Of a DNA stretch of 64,000 bases, positions 1-64,000 are shown one piece after another (the first letter of the stretch is position 1; each line of letters begins with the position of its first letter). Both the position numbers and the translations under genes were made by a program. Under the pieces are notes generated by a model. It saw only the letters and a list, made by a program, of their open reading frames with translations. It was not told the DNA's origin and did not search any database. Source of the stretch: an uncultured Planctomycetota bacterium. Lineage in GTDB: Bacteria > Planctomycetota > PLA2 > JAEUHO01. The stretch covers positions 64,001 to 128,000 of the forward strand of contig CAVVXN010000003.1 in NCBI GenBank assembly GCA_963752285.1. Reading direction: 5' to 3'.

Positions 1-409
1 CGCGCGCCTCGGTCTCGAAGCTCTTGACGATCTCCTCCTTCTGCGCGGCCCAGGGGAGGAGGATCTTCACCGCCACGGTCGCGTCGAGGGCTTCGTGGTG
101 CGCCCGGTACACGGTGGCCGTGCGCCCTTGTCCGATGCGCTCCTGGAGGCGGCACCGTCCGAGCACACGACCGACCAGCGGGTCGTCCTGGGGCGGGGGC
201 GGCGCCGCCGGGCGATTCGCCGGGGCGGGGCCCGCCTGCGGGGCGACGGGCTTCGCGGGGATCGCGGGCGCTCTCCCCGCGGTCGGCCGCGCGGGCGCCG
301 GGACCGTCTTCGGCGGGGTCGGCGCGGCCGGCGCCGGCCGCGCGGGCTTCGGGGGCGCGGGGGGGACGATCTTCTTGTGGGAGCGGTGGCCGGGGCGTCG
401 GGAGCGCAT
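1..409 (-). CDS. Ser/Thr protein kinase, N-terminal part (runs off the window)
   Basis: Manual translation from ATG 409: Pro/Ala-rich N-terminus, then 'LVGRVLGRCRLQERIGQGRTATVYRAHHEALDATVAVKILL...FETEAR' (Gly-loop and VAVK of Hanks kinases). TACAAT lies 6 nt upstream of the ATG. Confidence 0.85.
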   Translation of the reverse strand, partial: MRSRRPGHRSHKKIVPPAPPKPARPAPAAPTPPKTVPAPARPTAGRAPAIPAKPVAPQAGPAPANRPAAPPPPQDDPLVGRVLGRCRLQERIGQGRTATVYRAHHEALDATVAVKILLPWAAQKEEIVKSFETEAR

Positions 410-474
410 GCGGGGATTGTAGAGGACCGCGGGCCATCGCCCCGGCGGCCCCCCGCCCCCGCGCAGCCGCCGGT

Positions 475-2493
475 TCACCCCAGCTCGAGCTGCCTCCGTG
501 CGTCCACGACGTCGCGGTCGAGGCGGCGCCGGGCCTCTTCCAGGCGGGGGACGGCCGGATGGGCCGGGTCCAGGGCGTGCGCGGTCTGGCGGAGGACCTG
601 GATGGTCATGCGCAGGATGCGCACGAGGTCGCCCGGCGCCAGCGAAGTCAGCGCGAGGACGCGTTCGAAGTCCGCCCCCTCGGCCCACGCCTGCACGGGG
701 CCGGCGATGTCGAAGTCCGGCGGGCGGACGGGCGGATCGATGCCGCGCAGGACCTCGTCGGCCTGGAAGGCCTCCATGTGCAGGCGGAACGGCGCGGCGA
801 CGCCCTTGAGCGACCGGGTCGCCGGCGCCGACGCGTCCTGGGGGCGCGGATCGTAGATGATCGCCGCGAAGAGCATGGCCATCTCGACCGGGCCGCACCG
901 CTCGATCCACCCGCCCTCGGCGGCCTCCGTCACGCTCACCTCGTACCCGTTCACGCGGGCGCAGAGGCGACCCTTCGCCGTGAGCCTCCCCTCGGCCACG
1001 TACCCCCGCGCCTCGAGCAGGTCGAGGCGCGCGCGGATCGAGGCCTCCCCGCGGCGTCGCGCGGCGCTCGACCGGCGGCGCTGCCAGTGCGCGAACGAGC
1101 GCTCCCACGCCTCGGCGACGCCCTCGCCGATACGCCGATACAGGTTGAGGATCCCGCTGTAGCCGAGGTTGAATCGGCTCGTCACAGGCTCCACGCGGCC
1201 GGACTGGTACCGCTCCAGCTCGGGCGGTCCGATCCGGGTCTCGTCGAGGATCGCGTACACGAACCCGCGCTCGTCGAGCCCCTGGCGGCCCGCGCGCCCG
1301 GCCATCTGCCAGTATTCCCGCGCCAGGATCGGGCCGAACGAGACGCCGTCGAACTTCGACAGGTCGTGGAACACGACGGTCCGCGCGGGCATGTTCACGC
1401 CGAGCGAGAAGGTCTCGGTGGCGAAGAGGAGCTTCACGAGCCCCGTCGTGAAGAGACGCTCGACGATCTCCTTGTCGATCGGGAGCATGCCCGCGTGGTG
1501 GTGCAGCACGCCGCGCGACGCGAGGCTGCGGATCGCGATCGTGTCGTACGCGTCGCGCACCTCGTAGCGGTCGGCCAGCTCGTCGAAGAGCGCGAGCATG
1601 CGGCGGCGCTCCTCCGGCGAGAGGAGGTCGCGCGCCGCGCTCCTCCGCGCGAGCCGCTCGCACTCGAGGCGGCTGAAGCAGAAGTAGATGGCCGGGAGGA
1701 GCGCGCGGCGCTCCAGGTGGTCGATCAGCTTCTCGCTCGCGGCCTCGGCCACCTCCGCCCGGGCGCGTCGGCCGCGGGGGCGCCCCCGGCGCCGGCCGCG
1801 GTCCTCCTCGCGCGCGAAGCGGCCCCGTTCGACGAAGTGGCGCCGGACCTCGGCGAGCGAGCGCGGTCCGAGGCCCGGGATCCACGTCTTGTGCGCCAGC
1901 GGGACCGGGCGCTCGTCCTCTTCGATGACGTCCACCGGGACGCCGCGCACGTCGGCGACCCACGCGGCGAAGTCGCGCACGTTCGGCACCGTCGCGGAGA
2001 GCGCGACGACCCGGATGTGCCGCGGCGCGTAGATCAGCGACTCCTCCCACACCGTGCCGCGTTCGCGGTCGTCGAGGTAGTGGACCTCGTCGAACACGAC
2101 GAAGTCGAAGCCGGACAGCCTCTCGGGCGCCTCGAAGATCGTGTTCCGGAAGATCTCGGTCGTCATGACGAGGAGCGGCGCCTCCGGCTGGAGCGTCACG
2201 TCGCCCGTCATGATCCCCACGCGCTCGTCGCCGTAGGAGGCGCGGAAGTCGCGGAACTTCTGGTTCGACAGCGCCTTGATCGGGCTCGTGTAGACGACGC
2301 GTCGGTTCGCGGCGAGGGCGCGCTCGACGGCGTAGTCGGCCACGAGCGTCTTGCCGGCGCCCGTCGGCGCGGCCACGACGACGCTCCGTCCGGAGAAGAT
2401 GGCGGCGATCGCCTCTCGTTGGAACGGGAAGAGGGTGAGGCCCCGGAACGTGCTCGGCCCGACGTCCGGCCCTTCCGACGAGGGATCCGACAT
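475..2493 (-). CDS. DEAD/DEAH-box helicase, Ski2/HelY-like
   Basis: APTGAGKT Walker A, PIKALSNQK, DEVH, SAT, HHAG, TETFSLGVN and QMAGRAGR motifs; DSHCT-like C-terminus. Confidence 0.93.
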   Translation of the reverse strand: MSDPSSEGPDVGPSTFRGLTLFPFQREAIAAIFSGRSVVVAAPTGAGKTLVADYAVERALAANRRVVYTSPIKALSNQKFRDFRASYGDERVGIMTGDVTLQPEAPLLVMTTEIFRNTIFEAPERLSGFDFVVFDEVHYLDDRERGTVWEESLIYAPRHIRVVALSATVPNVRDFAAWVADVRGVPVDVIEEDERPVPLAHKTWIPGLGPRSLAEVRRHFVERGRFAREEDRGRRRGRPRGRRARAEVAEAASEKLIDHLERRALLPAIYFCFSRLECERLARRSAARDLLSPEERRRMLALFDELADRYEVRDAYDTIAIRSLASRGVLHHHAGMLPIDKEIVERLFTTGLVKLLFATETFSLGVNMPARTVVFHDLSKFDGVSFGPILAREYWQMAGRAGRQGLDERGFVYAILDETRIGPPELERYQSGRVEPVTSRFNLGYSGILNLYRRIGEGVAEAWERSFAHWQRRRSSAARRRGEASIRARLDLLEARGYVAEGRLTAKGRLCARVNGYEVSVTEAAEGGWIERCGPVEMAMLFAAIIYDPRPQDASAPATRSLKGVAAPFRLHMEAFQADEVLRGIDPPVRPPDFDIAGPVQAWAEGADFERVLALTSLAPGDLVRILRMTIQVLRQTAHALDPAHPAVPRLEEARRRLDRDVVDARRQLELG

Positions 2494-2549
2494 GGGGTGA
2501 GCATACGGGACGCCGACCGCGAGGGGGGCCGGGGTAGGATGCGCCCGCG

Positions 2550-2873
2550 ATGACGCGCCCCTCCCTCTCGTTCGCCGTGCTGCCGGCGCTGCTCCTGTCG
2601 GCGTGCGCCGCGAACCCGGTCGCGCGCCGTCTGACGTACGCCGAGGTCCAGGCGATCAACCCCGGCGTCCGGGCCCAATGGCTCGAGGACGAGTACCCCT
2701 TCGGCCGCGTGCTCGCGCGGTGGCCGGACGGGACCCCGCGCCAGACGTCCTACCTCGTGACCGACCCCGCGGGGCACGGTCAGACGCTGACCCTCGACTT
2801 CGACCCGTCCGGGACCCTGGTCGCGCGCCGGTACTCCGGACCCGTGCTCCGGCCTCCGCCGGACCAGAAGTAG
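2550..2873 (+). CDS. putative lipoprotein
   Basis: Hydrophobic signal with LLLSAC lipobox; first gene of a tightly packed operon. Confidence 0.7.
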   Translation: MTRPSLSFAVLPALLLSACAANPVARRLTYAEVQAINPGVRAQWLEDEYPFGRVLARWPDGTPRQTSYLVTDPAGHGQTLTLDFDPSGTLVARRYSGPVLRPPPDQK

Positions 2874-2880
2874 GTCTCCC

Positions 2881-3480
2881 GTGGCGGGGCGCGGCGGGGG
2901 GCGTCACGGCGGGGCCGAGGGCGGCGGGCGCGCGGGCCCCTTCGCGAGCGGTCTCGCCCTCCTCCTCCTGAGGCTCTTCGCGGGCGCCCTCTTCTTCTAC
3001 AGCGCGTGGTGGAAGCTGGTCCAGCCGGGCTTCTCGCTCGGGGAGATCGTGGACACGTTCCGGAGCGAGTACGTGCAGACCGTCCAGGCGGCCATCGCGA
3101 ACCCCCCGGCGCTGCTCGGACTCCGGCTCGACCTGTTCGCGTCGTTCCTCCGCGACGTCATGCTGCCCGCGGCGCCCGTCGCGGCGCCGGCCCTGCTCTT
3201 CTTCGAGGCGTTCCTCGGCGTGAGCCTGCTCCTCGGCTTCGGCGTCCGGCTCTTCGCCGCCCTCGGCGTCGTGATGATGCTCGGCTACTCGCTCGCGAAG
3301 CCGTACGCGATGCCGGACGGCGGCGTCACACCCGGCGTTCCGCTCCTCTCCGTCAAGAGCGCGAACTGGCCGCTCACGTTCCTCCTCCTGGCCCTCGCGC
3401 TCCTCGCCGCGGGGCGCGTCGTGGGTCTGGACGCTCGCTGGCGGCGCGACGCCCCGCCCTGGCTCCGGTGGATCGGGTAG
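2881..3480 (+). CDS. DoxX/DoxD-like membrane protein
   Basis: 'LLLRLFAGALFFYSAWWKL', 'EAFLGVSLLLGFGVRLFA' and 'AGRVVGLD' match the DoxX pattern; four hydrophobic segments. Confidence 0.65.
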   Translation: MAGRGGGRHGGAEGGGRAGPFASGLALLLLRLFAGALFFYSAWWKLVQPGFSLGEIVDTFRSEYVQTVQAAIANPPALLGLRLDLFASFLRDVMLPAAPVAAPALLFFEAFLGVSLLLGFGVRLFAALGVVMMLGYSLAKPYAMPDGGVTPGVPLLSVKSANWPLTFLLLALALLAAGRVVGLDARWRRDAPPWLRWIG

Positions 3481-3489
3481 CCTTCCCGC

Positions 3490-4296
3490 ATGTCCCGCCT
3501 CGAGATCGAAGACGTCTCCTTCGCGTACGGGAAGCGCGTGGTGCTCGACCAGGTACGCCTCCGGGTGGACGCCGGCGAGGTCGTCGCCCTCGTGGGGCCG
3601 AACGGCGCGGGGAAGACGACGCTCCTGCGCGTGGCGTCGGGCTGGCTCCGCCCCGGACACGGGCGCGTCCTCGTGGACGGCGCGTCGGTCCACGGCCTCG
3701 GGCGCGCCGAGGCGGCCCGGAAGGTCGCGGGGCTCGCCGTGGACGACGACGCGGGGTTCCCGTTCACCGTCCGGGACACGGTCGCCCTCGGCCGCCACCC
3801 GTGGCGGGGGGCGTTCGGCCGACTCGCGCCGGCCGAGGCGCGTCGCGTCGAGGACGCGCTCGAGGCCACCGGCCTCGTGGCGCTCGCCGACCGGCCGCTG
3901 CCCCGACTCTCGAGCGGCGAGCGCCGCCGCGCGGCCCTCGCGCGGTGCCTCGCGCAGGACGGACGCGTCGTCCTCCTCGACGAGCCCACCTCGCACCTCG
4001 ACCTCGGGTTCCGGCAGCGTCTCCTGGGCGTGCTCCGGGCCCGCGCGCGCGCCGGGGGACAGGCGGTGCTCGCCGCGCTGCACGACCTGAACGTGGCCGC
4101 CCTCTTCGCCGATCGGATCGTGCTGCTCGTCGGGGGGCGGGTGCGGGCCGACGGCGCGCCGCGGGACGTCCTCCGCGCGGACGTGCTCGAGGCCGCGTTC
4201 GACGCGCGGGTCCGTGTGCTCGAACATCCGACGACCGGCGTTCCCGTGGTCGTCGCGGAACCGGCGGGCCCGGCCCCGCCGCGAGGAGGCGCGTGA
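3490..4296 (+). CDS. ABC transporter ATP-binding protein, FepC/BtuD-like
   Basis: GPNGAGKT, LSSGE, LLDEPTSHLD and LHDLN motifs. Confidence 0.92.
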   Translation: MSRLEIEDVSFAYGKRVVLDQVRLRVDAGEVVALVGPNGAGKTTLLRVASGWLRPGHGRVLVDGASVHGLGRAEAARKVAGLAVDDDAGFPFTVRDTVALGRHPWRGAFGRLAPAEARRVEDALEATGLVALADRPLPRLSSGERRRAALARCLAQDGRVVLLDEPTSHLDLGFRQRLLGVLRARARAGGQAVLAALHDLNVAALFADRIVLLVGGRVRADGAPRDVLRADVLEAAFDARVRVLEHPTTGVPVVVAEPAGPAPPRGGA

Positions 4297-5294
4297 TGCG
4301 ACGACCCACTCGGCTCGTGGCGATCGCACTCGCCGCGACGCTCGTCTCGACCGCCGGCTGCGGAGACGACGCGCCCGCTCCGCCGTCCTGCGTCGGTCGG
4401 CTCGAGCCGCGGACCACGCCCGAGGACGGCGCGTGGGTCCGCGCGGTCCTGAGGGAGGGGAAGCAGACGAAGGTCGTCGAAGCGGGCCGCAAGGGCAAGA
4501 CCTGGGTCGTCCCGGCCGACCCGCGGCGCGTGGTGAGCACGCTGCCTGGGATCACCGAGATCGTCGGCTACCTGGAGGCCTTGGACCGCCTCGTCGCGGT
4601 CTCGCCCTGGTGCGACACGCCTCCGTCCGTGGACCTGCTCCCTCGCGTCTCCGTGCAGCCCATCGCGTGGGAGCAGCTGACCGAGCTCCAGCCGGACCTC
4701 GTGCTGGTGGACCCCACGCTCCTCGCGGCCGACATGGAAGAGCTCCAGCGCCGCGTGCCCGCCGTGCTGCCGGTCGAGAGCACCTCGCTCGAGCACCTCC
4801 GGACGAGCATCCGCATGCTCGGCGACGTGTTCGGGACGCCCCGCGCGCGCGAGCAGGCGCTCCGGTTCTCGCGGCGCCTCGACGACGCGTTGAACCAGGC
4901 GCAACGGCCCGAGGGCGTCCCGCCGCCGCGCGTGCTCGTGCTCGCGCAGACCGACCCGCCCTTCGCGCTCGGGCCCGGGTCGCTCCTCGACGACATGCTC
5001 CGCGCGACGGGGGCCCTCGACCTCGCGTGCGACATGGGGCGCGCCTCCGGGCCGTTTGCCCCGGAGCTGGTGCGGACCCGGCGCCCGGACTGGATCCTCA
5101 CCACCCACGAGCGTCTCGGCGACGCGTGGACGAACCGCTGGGCCGACGTCCCGGCGGTCCAAAACGAGCACGCCGTGCTCGCGGACGCGAACGACCTCGT
5201 GCGCGCGGGCCCGCGCACCCCCGACGCGCTCGTCCGGCTCGCGGACGTGCTGTACGGGCGCGCCTCGCCGGACGTCCTCTCGGAGGGCCCTTGA
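4296..5294 (+). CDS. helical-backbone metal/cobalamin-binding lipoprotein (BtuF-like)
   Basis: ATG overlaps the upstream TGA; lipobox TAGC; 'PRRVVSTLPGITEI', 'LQPDLVL' and 'LVRAGPR' motifs. Confidence 0.85.
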   Translation: MRRPTRLVAIALAATLVSTAGCGDDAPAPPSCVGRLEPRTTPEDGAWVRAVLREGKQTKVVEAGRKGKTWVVPADPRRVVSTLPGITEIVGYLEALDRLVAVSPWCDTPPSVDLLPRVSVQPIAWEQLTELQPDLVLVDPTLLAADMEELQRRVPAVLPVESTSLEHLRTSIRMLGDVFGTPRAREQALRFSRRLDDALNQAQRPEGVPPPRVLVLAQTDPPFALGPGSLLDDMLRATGALDLACDMGRASGPFAPELVRTRRPDWILTTHERLGDAWTNRWADVPAVQNEHAVLADANDLVRAGPRTPDALVRLADVLYGRASPDVLSEGP

Positions 5295-6271
5295 GGGCGG
5301 CGCGTCCGGCCGTCCTCGCCGGGGCGTTCGCGGTCCTCTCGGCCGGGGTCGCGCTGGGGCTGGGCCCCAGCCACGTCGGCTTCGGCGACCTGGGCGCGCT
5401 CCTCGCGGGGCACGTCTCGCCGATCGCGCGGGAGGTGCTCCTCCACGACCGGCTCCCGGCCGTCCTCCTCGGCCTGCTCGTCGGCGCGTCCCTCGCCGTC
5501 GCGGGCGTGATCCTCCAGGCGCTCCTGAGGAACGACCTCGCGGAGCCGTACCTGGTGGGCGTCGGACCGGGCGCGTACCTCGGCGTCACGGCCGTGGCCC
5601 TCCTCGCGGCGGGCACCCGCGCCTTCCCGTCGGCCCTCGCGCGCGGCGCGGGCGCGCTCGTCGGGGCCGTGCTCGTGAGCGCGGTCGTCTTCACGTTCGC
5701 GCGGCGCGCCCGCGGCCTGGGCCCGACGCTCCTCCTCGCGGGCGTCGCGCTCGGCGCGTTCGTGTCGGCGGTCGCCACGGCGGCCCTCTACACGGCCGTG
5801 CCCGACTGGCAACGTGTCGTGACCTGGCTGCTCGGCCACCTCGACCCGCGCGGGACCGGCGACCTCGCCCTCGTCGGCGTGTGCCTCGCCGTCGCCGGCG
5901 GCGCGGCGGTGGTCCGCGCGCGCGACCTCGACGCCGTCGCACTGGGCGAGGAGGGCGCGTGGCTCGTCGGCGTGCACGTCTCGCGCCTCACGGTCGGCAT
6001 GGGCCTCCTCGCCGCCCTCCTCGCGGCGGCCGCGGTGGCGACTTCGGGGCTCATCGGCTTCGTGGGACTGCTCGTCCCGCACCTGGCCCGACGCCTCTCT
6101 GGACCGAAGCACCGCCTGCTGGTCCCGACCGCGGCGGCGCTGGGGGCGGGGCTCCTCGTCCTGGCCGATGCGCTCGCGCGGACCGTCCACCCGCCGCTCG
6201 TGCTCCCCGTGGGCGTCGTCACGGCCGCGCTGGGGGCGCCGGGGCTGCTGGTGTTGCTGCTGAAGCGCTGA
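5291..6271 (+). CDS. FecCD/BtuC-family ABC permease
   Basis: TTG start overlaps the upstream stop; 'QALLRNDLAEPYLVG', 'LGEEGAWLVG', 'GLIGFVGLLVPH' and 'LPVGVVTA' motifs. Confidence 0.9.
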   Translation: MRAARPAVLAGAFAVLSAGVALGLGPSHVGFGDLGALLAGHVSPIAREVLLHDRLPAVLLGLLVGASLAVAGVILQALLRNDLAEPYLVGVGPGAYLGVTAVALLAAGTRAFPSALARGAGALVGAVLVSAVVFTFARRARGLGPTLLLAGVALGAFVSAVATAALYTAVPDWQRVVTWLLGHLDPRGTGDLALVGVCLAVAGGAAVVRARDLDAVALGEEGAWLVGVHVSRLTVGMGLLAALLAAAAVATSGLIGFVGLLVPHLARRLSGPKHRLLVPTAAALGAGLLVLADALARTVHPPLVLPVGVVTAALGAPGLLVLLLKR

Positions 6272-6481
6272 GCGGCGCGAGGCGGGCGATCGGCCGGCCG
6301 GAGCCGCGCTTGGCCGAGATCGACGGGCGGGGGCGAGGGGGGCGCCGGGTCGGGGGGCGCCTGCCGTCGTACCTCGGGACCGCGCTCGGGTCGGGGGAAG
6401 GGGGCTCCCGGACCGGCCGCGACGCGCCCCGGGACGCGGGCGAGCATACGCGGGACCCGCCTCGTCCCCCGGAGGGCCTCG

Positions 6482-9268
6482 ATGGCGTCTTCCTCGCCCC
6501 GCTCGGTCCGCGTCTGGCTGCTCGTCGGTCTCCTCGGGATCGGGCTGCTCGCGGCGTTCCTCTTCGTCGCGGACCCGTTCGGCCTCGGCCACGCGATCGA
6601 CCGCCCGACCGCGAACGGCGCGGCCACGTCCCTCGGAGAGGAGGGCGCGGCCCCGGAGAAGGCCCCGGTCGTGGCGACCGCCGGCGCGCTCTCGGGCCGC
6701 TTCGGCGAGGCGGACCTCGGTCGCGTGCGGCTCCGACTTCTCGACGTGGTCGGCCGGCGCCCGATCGCGAGCGAGCGCCTGCTCCTCTACGACCGCACGG
6801 GCGGCCGCGTCGAGGCGGTCTCCGGCGAGGACGGCGTGACGCTCTTCGAGCGCCTCGTGCCGCGGCGGGGCTACCGGCTGGAGATCCAGGTCCCGGAGCA
6901 CGCCGCCGTCCACGTCCAGGGCGTCGAGGTGAAGCCCGGCGCGACGACCGACCTCGGCGACATCCTCGTCGGCGCGAACCTCGTGCTCCGAGGGCGCGTC
7001 GTCGACGGCAGCGGCCGCGCCGTGGCGGGCGCGTCGGTCGCGGTCTACACCGAGGCGCGGTCCATGCTCGCCGAGGGCATCGTCTTCGCGATGGCCGCGC
7101 AGCTCACCACGTTCCCGAGCGCGCTCGACGAGGCGACGTCCGACGACCAGGGCTGGTTCACGCTGAAGGAGCTCGGGGCCGGGACGTATCGCCTCGAGGC
7201 CCGCCGCGCCGGCTACGCGACGCGATACGAGCCGGGCGTGGTCGTCGCGGAGGACCGACCCGCTCGCGACATGACGATCGTCCTCGGCGAGGGCGCCGCG
7301 ATGATCGGCGTCGTGAAGGACGAGTCCGGCAAGCCCGTCGAGGGCGCCCGCGTGGTCGCGGTGAAGGACGACGGACGGCGCTTCCTCGCGAGCTCGACGT
7401 TCGAGCGGGACGTGGCCACCACGGACGCCGCGGGTCGCTACGCGATCGAGACGCTCATGCAGGGCATGTCGTACCGCTTCGGCGTGTTGGCCGACGGCTT
7501 CGCCACCCTGTACGAGACGAACCCCGTCGAGCTGCTCACCAAGAAGATGGAGAAGGACTTCCAGCTCCTGCGCGGCGGGTCGGTCACCGGCCGTGTCGTG
7601 AGGAAGGAGGACGGGAAGCCCGTCTCCGGGGCCGAGGTCGCGATGGCGGTGGGGCGCCTCGGGTTCGGCCGGGGCCGGGGCGGCGACGCGAGCGACCGCG
7701 CCGCGCCGCTCGTCACCCGGACCGGGGACGACGGGGCGTTCCGCTTCGACAACGTGCTCCCGGGTCCGGTCCTCACGGCGCAGGTGCGGGCGCCGGGCTA
7801 CGTCTCGTACGTCGCGTCGCCGTTCGCGGGGAGCCCCTGGGGCGAGATCGCGGCGGGCGAGGAGTTCGAGGCGCCGCTCGTCGAGCTCGAGCGGGGGGGC
7901 TCCATCACGGGCCAGGTCACGGACGCCTCCACCGGTGCGCCGATCGCCGACGCGCAGGTGACCGCGCTTCCCCAGCGCATGGGCTTCATGGCGATGGCCA
8001 CGGGCACGAACGAGGCCCGGACGGACGCCACGGGCGCGTTCGCGCTCGACGGGCTCGCGCCGGCCTCCTATCGCGTCCTCGCGATCGCGGACGGGTTCGC
8101 GCCGTCGAACGCCGCGGACCCGACCCACGAGGTGGCGGTGCCCGAGGTCGGCGGGAGCGTCGTCGCCAACGTCGCGCTCTCGAAGGCCGCCGTGGTCGAG
8201 GGGGTCGTGACCGACTCGAAGGGCGAGCCGGTCGCCGGCGCGCGCGTGCGTGCCCGCGTGGCCCCGCCTCCGCGGGGCGAGGGGCGGGGACGCGGATTCG
8301 GCAACCGCCTGGCCGCGTTCCTCCCGGGCGGGAGCGCCGCCGACCTGACCGACCAGCAGGGACACTACGTCCTCGAGGGCCTGTCGGGCGACCAGCGCTG
8401 GCTCCTCACCGCCGAGGCGGACGAGTTCGTCCCGACCGAGAGCGACCCGATCGAGGTCCGCGTCGGTGAGGCGAAGAAGGTGGACCTCGTGCTCCTCGGC
8501 GGGGGCGCGATCTCGGGTCGCGTCGTGGACGACCGGGGCGGGTTCGTCGAAGGCGCGCGCGTCCGCGTCGGGCACCTGCCCGACGACCGCGCGGGCCAGG
8601 GAAGCCTCAGCGCGTGGGAGGTGGACCGCTACCTCGAGCCCTCCGTCTACGTCACGACGGAGGACGGCAAGTTCCTGGTGCCGAACATCCCGCCCGGCAT
8701 CGCGGTCGTGAAGGTCGAGCACGACGGGTTCGTGACCTTCTACAAGCGCGACGCCGTCGTTCGGGCCGACGAGACCCTCGAGAACTACACGGTCTCGCTC
8801 TCGCGCGGCGACGTGATGGAGGGTCTCGTGAAGTCGAGCGACGGTCGGCCGATCTCGGGCGCGGTCGTCGCCGTCACCAAGGCCGCCAACCCCGGCCAGG
8901 ACACGCCGGCGGGGGAGACGCCGCCGAACTCCGAGGTGGAGCCCCGCCTGAACGACCGCACCGACGCGAACGGCCACTTCCACGTCGAGAACGTTCCGCC
9001 CGGAACGTGGAACGTGATCGTCTACTTCGCGCCGGGGTACGTCGGATACGCGGGGGGACAGGACGAGAGCGCGATCCGGCGCGACGTCCCCTCGTCGTCG
9101 AAGACCGTCGAGTTCCGCCTCAAGACCGCCGAGACCGGCGGGTTCCCGGGACCCGGCGGTCCGCGGCCGCCGCGCGCCGCGCCGGCCGGGAACGGCTCGG
9201 GCACGACGCCGGCCGGGACGGGTCGGGGAGGCGGCGGCCGCGGCGGTCGCGTCCCGCCCGGCCGCTGA
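6482..9268 (+). CDS. membrane-anchored protein with repeated carboxypeptidase-regulatory-like beta-sandwich domains
   Basis: N-terminal TM segment; about 7 repeats of 'GxVxDxxGxPVxGAxV...TDxxGxF...L.pG.Y'. Confidence 0.8.
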   Translation: MASSSPRSVRVWLLVGLLGIGLLAAFLFVADPFGLGHAIDRPTANGAATSLGEEGAAPEKAPVVATAGALSGRFGEADLGRVRLRLLDVVGRRPIASERLLLYDRTGGRVEAVSGEDGVTLFERLVPRRGYRLEIQVPEHAAVHVQGVEVKPGATTDLGDILVGANLVLRGRVVDGSGRAVAGASVAVYTEARSMLAEGIVFAMAAQLTTFPSALDEATSDDQGWFTLKELGAGTYRLEARRAGYATRYEPGVVVAEDRPARDMTIVLGEGAAMIGVVKDESGKPVEGARVVAVKDDGRRFLASSTFERDVATTDAAGRYAIETLMQGMSYRFGVLADGFATLYETNPVELLTKKMEKDFQLLRGGSVTGRVVRKEDGKPVSGAEVAMAVGRLGFGRGRGGDASDRAAPLVTRTGDDGAFRFDNVLPGPVLTAQVRAPGYVSYVASPFAGSPWGEIAAGEEFEAPLVELERGGSITGQVTDASTGAPIADAQVTALPQRMGFMAMATGTNEARTDATGAFALDGLAPASYRVLAIADGFAPSNAADPTHEVAVPEVGGSVVANVALSKAAVVEGVVTDSKGEPVAGARVRARVAPPPRGEGRGRGFGNRLAAFLPGGSAADLTDQQGHYVLEGLSGDQRWLLTAEADEFVPTESDPIEVRVGEAKKVDLVLLGGGAISGRVVDDRGGFVEGARVRVGHLPDDRAGQGSLSAWEVDRYLEPSVYVTTEDGKFLVPNIPPGIAVVKVEHDGFVTFYKRDAVVRADETLENYTVSLSRGDVMEGLVKSSDGRPISGAVVAVTKAANPGQDTPAGETPPNSEVEPRLNDRTDANGHFHVENVPPGTWNVIVYFAPGYVGYAGGQDESAIRRDVPSSSKTVEFRLKTAETGGFPGPGGPRPPRAAPAGNGSGTTPAGTGRGGGGRGGRVPPGR

Positions 9269-9333
9269 CGGGCGGGCCGGGCGGCGAGGTGGCGCGAGCC
9301 TCCGCGCCCGGCCACGGGTACCTTCGGGCCGTC

Positions 9334-11859
9334 GTGCGCGTGCGGCCCGTCCCCGTGCTGCTCCTCCTCTCGGGCGTCCTCGTCGGGTGGCTCCTCGTCA
9401 CCGAGGCGCTCGACGTGTTCCCGGGCGGCGCGGTCGCCCGACCCGTCGCGGAGCGCGCGGGCCACGCGCCGTACGACGACGCGCTCGCCGCGGACCTGGA
9501 GCGGCGTGCGCGTCTGCGGGGGCTCCCCGGCATCGAGCGCGTCGAGCGCGGGACCGGGCGACTCGTCGGCACCGTCGTGCGCATCGTGAACGGAGAGGGG
9601 GAACGTCCGGTCGCGGGCGCGGCCGTCGAGGTCCTCGGCAGCGCGGCGGGCGACCCGATCGCCCTCTCGCTCCGCACCGACGACGAGGGGCGCTTCGCCG
9701 CCGACCACATCCTGGCGGCCCCGGGCTACGCCGTGGTCGTTCGGCATTCCCCGTGGCGGGAGGTCGTGCTCCGCGGGCTGGGCGTCTCGCGCGACCGCAC
9801 GACCGACGTGGGCCGGATCCGGCTCGGCGCCGCCGTGCGCCTCCGCGGCGAGGTCGTGGACGCCGCGGGCCGGCCGGTCTCGCGCGCGAAGGTCCAGGTC
9901 CTCCCGGACCGGTCCCGTTCGGACCGCATCGACCTGCTCCGCGGGCTTCGCGAGCTCGACCAGATGGCGGAGCCGCTCGGCGAGGCCGCGACGGCGCGCG
10001 ACGGGAGCTTCGTCGTCGCCGACGTGCTGCCGGGCCGCTACGTCGTGCGCGTCTCCGCGCCGGGCTTCGCCACGGCCTTCCGACCCGGCGTCTGGATCAC
10101 GCCCGACGAGGTCGCCCCGTGCCTTTGCGTCGTGCTCGATCCCGGCGCCGGATGGACGGGGCGTGTGACGGACGCCGACGACCGGCCCGTCGCGGGCGCG
10201 CGGGTCGTCGCCGTGGCCGTCGCGGGCAAGCGCGCGGGCGGCATGGAACGCCTCGAGACCCGGTCGGACGAGGACGGGACGTACCGCCTCGACTCGTTGA
10301 TCCCCGGGGTCACGTACTTCGTCGAGGCGTGGTCGGCGGGCTTCGCGCCCTCCGGACGGCTGGCGCCCGCGAGCGGCGACCCGCACCTGGACTTCGTGCT
10401 CGGCGCGAGCGGGCGCGTCGAGGGCATGGTGACCGACGCGACGACGAACGCGCCCATCTGCGACGCGGAGGTGGCGCTGCTCGCCGGCGCGGGCGACGCG
10501 ATCTCGCCCCTCACGTCCGTGACGGACACGGCGGGCCGGTACGTCTTCGCGTCCGTCGAGCCGGGGATCGTCCTCTGGTTCGCCGTGAAGGCGCCGGGAC
10601 GTCCCGCATGGTCGTTTCGGGCGGGAACGGAGCACGCGTACCGCGTCGCCGCGGGCCAGACGACGCTGATCGACGCCCCGCTCGACGGGGGCGTCGTCGC
10701 GGAGGGCCGTGTGGTCGATCGTCGGGGCCGACCTGTTCCCTGGGCGACGGTGGCCCTCGCGGACCCGAAGCGCCGGGGCGAGGGCGAGGCGACGTCCCTC
10801 TCGGACGGGGACGGCGCGTGGCGCGTGGGAGGCCTGCGCGAGACGACGTACGAGGTCCACGTGGAGGCCGAGGGATTCGCGCCGCTCGTGTCGGACGCGG
10901 ACTCGGTGCTCGAGGTGAAGGGCCCGGGACCGGTGCGTCGCGATCTCGTGCTCGACGCCGGCGGCGTCCTCGAGGGCACGGTCACCGACCCGGACGGCGC
11001 GGTCGTGGCCGGCGCGCGGATCGAGGCCGTAGGCGTCGGGACGGCCGCCCGGCGCGTGCGCGACCTCGTGGGGGTCTCGGGCGTCGCCGGGGCGTGGCGG
11101 ATTGCGGGCGTTCCACCGAACGTCGAGATCCGTCTGGAGGCTCGTCACGACCTCTGGGCGCCCGCGCGGTCCGCGCCGATCCGGCTCACCCCCGGGGCCT
11201 CGCTCCGCGTGGACCTCGCCCTCGGCGAGGGCGCGCGGATCGAGGGGCGCGTGGTGGAGGCGGGGGGACACGCCGTCGCCGGCGCGCGCGTCCGGTGGGG
11301 GCGCGTCGATCCGTCCGAGTCGTCGCGGCTCCGCGACGCGTTCCGCGCCGACTCGCTCCTGACGGCGCGAACGGTCGAGACCGACCGCGAGGGGCGATTC
11401 ACGGTCCCGAGGCTCGAGCCGGGGACGTTCCTCCTGAAGGTCGAGAAGGACGGGTTCGCTCCGGACTACCGCCCCGACCTCGAGGTCGGGGGTGAGGGGG
11501 AGACGAAGGTCGAGATCGCGCTCGTGCGGTCGAGCACGGTGTCGGGGCGCGTGCGCGAGCGGGGCACGGGCCTTCCGGTCCGCGGCGCGTGGGTCTACGC
11601 CCGGGAGGCCGACGCGCCGGCCGGCGCGGAGGAGCCCGAGGGCGCGCACGTGCGCGCCCTCTCGTCGGTCGCGACGCGGGAGGACGGCACGTACGTGCTC
11701 ACGGGCCTGCCTCCCGGGCGGTACGAGGTGGTGCTGTGGTTCGCCGCGGGCTACGTGGCCGCGCTCGAGGCGCCGGACGACGAGAGCCTCCGTCGCCGCG
11801 ACGTGGAGCCGGGGCAGACCGGCATCGACTTCGCGCCGGTGCCCGCGTCGATGCGCTGA
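9334..11859 (+). CDS. paralogous carboxypeptidase-regulatory-like repeat protein
   Basis: Coding part of ORF 8614-11859 begins at a hydrophobic N-terminus (VRVRPVPVLLLL); same repeat motif as the upstream gene. Start codon approximate. Confidence 0.78.
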   Translation: MRVRPVPVLLLLSGVLVGWLLVTEALDVFPGGAVARPVAERAGHAPYDDALAADLERRARLRGLPGIERVERGTGRLVGTVVRIVNGEGERPVAGAAVEVLGSAAGDPIALSLRTDDEGRFAADHILAAPGYAVVVRHSPWREVVLRGLGVSRDRTTDVGRIRLGAAVRLRGEVVDAAGRPVSRAKVQVLPDRSRSDRIDLLRGLRELDQMAEPLGEAATARDGSFVVADVLPGRYVVRVSAPGFATAFRPGVWITPDEVAPCLCVVLDPGAGWTGRVTDADDRPVAGARVVAVAVAGKRAGGMERLETRSDEDGTYRLDSLIPGVTYFVEAWSAGFAPSGRLAPASGDPHLDFVLGASGRVEGMVTDATTNAPICDAEVALLAGAGDAISPLTSVTDTAGRYVFASVEPGIVLWFAVKAPGRPAWSFRAGTEHAYRVAAGQTTLIDAPLDGGVVAEGRVVDRRGRPVPWATVALADPKRRGEGEATSLSDGDGAWRVGGLRETTYEVHVEAEGFAPLVSDADSVLEVKGPGPVRRDLVLDAGGVLEGTVTDPDGAVVAGARIEAVGVGTAARRVRDLVGVSGVAGAWRIAGVPPNVEIRLEARHDLWAPARSAPIRLTPGASLRVDLALGEGARIEGRVVEAGGHAVAGARVRWGRVDPSESSRLRDAFRADSLLTARTVETDREGRFTVPRLEPGTFLLKVEKDGFAPDYRPDLEVGGEGETKVEIALVRSSTVSGRVRERGTGLPVRGAWVYAREADAPAGAEEPEGAHVRALSSVATREDGTYVLTGLPPGRYEVVLWFAAGYVAALEAPDDESLRRRDVEPGQTGIDFAPVPASMR

Positions 11860-11881
11860 CGGGCTCCCCTCGCAGGCGGCG

Positions 11882-13345
11882 TCACTGCGCGAGCGAGCGG
11901 CGGGCGTAGGCGGGGTCCGACGTGACGTCGCGGGCCCCCGCGTCCCGCAACACCGCCGGGAGCTCGGGCGCGCCGTGCGCGGGGCGCCCGACATCCGCGA
12001 GCCAGAGGTCGCGATCGAGTCGCTCGTCGATCCGCCACGTGGCGCCCTCGAGCTCGACGTGGCGACGGCGGTAGCGGAGCCGCCGTCCCTCGGTGAAGGG
12101 CCAGAGCGCCTCGAAGAGCGCCTCCGGCATCTCGTCTTCCGCCTCGGCGGTCCCCTCGGGCGACTCGCGCACCCGCGCCGAGCGCGTGACGCCGTCGGAG
12201 CGCACGCGCCGGACGAGCTCCGGCGCCGTGTCGCCCGGCAGGTATCCCTCCTCGACCTCCTCCGCCCGCGCGGGCGGCAGCCGACCGGGCGCGGACGCGA
12301 GGACGTAGCGACGACGGCTCGCGACGCGGGCCGCCTCGAGGAGCGCCCGCTCGGCGTCGGCGACGACCGCGCCGAGCCGCTCCGTGCCCGCGTCGCCCGC
12401 CGGGTCCCCGAGGCGCGCGAAGAGCGACTCGAGGCGCGCGCGGTTCCGGCGCGCGAGGGCGAGGATGCCGGCTCTCTCGGAGCGGCGCATCTCGCGACGC
12501 GCGGCGTCCTCCTCGCCGCGCACGAGCAGGTCGTGCGCACGGCGCGTGCGACCGACGACCGCCTCCTCGAGGGCGGCCCCGAGTCGCTGGGCGAGCACGT
12601 GGGCGTCGTTCAGCTCGCCCAAGAGGTCCTGGAGCGCCTTCATGTGCGCTACGAGTCGTCCGACCGCGGGCAGCCGGCCGTCGAGCGGCTCGACGAGGTA
12701 GCGCAGCCGCTTCGCGCGGATGCGCGCGGTGTGCGCGGCCGCGCGGTCCTCGACGTCGCGCACCGCGCCGAGGGCCGCCCGGAGCTCCTCCAGGTGGTCG
12801 TGCACCGCGCGGGCCATCGCCTCGCCCCAGGGCGTCTCGGCGTCCGACGCCGTCCCCAAGAGGCGGACCGGCCTCGAGACCGAGGCGAGGCGCGGGGCGA
12901 GGTCGTCACGGACGCGCGCGTACGCCTCCGCCAGGCCCTCCGAGATCGAGCGCATCGCGCTCTCGCGTTCTTCGTCGAGCCGGGAGGCGACCCAGTCGAG
13001 GGCGCGGCGGTGGGCCGGGGCGACCTCGGGTCGCTGGCCCTTCACCCAGGCGGCGGCCACCTCCGCGTCTCGTCCCTGGCCCGTGCGCGTCTGGACGTCG
13101 CGGAGCGCTCGGCGGTCCCGCTTCCGGACCGCGCGGCCGAGGGCGTCGCGCCACGCGCGCGCCGTGCTCCTGAGTCGCCGGATCGCGACGCGGAAGTCGT
13201 GGAGCGCCTCGGCGTCGTGCGGGTCGGAAAGGCGGAGGAGCGCCGCGTCGGCCGCGTCGAGGTGCGCGAGCGCGACGAGTCGGGCGGCCTCGGACGCGGG
13301 TCGCCGCGCGACGTCGTCGGGTAGCAGGCTGCTCGCTCGCGCCAT
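11882..13345 (-). CDS. CHAD-domain protein with degenerate C-terminal CYTH-like domain
   Basis: CHAD motifs 'EALHDFRVAIRRLRS', 'HTARIRAKRLRY' and 'LQDLLGELND'; C-terminal 'EEGYL...FEALWPFTEGRRLRYRR...WRID...DVTSDPAY' resembles CYTH. Confidence 0.8.
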   Translation of the reverse strand: MARASSLLPDDVARRPASEAARLVALAHLDAADAALLRLSDPHDAEALHDFRVAIRRLRSTARAWRDALGRAVRKRDRRALRDVQTRTGQGRDAEVAAAWVKGQRPEVAPAHRRALDWVASRLDEERESAMRSISEGLAEAYARVRDDLAPRLASVSRPVRLLGTASDAETPWGEAMARAVHDHLEELRAALGAVRDVEDRAAAHTARIRAKRLRYLVEPLDGRLPAVGRLVAHMKALQDLLGELNDAHVLAQRLGAALEEAVVGRTRRAHDLLVRGEEDAARREMRRSERAGILALARRNRARLESLFARLGDPAGDAGTERLGAVVADAERALLEAARVASRRRYVLASAPGRLPPARAEEVEEGYLPGDTAPELVRRVRSDGVTRSARVRESPEGTAEAEDEMPEALFEALWPFTEGRRLRYRRRHVELEGATWRIDERLDRDLWLADVGRPAHGAPELPAVLRDAGARDVTSDPAYARRSLAQ

Positions 13346-13439
13346 CTCCAGAGAGGGTAGCCCGCTCGCGCCGCCGGGCGGAGGCGGGAACGCCGTCTCT
13401 TTACGCAGGCGCCTCCACCACCCCGCGCGCGTCGCCGCG

Positions 13440-14672
13440 TCAGCGCGAAGGCCGCGGGGCCTCGGCCTGCCCCGCGATCTCGGGCGGACCGAACAGGACC
13501 GCGATCACGTGGTCGGGCAGCACGTCCGGCAGGAGGACGACGCCCCGACCGGTCTCCTGGTCGAGGGCGACCGACGCGCGGCAGGCCACCACCTGCCACT
13601 CCGGCCGGTCGAGCTCCACGGGCTCCACGTCCGGCGCGGGACGCACCTTCACCGTGGACATCGGGTCCGACACGTCCGTGCGCGTCGCGCCGACCGTGAT
13701 CGTGGCGCGACCGTCCGGGCCGCGCGCCATGCTCGCCTCGACCGCGAGGCCGCGGGGGAGCGTCCCCTGCTCGACGGCCCAGGCGCCGCCGGCGGTCCGG
13801 ACGACCTCGCGTCGCCAGGGCACGCGTTCCGGCTCCACGACGGCCGTCGGCGTCGTGGAGAGCGTCACGGCCGTATCGGCGATGGGTCGCGTGTCGGGGA
13901 GCCCCTGGAGCGCGCCGGCGAGCCCGACGTCCACCCGCGTCGAGGGCGCGTCGCGACCTGGGGGGCCGGGCGAGAGTCGGAGCGCGATCCTCGTCTCGTC
14001 GTCCGCCCCGCTCGCGAGGAACCGGTCGAGCTCCGCGCGCGAGAGGGACAGCACCGTGACGCGGGCGCGCAGGGTGGGGGCCGCCTCCGCGGACGTGCGG
14101 GCGTCGGACGCGGCCTCGGACTTCGGCGACGCGCCCGCGACCGTGTCCGGCCGCGGCGCGCCGGGGGCGGCGGGCACGGGTCCCGGGGCGGGCGGTCCCT
14201 TCGGCTCGGACGGCGACCCCGACGCGGGGGGCTTCTCCTCTGCCCGACGCGCCGCCCACTCCTCGGGCGCGATCTCCTCCAGCAGCCGCTCGGCGCGCTC
14301 GCTCACGGCCGGGTCCGAGCTGGCCCGATCCTGGATGAGCAGCTGGACCAGGCGGCGACGGAGCTCGTCGGCGCGGCCCGACGATTCCCCGGCGGCCGCG
14401 CGCGCCTCGGACAGGACGAGCGCCTCCGACTCCGTCACGCGGCGAAGCAGCTCGGCGACGTCGCCGCCGGCGGCGATCCCGTCGAGGAGCAGCGCGCGAC
14501 CCTCGGCGCGGACGCGTTCGTCCGGGTCCGTGAGCAGGCGCGCGACGCGCTCGGGATCGGAGGGCGCTGCCTCTCCCGCCGCGGCCCGCCGGAGGGGGCA
14601 CGCGAGCAGGAGCGCGAGCAGGACCCAGCGCAGGGCTGCGCGAGAGCGGCGCGTGCCGAGGTCCGACGTCAC
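13440..14672 (-). CDS. exported hypothetical protein (helical repeat, Pro-rich linker, beta-rich C-terminus)
   Basis: GTG overlaps the upstream gene's stop (GTGA); signal-like 'WVLLALLLACP'; HEAT-like 'LLTDPDERVRAEG'. Confidence 0.6.
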   Translation of the reverse strand: MTSDLGTRRSRAALRWVLLALLLACPLRRAAAGEAAPSDPERVARLLTDPDERVRAEGRALLLDGIAAGGDVAELLRRVTESEALVLSEARAAAGESSGRADELRRRLVQLLIQDRASSDPAVSERAERLLEEIAPEEWAARRAEEKPPASGSPSEPKGPPAPGPVPAAPGAPRPDTVAGASPKSEAASDARTSAEAAPTLRARVTVLSLSRAELDRFLASGADDETRIALRLSPGPPGRDAPSTRVDVGLAGALQGLPDTRPIADTAVTLSTTPTAVVEPERVPWRREVVRTAGGAWAVEQGTLPRGLAVEASMARGPDGRATITVGATRTDVSDPMSTVKVRPAPDVEPVELDRPEWQVVACRASVALDQETGRGVVLLPDVLPDHVIAVLFGPPEIAGQAEAPRPSR

Positions 14673-16531
14673 TTGATCTCGTGGAGGACGGCCTTCGCCC
14701 ACGCCGCCTCGAGCTCGTCGAAGTCCACGCCCTCGAACGCGGCCTTGACGGCACGATCGAGCGCGTCGGCGCCGGTCCGCCCGTACACCGGGGGCGGGAT
14801 CCAGCCTTCGGGCTCGCCGCCGTCGGGGCCGCCCGAGTCGCCGCCGTCGTCGTCGCCGCCGGGCTTCTTCGGGGACCCGCCCTCGTCGCCCGGCTTCTCT
14901 CCCGAGGACCCGCCCTCGTCGCCGCCGCCCGGCTTCGCGCCCGGCGCGTCGCCGCCGCCGTCCCAGGGCTCCTCCCCCGGGCCCTTCGGCTTCTCGCCGC
15001 CCGGCGGGGTGGGGGCCGCGGGCCCGGCGTCGGACGGCGTCGTCTCACGCCGGGTCGCCGCCACGCTGGCCTTCAGCGTGTCGAAGTACGTGTCGAGGAT
15101 CTTGCCCCACTTCTCCCGGTACTCGCGGTTCTTCGGCACGATCTCGCGGAGGAAGTAGATGAGGCTCCAGCCCTCGGCGTACGAGACGTCGGGGTAGGCG
15201 TAGTACTGGCCCTGCGTGAACCGGACGAAGTCCCTGAGCGGCGTGTAGCCCCCGTCGTTGGCCCACTGCTCGTGCGACTTCCCGTCGTCGCCCTGCACCG
15301 TGGCCTTCGCGCGCGGACCGTGCTGGACCGCGGCGCGGATGATGCCCATGCGCCAGCGGAAGGGCTCGAGCTTGAACTTCTTCCCCTTCAGCTGGGCGCC
15401 CGCGTAGTAGTCGCCGTGCCCCTCGTTGAACCACGAGTGCGGCGCGACGTCGCCGACGCTGTAGTAGATGTACTGGTGGAACGCCTCGTGGTAGAGGACC
15501 GCGACCGTGTCGTCGTCGATCGCCTTCGACGGGCTCGCGTCGTAGAAGACGAGCTCCTCCGCCTGGCTGTTCCAGTACCCGGCGGATCCGCCCGGACCGC
15601 CGTACGCGAAGTACTCCTTCCGGTCGCCGCACACGCGGACGATCGAGACCGCGGTGATCGGGTGGGCCGGCGGGAACTGCTTCTCGTAGATCTGCTCCCG
15701 GATCAGCTCGATGCGGCGGGCGATCTCCTCGGCGAGCTGGTTGTTCCGCTCGTGCTTCGTGTTGTAGATCACCACGTACTGCTTCTTCGGGCTGACGATG
15801 ACCTTCCACCCCTGGATCAGGCTTCGCTCGATCTCGCGGCGGCGCTCCGGGGTGATGGCCACGCCGTCCAGCACGTCGAGCGTCTCGACGTCCTTCGCCT
15901 TCTCGTCGTGGAACTCGAACGAGCGGCCGAGGACCACGAGCCCGCGCTCGAACGACTTCCTCCGCGTGGCCGGGCACCGGAAGAAGATGCCGTACTCGAG
16001 GTCGTCCTTCACGAAGTCGATCAGGGAGACGTAGATCTTGTAGTCGCCGTAGTCGCCGCCGTAATCGACCTCGAGCGACCACATCTTCCCCTTCACGTCG
16101 TCCTTCGACTCGATCTCGTCGAACTTCGAGCGGTCGGGTTTGAACCCGTCGGGCAGCCTCATCTGGCCGATCGTCGCGTCCCACGCGCACTTCGGCGCTT
16201 CCAACGCCGCGAGGCGCGCCTTGATCTCGGGAGGCAGCCCCTCGGGCAGGCCCGGCGTGACGACCGGCCCGTCCCCGCCCTCCTTGAGGTTCAAGCGCAC
16301 CACGGTGAGCGTCGGGGCCAGGTCGCCGCGGTCCGTTCCCTCGACGAACTTCGCGACGTCGATCTTCTCCCCGTTCTCGATCGGGACCTGGCTCCACTTG
16401 TCGAACATCTTGAACGAGAACTTGTAGACCCGGTCCCGGTAGCGCTGTCGGGGCACGTCCGAGGCCGCGGCGGGGAGCACGGACGCGAGGAGCCAGAGCA
16501 GCGGGAGGAGCAGGGACAGGCGGCGACGCAT
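14669..16531 (-). CDS. secreted gluzincin-type (HEXXH) metallopeptidase-like protein, DUF1570-like
   Basis: Signal peptide MRRRLSLLL...AAAS; 'LYHEAFHQY' followed by 'WFNEG'; 'YAEGWSLIYFL'; G/P/D/E-rich insertion near the C-terminus. Confidence 0.78.
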   Translation of the reverse strand: MRRRLSLLLPLLWLLASVLPAAASDVPRQRYRDRVYKFSFKMFDKWSQVPIENGEKIDVAKFVEGTDRGDLAPTLTVVRLNLKEGGDGPVVTPGLPEGLPPEIKARLAALEAPKCAWDATIGQMRLPDGFKPDRSKFDEIESKDDVKGKMWSLEVDYGGDYGDYKIYVSLIDFVKDDLEYGIFFRCPATRRKSFERGLVVLGRSFEFHDEKAKDVETLDVLDGVAITPERRREIERSLIQGWKVIVSPKKQYVVIYNTKHERNNQLAEEIARRIELIREQIYEKQFPPAHPITAVSIVRVCGDRKEYFAYGGPGGSAGYWNSQAEELVFYDASPSKAIDDDTVAVLYHEAFHQYIYYSVGDVAPHSWFNEGHGDYYAGAQLKGKKFKLEPFRWRMGIIRAAVQHGPRAKATVQGDDGKSHEQWANDGGYTPLRDFVRFTQGQYYAYPDVSYAEGWSLIYFLREIVPKNREYREKWGKILDTYFDTLKASVAATRRETTPSDAGPAAPTPPGGEKPKGPGEEPWDGGGDAPGAKPGGGDEGGSSGEKPGDEGGSPKKPGGDDDGGDSGGPDGGEPEGWIPPPVYGRTGADALDRAVKAAFEGVDFDELEAAWAKAVLHEIK

Positions 16532-16650
16532 GGGTCTCCCTCGACGGTTGGGAGCAGGCTTCGGGCGCGGGGCCCGCCTCGTCTCCCTTTCGACGCGAAC
16601 GTACCCGGCGCCGTTCCGATCTTCGTCCCCGCCCGGGGTTTCGCCAGTTC

Positions 16651-20357
<3,707 letters not shown>

Positions 20358-20583
20358 CCTCGGAGAGGCCGTTTCCTCCGCCCGGGGGGGGATCGGAAGC
20401 CCGGGTTCCGCGACCTTCGTTCAGGAACCATTCAGACGTGTCCCCCCCCGGTGGTCGCCGCGAGGGGGACACGCAAGAATCCCGCCGGAGGGTCAATGTC
20501 GATCGGTGCCGGGCCGATGCAGGAGATCGTCCCGGCGGAGTAGACGAGCCCGACGGAGGGATCCCGAGGGCAGGGCAGGTCGT

Positions 20584-21864
20584 ATGGCTCACATCTTGAT
20601 CGTCGATGACGAACCGGACATCCGCGGGATCCTCGCGCGGATGCTCGAGCGGCTCGGTCACGAGATCGACGTGGCCGTGAACGGCGAGGACGCGCTCTGG
20701 CGGATCGAGCAACGCGAGTACGACCTGATCGTGACGGACATCCGGATGCCCCGGATGGACGGCATGGGGCTGCTCCGGTCGATCCAGCCCCGCGTCGCCT
20801 CGCGCACGCCGTGCATGATCGTCACCGCCTTCGAGGACCCCCAGTACGCGATCGAAGCCACGCGGCTCGGCGTCTGCAACTTCCTGGTGAAGCCCTTCGA
20901 CCTGGAGCAGATCAGCCAGGCCGTCGCCCGCGCGCTCGAGATCCGCGAGGCTTGGACGTACCGGCGCCGGTACGAGGCGCAGCTCGAGTCCGAGCTTCGG
21001 GAGATCCTGAACCGGTTCCTCGCGCAGTTCGTGGACCGGCTCGAGAGCGCCACGGAGGCGCGCGACCACTGCCATCGCGTCTCGGAGTGGGCGGTGCTCG
21101 TGGCCCGGCAGATGGACTCGTTCGACGAGCGCGGGCTCCCGGACCTCGAGATGGGCGCGCTCCTCCACGACATCGGGAAGATCAAGATCCCCGCGGCGAT
21201 CCTCCTGAAGCAGGGCCCCCTCTCCCCCGACGAGTGGGTCGTGATGAGGCGGCATCCGGAGTACGGCGCCGAGATGGTGCAGAACATCCCGCGGATCGCG
21301 AATGCGGCCGTGGTGATCCAGAACCACCACGAGCGGTTCGACGGCACCGGATACCCGAACCGGCTCCAGGGGGCCGACATCCCGCTCCCCGCGCGCATCT
21401 TCTCGGTCGTGGACGCCTTCGACTGCATGCTCGAGAAGCGCTGCTACAAGGAACCGCGCCTCCCCGCGGACGCGCTCGAGGAGCTGCGCCGTTGCTCGGG
21501 CCTCCAGTTCGACCCCGACGTCGTCGCGGCCTTCGAGTCGGTGTATCCCGAGATCGAGGAGCGGCTTCGGAGCAACGGCGGCCAGGTCCCCACGAACGGC
21601 GACGTGTGGCGGAACCTCAAGGTCTTCGCGGACCAGGTGACCGAGCGCATCTCGGCGGAGGTCGCGCTCGAGACGCGGCGCGCCGTCGCCGGCGACGGGC
21701 ACCGGTCCCCGGCGTCCGCCTGCCGCCGCGAGCCGGCGACGACGAAGGCCGCCGAGGCGGTCGTCGCGTTGGTCCCGCGCACCTCGCGTCCTGCCGGGCG
21801 CCCGCACCTGGCCTTCGAGCTGCGGCGGCCCGTCGAGCCCCGCCCCGCCTCCACGGAGCGCTGA
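20584..21864 (+). CDS. response regulator with HD-GYP c-di-GMP phosphodiesterase domain (RpfG-like)
   Basis: REC domain (ILIVDDE, DIRMPRMDG, KPF) plus HDIGK, HHERFDGTGYP and VDAFD. Confidence 0.92.
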   Translation: MAHILIVDDEPDIRGILARMLERLGHEIDVAVNGEDALWRIEQREYDLIVTDIRMPRMDGMGLLRSIQPRVASRTPCMIVTAFEDPQYAIEATRLGVCNFLVKPFDLEQISQAVARALEIREAWTYRRRYEAQLESELREILNRFLAQFVDRLESATEARDHCHRVSEWAVLVARQMDSFDERGLPDLEMGALLHDIGKIKIPAAILLKQGPLSPDEWVVMRRHPEYGAEMVQNIPRIANAAVVIQNHHERFDGTGYPNRLQGADIPLPARIFSVVDAFDCMLEKRCYKEPRLPADALEELRRCSGLQFDPDVVAAFESVYPEIEERLRSNGGQVPTNGDVWRNLKVFADQVTERISAEVALETRRAVAGDGHRSPASACRREPATTKAAEAVVALVPRTSRPAGRPHLAFELRRPVEPRPASTER

Positions 21865-21923
21865 CCGGGACGCCCGGCGCGCCGCGCGCGGTCCGGCCGC
21901 CACGGCGACGCCCTCCGGCACCG

Positions 21924-22682
21924 CTACCGCGCCATCTCCTCGATGCGCCGGGCCTGGGGCCCGGGGTCCACGGCGAGACGGAGGTGGAGCCGGAGCGGTC
22001 CGTCCCCCTCGGCGGGCCCGATCGCCGCGAGCCGGACGGGGCCCTCCCAGAGGCGGCGCCGACCCTTCATCACGACCGCCTGGAGGGTCTTCCCCGCGAG
22101 GTCCTGCGCCAGGCGCCGCGGGGCGTGGGTCGGTCCCGGCTCGCTCAGGACGAGGGACCGGCCCTTCAGCGCGATCACGTGGGCGGCGAGACGAGGGCCG
22201 ATCAGGTCCTTCGACCCGTCGTACACGAGCGCGAAGAGCCGTCGGGCGGACGGGCGGTCTCCCGACGCCCCGGCGAGGTCGGCCTCGCGGCTCACCCCCA
22301 CGCCGAGCAGGACGGCCTCCACGTCGGAGAGCGGGACCCGGAAGCGGCACCCCATTCCGAGCAGGCCGTTCTCGTGCGGTACGATCCGGACGATGTCGGC
22401 CGCGACGTGCACGTCCTCGGGCGAGAAGTGGAGGACGAGCCCGTCGGGGAACGCCCGCTCGACGAGGGCCAGGCTCGCCTCGCCCTCGCGACCGGAGAGG
22501 TAGAAGGCCTCGTCCAGGACCTCGACGTGCGCGCCGCCGGCCGAGAGGTCGTGGAGCTGCGCCACGACGCGGCCCGTCGCGCCGCAAAGCTCCACGGGTC
22601 GCGGGCACGGCACACGGTCGTGCCGCCGCTTCCCCGAGAAGTGGGCGGCGAGGGGATCCTGCTCGGGCAGAGGCGCGGCCAT
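21924..22682 (-). CDS. PilZ-domain protein
   Basis: RxxxR (RRHDR) and DxSxxG (DLSAGG) c-di-GMP-binding motifs; 'GMGCRF'. Confidence 0.75.
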   Translation of the reverse strand: MAAPLPEQDPLAAHFSGKRRHDRVPCPRPVELCGATGRVVAQLHDLSAGGAHVEVLDEAFYLSGREGEASLALVERAFPDGLVLHFSPEDVHVAADIVRIVPHENGLLGMGCRFRVPLSDVEAVLLGVGVSREADLAGASGDRPSARRLFALVYDGSKDLIGPRLAAHVIALKGRSLVLSEPGPTHAPRRLAQDLAGKTLQAVVMKGRRRLWEGPVRLAAIGPAEGDGPLRLHLRLAVDPGPQARRIEEMAR

Positions 22683-23130
22683 CTCGTCTCTTTATCGACC
22701 ATGAATCCCGGCGGATGGACACCCTACGGTCCGCGCTCCGTGGGGGCGACGGGCGTTCCGGTTCGGGCTTTCGTAGCGACCGCGACCCCGGATCGGGTGG
22801 GACGCGGTCGCGCCCGGCCGCCGCGCGGAGCCCGCGAGGCCGATCCGGCCGCGCTTCCCGATCGCGAAACGGATCCGTTCCCGGAAGGACTCGGGTTACG
22901 GGCCGAGCCCGAAGCGCGTCGCCCGGGCCGCGCGACCGAGGACGCCGCGAGAACCCGCCGCACGCGATCGGCGAGGAGCGCGAGAGGGTGCTCGACGAAC
23001 ATCGAGGGGAACGCGAGCACGACGGCGGCTTCCGGGGCGGCCGTGCCGCCGGGATCGCCCGCCCAACGTGCGTGCGCACGTCGCGCACGGGGACGCGCGC
23101 CACGGCCATCCCTCCGCCGGGGCGGAGCGA

Positions 23131-25776
23131 TCACTCCCCGAGGAGCGGCGAGAAGCGGTAGTACGTCTCGAGCGTCAGCACGGACATCGAGGTGCTGAAG
23201 AGGCGTCCACCGTTCAAGACCGCGGTGTCGGGGTCCCACGAGCCGGCGAGGTCGGGCGGCGAGACACGCTGGTGTTCCGGGTACATGCGCTTGATCTTGT
23301 CGTTCCACGCGCGCCAGTACCGACCGCCCATCTGGTACATCGCGAGCGTGCCGTAGTACCAGAAGTAGTGGTACCAGGCGAGCGTCTGGCCGCGTTCCAG
23401 CCCCTTCATCCACGTGGGCAGGTAGTCCATCAGGTAGTTCGCGGAGCCGATCATGTACGGATGGCTGCGGTGCCATCCCATGAAGAAGCGACACGCCATG
23501 CCCGCGGCCGTCATCGAGGTCTGCTGCAGCGCCGACTTCTCCTGGCCGCTCAGCTCGAAGTAGCCCGTGAACGCCTTGAAATACCGGCGGGCACCCACCT
23601 CGTAGTCGTAGTCGCTGGACATGTCGTCGGGAGTCTCGTACTCGCCCGTGATGTCGTACGCGCAGCGTTCCAGCCACGAGTCGATCCCGTCGATGGCGCG
23701 TTGCGGCACGTAGAGCCCCGCGAGCATGCCCGACTTCATCGTCATCAACACCCACGAGGTACACGAGGTGTCGCACTCCGAGTAGCGCGGCCCGTACCGC
23801 CAGCCCCCACCCGGCGTCTGAACGCGCGCGAGGTAGTCGATGCCCCATTGCGCGGGGGCCTTCATCTCCTCGAACCCGCCGATGGAGTAGGTCTCCGTCA
23901 CGCCCCACACGCCCATGGAGATCACGTAGGCGAAGATCCAGGACTTGTCGCCGCCGCCCGTGACGGGGTACCCGCCGTCGTAGTACTGCGTCGCCGCGAG
24001 GAACTCCGCCGCGCGCCGGATCGTCTCGCTGTACTTGCCGGACTGGGCGTGATAGCCGGCGCCGAGGAAGGCCAGGAGCGCGAGACCCGTGTAGGCGGGC
24101 TCGCAGCCCACGACGCCGCCGAACCCCTTCTCGTTCCCGTCCCAGTCTCCGATCGGGTGCTGCTGGAGCTCCAGCCAGCGGAGGCCGCTCTCGACCGATC
24201 GCTCGGTCTCGTGCGCGAGGCCATAGAGGCCCTTCTCGATCGCCTGTCGCCGGTTCGCCGAGCGGTCCACCCGCTCGAGCATCGTGTGGAGGGGGTCCTT
24301 CTCGGCGGCGAACCACTTGCGCCAGAGATCGGGCTTTGGCCCGAACCGGTGTCCCGTCAGGCGCTCGAGGGCGAACTGGACCTCGCGCATGACCACGTCG
24401 TTGTCGGAGTGGCTCTCGATCAGGCCCAGCAGCGTCTCGAACGCGGCGGGGACCCGTATGTAGCCGAGCGCCCGCACCGCGTTCATCTCGTAGTCGCGCG
24501 GCTTCTTCCCCGCGTTGCTCGCGGCCGCGCCGAGCTCCTTCACCGCCTGCGTGGGGTCCGCCCCCTCGAGGGCGCGGGCGGCGAACATCCGCACGGTGCG
24601 CGACTTGTCGAACACCGCCGCCTTCGAGAGGGCCTTGGACGCCTCCGAGACGCCGAACATCCCGGAGAGCTCCATCCCCGTCAGCTCCGCGTCCTCCGCG
24701 CTGGACTCCACGATCTTCGGGAGCCGCGTGCGCAGGATCTCCTGGGCGGGCCTGCCGATGCGGATGAGGGCCTGCCGGGCGGCGTCCCTCGCCTCCCAGG
24801 AGCTCTCGCCCTCGACCATCGAGACGAGCCGCTCGATCACCTCCGGCGGCACGGAGGAGGCCTTCGCGCCGGCGTCCGGCGTCGTGGAGGCGGCGAAGCC
24901 GCCGCGCCAGGCCAGGTGCGAGATGGCCAGGGCCGCCGCGTCCCGGAAGTCCTGCTGGCTGTGCTTCGTCAGGGCGAGCAGGTCGGGGAGGTCGGCGAGG
25001 GACGCGAGGTCCGTCACGGCCTTCAGGTTGGCCTGCGCCGTCTCCCGCTTGGGGGAGCCTGCCGTGAGGACGTGGAGGAACGGGCCGATCCCGTCCGCAT
25101 AGCCGAGGCGTCGGAGCGCCCACACGGCGAAGAGGCCGGGGTACGCACCCTTCTCCTTCCGCACCAGGCCGGCGAGCGACTCGAAGAAGCTCGCGTCGCC
25201 GACGTGGGCCGCGGCGGCGCACGCCGCCACCTTCACCTCGTCCACGCGGCCCTTGACGCCCTTCAGCACCGCATCCTTGACGTGCTTGAACGGCGCGTCC
25301 TTCGTGGGCCGGATGCGACCGCACATCATGAGCGCCTCGGTCTGGAGCTCGGGTGTGCGCCGACCGGAGGCGAGCGTCGCGAGCTCCTCGTCCACGATCG
25401 GGTCGCCCCACGCGCCGAGCACGCGGGCGAGGCGCATGAGGGCGGCGTCGTCCTTCGCCTTCGAGGCCTTGTCGAGCCAGTGCTCGGCCGCCCGCCTCTG
25501 CTCCTTGTCGTCGCCGGGCCACGCCATCGTGTGGAGCGCCTCGCCGCAGGCGATGGAGAGGTGCGGATACGTGGTCTCGTATCCGGCGTCGAGGAGCGGG
25601 ATCGCGGCGGACGGGTCCTTCGCCTCGGCGGCCTGCTGGATCGACTGGAAGACCTCGTCGGGATCCGTCGCGGAGAACCGCTTCTTCCAGCCTTCCTCGG
25701 TGGCGCCCGCGCGGGGGAGGGCGGCCAGGAGGAAGAGCAACAGGAGGAGCGGACACGACGTGAGAATCCGGCGCAC
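23131..25776 (-). CDS. exported HEAT-repeat plus prenyltransferase/squalene-oxidase-repeat protein
   Basis: Signal peptide, HEAT-like repeats, then QW-type repeats (QQHPIGDW, QYYDGGY, QTPGGGWRY), 'YFWYYGTLAMYQMGG' and 'GSWDP'. GGAGG RBS precedes the GTG. Confidence 0.82.
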   Translation of the reverse strand: MRRILTSCPLLLLLFLLAALPRAGATEEGWKKRFSATDPDEVFQSIQQAAEAKDPSAAIPLLDAGYETTYPHLSIACGEALHTMAWPGDDKEQRRAAEHWLDKASKAKDDAALMRLARVLGAWGDPIVDEELATLASGRRTPELQTEALMMCGRIRPTKDAPFKHVKDAVLKGVKGRVDEVKVAACAAAAHVGDASFFESLAGLVRKEKGAYPGLFAVWALRRLGYADGIGPFLHVLTAGSPKRETAQANLKAVTDLASLADLPDLLALTKHSQQDFRDAAALAISHLAWRGGFAASTTPDAGAKASSVPPEVIERLVSMVEGESSWEARDAARQALIRIGRPAQEILRTRLPKIVESSAEDAELTGMELSGMFGVSEASKALSKAAVFDKSRTVRMFAARALEGADPTQAVKELGAAASNAGKKPRDYEMNAVRALGYIRVPAAFETLLGLIESHSDNDVVMREVQFALERLTGHRFGPKPDLWRKWFAAEKDPLHTMLERVDRSANRRQAIEKGLYGLAHETERSVESGLRWLELQQHPIGDWDGNEKGFGGVVGCEPAYTGLALLAFLGAGYHAQSGKYSETIRRAAEFLAATQYYDGGYPVTGGGDKSWIFAYVISMGVWGVTETYSIGGFEEMKAPAQWGIDYLARVQTPGGGWRYGPRYSECDTSCTSWVLMTMKSGMLAGLYVPQRAIDGIDSWLERCAYDITGEYETPDDMSSDYDYEVGARRYFKAFTGYFELSGQEKSALQQTSMTAAGMACRFFMGWHRSHPYMIGSANYLMDYLPTWMKGLERGQTLAWYHYFWYYGTLAMYQMGGRYWRAWNDKIKRMYPEHQRVSPPDLAGSWDPDTAVLNGGRLFSTSMSVLTLETYYRFSPLLGE

Positions 25777-25919
25777 GAGGTCCTCCGCGAAGGACGCCCA
25801 TTCTAGGGACGAACGTCGGGCGCCCGGCCGCCGCGGCGGGAAACCGCGGGAATTCGACGAACGCGGGCGCGAACCCGGGGGTTCGCGCCCGCGCGACGAG
25901 GGGACCGGGGGTGGCCGGT

Positions 25920-26963
25920 CTACTTGTCGGAACGCTCCTCCTCGACGAGGCGGGCGAGCCGCTTGTCGATCCGGCGAAGCAGGTCCTCGATCCGGGCGAA
26001 GTGGTCGGCGGGGGTCCCCTTCGGACCCCGGGCGGCGCGGCGACCGGGGCCGCGGCCGCGGCCCTCGCCCCGCCGGTCCGAGGGTGCACGGACGCGCATG
26101 TGGAGTCCGGGCGCGTCGTCGTCGCCCCGGGCCCGTCCCGGTCCGCGTTCGCCGTCGCCGAAGAGCGCTCGGAGCAGCCGTGTGCGCATCATCGCTCGCC
26201 GCGCCCCGGCCATCCGCTCCCTGCGGGGCATGGGGCCGGCCTCGTCGCGGTCTTCGTCGCCGCGCATGCCGCGGCCCATGCCGGGACCCATGCCGGGACC
26301 CATGCCGCGCCCCATGCCGGGACCCATGCCGTGGTCCATGTCACGACCCATGCCGCGCCCCATGTCGCGGTCCATGCCACCGGGACCGCGGTCGCCGTCC
26401 CGGGGCCCGCGCATGCGCATCGCGCCGCCCATCGGGCCGGGCATCGCGCGGTCCGTCCCGCCGCGCATGTCGCCCGCCATCGGGCCGCGCGGTCCACCGG
26501 CGCGCTGCTGGAGCGCCCGGACGAGGTTCTGTACGTGCTTCTCGAGCGCGGCGACGCGCTGCTCGAGACGGTGGTTCGCCTCGGCGAGGCGACGGACGTA
26601 GGGCGGCACGTCGGACCGCGCGTCCTTCGGAGCGTCCTTGCCGCGCTCGGCGTGGGCGCGGGGCGGCCGCGCCGGGGCAGGACGATCCGCGCCGTCCCGC
26701 GCGGGGGCGAGGTCTACGAGTCGCGCGACCAGGCGACGCCGGAGCTCCTGTGCGCGCGCCGTGACGTTCGCGGGCCGGATCTCGCCGACGCCGGTCGCGT
26801 GCGGCGCCGCATCCGCGTCGAGCAGGCGCTCGAGCTCTTTCGTGAGTCGCTGGATCTCGGCGCGTGCGCGGGCGACCGAGGCGTCGGGCGCGTCGTCGTC
26901 GGCGCGCGCGAGGGGCGCGAGCACGACGAGGGCGAAGGTGAGGGAAGCGACGATTTTCAACAT
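25920..26963 (-). CDS. exported coiled-coil protein with Met/Gly-rich tetrapeptide repeats
   Basis: Signal peptide MLKIVASLTFALVVLAPLARA; coiled coils; (MGPG/MGRG/MDRD)n. Confidence 0.7.
   Translation of the reverse strand: MLKIVASLTFALVVLAPLARADDDAPDASVARARAEIQRLTKELERLLDADAAPHATGVGEIRPANVTARAQELRRRLVARLVDLAPARDGADRPAPARPPRAHAERGKDAPKDARSDVPPYVRRLAEANHRLEQRVAALEKHVQNLVRALQQRAGGPRGPMAGDMRGGTDRAMPGPMGGAMRMRGPRDGDRGPGGMDRDMGRGMGRDMDHGMGPGMGRGMGPGMGPGMGRGMRGDEDRDEAGPMPRRERMAGARRAMMRTRLLRALFGDGERGPGRARGDDDAPGLHMRVRAPSDRRGEGRGRGPGRRAARGPKGTPADHFARIEDLLRRIDKRLARLVEEERSDK
26265..26378. repeat. 12-bp periodic coding repeat (CCATG every 12 nt)
   Basis: cccatgccggga-type units encode the MGxG repeats. 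Confidence 0.8.
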
Positions 26964-27084
26964 GATGGTTCCCGTGGGACTGAGGGGTGTCCGGACCGGG
27001 CGCCCGCTCGGGACGCCCGGCGCCATCCCTTGAAACCCGCCCCGGGGGGAAGGGTGACGGGGCCTCCGGCGGTAGCCTGTGCCC

Positions 27085-27465
27085 GTGGGACCCGTGCCGC
27101 TCAGAAACCTCGTCCTCCCCGGCGCCGGGTTCTCCCTCCTCCTGCTGGCGGCGGCCGGGGTGCTCTTCTCCTCGGGTCGCGACCCGCGCGCCGCCCTCTA
27201 CCGGGAGGCGACCCGCACCCTCTCGCTCGCCGAGGGGGGCGACGGCTCGGCGGCGCCCGACCTGGCGCACTGGGCCCTCGATCGCCGGGGCTGGCTCGGG
27301 CAGATCGCCGGGCTCGAGGTCTTGCCCGACGGCTCCGAGGGGCGGGTGGAGGTCGTCTGGTCCGATCCGGAGGGGCGCGCGCGCGCGCTCGAGGTCCTCG
27401 GGTTCGGCCGGGCGCCCGACGGGGGGTGGCGGTTCACCGGGAGCCGTCCCGAGGCCCTCCGGTAG
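27085..27465 (+). CDS. hypothetical protein with N-terminal membrane anchor
   Basis: Hydrophobic N-terminus; TAGCCT 6 nt upstream of GTG 27085. Confidence 0.55.
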   Translation: MGPVPLRNLVLPGAGFSLLLLAAAGVLFSSGRDPRAALYREATRTLSLAEGGDGSAAPDLAHWALDRRGWLGQIAGLEVLPDGSEGRVEVVWSDPEGRARALEVLGFGRAPDGGWRFTGSRPEALR

Positions 27466-27553
27466 GCGGCGGCGCGGCGGGACGCCCGGGAGGGCGTGCC
27501 CGGCCCCGTCCGGCGGCGTTTGGATAGGGGCCCCCACCTCCCCGGAGCGACCC

Positions 27554-28495
27554 ATGCCCCGTGCCCGCCTCCTCCTTCCCGCCGTCCTCCTCCTCGTCCT
27601 CGCCTCGGCGCCGCGCGCGCGGGCCGACGTCCTCGAGCTCCGGGACGGCCGCCTGGTCGAGGGCGTCGTCTCGCGGACCGGCGACACGTACGTCGTGTAC
27701 AGCCGGTTCGGCGCGACCGAGGTCCCCGTCGCCGACGTGGTCTCCCGGAGCGAGTCGAAGCCCGTGGACCTGCAGGTCGCCGAGCACCTCGCCAAGCTCG
27801 ACCCCGACGACATGGCGAGCCGGGCCCGGCTCGCGAAGTGGCTGCTCGACATCGGGCGGGAGGAGGAGGCCCGGGAGATGGCGGGTGAGGTGCTCGAGAC
27901 CGACCCCGAGTGCGCCCTGGCCCACGAGGTCCTCGGTCACGTGCGCCATGGCGGCGTCTGGATGACCCCGGACGAGGCGAAGCGAGCCGACGGCCTGGAG
28001 CGCCACGGCGACGCCTGGTACACGCCCGAGGAGTGGGCCCGCACGACGGGCGCCGCGCGCGAGAAGGCGCTCGAGGCCGAACGCGACGCCGCCAAGCGCC
28101 AGATCGCGGAGGACGTGAACCGGGCGGTCCGACTGATGCTGAGCCCCGACCCCAAGGTCCGGGCCCGCGGCCGCGAGCACCTGGTCGCGCTCGCGAAGGA
28201 GTACGAGAACCCCTCGCTCGCGAAGCTCGCCCACGACGTGGACGCGTACGTCGAGAAGCTCGACGAGATGCGCAAGGCCGAGGCGGCGGCGCTCGCCGGC
28301 GGGGGGGGCGGGGACCGCGGCGTCGTCCTGGGAGAGATCCGGGCGACCTTCGCGAAGCTCAAGCGGCCGATCAAGGTGTTCGAGACCTCGCTCGCCAGCA
28401 ACATCGGCGGCGCGCCCGTCCGGATCCAGCTCCCGGAGCTCGAGGTGATCCGGGTCCGGACCGTGGCGGCGATCCCCGCCGTGATCGACGACTGA
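27554..28495 (+). CDS. exported hypothetical protein
   Basis: Signal peptide ending ARA; 'DVLELRDGRLVEG', 'LAHEVLGHVRHGGVWMT' and 'GLERHGDAWYT' motifs of the kind seen in planctomycete exported proteins. Confidence 0.75.
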   Translation: MPRARLLLPAVLLLVLASAPRARADVLELRDGRLVEGVVSRTGDTYVVYSRFGATEVPVADVVSRSESKPVDLQVAEHLAKLDPDDMASRARLAKWLLDIGREEEAREMAGEVLETDPECALAHEVLGHVRHGGVWMTPDEAKRADGLERHGDAWYTPEEWARTTGAAREKALEAERDAAKRQIAEDVNRAVRLMLSPDPKVRARGREHLVALAKEYENPSLAKLAHDVDAYVEKLDEMRKAEAAALAGGGGGDRGVVLGEIRATFAKLKRPIKVFETSLASNIGGAPVRIQLPELEVIRVRTVAAIPAVIDD

Positions 28496-28646
28496 CAAGC
28501 AGGCAGCCCCCGCCTCCCGGCTCCACGTCGCGGCTGACAAGGTGACAGGCGCCCCGCGGGCGAGGCCGACCCGGAGGGGCCCGGGCGTCGGCCGAAGCCC
28601 TTGGCGTCCAAGGGGTTCGGGGCCGCGTCCGTCGCGAGGCGCCCAC

Positions 28647-28661
28647 TGGCACCGGGCTTGC
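28647..28661 (+). promoter_or_regulatory. sigma54 -24/-12 promoter
   Basis: Exact TGGCAC-N5-TTGC (tggcaccgggcttgc) just upstream of ATG 28678. Confidence 0.72.
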
Positions 28662-28677
28662 CTAGGTGACGTCGACC

Positions 28678-29088
28678 ATGACGCCGGCCCCGTCGGTCCT
28701 GATCGGTCTCGCACCGACGCAGACGGACCTTCGAAGTCGGCTCGTGGGGTGGGTGCGCGAGATGGGGTACGAGCCGTCGGTCGCCGCCGACGGACCTCAG
28801 GCCGTCGCGTGGGCCCACCAGCGGGTCTTCGCCGCGTCCCTGCTGGCGTGTGGGGTCGAGGCGGCGGCCGGCGTCGAGGTATGGCGGTCGGTCCACCCGG
28901 TCCTGGGGAGGCGTCTGGTCCTGATGGTCCGTGACCCCCGCCGGGATCTGTGGTTCGAAGCGCTCGAGGAGGGCGTCGGCGCGGTGTTGCCGATTCCCCC
29001 CGAACAGCCCATGGTCCGGGAGGCGCTCCGCGTCGCGACGGCTCCGAGGCCGAGGTTCGTGGATCGCCCGATCCGACGTCCCATCTGA
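28678..29088 (+). CDS. degenerate receiver-like domain protein
   Basis: 'LVGWVREMGYEPSVAADGPQAV' and 'EALEEGVGAVLPIP' resemble REC, but the acidic pocket, phospho-Asp and Lys are absent. Confidence 0.55.
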   Translation: MTPAPSVLIGLAPTQTDLRSRLVGWVREMGYEPSVAADGPQAVAWAHQRVFAASLLACGVEAAAGVEVWRSVHPVLGRRLVLMVRDPRRDLWFEALEEGVGAVLPIPPEQPMVREALRVATAPRPRFVDRPIRRPI

Positions 29089-29134
29089 GTTCGCGGGCCT
29101 TCGCGAGAGGCCCGGATAAGGGAGTGCTGGCCCG

Positions 29135-29479
29135 ATGGCGAAGCCGAAGTTGAAGCCGCTGTACGACAAGGTCCTCGTGGAGCGCCTGAAGGCGGAGGAC
29201 AAGACCGCGGGCGGGATCCATCTCCCCGACACCGCGAAGGAGAAGCCGACCGAGGGCCGCGTCATCGCGACCGGCGACGGCCGGCTCACCGACGCGGGCG
29301 AGCGCGTGGCCCCCAGCGTTTCGGCCGGGGACGACGTGCTCTTCGGTTCCTACGCGGGGACCGAGGTGAAGTCCGAGGGCAAGCCGTACCTCATCCTCGA
29401 CGAGAGCGAGATCCTCGCCATCGTCGACGACAAGCCGTGGCACAAGGCGTCCGCCGCGAAGGGCGGGAAGAAGAAGTAA
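29135..29479 (+). CDS. groES: co-chaperonin GroES
   Basis: [32 protein letters not shown] and ESEILA motifs. Confidence 0.97.
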
Positions 29480-29511
29480 GGCCGTCGGGCCGAGCAACTG
29501 GAGAGCCTCGA

Positions 29512-31188
29512 ATGAGCGCCAAGCAGATCGTCTACAACCAGGACGCCCGCGAGCGGATCCGTTCCGGCGTGCGTCAGCTCGCGCGAGCGGTCAAGGTCAC
29601 CCTCGGCCCGCGCGGCCGCAACGTCGTGATCCAGAAGTCCTTCGGCAGCCCGACCGTCACCAAGGACGGCGTCACGGTGGCGAAGGAGGTCGAGATCAAG
29701 GACCCCTACGAGAACATCGGGGCCCAGATGGTGAAGGAGGTCGCGTCCAAGACCTCGGACGTGGCCGGCGACGGCACCACGACCGCCACCGTCCTCGCGG
29801 AGGCGATCTTCGAGGAGGGCCTCAAGAACGTGGCCGCGGGCGCCAGCCCCATCGGGATCAAGAACGGCATCCACGCCGCCGTCGAGGCCGTCACGGCTCA
29901 GCTGAAGAAGATGAGCACGCCGGTCAAGGGCAGCAAGGAGATCGCGCAGATCGGTGCGATCGCCGCCAACAACGACATGAAGATCGGCGAGCAGATCGCG
30001 CAGGCGATGGACCGCGTCGGCAAGGACGGCGTGATCACCGTCGAAGAGGGCAAGGGCCTCGAGGACGAGGTCGAGTGGGTCGAGGGGATGCAGTTCGACA
30101 AGGGCTACCTCTCGCCGCACTTCATCACGAAGCCCGAGGACATGACGTGCGAGCTGTCGGACGCGTACGTGCTCGTCCACGAGAAGAAGCTGTCGTCGGT
30201 GAAGGACCTCCTGCCCCTGCTCGAGAAGGTCGCGAAGAGCGGGAAGGCCCTGCTCGTGGTGGCCGAGGACGTCGAGGGCGAGGCCCTCGCGACGCTCGTC
30301 GTGAACCGGCTGCGCGGCACGTTCCAGTGCTGCGCGGTGAAGGCGCCCGGCTTCGGCGACCGCCGCAAGGCCATGCTCCAGGACATCGCGGCGCTCACGG
30401 GCGCCACGCCGGTCATGGAGGACCTGGGCATCGACGTGCAGAACCTCGACCTGAAGGACCTCGGCTCCGCGAAGCGGATCGCGGTGGACAAGGAGACCAC
30501 GACCCTGATCGAGGGTGGTGGCAAGCGCGAAGACATCCGCGCCCGCATCGAGCAGATCAAGTCCGAGCTCGACAAGACGACGTCGGACTACGATCGTGAG
30601 AAGCTCGAGGAGCGCCTCGCGAAGCTCGCCGGCGGCGTGGCCCAGATCAACGTGGGGGCGGCGACCGAGGCCGAGATGAAGGAGCGCAAGGCGCGCGTCG
30701 AGGACGCGCTCCACGCGACCCGCGCAGCCGTCGAAGAGGGCGTCCTCCCCGGCGGCGGCGTCGCCCTGCTGCGCTGCCAGGCGGTCCTCGACGGGCTCAC
30801 CAAGAAGGCCGACGGCGACGAGCAGATCGGCATCCAGATCGTGCGCCGCGCGCTGGAGGCGCCGCTGCGCCAGATCGCCGCGAACGCCGGCGTGGACGGC
30901 TCGATCGTCGTGCAGAAGGTGCGCGAGGCCAAGGCCAACGAGTACGGCTACAACGCCGCGACCGACACGTACGAGGACCTGACCGCCGCCGGCGTGATCG
31001 ACCCGACGAAGGTCGTGCGCACCGCGTTGCAGAACGCGGCATCCATCTCGACCCTCCTCCTCACGACGGAGGCCGTGATCTCGGAGCTCCCGGAGGAGAA
31101 GAAGAAGGCCCCGGCCGGCGCCGGCGGCATGGGCGGGATGGGGGGCATGGGCGGTATGGGTGGCATGGGGGGCATGGGCGGCTTCTGA
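29512..31188 (+). CDS. groEL: chaperonin GroEL
   Basis: [21 protein letters not shown] and (GGM)n tail. Confidence 0.98.
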
Positions 31189-31336
31189 GCCCCACGCCCA
31201 CGGACCTTGGCCGCGCGGGCCGTACGACTCCGGGTCGTGCGGCCCGCTCCGTTTCCGGGACGATCGGCGGGAGAGATCGGAACCCGCTTTGCTGACCTGC
31301 CGCGAGGGATCGCGACCAAGGAACGGAGCGAATCCG

Positions 31337-31738
31337 ATGCGCATCGGCACCACCGCACTGTGGCTGGCCCTCTCGGCCCTCCCGTTCGCCGGGCTCACCG
31401 CCTGTGGGGACGAGAGCCCTTCCCTCCGGCGCCTCCAGGAGGACCTCGACAAGGCCTGGCAGGACGCCAAGGCGTGGGGCGTCGAGAAGCGGAAGGAGGC
31501 GGAAGCCCTCTACGACGAGAAGGAGAAGGAGCTCGAGGCGGAGTGGGAGGCGGCGAAGGACCGTGTCCAGCGCTCGGGCAAGGAGAGCTCGGCGAAGGTC
31601 GAGGCGAAGTGGGACCGCGTCCAGCAGAGGCTGGCGGACATGAAGAACGCGTCGAAGGACGCCTGGGCGGAGGCCCGGGACGCGTTCGTGAAGGCCTACG
31701 AGGACTTCCGCGAGACCGTCCGCGAGCACGCCGACTGA
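31337..31738 (+). CDS. putative helical lipoprotein
   Basis: LTAC lipobox; K/E/A-rich amphipathic helices. Confidence 0.7.
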   Translation: MRIGTTALWLALSALPFAGLTACGDESPSLRRLQEDLDKAWQDAKAWGVEKRKEAEALYDEKEKELEAEWEAAKDRVQRSGKESSAKVEAKWDRVQQRLADMKNASKDAWAEARDAFVKAYEDFRETVREHAD

Positions 31739-31754
31739 TCCGGGGCGCTCGCCT

Positions 31755-32201
31755 TCAGGAGGCGTTTGCGCGGATCGCGTCGCGGATCTCGGTCAGGAGG
31801 ACCTCCTCGTGCGTCGGCGGCGGCGCGGCCGGCGACTCGGGGGGCGGCGGGGCGAGGAGACGGTTCATCTGCCGGACCAGCACGAAAACGGCGAACGCCA
31901 CGATCAGGAAGTTCAGGACGGCGTTCAGGAACACGCCGTAGTTGATCGTGACGGCGCCGGCGGCCTTCGCGGCCTCCAGCGTGTCGAAGCTCCCGCCCTT
32001 CAGCGTGAGGAAGAGGTTCGTCATGTCCACGCCGCCGAGCAGGAGCCCGAGCGGCGGCATGATCAGGTCCTTCACGATCGAGCTCACGACGGTCGTGAAG
32101 GCGGCCCCGATGATGATGCCGACCGCCAGGTCGAGCGCGTTGCCGCGCGCCGCGAACTTCTTGAACTCCGCGAGGAACCCACCCACGGACGATCTCGACA
32201 T
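31755..32201 (-). CDS. mscL: large-conductance mechanosensitive channel
   Basis: EFKKFAARGNALDLAVGIIIGAAF, NYGVFLNAVLNFLIVAF and LLTEIRD motifs. Confidence 0.96.
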   Translation of the reverse strand: MSRSSVGGFLAEFKKFAARGNALDLAVGIIIGAAFTTVVSSIVKDLIMPPLGLLLGGVDMTNLFLTLKGGSFDTLEAAKAAGAVTINYGVFLNAVLNFLIVAFAVFVLVRQMNRLLAPPPPESPAAPPPTHEEVLLTEIRDAIRANAS

Positions 32202-32529
32202 GGCCACACTCCTCATCCGACGCCAGGGGCCGGACCTGTAGCACGCCGGCCGGTCCGCGCCCAGCGGGCCGATCGGCACGCGAGTGCCGAAGCGCCGGAC
32301 GTCCGGCAAAACCGACCCGCAAGTCGGCGTTGGGAGCGAGGCCCCGGGCCCCGCCCCCCCGCGTCTTTGGGGAGCCCGAGCACGCGGCGCACGGCTCGGT
32401 CGCCATGGGTTCTCGACGCCTTCTCGACGGTCGTTCTCCCGTATGAGGAGACCGTCGGTGCCGACGAGGCGCCGACCCGCGCCCGCCGACTCGACGAGGG
32501 AGCCTCTGACCTTGCCGTACGCTCTGGCC

Positions 32530-33974
32530 ATGCCGAGGGGTGGGATCCGCCTGGGTCGGGGGGCCGTGGTCCTCGCGTTCGGAGTGATCCTCCTGCGTGC
32601 CCGGGAGCCGGCGCGGGCCGGGCCTGCGACACTCGAGGTCGGCTACGAGACCACGCGGCTCCTCGGGCCGCTCACCCCGGACGGCCTCGTCGACTACGCC
32701 GCGGCGCTCAACGTGGCGGGCGCGCCGCCGGCGGACGAGAACCTCGCGATCCCCATCCTCAGGATCTTCGGAACCGACGTCCTCAGAGGGGATCGCGAGG
32801 CGGTGCTCGCGTCCCTCCACGCGCCGGCCGACCTGCCTGCGGTGGGAGGATCGCCGACTCGAGCTGCCTCCTCGCGCCGGCGCTCGACGAGCACCCGGGA
32901 GCCCGGGACGAGGCTCTGGACGTGCTGCGGCGCGAGGTGCGCCGGCCCCGGATGTGGTGGCCGGTCGTCGCCGACCCGACGAGCGGCGTCCTCCAGTCCG
33001 CCCTGCCCTCGGAGCACCTCTCGGCCCTCGCGGCCGCCCTGGCGCGGAGGGCGAACGACCGGTGGGCGCAGGGGAGCCTGTCCGAGAGCTGGGGCGACGT
33101 GCGGGCGCTGCTTCGCCTGGGGGGCCTCGTCGAGGACCTGCCGGGGGTCTCCGCGCGATTCCTGGCGTCGGGGATCCTCCGCGACGCCATGGACTGGTTC
33201 GTCCGTTCCCTCGAGTCGGGTGCAGCCGACGAGGCGCTCGCTGCCGCGATGCTCGAGGCTCTTCTTCATCCGCCGGTCCCCGGCGACCTCGCTCACGACG
33301 CCGACGGCATCGATCGCTACCTCCTGTTGAACGCGTTGATCCAGGGTGTCGAGGAGCGTGCGCACCCCGGATCGGGCCCGGGGGCGCGAGGTGGACACGC
33401 CGCCCTCGCCGGGGCACTGAGACAGGTCAACCGTGTCTTCGACGAGGTGGTCCCCCTCCTCCGCGTGCCCACGCGTGAGACCGAGGCGACGGTGGATGCG
33501 CGCGTGGAAGCCCACATGGCCCGCGCGGACGAGCTGGCGAGGCTTCGCTCGGGCGCCGACTCCGACGCCTCCTTCGTCGAGCTCCTGATCGCCGGGGGAA
33601 CGCGAGCCGGGCCCCTCGTCGGAGAGGTCGCCGCCGCGATGTCCCTGCACCTGTTCGCGCTCGCCGCGCGAGACAGGTAAGCGCTGGAGCTCGAGCGGCG
33701 ACGACTGGTCCTCTCGCTCGCCCTTCGCCTCTTCGGGCTCCGCCACGGCGCGTTCCCGGAGACCCTGGAGTCGCTGGTCCCCGCCCCGCTGGCCGCGCTC
33801 CCCACGGACCCGCGGGACGGGACGCCCCTCCCCTACGCGCGCACCCCGGACGGGTGCGTCGTTGGCGACGGGGAGACGGCGATCCACCTCACGTCCTCGG
33901 TCCGGACTCCGCGTCCGAGCGCGAACCCGGAGCCCGCGACCGCCGGCGCGATCCACGGGCCGCCGCCCCGGTGA
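32530..33974 (+). pseudogene. disrupted exported hypothetical gene (frameshift near 32830-32910, in-frame TAA at 33678)
   Basis: The N-terminal motif 'ETTRLLGPLTPDGLVDYAAALN' is in one frame and the coding-like continuation is in another. After the TAA the frame continues with 'LALRLFGLRHGAFPETLESLVP...PTDPRDGTPLPY'. Confidence 0.6.
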
Positions 33975-34048
33975 GATCCGACGTGGCGGCGCGAGGGACC
34001 GGGTGCGCCACCGCGGCGCCTCCCCCGCGCGGTGCGGCCGGTGGCCCC

Positions 34049-35440
34049 TCAGGCGGGGAAGAGGAGAGTCAGGGCGTGCGCGCGGAGGGCCTGGAGCGAC
34101 GTCACGTGCTCGGCGGCGTGCGGGTCGGACGAGACGAGGCACGGGCCGTCGTCGGGGTCGGCCGGCGGGACGCCGTGGCTCCCCTGGACGAGCGAGGGGT
34201 CGAGCGGCACGACGTCCAGGAGGTAGCGGAAGCCGAGGGCCTTCCTCGCGAGGCGCGAGAGGACGCGGAGCCTCGGGAACCGGATCGTGGGGTCCACGAA
34301 GAGCTCGAGCGGGTCGTAGCCGGGCTTTCGGTGGATGTCTACCGTTCGCGCGAAGTCGGGCGCGCGCTTCTCGTCGAGCCAGTACGGGTAGGCGAACCAC
34401 GCGTCCCGCTCGGCGAGGAGCACGAGGTCGCCCGACCGCGCGTGGTCGAGGCCGGCCGCACGAAGCGTCTCGCCCTCGAGCACCTCGGCGACGCCGGGCT
34501 CGGCCCGGAGGAGGTCGCGGACGCGCGCGCGGTCGGAGGGGTTCTCGACGTACACGTGCGCCACCTGGTGGTCGCACACGGCGAACGCGCGGCTCTCGAA
34601 CGTGTCGAGGAGCTCGCCGAAGGGCCCGTCGCGGACCGCGAGGAGCCCGGCCGTCCGGAGCGCCTGGTTCGGGAGGACCGCGCGGGACACCGCCTGGATC
34701 CCGTACTCCGAGAAGGCGACGACCTCGGCGCCGATGTCGCGCGCGGCGTCGAGCACGACGCCCGCCGCCTCGTCCGCCTCCGCGACCCGACGGGGCACGT
34801 CCGCGTGGTCCGGTCCGAACCGCTGCAGGTCGTAGTCGAGGTGCGGCAGGTAGACGAGCGTCAGGGTCGGACGGCGCTCCCGGAGCACGCGGGCCGCGGC
34901 CTCGGCGATCCACCGCGACGATGCGAGGCCCGCGTGGGGGCCCCAGAACGAGAAGAACGGGAAGCGGCCGAGCGCCCGTTCGAGGTCCGGCGCGAGGTCC
35001 GGCGGCCGGCCGTGGACGCCGAACACCTTCGCGCCGTCCGCCCCGTACCAGGGCTTCGGCGTCACGGCGAAGTCCACGGGCGCCCCCTGGTTGAACCACC
35101 AGAAGAGCTTCGCCGACGAGAACGCCGCCCCGCGGCGGCGCGCCGCCGCCCGGGCGGCCGCGTACAGGCACTCGCCTCGGATCAGCGCGTTCGACTGGAG
35201 CCAGAAACGCACCTCGCCGGTCTCCCGGTACAGCCAGCCGTTCCCGACTACCCCGTGCCCCGACGGGGGCAGGCCCGTCAGCGCGGTCGCCTGCGCGGTA
35301 CACGTGAGGGCGGGCAGGACGCCCCGGAGGGACCGCGCGCTGCCCGACCGGGCCAACGCCGAGAGTCGGGGCGCGTGCGGCAGGAGGCGCGACGTCAGAC
35401 CGACGACGTCCAGCCAGACCAGAGGGCGGGGCCCGTCCAC
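34049..35440 (-). CDS. alkaline phosphatase-superfamily nucleotide pyrophosphatase (EboF-like)
   Basis: LDVVGL, PALTCTAQAT, HGVVGNGW, YLPHLDYDLQ, DIHRKPGYDP and GSHG motifs. Confidence 0.87.
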   Translation of the reverse strand: MDGPRPLVWLDVVGLTSRLLPHAPRLSALARSGSARSLRGVLPALTCTAQATALTGLPPSGHGVVGNGWLYRETGEVRFWLQSNALIRGECLYAAARAAARRRGAAFSSAKLFWWFNQGAPVDFAVTPKPWYGADGAKVFGVHGRPPDLAPDLERALGRFPFFSFWGPHAGLASSRWIAEAAARVLRERRPTLTLVYLPHLDYDLQRFGPDHADVPRRVAEADEAAGVVLDAARDIGAEVVAFSEYGIQAVSRAVLPNQALRTAGLLAVRDGPFGELLDTFESRAFAVCDHQVAHVYVENPSDRARVRDLLRAEPGVAEVLEGETLRAAGLDHARSGDLVLLAERDAWFAYPYWLDEKRAPDFARTVDIHRKPGYDPLELFVDPTIRFPRLRVLSRLARKALGFRYLLDVVPLDPSLVQGSHGVPPADPDDGPCLVSSDPHAAEHVTSLQALRAHALTLLFPA

Positions 35441-35513
35441 CCGGGCATCCTACGGACCCGTGGTCCCGTACGATGGTCGAAGCCGCGGCGCCGGGTCGCG
35501 GCCGGGAGGCCCC

Positions 35514-35801
35514 ATGGCCAGGTTGTTCGTGGAGGACGAGGACCGGAGCTACCTCCTGGACCTCGCGCCCGGCGAGTCCGCGGTCCTCGGGCGGAGCGCG
35601 GGCGCCGACGTGCCGCTCGCGGCTCCGCGCGCCTCACGGCGGCACGCCGAGATCGTGGCGCGCGGCGAGGCCCACGCGGTCGTGGACCTCGGCTCGACGA
35701 ACGGGACGCTCTTGAACGGGGCGCCCTTCGCCGGAGCGGGGGACCTCTCCGACGGCGACGTGATCGACGCCGCCGGCTGTCGGATCACGTACCGGCGGTG
35801 A
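35514..35801 (+). CDS. stand-alone FHA-domain protein
   Basis: LGR...SRRHA...DLGSTNGT motifs; GGGAGG RBS. Confidence 0.87.
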   Translation: MARLFVEDEDRSYLLDLAPGESAVLGRSAGADVPLAAPRASRRHAEIVARGEAHAVVDLGSTNGTLLNGAPFAGAGDLSDGDVIDAAGCRITYRR

Positions 35802-37000
35802 GCGCGCCCGTCGCCTGGGTCCGGCTCGACGGCGAGCGTGTCTCGGTCCCCTGCGTGGGCCTCCCGTTCCGCATCGGGCGGGACCCGCGCTGCGACCTCG
35901 TGGTGGACCACCCCTGTGTCCGGCCTGGACACGCCCAGGTCCGGCGGCCCCGGGGCGAATACCTCATCACGCCCGCCCGCGACGCCCGCGTGCTGGTGAA
36001 CGGCGCCGAGGTCGTCGTGCTGGTGTTGCGTCCGGGCGACGAGGTTCGCCTGGGGGGCGAGCCCGACGCCCCCCGCCTCCGGTTCGAGGACCGCATGGCC
36101 GACGCCTTCGTGCCGCCCGGCCACTCGTTCGCCGAGGGTTGGATCGCGCATCCGGCGTTCGCGACCGCGCCGGGACCCGACGCGTACGGCCCGGGCGCCC
36201 CGCTCGCGGGGCGGGACCCCGCCCGGTGCCGCCGCGTACCCGGACCGGACGGGCACGGCGACCTCGTCGTGAAGGTGCTGGGCGCGGTCCGGTCGCCCGC
36301 CGACGGCGACCACCACCTCCGCCTCCTCTCCCGGCTCGCGGGAGGCGTCGATCCCGGGGTCCAGCGGGTCGTGGACGGCGGCCTCGCCCCGGGGCCGCGC
36401 GGACCGGTCCGGTGGCTCGCCGCGCGCTTCGTCGAGGGCCGCGTCGCCTCGGAGGTGATCGCCCGACACGACGTCCTCGACGCGCGCGACCTCCTCGGCG
36501 CGCTCGTCTCGCTGGCGCGCGGTCTCGCCCACCTGCACGCGCGCGGGGTGCGCCACCGCGACGTGGCGCCGTCGAACGTGGTGCTCCGACCCGACGGTTC
36601 GGCCGCGCTGATCGACCCCGGGCACGCGGTCGTGGCGGACGACGCGCCGCCGGAGGGCCTCGCCGTCGTCGGCACGCCCGGCTACGTCGCGCCGGAGGGC
36701 GTCCTCGCCGGCGGGCCCCCCGCCACGACGGCCGCGGACGTGTACGGCCTCGCGGCCGTCGGCTACGCGCTGCTCGCCGGGCGGCCGCCGGCCGAGGGCG
36801 AGGACGTGCTCGAGACCCTCGCGCTCGCCGCGCGGGCGCCGCCCCCGCCGAGCACGCTCGGCGTCGAGGTGCCCCCCGTGCTCGAGCGCCTCCTGCTCGA
36901 GGCGCTCTCGGCCGACCCGGCCGCGCGGCCCGGCGCCGCCGCGCTCGCGGAGCGCCTGGCCGGGCTCGAGGACGCCCTCGCGGTCGGAGGCGGCGGATGA
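35798..37000 (+). CDS. FHA-like domain plus atypical Ser/Thr kinase
   Basis: IGRD...HAQ...VLVNG; kinase motifs VVK, HRDVAPSN, DPG (in place of DFG), GTPGYVAPE and DVYGL. GTGA overlap with the FHA gene. Confidence 0.8.
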   Translation: MSAPVAWVRLDGERVSVPCVGLPFRIGRDPRCDLVVDHPCVRPGHAQVRRPRGEYLITPARDARVLVNGAEVVVLVLRPGDEVRLGGEPDAPRLRFEDRMADAFVPPGHSFAEGWIAHPAFATAPGPDAYGPGAPLAGRDPARCRRVPGPDGHGDLVVKVLGAVRSPADGDHHLRLLSRLAGGVDPGVQRVVDGGLAPGPRGPVRWLAARFVEGRVASEVIARHDVLDARDLLGALVSLARGLAHLHARGVRHRDVAPSNVVLRPDGSAALIDPGHAVVADDAPPEGLAVVGTPGYVAPEGVLAGGPPATTAADVYGLAAVGYALLAGRPPAEGEDVLETLALAARAPPPPSTLGVEVPPVLERLLLEALSADPAARPGAAALAERLAGLEDALAVGGGG

Positions 37001-38211
37001 GCGACGTGTGGCTCCGAGGCGGGCCGCCGGTCCATCCCTTCGTCTACTCGAAGCGCATCCTCCGGACGGAGCGCGGGGCGAGGGACGGAGACGTCGTGCG
37101 CCTGAGGACCCGGGAGGGCCGGCCGGTCGGCTTCGGGTTCTGGCACGGCGGCTCGCTGATCGCGGTGCGCGTCCTCACGTACGACCCCGACCTCGTGCCC
37201 GACGAGGCGTGGCTCTCCGTCCGGATTCGGGAGGCCGAGGCGATCCGGCGCGACACGCTCCGGCTGCCGTCGCTGACGAACGCGTGGCGCGTCGTCCACG
37301 CGGAGGGGGACGGTCTCTCGGGGCTCGTCGTGGACCGGTACGGCGACGTGGCGTCCGTGCAGGTGTTCAGCCTCGGCTGGGCGCGGCGGCAGGACGAGGT
37401 GGCCCGTGTGCTCGTGCGCGAGACGGGCGTTCACGAGGTGGTGGTCCGCGCCGACGCGAAGGCGGCGCAGCACGAGGGGATGGCCCTCGCACCGCCTGCG
37501 CCGCGACCCCGGGTTCGCGTGGAGGAGCGCGGGGTGCGGTACTGGGTGGACCCCACGGGCGGTCACAAGACGGGCTTCTTCCTCGACCAGCGCGACAACC
37601 GCGCGTTCGTCGCCGCGCTCGCGAAGGGACGCGACGTGTTCGACGGCATGACGTACACGGGCGGGTTCGCCGTCGCGTGCGCCGCGGGCGGCGCCCGCGC
37701 GGTCCGCGGCATGGACCTCGACGAGGAGGCCGTGGCGCGCGCCGTCGAGAACGCGCGCGAGAACCGCGTGGACGTGCGGTTCGACCACGGCGACGTCTTC
37801 GACGCGCTCCGCGCGTACGTCCGGGTCCCCCCCTCCGACCGCCCGGAGGTCGTCGTCGTGGACCCCCCGAAGTGGGCCCGCGACCGCGCGGGGCTCGGCG
37901 CGGCCCTCCAGCGCTACCGCGACCTGAACCGCCTCGCGCTCGACGCCGTCCGCCCCGGGGGCGTCGTCTGCACCTGCTCGTGCTCCGGCCTCGTCTCGGA
38001 GGAGACCTTCCTCGACGTCGTACGCGCCGCGGCCCTCGACCTCGGTCGCGAGACGCGGGTCCTTCACGTCGGCGGCGCCGCGCCCGACCACCCCGTGGCC
38101 TTGTCGTTCCCGGAGGGTCGCTACCTGAAGTGCGTCGTGCTGGCCGTCGGTGCGCCCCGCTCGGGTCCCGGCGGGAGTGCGCAGGCGGGGCGCGGTCCCA
38201 CCGGTCCCTGA
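36997..38211 (+). CDS. RlmI-like SAM-dependent rRNA methyltransferase
   Basis: EGDGLSGLVVDRY, GHKTGFFLDQRDNR, YTGGF, DPPK, CSCS, DHPV and PEGRYLK motifs. Confidence 0.9.
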   Translation: MSDVWLRGGPPVHPFVYSKRILRTERGARDGDVVRLRTREGRPVGFGFWHGGSLIAVRVLTYDPDLVPDEAWLSVRIREAEAIRRDTLRLPSLTNAWRVVHAEGDGLSGLVVDRYGDVASVQVFSLGWARRQDEVARVLVRETGVHEVVVRADAKAAQHEGMALAPPAPRPRVRVEERGVRYWVDPTGGHKTGFFLDQRDNRAFVAALAKGRDVFDGMTYTGGFAVACAAGGARAVRGMDLDEEAVARAVENARENRVDVRFDHGDVFDALRAYVRVPPSDRPEVVVVDPPKWARDRAGLGAALQRYRDLNRLALDAVRPGGVVCTCSCSGLVSEETFLDVVRAAALDLGRETRVLHVGGAAPDHPVALSFPEGRYLKCVVLAVGAPRSGPGGSAQAGRGPTGP

Positions 38212-38221
38212 CCCGAGCCCG

Positions 38222-38968
38222 TCAGCCGCGCTTCGCCTGGTTCGCGACGGCCTCTGCGGCGCGGCGCGCCGCCTCGGGGTCGCCGAGGTAGCGATGCGAG
38301 CGCGGGGTCAGGTCGTCCTCCAGCTCGTAGAGGAGGGGGATGCCCGTCGGGATGTTCAGGTCCGCGATCTCGTCGTCCGGGACCCGGTCGAGGTGCTTCA
38401 CGAGTGCGCGGAGGCTGTTTCCGTGCGCGGCGATCAGGACGCGTTCGCCGCGCGAGACCGCGGGCGCGATCTCGTCGTTCCACGCCGGGAGGAAGCGCGC
38501 CACCGTGTCCTTCAAGCACTCCGTCCGCGGGATCTGGTCGGGCGTGAGGTCGCGGTACCTCGGGTCGTGCCCCGGCCACATCGGGTCCGAGGGGTCGAGC
38601 GCCGGCGGGCGCACGTCGTAGCTCCGGCGCCACTGGTGCACCTGCTCCGCCCCGTGTCGCGCCGCGGTCTCGGCCTTGTCGAGGCCCTGGAGCGCGCCGT
38701 AGTGGCGCTCGTTCAGGCGCCAGCTCCGATGGACCGGGAGCCACATCAGGTCGAGCTCCTCCAGGACGATCCAGAGCGTCTTGATGGCGCGCTTCAGGAC
38801 CGACGTGTACACGACGTCGAAGCCGAGCCCCTCCTCGCGCAGGAGCGCGCCGGCCCGGTGGGCTTCCTGGATCCCCTTCTCGGAGAGGCCCACGTCCACC
38901 CACCCGGTGAAGCGGTTCGCCTGGTTCCAGACGCTCTCGCCGTGTCGGAGGAGTACGAGCGTCTTCAT
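38222..38968 (-). CDS. gpmA: 2,3-BPG-dependent phosphoglycerate mutase
   Basis: [27 protein letters not shown] and LNIPTG motifs. Confidence 0.97.
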
Positions 38969-39043
38969 CCGGAGGGTCTCCCGTGGGGTACGTCCTGAAC
39001 CTGCCACGCCCCTCGGCGACCGGCAACCGGTGCGCGACGGAGC

Positions 39044-40690
39044 TCAGAGAACGATGGGGCGGGCGATGGGCATCCGCCAGCCGACCCCGAAGGCGGTGGG
39101 GGTGACCTTCAGTCCCGGCGCCATCTGCCGGCGCTTGTACTCGCTGGCCTCCACCATGCGGAGGACGCGCTCCGCGACGGCCGGGTCCTCGCCCCCCCGG
39201 ACGATCTCGGCGAGGCTCGCCCCGTCCTCGACGCGACGCCTCAGGATGCGGTCGAGGACGGGATACGGCGGCAGGCTGTCCTGGTCGGTCTGGTTCGGAC
39301 GCAGCTCCGCCGACGGCGCGCGCTCGACCGTGCGACGCGGCACGAGGCCTCGCGCGAGGTAGAGACGCGCGAGGTCGTACACGCGCGTCTTCCACACGTC
39401 CGAGATCACGGCGAGGCCGCCGCTCATGTCGCCGTAGAGCGTGGCGTAGCCGACCGCCATCTCGCTCTTGTTGCCCGTGGTCAGGACCATCGCGCCCAGC
39501 TTGTTGGACAGGGCCATCAGGATCGTGCCGCGTACGCGGGCCTGCAGGTTCTCCTCCGTGACGTCGAAGGGCCGGCCCCGGAACGACTCCTGGAGCGCGT
39601 CGAGGAACGCACCGTACGGCTCGCCGATCGGGATCGTGGTGAGCGCGACGCCCAGGGCAGAGGCCTGGAGCGTCGCGTCTTCCAGGCTGATGGGCGACGA
39701 GTACGGCCCCGGCATCGCGACGGCGCCCAGCCGGCTCGCCCCGAGCGCCTCGGCCGCGAGGCACAGGGTCACGGCCGAGTCGACGCCTCCCGAAAGGCCT
39801 ACGAGGGCGCGTTCGAAGCCCGTCTTCGCGAAGTAGTCGCGGATGCCCATCACGAGCGCCCGACGCAGCTCGTCTACGTCTCCCTCCTCGCGCGCCTCCA
39901 CCCCGACGGACGCGTCGGGCGGGGCGTTGGTGTCCACCACGCGGAAGTCCTCCTCGAACGACGCGAGTCGCGCGAGAGGCGTCCCGTTCCCGTCGAACAC
40001 CCGGCTCGTGCCGTCGAACAGTACGTCGTCGTTCCCGCCGACCTGCTGCGCGACGACGAGCGGCACGCCCATGCGACGCGCCTCGGCGGCGAAGAGCGAA
40101 CGTCGGTGCGCGTCCTTGCCCTGGTGGTAGGGCGACGCGGCGATCGCCACGGCGAGGTCCACGCCGAGTCGCGCCAAGTCGCCGGGCGGGTCGGCGTCGT
40201 GGAGGCGGCGGCCGCGGACGGACTCCTTCACCCAGAGGTCCTCGCACACGAGGAGTCCCACACGGCGACCGGCGACCTCGACGACGATCGGCACGCGTCC
40301 GGGCTCGAAGTACCGGTACTCGTCGAAGACGTCGTACGTCGGCAGCAGACGCTTCGCGTACACCGCCTCCACCGCGCCGTCGCGGAGCAGCACGGCCGCG
40401 TTCCAGAGGGCCCGTCCGGACGGGCGGGGATTTTGCACGATGGTCCCTACGACCGCCGGAGGGCCGCCCGAGAGCCCCCGGGCGAGCGTGGCGAGGCCCT
40501 CTCCCGCCGCCCGGACGAGCGAGGAGCGCAGGAGGAGGTCGCGCGGCGGATAGCCGACGACGGCGAGCTCCGGGACCACGAAGAGGTCCGCCCGCGCCTC
40601 GCGCGCCCGGGCGCCGGACTCGAGAATCCGGCGGACGTTCCCGGGCACGTCTCCCGGGGTCGTGTCGATCTGCGCCAGCGCCACCCGCAC
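39044..40690 (-). CDS. nadE: glutamine-dependent NAD+ synthetase
   Basis: Nitrilase-fold N-terminus (PEL..GYPPRD, K..LP.Y, CEDLW) plus GLSGGVDS, NLQARVR, TGNKSE and PSAEL. Confidence 0.95.
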   Translation of the reverse strand: MRVALAQIDTTPGDVPGNVRRILESGARAREARADLFVVPELAVVGYPPRDLLLRSSLVRAAGEGLATLARGLSGGPPAVVGTIVQNPRPSGRALWNAAVLLRDGAVEAVYAKRLLPTYDVFDEYRYFEPGRVPIVVEVAGRRVGLLVCEDLWVKESVRGRRLHDADPPGDLARLGVDLAVAIAASPYHQGKDAHRRSLFAAEARRMGVPLVVAQQVGGNDDVLFDGTSRVFDGNGTPLARLASFEEDFRVVDTNAPPDASVGVEAREEGDVDELRRALVMGIRDYFAKTGFERALVGLSGGVDSAVTLCLAAEALGASRLGAVAMPGPYSSPISLEDATLQASALGVALTTIPIGEPYGAFLDALQESFRGRPFDVTEENLQARVRGTILMALSNKLGAMVLTTGNKSEMAVGYATLYGDMSGGLAVISDVWKTRVYDLARLYLARGLVPRRTVERAPSAELRPNQTDQDSLPPYPVLDRILRRRVEDGASLAEIVRGGEDPAVAERVLRMVEASEYKRRQMAPGLKVTPTAFGVGWRMPIARPIVL

Positions 40691-40841
40691 GGTCCGTCTC
40701 CGCTTCCCCGGCGCCGAGTCTACGGCCGCCGGATCCGCCTGGGTTTCGCGGCACCGGAGCCCTTGACGCCCCGGGGGGGAGGGGTATAGGTACCCGCCGC
40801 GACGGGGATCCCCCCCGTCCGGTACCCGAGGAGGCGTCGCG

Positions 40842-41201
40842 ATGGCGTCGAGCCTGTTCGCTTGGGAGATCGACCATCTGTCCTGGCCCTTCGTGCCGTA
40901 CCTCGGCCGGGAGGACGAAGAGGAGGAGCTGGACGAGGACGAGGAGGACGAAGACGACGTCGACGACGAGGAGGAAGAAGAGGACGACGAAGAGCTCGAG
41001 GAGGAAGAGGAAGAAGAAAAAGAAGAGGAAGAGGAAGAGGAAGAGGAGGAGGACGAGGAAGAAGAGGACGAGGAGCCCGACGACGACGAAGAAGAGGACC
41101 TCGAGGACCTCGAAGAGGAAGAAGAGGACGAGGACGACGACTTCGAGGACGACGACGACGACTGGGACGACGACGACGACGACGACGACTGGGACGACTG
41201 A
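40842..41201 (+). CDS. small, extremely acidic (poly-Asp/Glu) protein
   Basis: GAGGAGG RBS 7 nt before the ATG; 23-aa aromatic head then about 96 residues almost all D/E; mixed GAA/GAG/GAC codons hold the frame. Confidence 0.7.
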   Translation: MASSLFAWEIDHLSWPFVPYLGREDEEEELDEDEEDEDDVDDEEEEEDDEELEEEEEEEKEEEEEEEEEEDEEEEDEEPDDDEEEDLEDLEEEEEDEDDDFEDDDDDWDDDDDDDDWDD

Positions 41202-41207
41202 CCCGCG

Positions 41208-42386
41208 TCAGCCCGGCGGAGCGAGGAGCGTCAGCCAGGTCTCGCCGTAGCGTTCGGCGCGCTTCGGCCCGACGTCGCGACAGAGGGCGAGGTCCTCGAC
41301 GCGCGACGGCACTTCGTTCACGAGCCAGCCGAGGGCCCGGTTGGGGAGCACGACGAGGTTCGGGACCTTGCGTCGGCCCGCCTCCTCGCGACGCCACGCG
41401 CGGAGGCGCTCTTCGCGTGCGCGGACCTGCTGGCGGCGCGCCTTCTCCTCGGGGCTCGGACGTTCGCGCTCCTCCGGCGCGGGCCCGCGTCCCTCGCGCA
41501 TGTCCTCGAGGCCGGCGCGGACCGCGTCGAGCACCTCCCGGCCGAACCGCCGCCGGTGACCGGGAGAGAGCGCGCGGAGGTCGTCGACCTTTCTCGGCGG
41601 CGGCCCCCCGTGCTGGGCGATCTCGACCATCGCGCGCGGCGGGATCACCTTGAAGGGAGGGCGGTCGAGGCGTGCGGCCTCCGCGTCGCGCCAGCACCAG
41701 AGGCGCGCGAGCACCGCGCGACCGCTCGCGTCGAGTCGGTTCGCCCCCTTGAGGCCGCGCCACCCCTCCGGGTCGAAGACGACGGGCGTGCCGCGGCGCT
41801 CCGCGAGGCGCTCGAACTCGATCTCCGCCTCCTCGCAGAGGTCCGCCTCCTCGAGGCGCGCACGGAGCCGCTCGTACAGGCCGGGGAGGTAGAGCGTGTC
41901 GTGATGAAGGTACTCGATCTGCTCCGGCGAGAGGGGCCGCCGGCCCCAATCGGCCGTCTGGAAGCGCTTGTCGAGCTCCACGCCGTACGCCTCGCGGACG
42001 AGGTCCGCGAGCCCGACCTTCGGCTCGCCCAGGATCGTGGCGGCGATCATGGTGTCGAATACGTGCCGGAACTCGACGCCGTGCTCGCGGGAGAGCAGGG
42101 CGATGTCGAAGTCGCCCCCGTGGAAGACGCACACGTTGTGGTCGCGGGTGGTCACCCCCGCCACGGGTTCGAGGCTTCGGACCGCGAACAGGTCCACGAT
42201 CGTGCTCTCCCCGTCCGCGGTGATCTGGAGGACGCACGCGCGTTCGCGGTACACGTAGAGCGAGTTCGCCTCCGTGTCGAGGGCGATCACCCGCGCGCGG
42301 GCGAGGCGATCACCGACCCGCGCGAGGTCCTCGTCCGTCTCGACCAGACGCGGCGGTGCTTCGGGAGGCTCCGGCAGGGGCGGCAC
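41208..42386 (-). CDS. rnd: ribonuclease D (3'-5' exonuclease plus HRDC domains)
   Basis: ALDTEA, FDTMIAA, ADWGRRPLS and two HRDC-like segments; GTG start with TATGCT 6 nt upstream. Confidence 0.88.
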   Translation of the reverse strand: MPPLPEPPEAPPRLVETDEDLARVGDRLARARVIALDTEANSLYVYRERACVLQITADGESTIVDLFAVRSLEPVAGVTTRDHNVCVFHGGDFDIALLSREHGVEFRHVFDTMIAATILGEPKVGLADLVREAYGVELDKRFQTADWGRRPLSPEQIEYLHHDTLYLPGLYERLRARLEEADLCEEAEIEFERLAERRGTPVVFDPEGWRGLKGANRLDASGRAVLARLWCWRDAEAARLDRPPFKVIPPRAMVEIAQHGGPPPRKVDDLRALSPGHRRRFGREVLDAVRAGLEDMREGRGPAPEERERPSPEEKARRQQVRAREERLRAWRREEAGRRKVPNLVVLPNRALGWLVNEVPSRVEDLALCRDVGPKRAERYGETWLTLLAPPG

Positions 42387-42469
42387 CCGCGGAGCATACT
42401 CCGCGCGCGCGGCTGCCCCGCCCCGTTCGCGCGGTGCGCGGTCCACGCGGCTTCGCGGCTCGGGTTTCC

Positions 42470-43129
42470 CTACCCCGCTCGGCCCGCGCGCTTCGCCTCG
42501 ACCTTCGCCTCGACCTTCGCCCATCGGGCGCCGGGGTCGCCCGCGATCGCGAGGTCCGCCGGCGTGTCCACGTCGAAGCACACGTCCGGCTCGTGGACCG
42601 CGATGCGCGCGGTCTCCTTCGTGTGTCGGAGCAGGACCTCGCGCGCCCCCTGGACGTCGCCGTGGAGGTAGAAGTCGTCGGCGAGCCGCGCCGCGTAGAG
42701 GCCCGGATGTCCGCCGAGGCCCTTGTACGTCGGGTACGCGATCGCGCAGGACCGCGCGAGGAACGCCGCGACGAGGCGGTCCACGATCTCGGGCGGGACG
42801 AAGGGGACGTCGCCGGGGTGGAGCAGGAAGTCGCGCCCCTGGGCCCACGTCGACCTGAGTCCCACGCGGATCGAGGTGATCATGCCGCCCTCGGGGCTCT
42901 GGTTCTCGACGAGGTGGACGTGCGTGCTCCGGAGCCAGGAGAAGTCCTCGGCGCGCCCCGGCGGGTGCACGATCAGGACGTCGTGCACGCGGTGCGACCT
43001 CCGGTGGGTCTCGACCACGCGCTCGACGAGCGCGATCCCGTCCACCGGCTCGAAGAGCTTGGGCCGTCCGAAACGCCGACTCTCGCCCGCGGCCAGGACG
43101 ATCGCGATCGGTTCACCGTGGAGGGCCAT
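42470..43129 (-). CDS. MocA/MobA-like nucleotidyltransferase
   Basis: LAAGESRRFGRPK, GDVP, GHP, GDVQGAR and DVDTPAD motifs. Confidence 0.85.
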   Translation of the reverse strand: MALHGEPIAIVLAAGESRRFGRPKLFEPVDGIALVERVVETHRRSHRVHDVLIVHPPGRAEDFSWLRSTHVHLVENQSPEGGMITSIRVGLRSTWAQGRDFLLHPGDVPFVPPEIVDRLVAAFLARSCAIAYPTYKGLGGHPGLYAARLADDFYLHGDVQGAREVLLRHTKETARIAVHEPDVCFDVDTPADLAIAGDPGARWAKVEAKVEAKRAGRAG

Positions 43130-43254
43130 TCGGACCGAGTCTACCGCCCGGGCGGTTCGGACGGTCGTCCACGCCGACGCCTCCCGGTCGGGAGGCGCCC
43201 GGGCCCGCCGGTCCGGGCCCGGGGGCGCGGCGGGGGAGGGGGTACGATTCGGCC

Positions 43255-43587
43255 ATGGCCGGCACGGTCTTCGACACGAACGCGATCCGGGGCGGCGCGC
43301 CCGACGGGCCCCGGAAGGTCAACCTCTTCGAGACGCCCCGCTGCTTCGCGGACGTCCACGTCCTCGGGCCGGGCCAGGCGGCGCGCGTGCACGCGCACGC
43401 GCGGGAGGACAAGTGCTATCACGTCCTCTCCGGAGACGTCGTGATCACCGTCGGGGACGCGGAGCACCGGGTCGGGCCCGGCCGTCTGGTGTTCTGCCCG
43501 GCCGGCGTGTCGCACGGTGCGAGGAACGAGGGGACGGAGGACGTGCGCCTCCTCGTGTTCATGGCCCCGCACCCCCGGATGGGCTGA
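43255..43587 (+). CDS. cupin-domain protein
   Basis: HAH...YHVLSG and PAGVSHG motifs. Confidence 0.85.
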   Translation: MAGTVFDTNAIRGGAPDGPRKVNLFETPRCFADVHVLGPGQAARVHAHAREDKCYHVLSGDVVITVGDAEHRVGPGRLVFCPAGVSHGARNEGTEDVRLLVFMAPHPRMG

Positions 43588-43603
43588 GCGAAGGGAGTCG
43601 GAC

Positions 43604-44278
43604 ATGGCGACGCGGGTGGGGGTGATCCTGTCGGGTTGCGGGTACCTCGACGGCACCGAGGTCCACGAGAGCGTCCTGACGCTCCTCTTCCTGGACCGCG
43701 CGGGCGCCCAGGTGCGCTGCTTCGCACCGGACGCGGCGCAGCAGGCGGTCGTGGACCACCGGGACGGCGAGTCGGTGGCGGAGAGCCGGAACGTCCTGGT
43801 CGAGTCCGCGCGCATCGCGCGCGGCGAGGTCGAGCCGCTCTCCCGGGCGCGCGCGGAGGACCTCGACGCCGTGATCATGCCGGGCGGCTACGGGGCCGCG
43901 CAGAACCTCTCCGACTTCGCGCTCCGCGGCGCGCAGGCGCGCGCCGAGCCGGACCTCGCGAGGCTCCTCTCCCAAATGCACGCCGCGGGGAAGCCCATCG
44001 GCGCGATCTGCATCGCGCCGGCCGTGGTCGCGGCGGCGCTCGGCGCGTCGCATCCTACCCTCACCATCGGAAGCGACGCGGGGACCGCCGCAGCGCTGGA
44101 GGCGCTCGGCGCCCGTCACCGCGTGTGCGGCGTGGAGGGTCACGTCGTGGACGCGGAGAACCGGATCGTGTCGACGCCCGCGTACATGCTCGGGCCGGGC
44201 ATCCGGCACGTCGCCGCCGGCATCGAGCGTCTCGTCGCGGACGTGCTCGCGATGGCGAGGGCCCCCTCGGTCGCCTGA
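43604..44278 (+). CDS. elbB: ElbB (DJ-1/ES1 family) glyoxalase
   Basis: LSGCGYLDGTE, ESARIARG, PGGYGAA, ICIAP and STPAYM motifs. Confidence 0.9.
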   Translation: MATRVGVILSGCGYLDGTEVHESVLTLLFLDRAGAQVRCFAPDAAQQAVVDHRDGESVAESRNVLVESARIARGEVEPLSRARAEDLDAVIMPGGYGAAQNLSDFALRGAQARAEPDLARLLSQMHAAGKPIGAICIAPAVVAAALGASHPTLTIGSDAGTAAALEALGARHRVCGVEGHVVDAENRIVSTPAYMLGPGIRHVAAGIERLVADVLAMARAPSVA

Positions 44279-44358
44279 AGCGCGGAGGCGGCGCCGATCG
44301 CCTTGGTACGATCCCCGTCCCGGTTGTCTTGCACGAAGACGGAAGACCAGGAGCCCTC

Positions 44359-45459
44359 ATGCCCGTGACCGAGTCCGCCGTCCTGGACGCGCTGCGCGCG
44401 GTGATGGATCCCGACCTGAACCGCGACATCGTGAGTCTCGGTTTCGTGAAGAACGTGCGGATCGACGGGGGCCGCGTCGCCTTCGACGTCGAGCTGACCA
44501 CGCCAGCCTGCCCCGTGAAGGACCGGCTCGAGCGGGAGGCGCGCGAGGCCGTGTCCCGTCTCGCGGGCGTCGAGTCGGTGGACGTGCGGCTCACCTCGAA
44601 CGTGCCGCGCACGGGCGGAGCGGGCATGCACGGCTCGAACCCGGTTCCCTCCGTGCGGAACGTGGTCGCCGTCGGGGCGGGGAAGGGCGGGGTCGGGAAG
44701 TCCACCGTCGCGCTGAACCTCGCGCTCGGCCTGTCGGAGAGCGGCGCGCGCGTGGGCCTCCTCGACGCGGACGTATACGGCCCGTCGATCCCCAAGATGC
44801 TCGGCCTGTCGGTGCGGGCGCGCGTGGACGCGTCCGGGCAGCGCATCCTCCCGCACGTCGCCGCGGGGCTCCGCGTCATGTCGATCGGGTTCGTGCTCGA
44901 CCCCGAGAAGCCGATGGTCGTGCGGGGGCCGATCGTGCACACGGCCATCCGGCAGTTCCTCGGGGACGTGGAGTGGGGCGAGCTCGACTACCTCGTGGTC
45001 GACCTTCCGCCGGGCACGGGCGACGTCGCGTTGAGCCTGGTACAGCTCGTACCCGTCACCGGCGCCGTCGTCGTCTCGACCCCGCAGGACGTCTCCCTGA
45101 TCGACGTGCAGAAGGCCGTCAACATGTTCCGCACCCTGAAGGTGCCGATCCTCGGCCTCGTCGAGAACATGTCGTTCTACGTGTGCCCGGCGTGCGGCAA
45201 CCGCGACGACATATTCGGCCACGGCGGCGCGGAGGCGTGGGCGGAGGAGCAGGGCATCCCCTTCCTCGGGGGCGTCCCGCTGCACGCCCGCGTGCGCGAG
45301 GGCGGCGACGCGGGGCGTCCGGCCGTCCTCGACGACGCGGCGCCGGCCCCGGTGCGCGAGGCCTTCCGGGAGGCGGCCCGACGACTGGCCCAACAGGTGA
45401 GCGTCCACGTCCTGTCGAAGCCCGGCGTGCCCCTGGTCCAGATCGAGGGCCTCTCCTGA
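44359..45459 (+). CDS. apbC: Mrp/ApbC Fe-S cluster carrier ATPase
   Basis: LTTPACP, GKGGVGKST, DADVYGPS, DLPPGTGD and ENMS..CPAC motifs. Confidence 0.92.
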   Translation: MPVTESAVLDALRAVMDPDLNRDIVSLGFVKNVRIDGGRVAFDVELTTPACPVKDRLEREAREAVSRLAGVESVDVRLTSNVPRTGGAGMHGSNPVPSVRNVVAVGAGKGGVGKSTVALNLALGLSESGARVGLLDADVYGPSIPKMLGLSVRARVDASGQRILPHVAAGLRVMSIGFVLDPEKPMVVRGPIVHTAIRQFLGDVEWGELDYLVVDLPPGTGDVALSLVQLVPVTGAVVVSTPQDVSLIDVQKAVNMFRTLKVPILGLVENMSFYVCPACGNRDDIFGHGGAEAWAEEQGIPFLGGVPLHARVREGGDAGRPAVLDDAAPAPVREAFREAARRLAQQVSVHVLSKPGVPLVQIEGLS

Positions 45460-46367
45460 ACGACGCCTGGATCCCGCGACTACGGTGCCCCAGGAGCCGG
45501 GCGCCCTACGACCTCGACCTCTCGCGCCGGCAGGATCACGACGTCGTCGAGGGGTTCCTCGTGGCGCGGTCCACGCACGACGTGCGGCCGATCGTCGCCG
45601 GCATCGCCGTGCTCGTGCACGACCTCGCACGGCACTTGAAGGCGCACGGAAACGTGTACCGGCGCGTGCCCATGGTCGACTCCCGGGTCGTCCGGCTCGT
45701 CCTCGGCCGGTCGGGGCGCGGATCCGACGACTTCGTGCCCTTCGACGAGGTCGTTCGCCACTACGGCGACCTCGCCGCGACCGACGCCGACGCCCCGCGC
45801 GGGCCGGCGCCCGAGGACGAGGCCCTCCTCCGCCTGCTCGCCGAGCACGCGCCCCGGGGCGGCATCGGCCTCGACGTCGGCTGCGGGGTCGGTCGGAGCA
45901 CGTTCTCGCTCCGCGCCTTCCTCGACGAGGCGCTCGGAGTGGACCGGAGCGCCGCCCGGGTGCGCCGCGCGCGGAACCTCGCGACCACGCGCGCCGACTT
46001 CTTCGTCCCGGTCGTTCCCTCCCCGACCGAGGCCGCCGGCTCCCCCCGGCGCGCCGCGGGGAAGGACGAGCGGCTGGACCTCGAACGCCTCGTGCGCGAC
46101 CGCGTGGACTTCGCGGTGGCGGACGCGTTCGCGCTGCCCCTGGCCGACGGCGCGATCGACGTCGTCGTGCTGCGGCGCGGCGACGGCCGCGGACCGTGGC
46201 CCGACGCCTCGGCGGCCCTCGCGGAGGCCCGTCGCGTGCTCGCTCCCGGCGGCCTCCTCGCCCTCGAAGCCGAGGCGCGGGAGGGCGGGGACCCGTTCGG
46301 CGCGCTCGGCTCGGCCGGCGCGCTCGCGACGGACGCGCCCTGGGTGTTGTACCGTCACGGGTCATGA
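45456..46367 (+). CDS. class I SAM methyltransferase with Trm112-like N-terminus
   Basis: 'LRCP...VEGFL...PIVAGIAVL', LDVGCGVGR and RVLAPGG motifs. The only plausible start is a CTG overlapping the upstream stop, so the start is uncertain. Confidence 0.7.
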   Translation: MNDAWIPRLRCPRSRAPYDLDLSRRQDHDVVEGFLVARSTHDVRPIVAGIAVLVHDLARHLKAHGNVYRRVPMVDSRVVRLVLGRSGRGSDDFVPFDEVVRHYGDLAATDADAPRGPAPEDEALLRLLAEHAPRGGIGLDVGCGVGRSTFSLRAFLDEALGVDRSAARVRRARNLATTRADFFVPVVPSPTEAAGSPRRAAGKDERLDLERLVRDRVDFAVADAFALPLADGAIDVVVLRRGDGRGPWPDASAALAEARRVLAPGGLLALEAEAREGGDPFGALGSAGALATDAPWVLYRHGS

Positions 46368-46969
46368 CCACGGACCCTTCGAGTCCTCCGCCGACCTGGG
46401 TGCGCCCGGCGGTGCACGCCACGACCGGCTTTCTCGCGCTCCTGCTCGCCGTGCTGCCGAGGCCCTACGCCGTCTTCGCGGCGTGCCTCGGCGTGGTCGC
46501 GGGTTGGGTCGTGATCCCCTTCACCGTCGAGACCTGGCTCCGCCGGCCGGGCGAGCGATTTCTCTGCGGGCTGCGGACGTACCCCCTGGCCGTGCTCGGC
46601 CTCGTCCTCCTCCTCCCGCCCGCCGAGGCGGCCGCCGGCTGGGGCGTGCTCGCGTTCGGGGACCCGGCCGCCGCCGTCGCGGGGCAGCGGATCCCGAGCC
46701 CCCGTCTTTTCGGACACAAGAAGGCGACGATCGCCGGGAGCCTCGCCTACCTCGTGGTCGGCGCGGTCGCCGCCTTCGCCCTCTCCGAGGCGGTCGCCTG
46801 GGCCGGCCCGCGCGTCGGCCTCGTGGCCACGGGCGCCGCACCGGGCGCGGTGCGCGCGCTCCTGGCGGCGGTCGCGGCGGTGCTCGCCGACCTGGTCCCG
46901 GTGCCCCCCGACGACAACCTGCCGGCGGCGGCCGCCGCCGGCCTCGCGCTTGCTGTCACGCGCGCATGA
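46364..46969 (+). CDS. dolichol/phytol-kinase-like (CTP transferase family) membrane protein
   Basis: 'LAFGDPAAAVAG', 'KATIAGSLA' and 'DDNL' motifs; hydrophobic. Confidence 0.7.
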   Translation: MTTDPSSPPPTWVRPAVHATTGFLALLLAVLPRPYAVFAACLGVVAGWVVIPFTVETWLRRPGERFLCGLRTYPLAVLGLVLLLPPAEAAAGWGVLAFGDPAAAVAGQRIPSPRLFGHKKATIAGSLAYLVVGAVAAFALSEAVAWAGPRVGLVATGAAPGAVRALLAAVAAVLADLVPVPPDDNLPAAAAAGLALAVTRA

Positions 46970-48885
46970 CGGCGATCCCGACCTCTTTGCCCCGTCGTCT
47001 CCGTCCGCCGCGGCGGCGCGCGTTCCTCCGCGCGCTGCGCCGAGCGGTGGCGCCCTGCCTCGGCTCGGCACTCGGCGTCCTCCTCGCGCTCGGGCCGCGC
47101 GCGGTGGCGGACGACGCCGCGGCCGGGACGGTGCCCGAGGCGTCGGGGCTCGTGCTCGACGGCCGCCTCGACGAGGCCGCGTGGGGCGGGGCGCTCCGTC
47201 TCGCGGGCGCGTCGGTGGAGGTCACGCGTCCGGCGGCGTCTTTCGACGCCACCGCGCCCGACCGCGCGGAGATCCGCCCGGACGTGCGCGTCGCCGTCTC
47301 GGGCGGTCGGCTGTGGATCGGCGTCGCCCTCGACGACGACGCGGGGCGCTCGATCGGCTTCGACGCGTTGCTGGCGCCGGACGGGGCGGGCGCCGCCGAC
47401 GCGACGGCGCTGGCGTACGCGCCCGAGGACCCGGCCGCTGTGCGGTACGTCGCACGCGGGCCCCGCGGCTCCGGTCGGGGCGCCATCCGCCTCGAGGCGG
47501 CGGTCGACGTGTCCACGCCCGGACACTGGTCGGTCGAGGCTCGGGTCCCCCTCGCGGACCTGCCGCCGTTCCCGCTCCGCCTGGCGCTCGTCGTCCGTAC
47601 GCGCGAGGGCGGCGTCACCGCGTCCGTCCCCGCCGGGGCGGCCTTCGCGGGACCGGACCACTGGGCGCGGCTCGTCGGCCCGGCCGCGCCCGCGGCGCCG
47701 GTCGAGGTGGACGCCCAGACGATCGCCGCCGAGGACGCGGCGGACGTGCGCCGCCTCCGGGCCTGGCAGTCGTACCTCGCCGCCTCGGAGCGAGGCCTCG
47801 ACGCGATGGCGAAGGGCGCCGGCCTCGCGTCGCCGTGGGACACGGCCGTCTCGAAGGACGACGTGCGCCAAGCCGTCGAGCGCGCGCTCCTCGGCCCGCT
47901 CGAGGAGGCGCTCGCGGCGCGTCCCGACCTCGCCGCCGTCCACGTCCTCGAGGCCGAGACGCTGGCGGCCCTCGGCGAGCCCGACCGGGCGCGGGCGGAG
48001 CTGGACCGCGCCGAGGCCCTCGTCCCGGGCCTGAGGGAGGCGCGGTTCGTGCGCGCGATGCGGGTCGAAGGACCGGCGCTGGCCGGGGGACCGCCGGGCG
48101 GGCCCTCGGCGTGGGACGGCGCTCTGGCGCGCGCGCGGTCCGCGGTGACGGGGGCCCGTGGGCCCTACGAACGGGACGGCGCGGGCCTCGGCCTGGGCCT
48201 CCTGCTCCTCGGACACGGCGACTACCCGGAGGCCGCGGGGCGTCTCGGGCCGCTCGCGAAGCGGTTCCCCTTCGAGGGCTCCCTCGTCCTCGCCGCGGAG
48301 CGCGCGGCGCGCGCCGGCGACCTCGCGGCGGACGAGCGCCAGGCGCGCGCTCACGAGGCCGACCTCCCGCGCGTGCGCATCGTGACCGCGCGCGGCCCGA
48401 TCGAGGCGGTTCTCTACGAGGACGAGCAGCCGAACACGGTCGCGAGCTTCGTGTGGCTGGCGCGCCACCGCTTCTACGACGGACTCTCGGTCTCGGAGAC
48501 CACGCCGTTCCTCTTCGCCCTCCTCGGCGACCCGCGCACACGGGAGGGCGCTCCGGAGGGCCGCGCGCCGGGACCGGGCTACGCCGTGCCCGTCGAGGCG
48601 CCCCGGGGCGCCGGGGCGCGCGCCCATCCTCCGCTCCGCGGGAGTCTCGCGATGGTCCACGCCGGCGACCTCGGCGTCGGATCGCGCTTCGCGATCCTCG
48701 AGGGCACCGCGCTCCACCTGGACGGTCAGGTGATCGTGTTCGGACGCGTCGCCAAGGGCCAGGACGTGGCCGACGCGCTCGAGAAGGGCGACCGGGTGGA
48801 CCGCGTGGAGGTCGTGCGCGTTCGGGACGGCGTCGAGTACCGACCGCAGGCGATGGACGGTCGGCCGGCGCCCGACCCGCAGTAG
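46966..48885 (+). CDS. exported protein with C-terminal degenerate cyclophilin-type PPIase domain
   Basis: 'LDGRLDEAAW' (CBM9-like start), TPR-like middle, then 'PNTVASFVWL...FYDGL', 'RGSLAM', 'GSRF' and 'HLDGQVIVFGRV'. Confidence 0.72.
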   Translation: MTAIPTSLPRRLRPPRRRAFLRALRRAVAPCLGSALGVLLALGPRAVADDAAAGTVPEASGLVLDGRLDEAAWGGALRLAGASVEVTRPAASFDATAPDRAEIRPDVRVAVSGGRLWIGVALDDDAGRSIGFDALLAPDGAGAADATALAYAPEDPAAVRYVARGPRGSGRGAIRLEAAVDVSTPGHWSVEARVPLADLPPFPLRLALVVRTREGGVTASVPAGAAFAGPDHWARLVGPAAPAAPVEVDAQTIAAEDAADVRRLRAWQSYLAASERGLDAMAKGAGLASPWDTAVSKDDVRQAVERALLGPLEEALAARPDLAAVHVLEAETLAALGEPDRARAELDRAEALVPGLREARFVRAMRVEGPALAGGPPGGPSAWDGALARARSAVTGARGPYERDGAGLGLGLLLLGHGDYPEAAGRLGPLAKRFPFEGSLVLAAERAARAGDLAADERQARAHEADLPRVRIVTARGPIEAVLYEDEQPNTVASFVWLARHRFYDGLSVSETTPFLFALLGDPRTREGAPEGRAPGPGYAVPVEAPRGAGARAHPPLRGSLAMVHAGDLGVGSRFAILEGTALHLDGQVIVFGRVAKGQDVADALEKGDRVDRVEVVRVRDGVEYRPQAMDGRPAPDPQ

Positions 48886-49054
48886 GCGCTCGCGCGGCGC
48901 GGCGCGTCCCTTTTCGGCCCCCCGGGGTCGTCCGATCGTAGAGTGCTCCGCCATCCGCCGGTACGAGTCCGGCGGAGCGTCGGGCCGCGTCGGCTCGGGG
49001 ACGGTACGGGAGGGTTCCGCCGCGTCGGTGGTCGTCGCGGCAGGAGGAGCGGGC

Positions 49055-50947
49055 ATGAGCTTCACCGTTCAGGACGCCGAGCGCCTGTACGGGATCGACG
49101 CCTGGGGACACGGCTACTTCCGCGTGAACCCGCAGGGGCACCTCTGCGTCCATCCCGACCGCGAGGAACGGGGCATCGACCTCCTCCACCTCGTGTCGCG
49201 CCTGAAGCGGCGCCGGGTCCGGTTCCCCGCGCTGCTGCGCTTCCCGCAGATCCTGCACGCGCGCGTGGAAGAGATCTTCGGGGCGTTCGAGCGAGCGATC
49301 GAGGAGTACGGCTACCCCCAGCCGTACCGCGGCGTCTACCCGATCAAGGTCAACCAGCAGCGCGACGTGATCGACGAGCTGACCCGCGCGGGACGCGGAC
49401 GCGGTCTCGGCCTGGAGGCGGGGAGCAAGGCCGAGCTGGCCATCGCGCTCTCCCAGCGCCTCGACCGGGACGCCCTGATCATCTGCAACGGTTACAAGGA
49501 CAAGCCGTACATCCGCCTCGCGCTCCGCGGCGTGGCGCTCGGGAAGCGGGTGTTCCTCATCGTGGAGAAGCCGCAGGAGGTCCCGCTCATCGCCGCCGTC
49601 GCCCGCGAGACGGGCATCTCTCCCCTGCTCGGGATGCGCATCCGGCTCCGGGCCCGCGGCTCGGGCAAGTGGGAGAAGTCGGGCGGGAGCGAGGCGAAGT
49701 TCGGGCTGAGCACGCAGGAGCTGCTCGACGCCGTCGCCCTGCTTCGGCGGCACGAGCTCATCGACGGTTTCCGTCTCCTCCACTTCCACGTCGGCAGTCA
49801 GATCCCCGAGATCAAGAAGATCAAGAACGCCGTGAAGGAGGGCGCGCGGATCTACGCGAAGCTCCGGGCCGACGGCTGCCCGATGGAGTTCCTGGACGTC
49901 GGTGGGGGTCTGGGCGTCGATTACGACGGGAGCGGCACGTCGTTCGAGGCCAGCATGAACTACACGGTCTCGGAGTACGCGCGCGACGTCGTCTACAACG
50001 TCCAGGCCGTCTGCGACGCCGAGGAGGTGCCGCCGCCCGTCCTGGTGAGCGAGTCCGGCCGGGCCCTCGTCGCGTACCACGCGATGGTGCTCATGGAGGT
50101 TCGCGGGCAGAACCTCAGCCTCGACGGCGAGGCGATCCTCCTGCCCGAGGACGTCCACGAGGGCGTGCGCGAGCTCCACGAGATCTACAAGGGTGTCACG
50201 AGGAAGAACCACCGCGAGTCGCTGCACGACGCCGAGGAGATGCGTGACGTCCTCCTCGGCCACTTCGACCTGGGGTACCTGTCGCTCCGGGACCGCGCGC
50301 TGACCGAGCGCCTGGTGCAGGCCATCGCGGTCCGCGCGCTGGCCTACGCGGACGGCGAGAAGTACGTGCCCGAGGAGATCGAGCTCCTCAAGAAGCGGCT
50401 GATCGCGAAGTACATCGCGAACTTCAGCGTCTTCCAGTCGATCCCCGACTCCTGGGCGCTCGACCAGCTCTTCCCCATCGTGCCCATCCACCGCCTCGGG
50501 GAGCGGCCGACGGTGCGCGCGACGCTCTGCGACGTGACCTGCGACTCGGACGGGGAGGTGGACCGATTCACCGACCTGAGGGACGTGAAGGACGCGCTCG
50601 AGCTGCACCGACTCCAGGAGGGGAAGCCGTACTACCTCGCCGTCCTGCTCGTGGGCGCGTACCAGGACGTGCTCGGCGACTACCACAACCTCTTCGGCCG
50701 CGCGGACGAGGCCATGGTGACGCTCGGCAAGGGCGGCGCACGCGTGAACCGCGTCATGCCCGGCGACGATTCCGACGACGTGCTGAAGCTCTTTCGGCAC
50801 GACCCCGAGGGGATGGTGTCCTCGATCCACGAGCAGGCGCGAACGGAGATCCGCGAACGCCGCCTCACCCGCGCCGAGGCGAACGAGATCCTCGCCGAGT
50901 ACCGCGAGGCCCTCGAAGGCTACACCTACCTCGACTTCTCCGAATAG
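49055..50947 (+). CDS. speA: biosynthetic arginine decarboxylase
   Basis: YPIKVNQ, GLEAGSKAE, CNGYKD, HFHVGSQ, DVGGGLG, ESGRA, TCDSDG and GAYQ motifs. Confidence 0.96.
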   Translation: MSFTVQDAERLYGIDAWGHGYFRVNPQGHLCVHPDREERGIDLLHLVSRLKRRRVRFPALLRFPQILHARVEEIFGAFERAIEEYGYPQPYRGVYPIKVNQQRDVIDELTRAGRGRGLGLEAGSKAELAIALSQRLDRDALIICNGYKDKPYIRLALRGVALGKRVFLIVEKPQEVPLIAAVARETGISPLLGMRIRLRARGSGKWEKSGGSEAKFGLSTQELLDAVALLRRHELIDGFRLLHFHVGSQIPEIKKIKNAVKEGARIYAKLRADGCPMEFLDVGGGLGVDYDGSGTSFEASMNYTVSEYARDVVYNVQAVCDAEEVPPPVLVSESGRALVAYHAMVLMEVRGQNLSLDGEAILLPEDVHEGVRELHEIYKGVTRKNHRESLHDAEEMRDVLLGHFDLGYLSLRDRALTERLVQAIAVRALAYADGEKYVPEEIELLKKRLIAKYIANFSVFQSIPDSWALDQLFPIVPIHRLGERPTVRATLCDVTCDSDGEVDRFTDLRDVKDALELHRLQEGKPYYLAVLLVGAYQDVLGDYHNLFGRADEAMVTLGKGGARVNRVMPGDDSDDVLKLFRHDPEGMVSSIHEQARTEIRERRLTRAEANEILAEYREALEGYTYLDFSE

Positions 50948-50951
50948 GCGC

Positions 50952-51053
50952 TCGGCGCTCTGAGAGGCCAGTTCGCGGCCCTTCCTCCTCCTTGCGTGCA
51001 TTCGCACGCGGCGTCGTCGTCATGGCCACTCCTTTGGCCTCTCAGAGCGCCGA
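50952..51053. repeat. structured head module, copy 1 (19-bp inverted arms around a 64-nt core)
   Basis: tcggcgctctgagaggcca (50952-50970) and tggcctctcagagcgccga (51035-51053) form a perfect inverted repeat; core 50971-51034 is identical to 61532-61595. Confidence 0.9.
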
Positions 51054-51077
51054 TCGCGTGCGGGCGTGTTGGCGTGC

Positions 51078-51540
51078 GGGCTCGCGGGCCCGCCTTCGGC
51101 GGGGCCGCGTCGCGGCGACCGCGGGGGGGCTCGCGGGGCCGCCTTTGGCGGCGCCGCATCGTGCGGTGTGGCGGTGGGCTCGCGGGCCCGCCTTTGGCGG
51201 GGCCGCGTCGCGGCGACCGCGGGGGGGCTCGCGGGGCCGCCTTTGGCGGCGCCGCATCGTGCGGTGTGGCGGTGGGCTCGCGGGCCCGCCTTTGGCGGGG
51301 CCGCGTCGCGGCGACCGCGGGGGGGCTCGCGGGGCCGCCTTTGGCGGCGCCGCATCGTGCGGTGTGGCGGTGGGCTCGCGGGGCCGCCTTTGGCGGGGCC
51401 GCGTCGCGGCGACCGCGGGGGGGCTCGCGGGGCCGCCTTTGGCGGCGCCGCATCGTGCGGTGTGGCGGTGGGCTCGCGGGCCCGCCTTTGGCGGGGCCGC
51501 GTCGCGGGGTACCGGGACGGGCTCGCGGCTTCGCCGCATG
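51078..51540. repeat. tandem array of 9 palindromic units plus 1 truncated unit, 49-bp period, alternating A/B types
   Basis: GGGCTCGCGGG(C/G)CCGCCTTYGGCGG(G/C)GCCGC starts at 51078, 51127, 51176, 51225, 51274, 51323, 51372, 51421 and 51470; remnant at 51519. Confidence 0.92.
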
Positions 51541-51575
51541 CGCCCTTCGTCACCGGTCCGGACTAGGGGGAGTAG

Positions 51576-51828
51576 GGAGCCGGAGCAATTTGTCCGGATC
51601 CGTCCAGAACACCCTTGCCGTCCACTCGCGTCGTTCGCGACTGATTCGGACAAATTGCTCGGGCTCCGTACGTCCCAAGCCGCGTCCGCTGGCCGAGGAC
51701 CGCCGCGCCGCGTCCGCTGGCCGACTACCGCTGCGCCGCGTTCGGGCCGTTGGAGCCCGGGTCTGCCGCCCTGCGAGCGCCGGTCCGCCCGGCGGATTCG
51801 GACGAATTGCTCTGGCTCCGTACGTCCC
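51576..51828. repeat. 25-bp inverted repeat plus a second direct copy of the right arm
   Basis: 51576-51600 versus 51643-51667: inverted, 2 mismatches. 51643-51676 versus 51795-51828: direct, 2 mismatches in 34 nt. Confidence 0.75.
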
Positions 51829-51839
51829 CGTACGTCCAG

Positions 51840-53093
51840 TCAGGGGGCCTTGTCGGGGGGGAACGTCAGGAGGTGGCCCAGCTTCTCCGCCTTGGCGCGG
51901 AGGTAGCGCTCGTTCTGGCTCGTGGCCGGCATCTCGATCGGGATCCGCTCCACGATGTCGAGGCCGTAGCCCTTGAGCGCCCGGTACTTGACCGGGTTGT
52001 TCGTGAGGAGACGGAGCTGCCGCACGCCGAGGTCGTAGAGGATCTGCGCGCCGACGCCGTAGTCGCGGTGGTCGGGCTTGAACCCGAGGTGCTCGTTCGC
52101 CTCGACCGTGTCCAGCCCGTCCTGGTCCTGGAGGTGGTACGCGCGGATCTTGTTGACCAGCCCGATCCCCCGGCCCTCCTGCCGCATGTAGAGGATCACC
52201 CCGCGCCCGGCGACCGCGATCCGCCGCTGGGCCGCCGCGAGCTGCTGCCCGCAGTCGCACCGGAGCGAGCCGAACACGTCCCCCGTGAGGCACTCGCTGT
52301 GCGCGCGCACGAGGAGTGGTTCCTCGATCGGCGGGTTGGGCTGGCCTTCCGTGGGCAGCGGGATCCCGAGGGTCAGCGCCATGTGCGGCTCGGGGTCCGT
52401 CCGGGCCGAGTAGACGAGGACGTCGAACTCGCCGTGGCGCGTCGGCAGGTGGGCCGTCGTCTCGAGGTGGATCAGGCGCTCGTGGCGCCGCCGCCACGCG
52501 ATGACGTCCCGGACGCTGCAGAGCTTCAGGTCGTGCTCCGTGGCGAAGCGCTCGAGGTCGGGGAGCCGGGCCATCGTTCCGTCGGGGAGCATCAGCTCGC
52601 TGATCACCCCGATCGGCTTCAGCCCCGCGAGGCGGCACAAGTCGATCGAGCCCTCGGTCTGCCCCGCGCGGCGGAGCACGCCGTCGGGGTGTCCACGGAT
52701 CGGGTAGATGTGGCCGGGCCGCGCGAGGTCCTCGGGCGAACACTCGTCCCGCGCGATCGTCTCGATCGTGGTCGCGCGATCGGCCGCGCTGACGCCCGTC
52801 GTGACGCCCGCGCGCGCCTCCACCGAGACCGTGAACTGCGTGCCGAAGCGGGACGAGTTGACGGAAGACTCGACCTGGAGGGGGAGCTCCAGCGCGTCGG
52901 CCTTCTCACGGGGGAGCGTCACGCAGACGATGCCGCTCGTGTGGCGGAGCATGAACGCGATCTTCTGCGGCGTGACCTTCTCCGCCGCGAGCACGAGATC
53001 GCCCTCGTTCTCGCGGTCCGGGTCGTCCACGAGGATGACCATCCGACCCGATCGGAGCTCGTCCAGGATCTCGGGGATGGGGGCGAACGGCAT
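51840..53093 (-). CDS. ribBA: bifunctional DHBP synthase / GTP cyclohydrolase II
   Basis: DRENEGD, TTGVSAADR, RAHSECLTGDVFGSLRCDCG, QEGRGIGL and LLTNNP motifs. Confidence 0.96.
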   Translation of the reverse strand: MPFAPIPEILDELRSGRMVILVDDPDRENEGDLVLAAEKVTPQKIAFMLRHTSGIVCVTLPREKADALELPLQVESSVNSSRFGTQFTVSVEARAGVTTGVSAADRATTIETIARDECSPEDLARPGHIYPIRGHPDGVLRRAGQTEGSIDLCRLAGLKPIGVISELMLPDGTMARLPDLERFATEHDLKLCSVRDVIAWRRRHERLIHLETTAHLPTRHGEFDVLVYSARTDPEPHMALTLGIPLPTEGQPNPPIEEPLLVRAHSECLTGDVFGSLRCDCGQQLAAAQRRIAVAGRGVILYMRQEGRGIGLVNKIRAYHLQDQDGLDTVEANEHLGFKPDHRDYGVGAQILYDLGVRQLRLLTNNPVKYRALKGYGLDIVERIPIEMPATSQNERYLRAKAEKLGHLLTFPPDKAP

Positions 53094-53253
53094 TGGTCGT
53101 CGGTTCCTCGGTCGGACGGTCGATGGTACGCCGCACCGGACCGGGGGACCCGCCCCGACCGGGGTCCGTCGCGAATCGCGCTCGAGACCGGGGAAGTGGC
53201 TCTCCCGGGGGAAGCCTTCGCGGCGTATGATGCGCCGGGAGGCCGGGAAGGGC

Positions 53254-53757
53254 ATGACGGGCGAAGCGAAGGTCAGGTCGGCCCGGCGTCAGGACACGGC
53301 CGCGCTCGCGGATCTTCGGGTCCAGTACCTGGCCGAGATGGCTCGTCTCGAGCCCCGCCTCCAGCTCCTGCCGGACGTGCGGGACCGGACCGAGCACGCG
53401 ATCCCGATCTGGCTCGACCAGGAGGATCGGATCCTCCTCGTCGCCGAGACCGCGGTCTCCGAGCACGGCCCGTCCGATCTCGTCGGCTACGCGACGGGCG
53501 TCTCGACGGTCTGGCCCCCGGTGTTCCGCAACCAGCACGTGGGCGAGGTGAGCGAGCTCTACGTGATCCCGTCCTGGCGGGGGCGTGGCGTGGGAAAGGA
53601 GCTCCTCCGGACGCTCTCCGAGGGGCTGACCCGGACCGGCGCGAGCGTGCTGCGCGCGCCGGTCGCGAGCCGGAACGCCGACAGCCTGGCCCGCTTCCGC
53701 GCCCAGGGATACCGGACGCTCCAGATCGTGCTGCAGAAGGGGATGGAGGACGTCTGA
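53254..53757 (+). CDS. GNAT acetyltransferase
   Basis: LYVIPSWRGRGVG acetyl-CoA-binding motif. Confidence 0.85.
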   Translation: MTGEAKVRSARRQDTAALADLRVQYLAEMARLEPRLQLLPDVRDRTEHAIPIWLDQEDRILLVAETAVSEHGPSDLVGYATGVSTVWPPVFRNQHVGEVSELYVIPSWRGRGVGKELLRTLSEGLTRTGASVLRAPVASRNADSLARFRAQGYRTLQIVLQKGMEDV

Positions 53758-54257
53758 TGGAGGGCGTTCCGATCCGCAACGCGCGGCGCGGCGACATCCC
53801 CGCCCTGCTGCTCCTCTGGGCCGCGATGGTCGAGGAGAACGCGCGCCTCGAGCCGCGCCTCGCGTCGCACCCCCACGCCCGCGAGCACATGGCCGGTCAG
53901 TTCAGCACGTGGCTCCAGGACCCCGATCGCGACGTCGTCGTCGCGGAGGAGAACGGCCGGCTCGTCGTGGGATTCGCCGCGGCGCGCATCGCGTCCGGGA
54001 CCGGATGGCACAAGCCCGTGCGCGTCGGAGAGGTGACGGACTGCTTCGTCGTGCCGCCGCGGCGCCGCCAGGGCATCGCGCGCCGCATGGTGGGGCGGCT
54101 CCTCGACCTGCTCTACGAGAAGGACGCCGAGATCGTCCGCTGTCGCGTCGTCGGGGCGAACGCCGGGGCGCTCGCGTTCTGGCGGTCCATGGGCTGGGAC
54201 GACCTCGAAGAAGTCCTCGAGAAGGAGGAGGGGGCCGACCCGGTCCCCGCCCCTTGA
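53757..54257 (+). CDS. GNAT acetyltransferase (paralog)
   Basis: FVVPPRRRQGIA and N..ALAFW motifs; TGATG overlap with the previous gene. Confidence 0.85.
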   Translation: MEGVPIRNARRGDIPALLLLWAAMVEENARLEPRLASHPHAREHMAGQFSTWLQDPDRDVVVAEENGRLVVGFAAARIASGTGWHKPVRVGEVTDCFVVPPRRRQGIARRMVGRLLDLLYEKDAEIVRCRVVGANAGALAFWRSMGWDDLEEVLEKEEGADPVPAP

Positions 54258-54377
54258 TCGACGGCCCTCGGCACCGCGCGCCGAGGCGGGTCGAGCCTCC
54301 GAGACGACGAACGGCGTAACCCATTGGACGCACGTTGGTTGTGTCGCCTCGCGCGCGCCCTTCGAGGTCGCCGCGCC

Positions 54378-54630
54378 TCGACTCCCGGTGTCGGGAAAAC
54401 TCGACGCGCCGCCGGGCGAGTTTTGGGGGCTCGCGGCCTATCCCACACGGCCGGGCAGGCCGATAGAGGCGGGCCGGCGAGAGTCGGTGGGTCCCCGGGA
54501 TCCGGGGGCTCGTCCGAGCCGAGGCAATCGCCCTGCAAGGTAACCTTCCACCACATCCCTTATCTCACAAGTCCCCTCGGTGAGGACGCCCGGCCCCGGT
54601 GGGTTTCGCCCATCGGGGCCATCTTCTTTC
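54378..54630 (+). ncRNA. candidate structured small RNA (family unassigned)
   Basis: No credible ORF; series of short hairpins, a C/U/A-rich unpaired tract and a terminator-like hairpin. Confidence 0.3.
54592..54630 (+). terminator. putative intrinsic terminator
   Basis: 12-bp stem ggccccggtggg/cccatcggggcc (one G-U on the + strand), loop tttcg, followed by atcttctttc. Confidence 0.55.
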
Positions 54631-54655
54631 CGCCCCGACGCCCGTTCCCTTCGTG

Positions 54656-55057
54656 TCACACGGATTGCGCGCCGGACGGGACCACCTGTCCCGCGCGCGC
54701 CCACGCCGCGGGGTCCGCCGGCGGGTCCGCGAGGTCGAGGAGCGGGGGTTCGGCGGCCCGGTCGGGCTCGCCGACGCGGAGCACGGCGCCGGCGCTCTCG
54801 AGCGTCCGAGCGAGCGACGCGAGGTCCACGAGCTCCGGCACCACGCCGAACCCCGCGAGGAGCTCGATCGTCCGCTCGACCTCGGGGGGGAGGTCTTCGG
54901 CAAAGAGCGCCGGGGCGCCGGGACCCGTCACGAGCACGCGGACCGGGCGATCCGCCGCGACCAGGGCTGCCACCACCCGGAGGAGCTCCAGCGCGCCCTC
55001 CGAGAGTCGGGAGGTCGCGAACAGCGCGACCACGGGCGCGGCGGGCGGCGCCGTCAC
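54656..55057 (-). CDS. DsrF/TusC-like small protein
   Basis: 'ELLRVVAALVAADRPVRVLVTGPG' resembles the DsrE/F fold; GTGA overlap with the partner gene. Confidence 0.5.
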   Translation of the reverse strand: MTAPPAAPVVALFATSRLSEGALELLRVVAALVAADRPVRVLVTGPGAPALFAEDLPPEVERTIELLAGFGVVPELVDLASLARTLESAGAVLRVGEPDRAAEPPLLDLADPPADPAAWARAGQVVPSGAQSV

Positions 55058-55368
55058 GGGAACAGCCCCCACAGCCGGTCGGTCGGGGCGAGGTCCCGGG
55101 CGAAGGACACGAGGCTCGACCAGCGCACCCACGCCGGCAGGTCGTCGGCCGAGAGTCGGCGCGCCCCGGCGCTCCGGGCGCAGAGCGCGACCTGGACGAC
55201 CCCCTCCTTCGCCAGCGCCTCGAGCCGCGCGCTCTCTGTCCAGTCGAGACCGGGGCCCGTGAGGATCGCGCGGCAGCCCCCCGCCGCCCGAGCGGCCGAC
55301 GCGAGACGGTCGAGCCAGGGACCCGCCCCGGGAGCGGCGCGCGGCCCGGCGAACACGGCAGCGAGCAC
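55054..55368 (-). CDS. DsrE/TusD-like small protein
   Basis: GGAGGAGG RBS before GTG 55368; 'VQVALCARSA..R' retains a Cys; C-terminal 'SSL..F....DRL'. Confidence 0.55.
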   Translation of the reverse strand: MLAAVFAGPRAAPGAGPWLDRLASAARAAGGCRAILTGPGLDWTESARLEALAKEGVVQVALCARSAGARRLSADDLPAWVRWSSLVSFARDLAPTDRLWGLFP

Positions 55369-55448
55369 GCGCGGCTCCTCCTCCGGGCGGCCCCTTCCCG
55401 CGTGTCCCGGCTGGTAGCATTCCACGTCCCGGGGGAGGGGGACACGCG

Positions 55449-56045
55449 TTGGCGGGACCGGACCCGGACCAGCACCTCGTTCGGGAGCTCTCGTCGAACG
55501 ACCCCGCGGCGAGACGTCGCGCCCTGGCCCGCCTGTACGAGCGGTACCAGCGCCGGGTCCTCAACGTCGCCTGGCGGGTCATCGGCGACTGGGCGTCCGC
55601 CCAGGACGTGACCCAGGAGGTGTTCCTGGACCTCGGGCGGCGCATCGGGAGCTTCCGGGGCGAGTCGGGCCTCTCCTCGTGGATCTACCGTGTCGCGGTG
55701 AACCGGGCGATCGACACCCGGCGACACGAGCGGCGCCGGCCGGCCTGGTCGATGGACCACCTGCCCGCCGACGACTCTGCACGCCGTCCGGACGGCCAGT
55801 CCACGAGCGTGCCCGGCCTCCCCGTCGACGACGGGCGCTCGGACCGCGTCCACGAGGCCATGCGACGCCTCTCGCCGAAGCACCGCGCCATCCTCGTGTT
55901 GCGCTACCTCGAGGGACTCTCGTACGAGGAGCTGGTGGAGGTCCTCGGGTGCTCCATGGGGACGGTCAAGAGCCGCCTGAACCGCGCCCACGCGGCCATC
56001 CGGGCCGAGCTCCTCTCGCTCGGGGAGGACGACCGGGTCAATTGA
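55449..56045 (+). CDS. ECF-type RNA polymerase sigma factor
   Basis: AQDVTQEVF, SWIYRVAVN and LRYLEGLSYEE...GTVKSRLNRA motifs. Confidence 0.92.
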   Translation: MAGPDPDQHLVRELSSNDPAARRRALARLYERYQRRVLNVAWRVIGDWASAQDVTQEVFLDLGRRIGSFRGESGLSSWIYRVAVNRAIDTRRHERRRPAWSMDHLPADDSARRPDGQSTSVPGLPVDDGRSDRVHEAMRRLSPKHRAILVLRYLEGLSYEELVEVLGCSMGTVKSRLNRAHAAIRAELLSLGEDDRVN

Positions 56046-56098
56046 GGACCGCCCCGCGCGTTCTGGGTACGGTCGCCTGACCCCAGACGGAGCCGCGC

Positions 56099-56674
56099 AT
56101 GCTCGACGAGCAGAAGAAGTCCCCCCGGGCGCCCGCGATCGAGCGCCGCCTGTTGAAGGCGCGGAGCGTCCTCCTCTTCGGGCCCATCGAGCCCAAGCTG
56201 ACCCAGCGTGTCATCCAGCAGATCTTCGTGCTCAACGAGATCAGTCGCACGAAGCCGATCCGCCTCTTCGTGAACAGCCCGGGAGGCTGGGCGGACGACG
56301 GCTTCGCGATCTACGACGTCGCGCGGTTCGTGGAGGCCCCCGTCTACACGATCTGCACCGGGATCGCGGCCAGCGCAGCGACCATCGTGATGGTGAGCGG
56401 CGAGAAGGGCCACCGCTACGTGCTCCCCAACGCGCGGCTCATGCTGCACCAGCCGAGCAGCGGCGCGCGCGGGACCGCCGCGGACATCGCCATCACGGCG
56501 AAGGAGATCATCCGGCTCCGCGAGAAGGCGAACGAGCTGTTCGCGCGCGAGACCGGCCATCCGATCGAGAAGATCCACAAGGACATGCAGCGCGACTACT
56601 GGCTGAGCGCCGAAGAGGCGGTCAAGTACAAGCTCGTGGACAAGATCGTGCGGTCCGAGAAGGACATCAAGTAG
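56099..56674 (+). CDS. clpP: ATP-dependent Clp protease proteolytic subunit
   Basis: NSPGG, AAS (catalytic Ser), MLHQP (His) and RDYWLS (Asp). Confidence 0.93.
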   Translation: MLDEQKKSPRAPAIERRLLKARSVLLFGPIEPKLTQRVIQQIFVLNEISRTKPIRLFVNSPGGWADDGFAIYDVARFVEAPVYTICTGIAASAATIVMVSGEKGHRYVLPNARLMLHQPSSGARGTAADIAITAKEIIRLREKANELFARETGHPIEKIHKDMQRDYWLSAEEAVKYKLVDKIVRSEKDIK

Positions 56675-56683
56675 CGCGGCCCG

Positions 56684-58102
56684 TCACATCCGGGCCAGCC
56701 GGCCGATCGCGCCGACGGCCGCGCACTCGAGGCGCGTGACCTCCGCCGCCGGGATCGCCTGCCCCGACGCGAGGCCGGGCTCCAGCCGGGCGACGGTCGC
56801 GAGGTCCGCCACGAGCGCCTCCACGTCGGCGTCCTCGAGCGTGCCCCGGGGCAGGGGCGCCTCGCCCCTCGCGCCCGCGATCGACCACGTCCGCGCGAAG
56901 AGCGCGAGGAGCACGGCCACCTCGGCGGGCCCGAGACGGGGGAGGCGTTTTCCGGCCGCGAGGTCCCGGGCGAGGTCGCCGGCGCTCCCGAACGGGAGAC
57001 CGGGGACCTCGTCCGCGAGGCCCTCGACCAGGCGTGCGCGGAGCGGCGCCTTTCGCGTCGCCTCCCGCGGGAGGGCGCGCGCCGCGTGCCGCACCGCGGC
57101 CGTCCCGAGGCGGGGCAGGACCCGCGACCCTAGAAGCTCCTCCAGCGCGCGGAGCACGCCGAGCAGCGCGACCGCGCGCTCCGGGGGGAGGCGCCCGTCC
57201 TCGTGGACGGCCGGGGCGCGGAGGAGCGCGCGGACGGCCGGCTCCGCCTCCGGGGGCAGCGTGCCCTCCCCGCCCACCAGGGCCGCCACGGCCGCCCGCG
57301 GGTCGGAGCCCGACGGGTCCTCGATCTCGATCTCGAGGCCGACGACCTCGTCGCCCCCGAGCGGGCGCGGTCTCGCGCGCGCGGTCGCGCGCGCGGGATG
57401 GAGCCAGGCGAGCACCCGGGCCGCGCGGTCCACGGCGGGCGGCGTCTCGCCCTCGCGGGTCCCCTCCTCCACGCCGATCCGCAGGCGCACGAGCCGTCCG
57501 CCTCGCTCGACGGCGACGCGCCACGGCCCCGCCTCCGGGAGCGCCGTCCGCGCCGCGAGCAGGAGGTCGAGGAGCCCGTGCGGGTCGGTCGCGACGGGCG
57601 GCGGGACCCGGTCGAAGGGGCGCCCCCTCGGCTCGGCCGCCTGGGCGAGGAGGCGGCCGAGGTCCACGGGCCGCGCCTCCGACAGGACGCGCTTCTCGTC
57701 GTAGGCGGCCTGGAACGCCTCGAGCCGCTGGAGGGCCGCCTCCATGCCGGCGAGCACGCGGCGGCGCGCGTCGGCCTCGGCGGCGCGGCCCGCGCGCCGG
57801 TCGGACTCGAGGGCCGCGGCCGCTTCGAGGTGGAGCGCGGTCGTCTCGGCGGCGACCACGAACGGGATCTCCGCCCAGCCGCGCTCGCGGTCGCGGAGGC
57901 GTCCCTCGAGGACCTGCGCGGCGCTCTCTCGCGCGTCGGCGGCGATCGCGAGGATCTCGAGGTCGGCCTCGTCCTTGAGGGTCGCGAGGCCGATGGCCTC
58001 GCCGCGCCACGCGAGGCGTCGCTCCTGGAGCACCTTTCCGAGCCGCCAGCCGAGGCGCCGAGCCCGGTCCCGCGCGACGAAGAGCTCGGGGCGTTCCTCC
58101 AC
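56684..58102 (-). CDS. hypothetical protein
   Basis: Long ORF with ordinary amino-acid composition filling the gap between clpP and polA; TAGGAT 6 nt before the GTG. Confidence 0.6.
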   Translation of the reverse strand: MEERPELFVARDRARRLGWRLGKVLQERRLAWRGEAIGLATLKDEADLEILAIAADARESAAQVLEGRLRDRERGWAEIPFVVAAETTALHLEAAAALESDRRAGRAAEADARRRVLAGMEAALQRLEAFQAAYDEKRVLSEARPVDLGRLLAQAAEPRGRPFDRVPPPVATDPHGLLDLLLAARTALPEAGPWRVAVERGGRLVRLRIGVEEGTREGETPPAVDRAARVLAWLHPARATARARPRPLGGDEVVGLEIEIEDPSGSDPRAAVAALVGGEGTLPPEAEPAVRALLRAPAVHEDGRLPPERAVALLGVLRALEELLGSRVLPRLGTAAVRHAARALPREATRKAPLRARLVEGLADEVPGLPFGSAGDLARDLAAGKRLPRLGPAEVAVLLALFARTWSIAGARGEAPLPRGTLEDADVEALVADLATVARLEPGLASGQAIPAAEVTRLECAAVGAIGRLARM

Positions 58103-58169
58103 CCCCGCATCCTACCGGTCCCGCCCGCCCGTTTGCGCCCCGCGGCGGAACCGACCACAATCGCCGCCC

Positions 58170-60962
58170 ATGGCCGAGCCCCTCACCCGCTCCGACCGGC
58201 CGCGCCTCTTCCTGATCGACGGCATGGCCCTCGCGTACCGCGCCCACTTCGCGCTGATGCGGACCCCGCTCGTCACGAGCCGCGGACAGCCGACGAGCGC
58301 GGTGTTCGGCTTCCTCGCCGCGCTCGACCGGATCCGGGAGCAGGAGCGGCCGGAGGAGCTCGTCGTCGTCTTCGACGCGAAGGAGCCGACCTTCCGGCAC
58401 CGCGCGTACCCGGCCTACAAGGCCACGCGCGAGAAGATGCCCGACGAGATGCTCCCGCAGCTCGCGTGGATCCAGCGGGCCGTCGAGGGCGAGGGCTTGC
58501 CCTTCGTCCGGGTGCCGGGCTGGGAGGCGGACGACCTGATCGGCGCCCTCGCCCGGCAGGGCGAGGCGGCGGGCCGCGAGGTGTGGATCGTGTCGGGCGA
58601 CAAGGACATGTGCCAGCTCGTGACCGATCACGTCCGCCTCTACAACGTGATGAAGCCCGGGCAGGCCGCCGTCGAGCTCGTGGGGCCGGCGGAGGTGGAG
58701 ACGCGATTCGGCGTTCCGCCCGGGAAGGTCGTGGACGTCCTCGCCCTGATGGGCGACACGTCGGACAACGTCCCCGGGGTCCCGGGCGTCGGTCCCAAGC
58801 GCGCGACCGAGCTGGTCGTCCGCTTCGGGTCGCTCGACGAGGTGCTCCTCCACGCCGGCGAGGTCACGCAGAAGAAGCTCCGCGAGAACCTGCTCGAGAA
58901 CGTCGAGAAGGCGCGGCTCAGTCGGGACCTCGTCACGATCGACGTGGCGGCTCCGGTCCGGCTCGAGGACCTGCGCCACGGCGAGCGAGCCCCCGAGCGC
59001 CTGAAGGACCTCTACCTCGAGCTCGAGCTCCAGGCGCGGCTCGAGTCGCTCGAGACCGTCTCGGCGCCCGTCACGGACGTCCGCTACCACCGCGTGGACA
59101 CGCCCGAGAAGCTCGATCGCCTGGTCGAAGACCTCGCCGCGACGAAGGGGAAGGGCGGCTTCACCTTCGACACCGAGACCACCTCGGTGGACCCGATGCG
59201 GGCGGACCTCGTCGGGCTCTCCTTCTCGTGGAAGGAGGGCGAGGCGTTCTACGTCCCGGTCAACCTCGACCCGCCGATGTTCGGCTCGACGGCCGGGCGT
59301 CGCGGGGGGGCGGACGGGCGCCTCTTCGACCGTGGCACCGGCGCCGACACCACGGCCGTCCTCGACCGCCTGCGCGGTGTGCTCGAGGACGCGGCGCTCC
59401 CGAAGTCGGGTCAGAACGTGAAGTACGACCTCCACGTGCTCTGGCGCCACGGGGTCCCGGTCCGCGGCGTGGCCTTCGACACGATGGTCGCGGACTGGTG
59501 CGTGGACCCCGGCGGGCGCACCCACAACATCGACGAGATGGCGCTGCGCCGCCTGGGCCTCCGGAAGATCCCCACCACGGAGCTCATCGGGAAGGGAAAG
59601 TCGCAGATCACGATGGCCGAGGTGCCCGTCGAGGACGTCGCGCACTATGCGTGCGAGGACGCCGACGTCGCCCTCCGTCTCGAGCACCAGATCGCGCCCG
59701 AGCTCGTCGCGCGCGGTCTCGACGGGCTCTTCCGTGACGTCGAGGTGCCGCTGATCCCCGTGCTGACGCGGATGGAGCACCGGGGCGTTCGTCTGGACGT
59801 GGCGCTGCTCGCGCGCATCTCGGCCGACCTCGGCACGCGCGCCGACGCGGCCGAGGCCCGCATCCACGAGCTCGCGGGGGAGCAGTTCAACGTGCGCTCG
59901 AACGCGCATCTCGGTCGCATCCTCTTCGAGCGCCTGAAGCTCCACGAGGCGTTGGGACGGCGCCAGCCGAAGCGCACGGCGAAGGGCACCGGTTTCGCGA
60001 CGGACGAGCAGACCCTGCTCGAGCTCTCGCGGCACCACGCGCTCCCGGCGGCCGTGGTCGAGTACCGGACGCTCACGAAGCTCAAGAGCACGTACGTGGA
60101 CGTTCTCCCTCTCGCGGTGAACCCCGAGACCGGGCGCGTCCACACGACCTTCCACCAGACGGGAACGGCCACCGGGCGTCTCTCGTCGAGCGACCCGAAC
60201 CTCCAGAACGTCCCCGTGCGCAGCGAGGAGGGCCGCGCGATCCGCCGCGCCTTCGTCCCGGAGGACGGCTGGTGGATGCTCTCGGCGGACTACAGCCAGA
60301 TCGAGCTGCGCCTGCTCGCCCACCTGTCGGGCGACGCCGGCCTGATCGAGGCGTTCCGCTCCGGCCTCGACATCCACCGCGCGACCGCGGCGCGCGTCTT
60401 CAAGGTCGCGCCCGAGGAGGTGACGCCCGTCCTGAGGAGCCGCGCGAAGGCCGTGAACTTCGGCGTCATCTACGGCATGGGCCCGCAACGCCTCGCGCGG
60501 GACACCGAGGTGACGCTCGACGAGGCGCGCCGGTTCATCGACCAGTACTTCGACACGTACCCCGGTGTCCGCGCCTTCCTCGACCGGACCGTCCGCGAGG
60601 CCCGCGAGCAGGGGTACGTGACGACGCTGCTCGGTCGCAAGCGCTGGCTCCCCGAGCTCACGAGCAAGGACCCGCGCGTGCGGGCGCAGGCCGAGAACGT
60701 CGCCGTGAACACGCCGATGCAGGGGACCGCGGCCGACCTGATCAAGCTCGCCATGATCCGCATCGACCGCCGCCTGAGCGAGGAGGGGCGGCGCTCCGCG
60801 ATGCTCGTGCAGATCCACGACGAGCTGCTCTTCGAGGTCCCGGAGGACGAGAAGGAGGAGCTCGGCCGGCTCGTCGAGACGGAGATGACGCGGGCGATGG
60901 ACCTGGACGTGCCGATCGTCGTGGACGCGGGCTGGGGGCGGAGCTGGGAGGAGGCGCACTGA
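58170..60962 (+). CDS. polA: DNA polymerase I
   Basis: 5'-3' exonuclease (LIDG, EADD, GDTSDN), 3'-5' exonuclease (FDTET) and polymerase (ADYSQIELR, KAVNFGVIYG, QIHDEL). Confidence 0.97.
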   Translation: MAEPLTRSDRPRLFLIDGMALAYRAHFALMRTPLVTSRGQPTSAVFGFLAALDRIREQERPEELVVVFDAKEPTFRHRAYPAYKATREKMPDEMLPQLAWIQRAVEGEGLPFVRVPGWEADDLIGALARQGEAAGREVWIVSGDKDMCQLVTDHVRLYNVMKPGQAAVELVGPAEVETRFGVPPGKVVDVLALMGDTSDNVPGVPGVGPKRATELVVRFGSLDEVLLHAGEVTQKKLRENLLENVEKARLSRDLVTIDVAAPVRLEDLRHGERAPERLKDLYLELELQARLESLETVSAPVTDVRYHRVDTPEKLDRLVEDLAATKGKGGFTFDTETTSVDPMRADLVGLSFSWKEGEAFYVPVNLDPPMFGSTAGRRGGADGRLFDRGTGADTTAVLDRLRGVLEDAALPKSGQNVKYDLHVLWRHGVPVRGVAFDTMVADWCVDPGGRTHNIDEMALRRLGLRKIPTTELIGKGKSQITMAEVPVEDVAHYACEDADVALRLEHQIAPELVARGLDGLFRDVEVPLIPVLTRMEHRGVRLDVALLARISADLGTRADAAEARIHELAGEQFNVRSNAHLGRILFERLKLHEALGRRQPKRTAKGTGFATDEQTLLELSRHHALPAAVVEYRTLTKLKSTYVDVLPLAVNPETGRVHTTFHQTGTATGRLSSSDPNLQNVPVRSEEGRAIRRAFVPEDGWWMLSADYSQIELRLLAHLSGDAGLIEAFRSGLDIHRATAARVFKVAPEEVTPVLRSRAKAVNFGVIYGMGPQRLARDTEVTLDEARRFIDQYFDTYPGVRAFLDRTVREAREQGYVTTLLGRKRWLPELTSKDPRVRAQAENVAVNTPMQGTAADLIKLAMIRIDRRLSEEGRRSAMLVQIHDELLFEVPEDEKEELGRLVETEMTRAMDLDVPIVVDAGWGRSWEEAH

Positions 60963-61257
60963 GGGCGCCGGTCCCGGTGCCACCCCGCGGCGCGCACGGG
61001 GACGAGCGCGCGCCCGCGCGCCGGGCGCCCTCCTCGTCACGAGTCGAGAGGGTTCGCGCTCTCGTCCTCGGGGGTTCGGGGGCACGCACGGTCCCGTTCC
61101 CTCCCGCCGTTCGTGGCTACGACGGGTGCCTGCCGACGTGCGGACCGCCGCGACGACCCGCGGGGGCCGCCCCGCGACGCCGCTCGACCCGGGACGGGAC
61201 GTTCACGCGAACATCCGCCCCGGTGACGCCGGCGCCGGGTCGCGCTATCCTCGCGGT

Positions 61258-61506
61258 ATGTCCGAGCGCCCGAAGCGACGTACCGAGGTCACCAGCGGTC
61301 TCTTGGGGATCGGTTTCGACGGAGCCGACGGCCACCGACGCGTGACCACGGGCGACAACTTCCTTCTCCTCGGCGGCAGCGAGGAGACGCACGAGCGCAT
61401 GCAGGACGTCGTCATTCGGATCAACCAGAAGCTGAAGCGGAAGGGGAAGACGCTTCGTGAGCTTTCGGAGTCCGAATTCGAGGACATCGCCAAAGACAGC
61501 CTCTAA
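61258..61506 (+). CDS. small conserved-looking hypothetical protein
   Basis: 'LLGIGFDGADGHRRVTTGDNFLLLGGSEETHERMQ'; normal amino-acid composition; TATCCT 6 nt before the ATG. Confidence 0.72.
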   Translation: MSERPKRRTEVTSGLLGIGFDGADGHRRVTTGDNFLLLGGSEETHERMQDVVIRINQKLKRKGKTLRELSESEFEDIAKDSL

Positions 61507-61509
61507 CCC

Positions 61510-61617
61510 CCAGCGGCGCGCTGAGGGCCCCGTTCGCGGCCCTTCCTCCTCCTTGCGTGCATTCGCACGCGGCGTCGTCGTCATGGCCACTCCTTGGGGC
61601 CCTCAGCGCGCCGCTGG
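61510..61617. repeat. structured head module, copy 2 (22-bp inverted arms around the same 64-nt core)
   Basis: ccagcggcgcgctgagggcccc (61510-61531) and ggggccctcagcgcgccgctgg (61596-61617) form a perfect inverted repeat. Confidence 0.9.
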
Positions 61618-61633
61618 CGTGGCGGCGGGTGCT

Positions 61634-62098
61634 GGCGGGCTCGCGGGGCCGCCTTTGGCGGCGCCGCATCGCGGAGCGGCGGGTGGCGGGCGGGCTCGCG
61701 GGGCCGCCTTTGGCGGCGCCGCATCGCGGAGCGGCGGGTGGCGGGCGGGCTCGCGGGGCCGCCTTCGGCGGCGCCGCATCGCGGAGCGGCGGGTGGCGTG
61801 GCGGGCTCGCGGGGCCGCCTTTGGCGGCGCCGCATCGCGCGGCGTGGGGGCGGGCTCGCGGGGCCGCCTTCGGCGGCGCCGCATCGCGGGGGCGGGGCTG
61901 GCGGGCTCGCGGGGCCGCCTTTGGCGGCGCCGCATCGCGGAGCGGCGGGTGGCGGGCGGGCTCGCGGGGCCGCCTTTGGCGGCGCCGCATCGCGGAGCGG
62001 CGGGTGCTGGCGGGCTCGCGGGGCCGCCTTCGGCGGCGCCGCATCGCGCGGCGTGGCGGGCGGGCTCGCGGGGCCGCCTTTGGCGGCGCCGCATCGCG
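61634..62098. repeat. tandem array of 9 palindromic 40-bp units with 9-16 nt G-rich linkers
   Basis: GGCGGGCTCGCGGGGCCGCCTTYGGCGGCGCCGCATCGCG starts at 61634, 61689, 61744, 61800, 61849, 61900, 61955, 62009 and 62059. Confidence 0.92.
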
Positions 62099-62205
62099 GC
62101 GGTGGTGGCGCCGCGTCGCGGGCGGTGGTGGCGGGTGTGAAAATGCGCGACCCGGGAAACGTGCGGCCTAGGATGCCGCCGGGGACTCTACGCGAGGGCT
62201 GGATC

Positions 62206-63066
62206 ATGGCGGGAGCGGTGTCGAAGCTGGGCGTGGTCGGTTGCGGGCTCATGGGGTCCGGCATCGCCGAGATCGGTGCGAAGGCCGGGCTCGACGTGCT
62301 CGTCCGCGAGGTGGACGACGCGCTCTGCCAGCGGGGCCGGGCGGGCATCGAGAAGTCGCTCGGTCGCGCCGTCGAGAAGGGCAAGCTCGAGGCGGCCGAG
62401 CGCGACCGGATCCTCGGTCGGATCCGGTTCACGACCGAGCTGTCGGCCTTCGCCGACCGCGACCTGGTCATCGAGGCGATCCTGGAGAACATGGGCGCGA
62501 AGAAGGAGCTCTTCGCGACACTCGACGGGATCGCCGGTCCCGACGCCATCTTCGCGAGCAACACGTCGTCGCTCCCGGTCGGCGACATGGCCGCCGCCAC
62601 GCGTCGGCCCGAGCGGTTCGTCGGCCTCCACTTCTTCAACCCGGTCCCGGTGATGCGCCTCGTCGAGGTCGTCCGCACGCTCGAGACGACGGACGAGGTG
62701 TTCGACACGGCGGTCGCCTTTGCCGAGGCGGTCGGCAAGACCGTCGTGCGCACGAAGGACACGCCGGGGTTCGCCGTGAACCTCCTCCTCGTCCCGTACC
62801 TCCTCGACTCGATCCGGGCGCTCGAGAAGGGCGTGGCCTCGGCGCGCGACATCGACACGGGCATGAAGCTCGGCTGCGGCCACCCGATGGGGCCCCTCGA
62901 GCTCCTCGACTTCGTCGGCCTCGACACGACGCTCTACATCGCCGACATCATGTTCCACGAGTTCAAGGACATCCGGTACCAGGCGCCTCCGATGCTCCGG
63001 CGGCTCGTGGCGGCCGGTCGCACGGGACGGAAGAGCGGCCGCGGCTTCTACGACTACAAGAAGTAG
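62206..63066 (+). CDS. hbd: 3-hydroxybutyryl-CoA dehydrogenase
   Basis: GCGLMGSGIA, EAILE, ASNTSS, GLHFFNP, GHPMGPL and GRKSGRGFY motifs. Confidence 0.92.
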   Translation: MAGAVSKLGVVGCGLMGSGIAEIGAKAGLDVLVREVDDALCQRGRAGIEKSLGRAVEKGKLEAAERDRILGRIRFTTELSAFADRDLVIEAILENMGAKKELFATLDGIAGPDAIFASNTSSLPVGDMAAATRRPERFVGLHFFNPVPVMRLVEVVRTLETTDEVFDTAVAFAEAVGKTVVRTKDTPGFAVNLLLVPYLLDSIRALEKGVASARDIDTGMKLGCGHPMGPLELLDFVGLDTTLYIADIMFHEFKDIRYQAPPMLRRLVAAGRTGRKSGRGFYDYKK

Positions 63067-63078
63067 GGGAGCGAAGCG

Positions 63079-63864
63079 ATGTCCTCGTACGTCCGCTACG
63101 AGCGCGCCGAGGGCGCGTCCGTCGTCACGATCACCGTCGATCGGCCCGACAAGCTGAACGCCCTCGACGAAGAGGTGATGAGGCAGATCGACGAGGCCTT
63201 CGCCCGGGCGCGGTCGGACGAGGGCGGCCGGGTCGTCGTCCTCACGGGGGCGGGCGAGAAGGCCTTCGTGGCCGGCGCCGACATCGGCGAGCTCGCGAAG
63301 ATGGACGTGCGGGGGGGCAAGGCCAAGTCCGTGCGGGGCCAGGCGATCCTCGGCCGAATCGAGAGCCTCGGCAAGCCGGTCGTCGCGATGATCAACGGCT
63401 ACGCGTTCGGCGGCGGCCTCGAGCTCGCGCTCGCATGCCACCTGAGGACGATGGCCGCCGAGACGAAGATCGGCCTCCCCGAGGTCGGGCTGGCGATCTT
63501 CCCGGGCTACGGCGGCACCCAGCGCCTCCCGCGGATCGTCGGTCGCGGTCGCGCGCTCGAGCTGATCCTGACGGGCGATCCGGTGGACGCCGAGACGGCG
63601 CTGCGGTACGGGCTCGTGAACCGCGTGGCGCCCGCGGCGGAGCTGGGCGAGGTCACGCAGGGCCTGGCCGCGAAGCTCGCCTCGCGAGGTCCACTGGCGC
63701 AGGGGGCGGCGCTCGAGGCGGTTCTCCGCGGCAGCGAGACCACGCTCGAGGAGGGCCTCAGGATCGAGGCCGACCTGTTCGGGATCATCGCGTCCACCGC
63801 CGACATGCGGGAGGGCCTCACCGCCTTCCTCGAGAAGCGGAAGCCCTCCTACCGCGGGACCTGA
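63079..63864 (+). CDS. enoyl-CoA hydratase (crotonase)
   Basis: [23 protein letters not shown] and PE...PGYGGTQRL motifs. Confidence 0.92.
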
Positions 63865-63920
63865 CCGGCCGGGCGCGGCGCGGGCCGACCCGCCCCCGAG
63901 GGAGGACCTACCTTCCACGC

Positions 63921-64000
63921 ATGCGTGACGCCCGAGACGAAGTCGAGACCCCGCCGGACCTCCCGGGGGCCCCGCCGCCCCTCGTCGCGCTGACGACCGG
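63921..64000 (+). CDS. start of an unidentified gene (runs off the window)
   Basis: ATG downstream of GGAGGA; frame stays open to the window edge. Confidence 0.35.
   Translation, partial: MRDARDEVETPPDLPGAPPPLVALTT

What the first reader, a model, noticed from the sequence alone, without database searches (positions are those of the whole stretch)
50952..62098. Two copies of a bipartite non-coding element: covarying structured head plus a 9-unit palindromic array
Seen in the sequence: at 50952-51540 and 61510-62098, starting a few nt after a + strand stop codon, there is a head module followed by an array. The 64-nt core (GTTCGCGGCCCTTCCTCCTCCTTGCGTGCATTCGCACGCGGCGTCGTCGTCATGGCCACTCCTT) is identical in both copies. 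It is enclosed by perfect inverted arms of 19 and 22 bp that differ at 5 of 19 aligned positions, and every change is mirrored in the partner arm. About 20 nt downstream come nine same-orientation palindromic units of one family. Inference: compensatory arms around an invariant core imply selection on, or templated repair of, a fold. The fixed head-then-array order suggests one propagating or expanding unit, a REP/BIME-like system with a leader-like module. No transposase or cas gene lies in the window, so any enzyme would have to act in trans.
Basis: partly seen in the sequence, partly recalled or inferred. Interest (0 to 1): 0.85.

Follow-up and report, generated by a model that had tools for sequence, protein, structure and literature searches.

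The report
Zipper-hairpin repeat with private tandem tails
The two elements are real copies of a small non-coding mobile repeat of one family of uncultured planctomycete bacteria that settles next to stop codons, carries a hairpin "zipper" that apparently folds on only one DNA strand, and in this genome has grown tails of tandem hairpins: a new variant of a familiar kind of element, whose protected core has no known job yet.

Summary
Observation confirmed. The head occurs 25 times in this genome; 21 of 23 loci lie within 55 nt of a co-oriented stop codon; all 107 array units lie behind a head. The head is family-wide (23/28 genomes, 0/11 in the sister family), but arrays are almost private to this genome (25/25 versus 4/128). 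In relatives it sits inside TIR-bounded MITEs: IS630-type ends in the sister species, 11-bp target duplications in another genome. Here those ends are absent. The core is a zipper: single G-C pairs covary (117/129) between fixed TC/TC mismatches, which read as tandem G·A on the antisense strand. The same design rides in two further MITE families, with filled and empty forms, and resembles mycobacterial MIRU by eye. No cognate RAYT, RT, autonomous element or Rfam match was found. The scan noted this element before on other DNA of this genome (e1-7752795, e1-7752796, e1-2778499). Verdict: a new variant of MITE-borne stem-loop repeats; how the TIR-less copies spread is open.

The parts
49055..50947 (+). 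speA (arginine decarboxylase); host gene whose TAG stop precedes copy 1
   Evidence: NCBIfam NF003763 above cut-off; the sister species has only 12 nt between the speA and ribBA stops
50952..50970 (+). Head 1, left arm (19 bp)
50971..51034 (-). Head 1 core. Zipper halves 50982-50993 and 51011-51022; single pairs 50985-51019, 50988-51016, 50991-51013; inner hairpin 50994-51009. The tandem G·A reading is on the minus strand
   Evidence: the choice of strand is inference
51035..51053 (+). Head 1, right arm
51078..51507 (+). Array 1: nine type-U1 hairpin units in two alternating variants (98-bp dimer period); triloops GAA/AAA on the minus strand
51508..51560 (+). Terminal hairpin module also found at the end of the array at G000:C1:411197-411257
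   Evidence: 91.8% over 61 nt
51572..51823 (.). Separate GTAG/GTAC-tagged REP-like inverted doublet (51572-51671) plus a third copy (to 51823); not part of the head-array family
   Evidence: matches at more than 10 other genome sites without heads
51840..53093 (-). ribBA, convergent host gene
   Evidence: NF006803, 554 bits, just under its cut-off of 569; RibA and RibB domain models above cut-off
61258..61506 (+). 82-aa conserved hypothetical ORF whose TAA precedes copy 2
   Evidence: ortholog in the sister species; no NCBIfam family
61510..61531 (+). Head 2, left arm (22 bp)
61532..61595 (-). Head 2 core, identical to head 1
61596..61617 (+). Head 2, right arm
61637..62099 (+). Array 2: nine U1 units with G-rich linkers of varying length
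62206..63066 (+). 3-hydroxybutyryl-CoA dehydrogenase (hbd), downstream host gene
   Evidence: NF005875 above cut-off

Best explanation
The head is the conserved ~110-nt structured core of a lineage-specific family of non-autonomous IS derivatives (MITEs). SHOWN: in relatives it lies inside ~230-240-bp elements with terminal inverted repeats that inserted at stop-codon-containing targets (CTAG, or an 11-bp site centred on T-S-A); orthologous sites are empty; the core stays far better conserved than the ends; and it keeps a hairpin in which single covarying G-C pairs alternate with fixed 2x2 mismatches. INFERRED: resident DDE transposases moved the elements in trans. The core is a passenger, not needed for transposition (head-less MITEs exist), and is held after insertion by selection or conversion. 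It most likely acts as a one-strand DNA hairpin (tandem G·A zipper on the strand opposite the mRNA) bound by an unidentified protein. In this genome a derivative lost the terminal repeats and gained a linker plus a GAA-capped hairpin unit. Linker-plus-unit then expanded locally by slippage or unequal recombination, the first unit being protected and distal ones decaying by C-to-T change on the sense strand. Arms are kept perfect by arm-to-arm templated correction or selection, even where the left arm is host coding sequence.
For: TIRs and perfect 11-12-bp direct repeats in 16 of 29 complete copies of one relative. CTAG-bounded copies in sister species G001, whose right end shares the terminal 11 nt with an IS630-family fragment in the same genome. 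Head columns 94-100% identical against 79-90% outside, in 31 and 17 aligned copies. Head-less MITEs with a common junction in 3 of 29 G001 loci; 3 of 8 IS1182-ended elements in G000 are empty and 4 carry a zipper. Empty orthologous sites. Zipper pairs complementary in 117 of 129 distinct heads, in three states; two zipper pairs flip C-G/G-C in 13 and 10 of 27 hand-picked rows. Unit triloops on the antisense strand: 79 AAA, 52 GAA, 9 CAA, 4 GCA of 146; GCGNAGC-type hairpins with a sheared G-A pair are much more stable as DNA than as RNA (PMC13037366, passages). Decay away from the head in 14 of 16 variable arrays, 0 of 20000 permutations, C>T 29 of 65 changes. The conserved asnS end (T-x-P-stop in 5 of 5 orthologs) forms the left arm and is mirrored in the right arm.
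Against: No TIR or target duplication flanks head-plus-array in this genome, and the outer parts of the G001 MITE do not match it, so DDE transposition cannot directly explain how 23 TIR-less loci arose, nearly all with a unit at a similar offset. None of 18 G001 sites carries a head in G000, so they are not simply inherited. No transposase with the 11-bp-TSD ends was found. 12 of 129 heads break a zipper pair. The mismatches could equally be tandem U·C pairs in the mRNA, and 21 of 23 loci are oriented by transcription, with no clear link to replication direction. The two window arrays show little gradient. Units within an array are not independent, so the permutation p-value overstates.
Confidence: 0.55

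Rival explanations
1. REP/BIME-like HUH system. The zipper hairpin is the single-strand recognition site of a HUH enzyme acting in trans. It moves head-plus-unit one-endedly, without target duplication, and adds units by nick-primed rolling-circle-like synthesis. MITE forms in relatives are secondary captures.
For: Fixed structured start, variable tail and no TSD in this genome; 0 solo units. A strand-asymmetric imperfect stem is how TnpA-REP and IS200/605 enzymes tell strands apart (PMC8266576, passages). A rolling-circle-like model of BIME amplification is published (PMC3333891, passages). The genome holds one RAYT-like gene (70 bits, below the NCBIfam cut-off of 80) and four IS91-type Y2 matches.
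Against: No head beside the own RAYT-like gene, which has other repeats, beside 29 further Y1 loci or beside the four Y2 loci. No GTAG tag. G001 has 43 model matches and no Y1 match at 80% completeness. Dimer periods and identical decayed blocks fit slippage.
Confidence: 0.22
2. RNA-level element: the head folds in the 3' untranslated region of the upstream gene's mRNA (long stem with U·C/C·U internal loops), where it pauses or terminates transcription, blocks 3' exonucleases or binds an RNA protein. The host keeps it for that reason; arrays add further stem-loops.
For: 21 of 23 loci are co-oriented just after a stop. MITEs next to genes are known to change mRNA stability by folding (PMC3733652, passages). 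C-to-U changes keep pyrimidine-pyrimidine mismatches. The sense-strand fold is strong (z = -6.0 and -8.1).
Against: In G001 the stop codon is used at either end of the element, and a related zipper element lies in the opposite orientation at the site orthologous to copy 2. No U-tract terminator. No Rfam match. Sites are not conserved between species: head after rpsI in 2 of 25 genomes. Unit loops fit DNA GNA-type triloops better than in-register RNA tetraloops (inference).
Confidence: 0.15
3. No current function: a decayed MITE family whose core looks conserved only because copies convert one another and whose arms are perfected by template switching.
For: Arms are corrected even against host codons; arrays look like ordinary minisatellites.
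Against: Template switching should also erase the TC/TC mismatches, yet these are 25-26 of 26 invariant in BLAST-found copies and persist across 23 genomes while the single pairs between them flip in concert. The same design recurs in families with no sequence match to the head.
Confidence: 0.08

Closest known systems
IS630-related MITEs with a folded centre (ERIC, NEMIS/Correia, RUP, YPAL; listed as MITEs in PMC3733652; the IS630 link and ERIC's conserved central inverted repeat are recalled)
   Same: Non-coding, 100-300 bp, next to gene ends, strong stem-loop; the sister-species form has IS630-type CTAG ends.
   Different: Core with a covarying mismatch zipper; the same core sits between different kinds of ends in different genomes; here the ends are gone and tandem tails follow.
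Pneumococcal BOX elements, boxA-boxB(n)-boxC
   Same: Fixed head module followed by a variable number of tandem modules, near genes.
   Different: No conserved closing module was found; seven unit types occur; no sequence comparison with BOX was run.
REP/BIME with RAYT (TnpA-REP) (PMC3333891, PMC8266576)
   Same: Imperfect palindromes after stop codons, strand-asymmetric stems, locus-private tandem amplification.
   Different: No GTAG tag, direct rather than inverted units, 110-nt head, no flanked RAYT.
Mycobacterial MIRU (family Myt-11 in the supplement of PMC2267715) and Rickettsia Rpe-5 (same supplement)
   Same: By eye, Myt-11 copies show an outer stem, a (GAC)n/(GAG)n zipper and an inner hairpin capped by GCGNAGC with all four N, and most listed copies start at TGA. 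MIRU forms tandem arrays (recalled). Rpe-5 shows GTC/CTC tracts facing each other.
   Different: 50-80 bp and no long arms; the G/A-rich strand follows the TGA, apparently the opposite orientation to this genome's heads; other phyla. No alignment or model search against them was run, so homology is untested.
IS4-family MITEs (PMC2266710: about 10-bp target duplications)
   Same: One relative's form has 13-bp imperfect TIRs and 11-bp duplications of a palindromic target.
   Different: No cognate transposase found; the window's copies lack these ends.

Membership tests
MITE (DDE-mobilised) | Terminal inverted repeats and target duplication around the window's elements | tested here: not met
   No direct repeat or conserved right end at the G000 loci; G001 outer segments do not hit G000
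MITE (DDE-mobilised) | TIRs and target duplication in the homologous elements of relatives | tested here: met
   16 of 29 perfect 11-12-bp repeats; CTAG-bounded copies in G001
MITE (DDE-mobilised) | Ends match a resident transposase-bearing IS | tested here: inconclusive
   G001 form: terminal 11 nt shared with an IS630 fragment; 11-bp-TSD form: none found; G000 form: no ends
MITE (DDE-mobilised) | Non-coding, dispersed, empty orthologous sites | tested here: met
   Inner loop length varies out of frame; empty sites
REP/BIME | GTAG (or CGTC) tag at the foot of a 20-40-nt palindrome | tested here: not met
   No GTAG at head or units by inspection; the CGTC words lie inside the zipper
REP/BIME | Inverted REP-iREP doublets | tested here: not met
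   12 of 13 U1 clusters are single-orientation; the exception is two heads facing each other
REP/BIME | Cognate RAYT flanked by the repeat | tested here: not met
   0 of 30 Y1 loci fetched, out of 38 matches listed in the family; genomes are incomplete
REP/BIME | Single-strand binding and cleavage by TnpA-REP | not testable with these tools
   needs biochemistry
CRISPR array with leader | Unique spacers between repeats | tested here: not met
   Linkers are near-identical and G-rich within an array; cas genes were not searched
BOX-type modular element | Head, variable tandem middle and conserved closing module | tested here: not met
   Head and tandem middle present, no shared closing module; definition recalled
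MIRU | (GAC)n/(GAG)n zipper around an inner hairpin | tested here: met
   By-eye comparison of the head's minus strand with Myt-11
MIRU | Sequence homology and mycobacterial host | tested here: inconclusive
   Host not met (Planctomycetota); homology not tested by alignment; a MIRU-like pattern in viral contigs gave only 5 chance-looking hits
Rfam families | Covariance-model match | tested here: not met
   0 matches at E <= 1 in window 50000-63000; 0 at E <= 0.1 in 7 related loci
Retroelement-driven repeat | Reverse transcriptase in the genome | tested here: not met
   PF00078: 0 matches in G000, 89% complete

The most novel reading that the evidence does not exclude
The tandem-G·A zipper hairpin is an unrecognised, widespread single-strand DNA signal with its own protein reader or mobiliser. 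It rides as interchangeable cargo in MITEs with IS630-, IS4-like, IS1182- and IS1380-like ends, can spread without any ends (this genome), copies the host's last codons into its far arm and seeds polar tandem arrays. Mycobacterial MIRU-VNTR units and Rickettsia Rpe-5 would be further instances, so their unexplained origin would become testable through a shared structure.
Probability: 0.2. Interest if true: 0.82.

Novelty: new variant of a known kind. Interest (0 to 1): 0.55.

Why it matters
MITE interiors are usually treated as filler. Here the interior is better conserved than the ends in two genomes, keeps non-Watson-Crick positions fixed while the pairs between them flip, and recurs as the same design in families bounded by different IS ends. 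That gives a concrete, testable structure (which strand folds, what binds) for a class of stop-codon-proximal repeats. The TIR-less, array-seeding form also shows how a dispersed repeat can become a source of private minisatellites. If the likeness to MIRU holds, a structural rule would link repeats of three phyla. If the core only tunes mRNA, or is merely homogenised, it is an ordinary new repeat family.

Tried and rejected
Coding peptide on the minus strand (SD-like word plus ATG): rejected, since the inner loop length changes the frame between genomes. Enzyme hunt: the own RAYT-like gene, RT, DDE_Tnp_1, IS1182, IS630, IS91-type and family-wide Y1 loci carry no head. No recurrent mobile gene among 519 rough ORFs next to heads in 173 loci (noisy ORF set, output partly cut). 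Viral contigs: 0 heads. Exact pattern in 290 other genomes of the phylum: 0. Replichore bias: none evident, skew weak. tRNA linkage: no head within 1.5 kb of a tRNA. Conserved site after rpsI: 2 of 25 genomes only. Promoter and terminator consensus: none. No RNA holder listed among the sequencing runs. No empty allele among the joints in four metagenomes. Plasmid search with part of a second zipper family: one weak hit, E 0.4. Literature: searches returned nothing; some searches returned 2-3 papers each, and none of the passages read described a tandem-G·A zipper in bacterial repeats. The library lacks most subscription papers, including the original MIRU papers. PMC7999016 (passages) did not state quasi-palindrome correction, so that mechanism rests on recall. 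MIRU and Rpe-5 could only be compared by eye.
Full report
OBSERVATION. The description is accurate. The 64-nt core is identical at 50971 and 61532, the arms are perfect over 19 and 22 bp and differ at 5 of 19 positions with mirrored changes, and nine units follow each head. Copy 1 follows speA and faces ribBA; copy 2 follows an 82-aa ORF and precedes hbd. Unrelated short-read metagenomes hold the speA-head junction and a head-unit join, so an assembly artefact is unlikely, although no listed contig spans a full array. Rfam has no match.

IN THE GENOME. G000 (4.64 Mb, 73% GC, 89% complete) gives 26 BLAST hits to the core. One (C5:1132100) is weak and inside a predicted gene; a pattern and a covariance model each find 25. 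With two tandem extras and the weak hit set aside, 21 of 23 loci lie within 55 nt of the stop of a co-oriented gene (p = 7e-5 against 0.5; genes from my own codon-model caller). Flanking genes are unrelated housekeeping or unnamed genes. Seven unit types occur, the first unit mostly 41-64 nt after the core. All 107 units found genome-wide at up to about 12% mismatch lie behind a same-strand head (the seeds came from head-linked arrays). A profile of the window's units gave 13 clusters, all at heads. No target duplication or shared right end was found.

ARMS. In 20 of 26 copies (six dropped: the weak hit, two tandem extras, three with a shifted register) arm columns 1-18 are 356/360 Watson-Crick, and 12 columns show more than one pair type. 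Shuffling partners among 22 loci shows locus-specific pairing to position 20 and none beyond. At several loci the gene's stop is the TGA inside the left arm. For asnS the protein ends at the same residue in 5 of 5 orthologs, so host codons form the outer left arm, and the right arm mirrors them exactly. An acyl-CoA dehydrogenase ends at the same length as its G001 ortholog; two other genes tested are shorter than their orthologs. Fusion by short deletion followed by arm-to-arm correction would explain this. Quasi-palindrome correction by template switching is recalled, not taken from a call.

THE CORE. Between an outer stem and an inner hairpin, two tracts of (S-T-C) triplets face each other. 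With the S positions left free, 117 of 129 distinct heads from this genome, GTDB genomes and metagenomes are fully complementary, in three states (97, 12 and 8 copies); 12 are not, 11 of them with the same C·C mismatch. The TC positions were fixed by that pattern, but in BLAST-found copies they are 25-26 of 26 invariant. In 27 rows chosen by hand for diversity (none of the C·C type), 95% of cells pair and two zipper pairs flip in 13 and 10 rows, above all 500 shuffles and all slid controls; relatedness inflates such counts. On the antisense strand the mismatches read as tandem G·A steps in a continuous helix; on the sense strand as U·C/C·U. Unit loops on the antisense strand are AAA (79), GAA (52), CAA (9) or GCA (4) of 146. 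GCGNAGC mini-hairpins contain a sheared G-A pair, and the RNA form of GCGAAAGC melts at 39 C against 76.5 C for DNA (PMC13037366, passages). That tandem G·A steps stabilise DNA stems is recalled. I therefore favour a DNA fold on the antisense strand; this is inference.

RELATIVES. The host lineage is Planctomycetota (titles). The model finds the head in 23 of 28 genomes of the family, 1-87 matches each, and 0 of 11 in the sister family; the exact pattern finds none in 290 other genomes of the phylum. Tandem repeats follow 25 of 25 heads here but only 4 of 128 elsewhere (fragmented assemblies may hide some, but G001 has about 10 contigs). In the genome that supplied most loci the head lies inside a 230-bp element with 13-bp imperfect TIRs; 16 of 29 complete copies have perfect 11-12-bp direct repeats centred on T-S-A, 9 imperfect ones and 4 none, and 6 further rows had no right end. 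This fits IS4-family target lengths (PMC2266710, passages), but no matching transposase was found. In the sister species G001 the head lies in a CTAG-bounded element of about 240 bp whose right end shares 11 terminal nt with an IS630-family fragment of the same genome. In both genomes the head is 94-100% identical between copies and the outer parts 79-90%. Of 29 G001 loci found by the terminal motif, 23 carry the head by script and one more by eye, three are head-less with a common junction, and two are partial. Four of 18 G001 sites have adjacent empty flanks in G000 and none has an orthologous head; speA-ribBA is empty in G001.

SAME DESIGN ELSEWHERE. A descriptor scan of G000 revealed further zipper elements with no BLAST match to the head: a CTAG-bounded family with IS1380-like ends (by eye) and a family whose ends match an IS1182 TIR, with 4 filled, 3 empty and 1 other among 8 matches. 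The supplement of PMC2267715 (passages) shows the MIRU-containing family Myt-11 with (GAC)n facing (GAG)n around a GCGNAGC-capped hairpin, and Rpe-5 with facing GTC/CTC tracts. I recalled the MIRU likeness first and then checked it by eye only.

ARRAYS. TCG words decline away from the head in 14 of 16 variable arrays (0 of 20000 permutations), and C>T makes up 29 of 65 changes relative to the first unit, against 4 G>A. Blocks of identical decayed units and dimer periods point to slippage or unequal recombination with a protected first unit rather than CRISPR-like addition. The window's own arrays show little gradient. Base-calling error at methylated sites could add C>T changes but would not obviously be polar.

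MECHANISM AND RIVALS. Best reading (0.55): passenger core of DDE-mobilised MITEs, held by a strand-specific fold, here stripped of its ends and seeding minisatellites. Its weak point is that it does not show how 23 TIR-less loci arose. The HUH rival (0.22) explains that and has precedent (PMC8266576 and PMC3333891, passages), but no head lies beside any of 27 transposase loci or 54. An mRNA role (0.15; PMC3733652, passages) fits the orientation here but less well in G001. Neutral homogenisation (0.08) does not explain the fixed mismatches.

EARLIER NOTES. The scan saw this element before on other pieces of the same genome: e1-7752796 and e1-7752795 read it as the core of stop-codon-docking MITEs with private minisatellites, and e1-2778499 saw one array. 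My tests agree. The TIR and TSD of one relative were visible, issued together; the IS630 lead and the BOX comparison were reinforced by those notes. e1-7752552 prompted the IS91-type test (negative) and e1-7752714 the tRNA test (negative for the head). The short texts shown did not mention the zipper, the other chassis or the MIRU likeness; a word search gave nothing.

VERDICT. Real, under structural constraint, and a new variant of MITE-borne stem-loop repeats rather than a new system. Interest 0.55, for the zipper shared between chassis and the unexplained spread of the end-less form. Supplements of subscription papers on MIRU, ERIC and BOX could not be seen and may already describe parts of this.

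Noticed in passing
G000:C5:414534, C5:1835989, C4:192621 and others (25 BLAST sites): A second zipper family with no BLAST match to the head, about 270 bp and CTAG-bounded in many copies; its ends resemble the TIR of an IS1380-family element in G001 (L092), by eye only.
   Followed up: partly
G000:C3:153417, C3:245508, C5:942097, C5:2265746 (filled); C1:699114, C5:490021, C5:884543 (empty): A third family starting at TGA, with ends within 3 mismatches in 20 nt of an IS1182 TIR (L200), in filled and empty forms.
   Followed up: partly
window 51572-51823: GTAG/GTAC-tagged REP-like doublet family with more than 10 other sites in the genome; its RAYT was not sought.
   Followed up: partly
L088:60-112 and L092:2775-2900: An IS1182 and an IS1380 each inserted at the CTAG that marks the left end of a related structured MITE.
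   Followed up: no
G000:C3:155564 and C3:157882 (L108): Tandem paralogous genes each followed by a head; in the second the gene's own last codons form the left arm and the right arm has changed towards them.
   Followed up: partly
L260, upstream of hbd in G001: The stop codon orthologous to copy 2 is occupied by a different zipper MITE in the opposite orientation.
   Followed up: partly
L122 (G013:C38) and G000:C5:1771557-1772009: Whole heads repeated in tandem (164- and 183-bp periods).
   Followed up: no
L252, L253 (viral contig): Two copies of a repeat with facing GTC/CTC tracts in a lower-GC context, hinting that the design occurs outside this family.
   Followed up: no
G000:C2:581834-582166 (L207): The IS630-family gene found in this genome appears interrupted (in-frame stop, other DNA upstream).
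   Followed up: no
window 40910-41198 and 26265-26378: Coding-type low-complexity repeats (acidic tract; 12-bp period).
   Followed up: no
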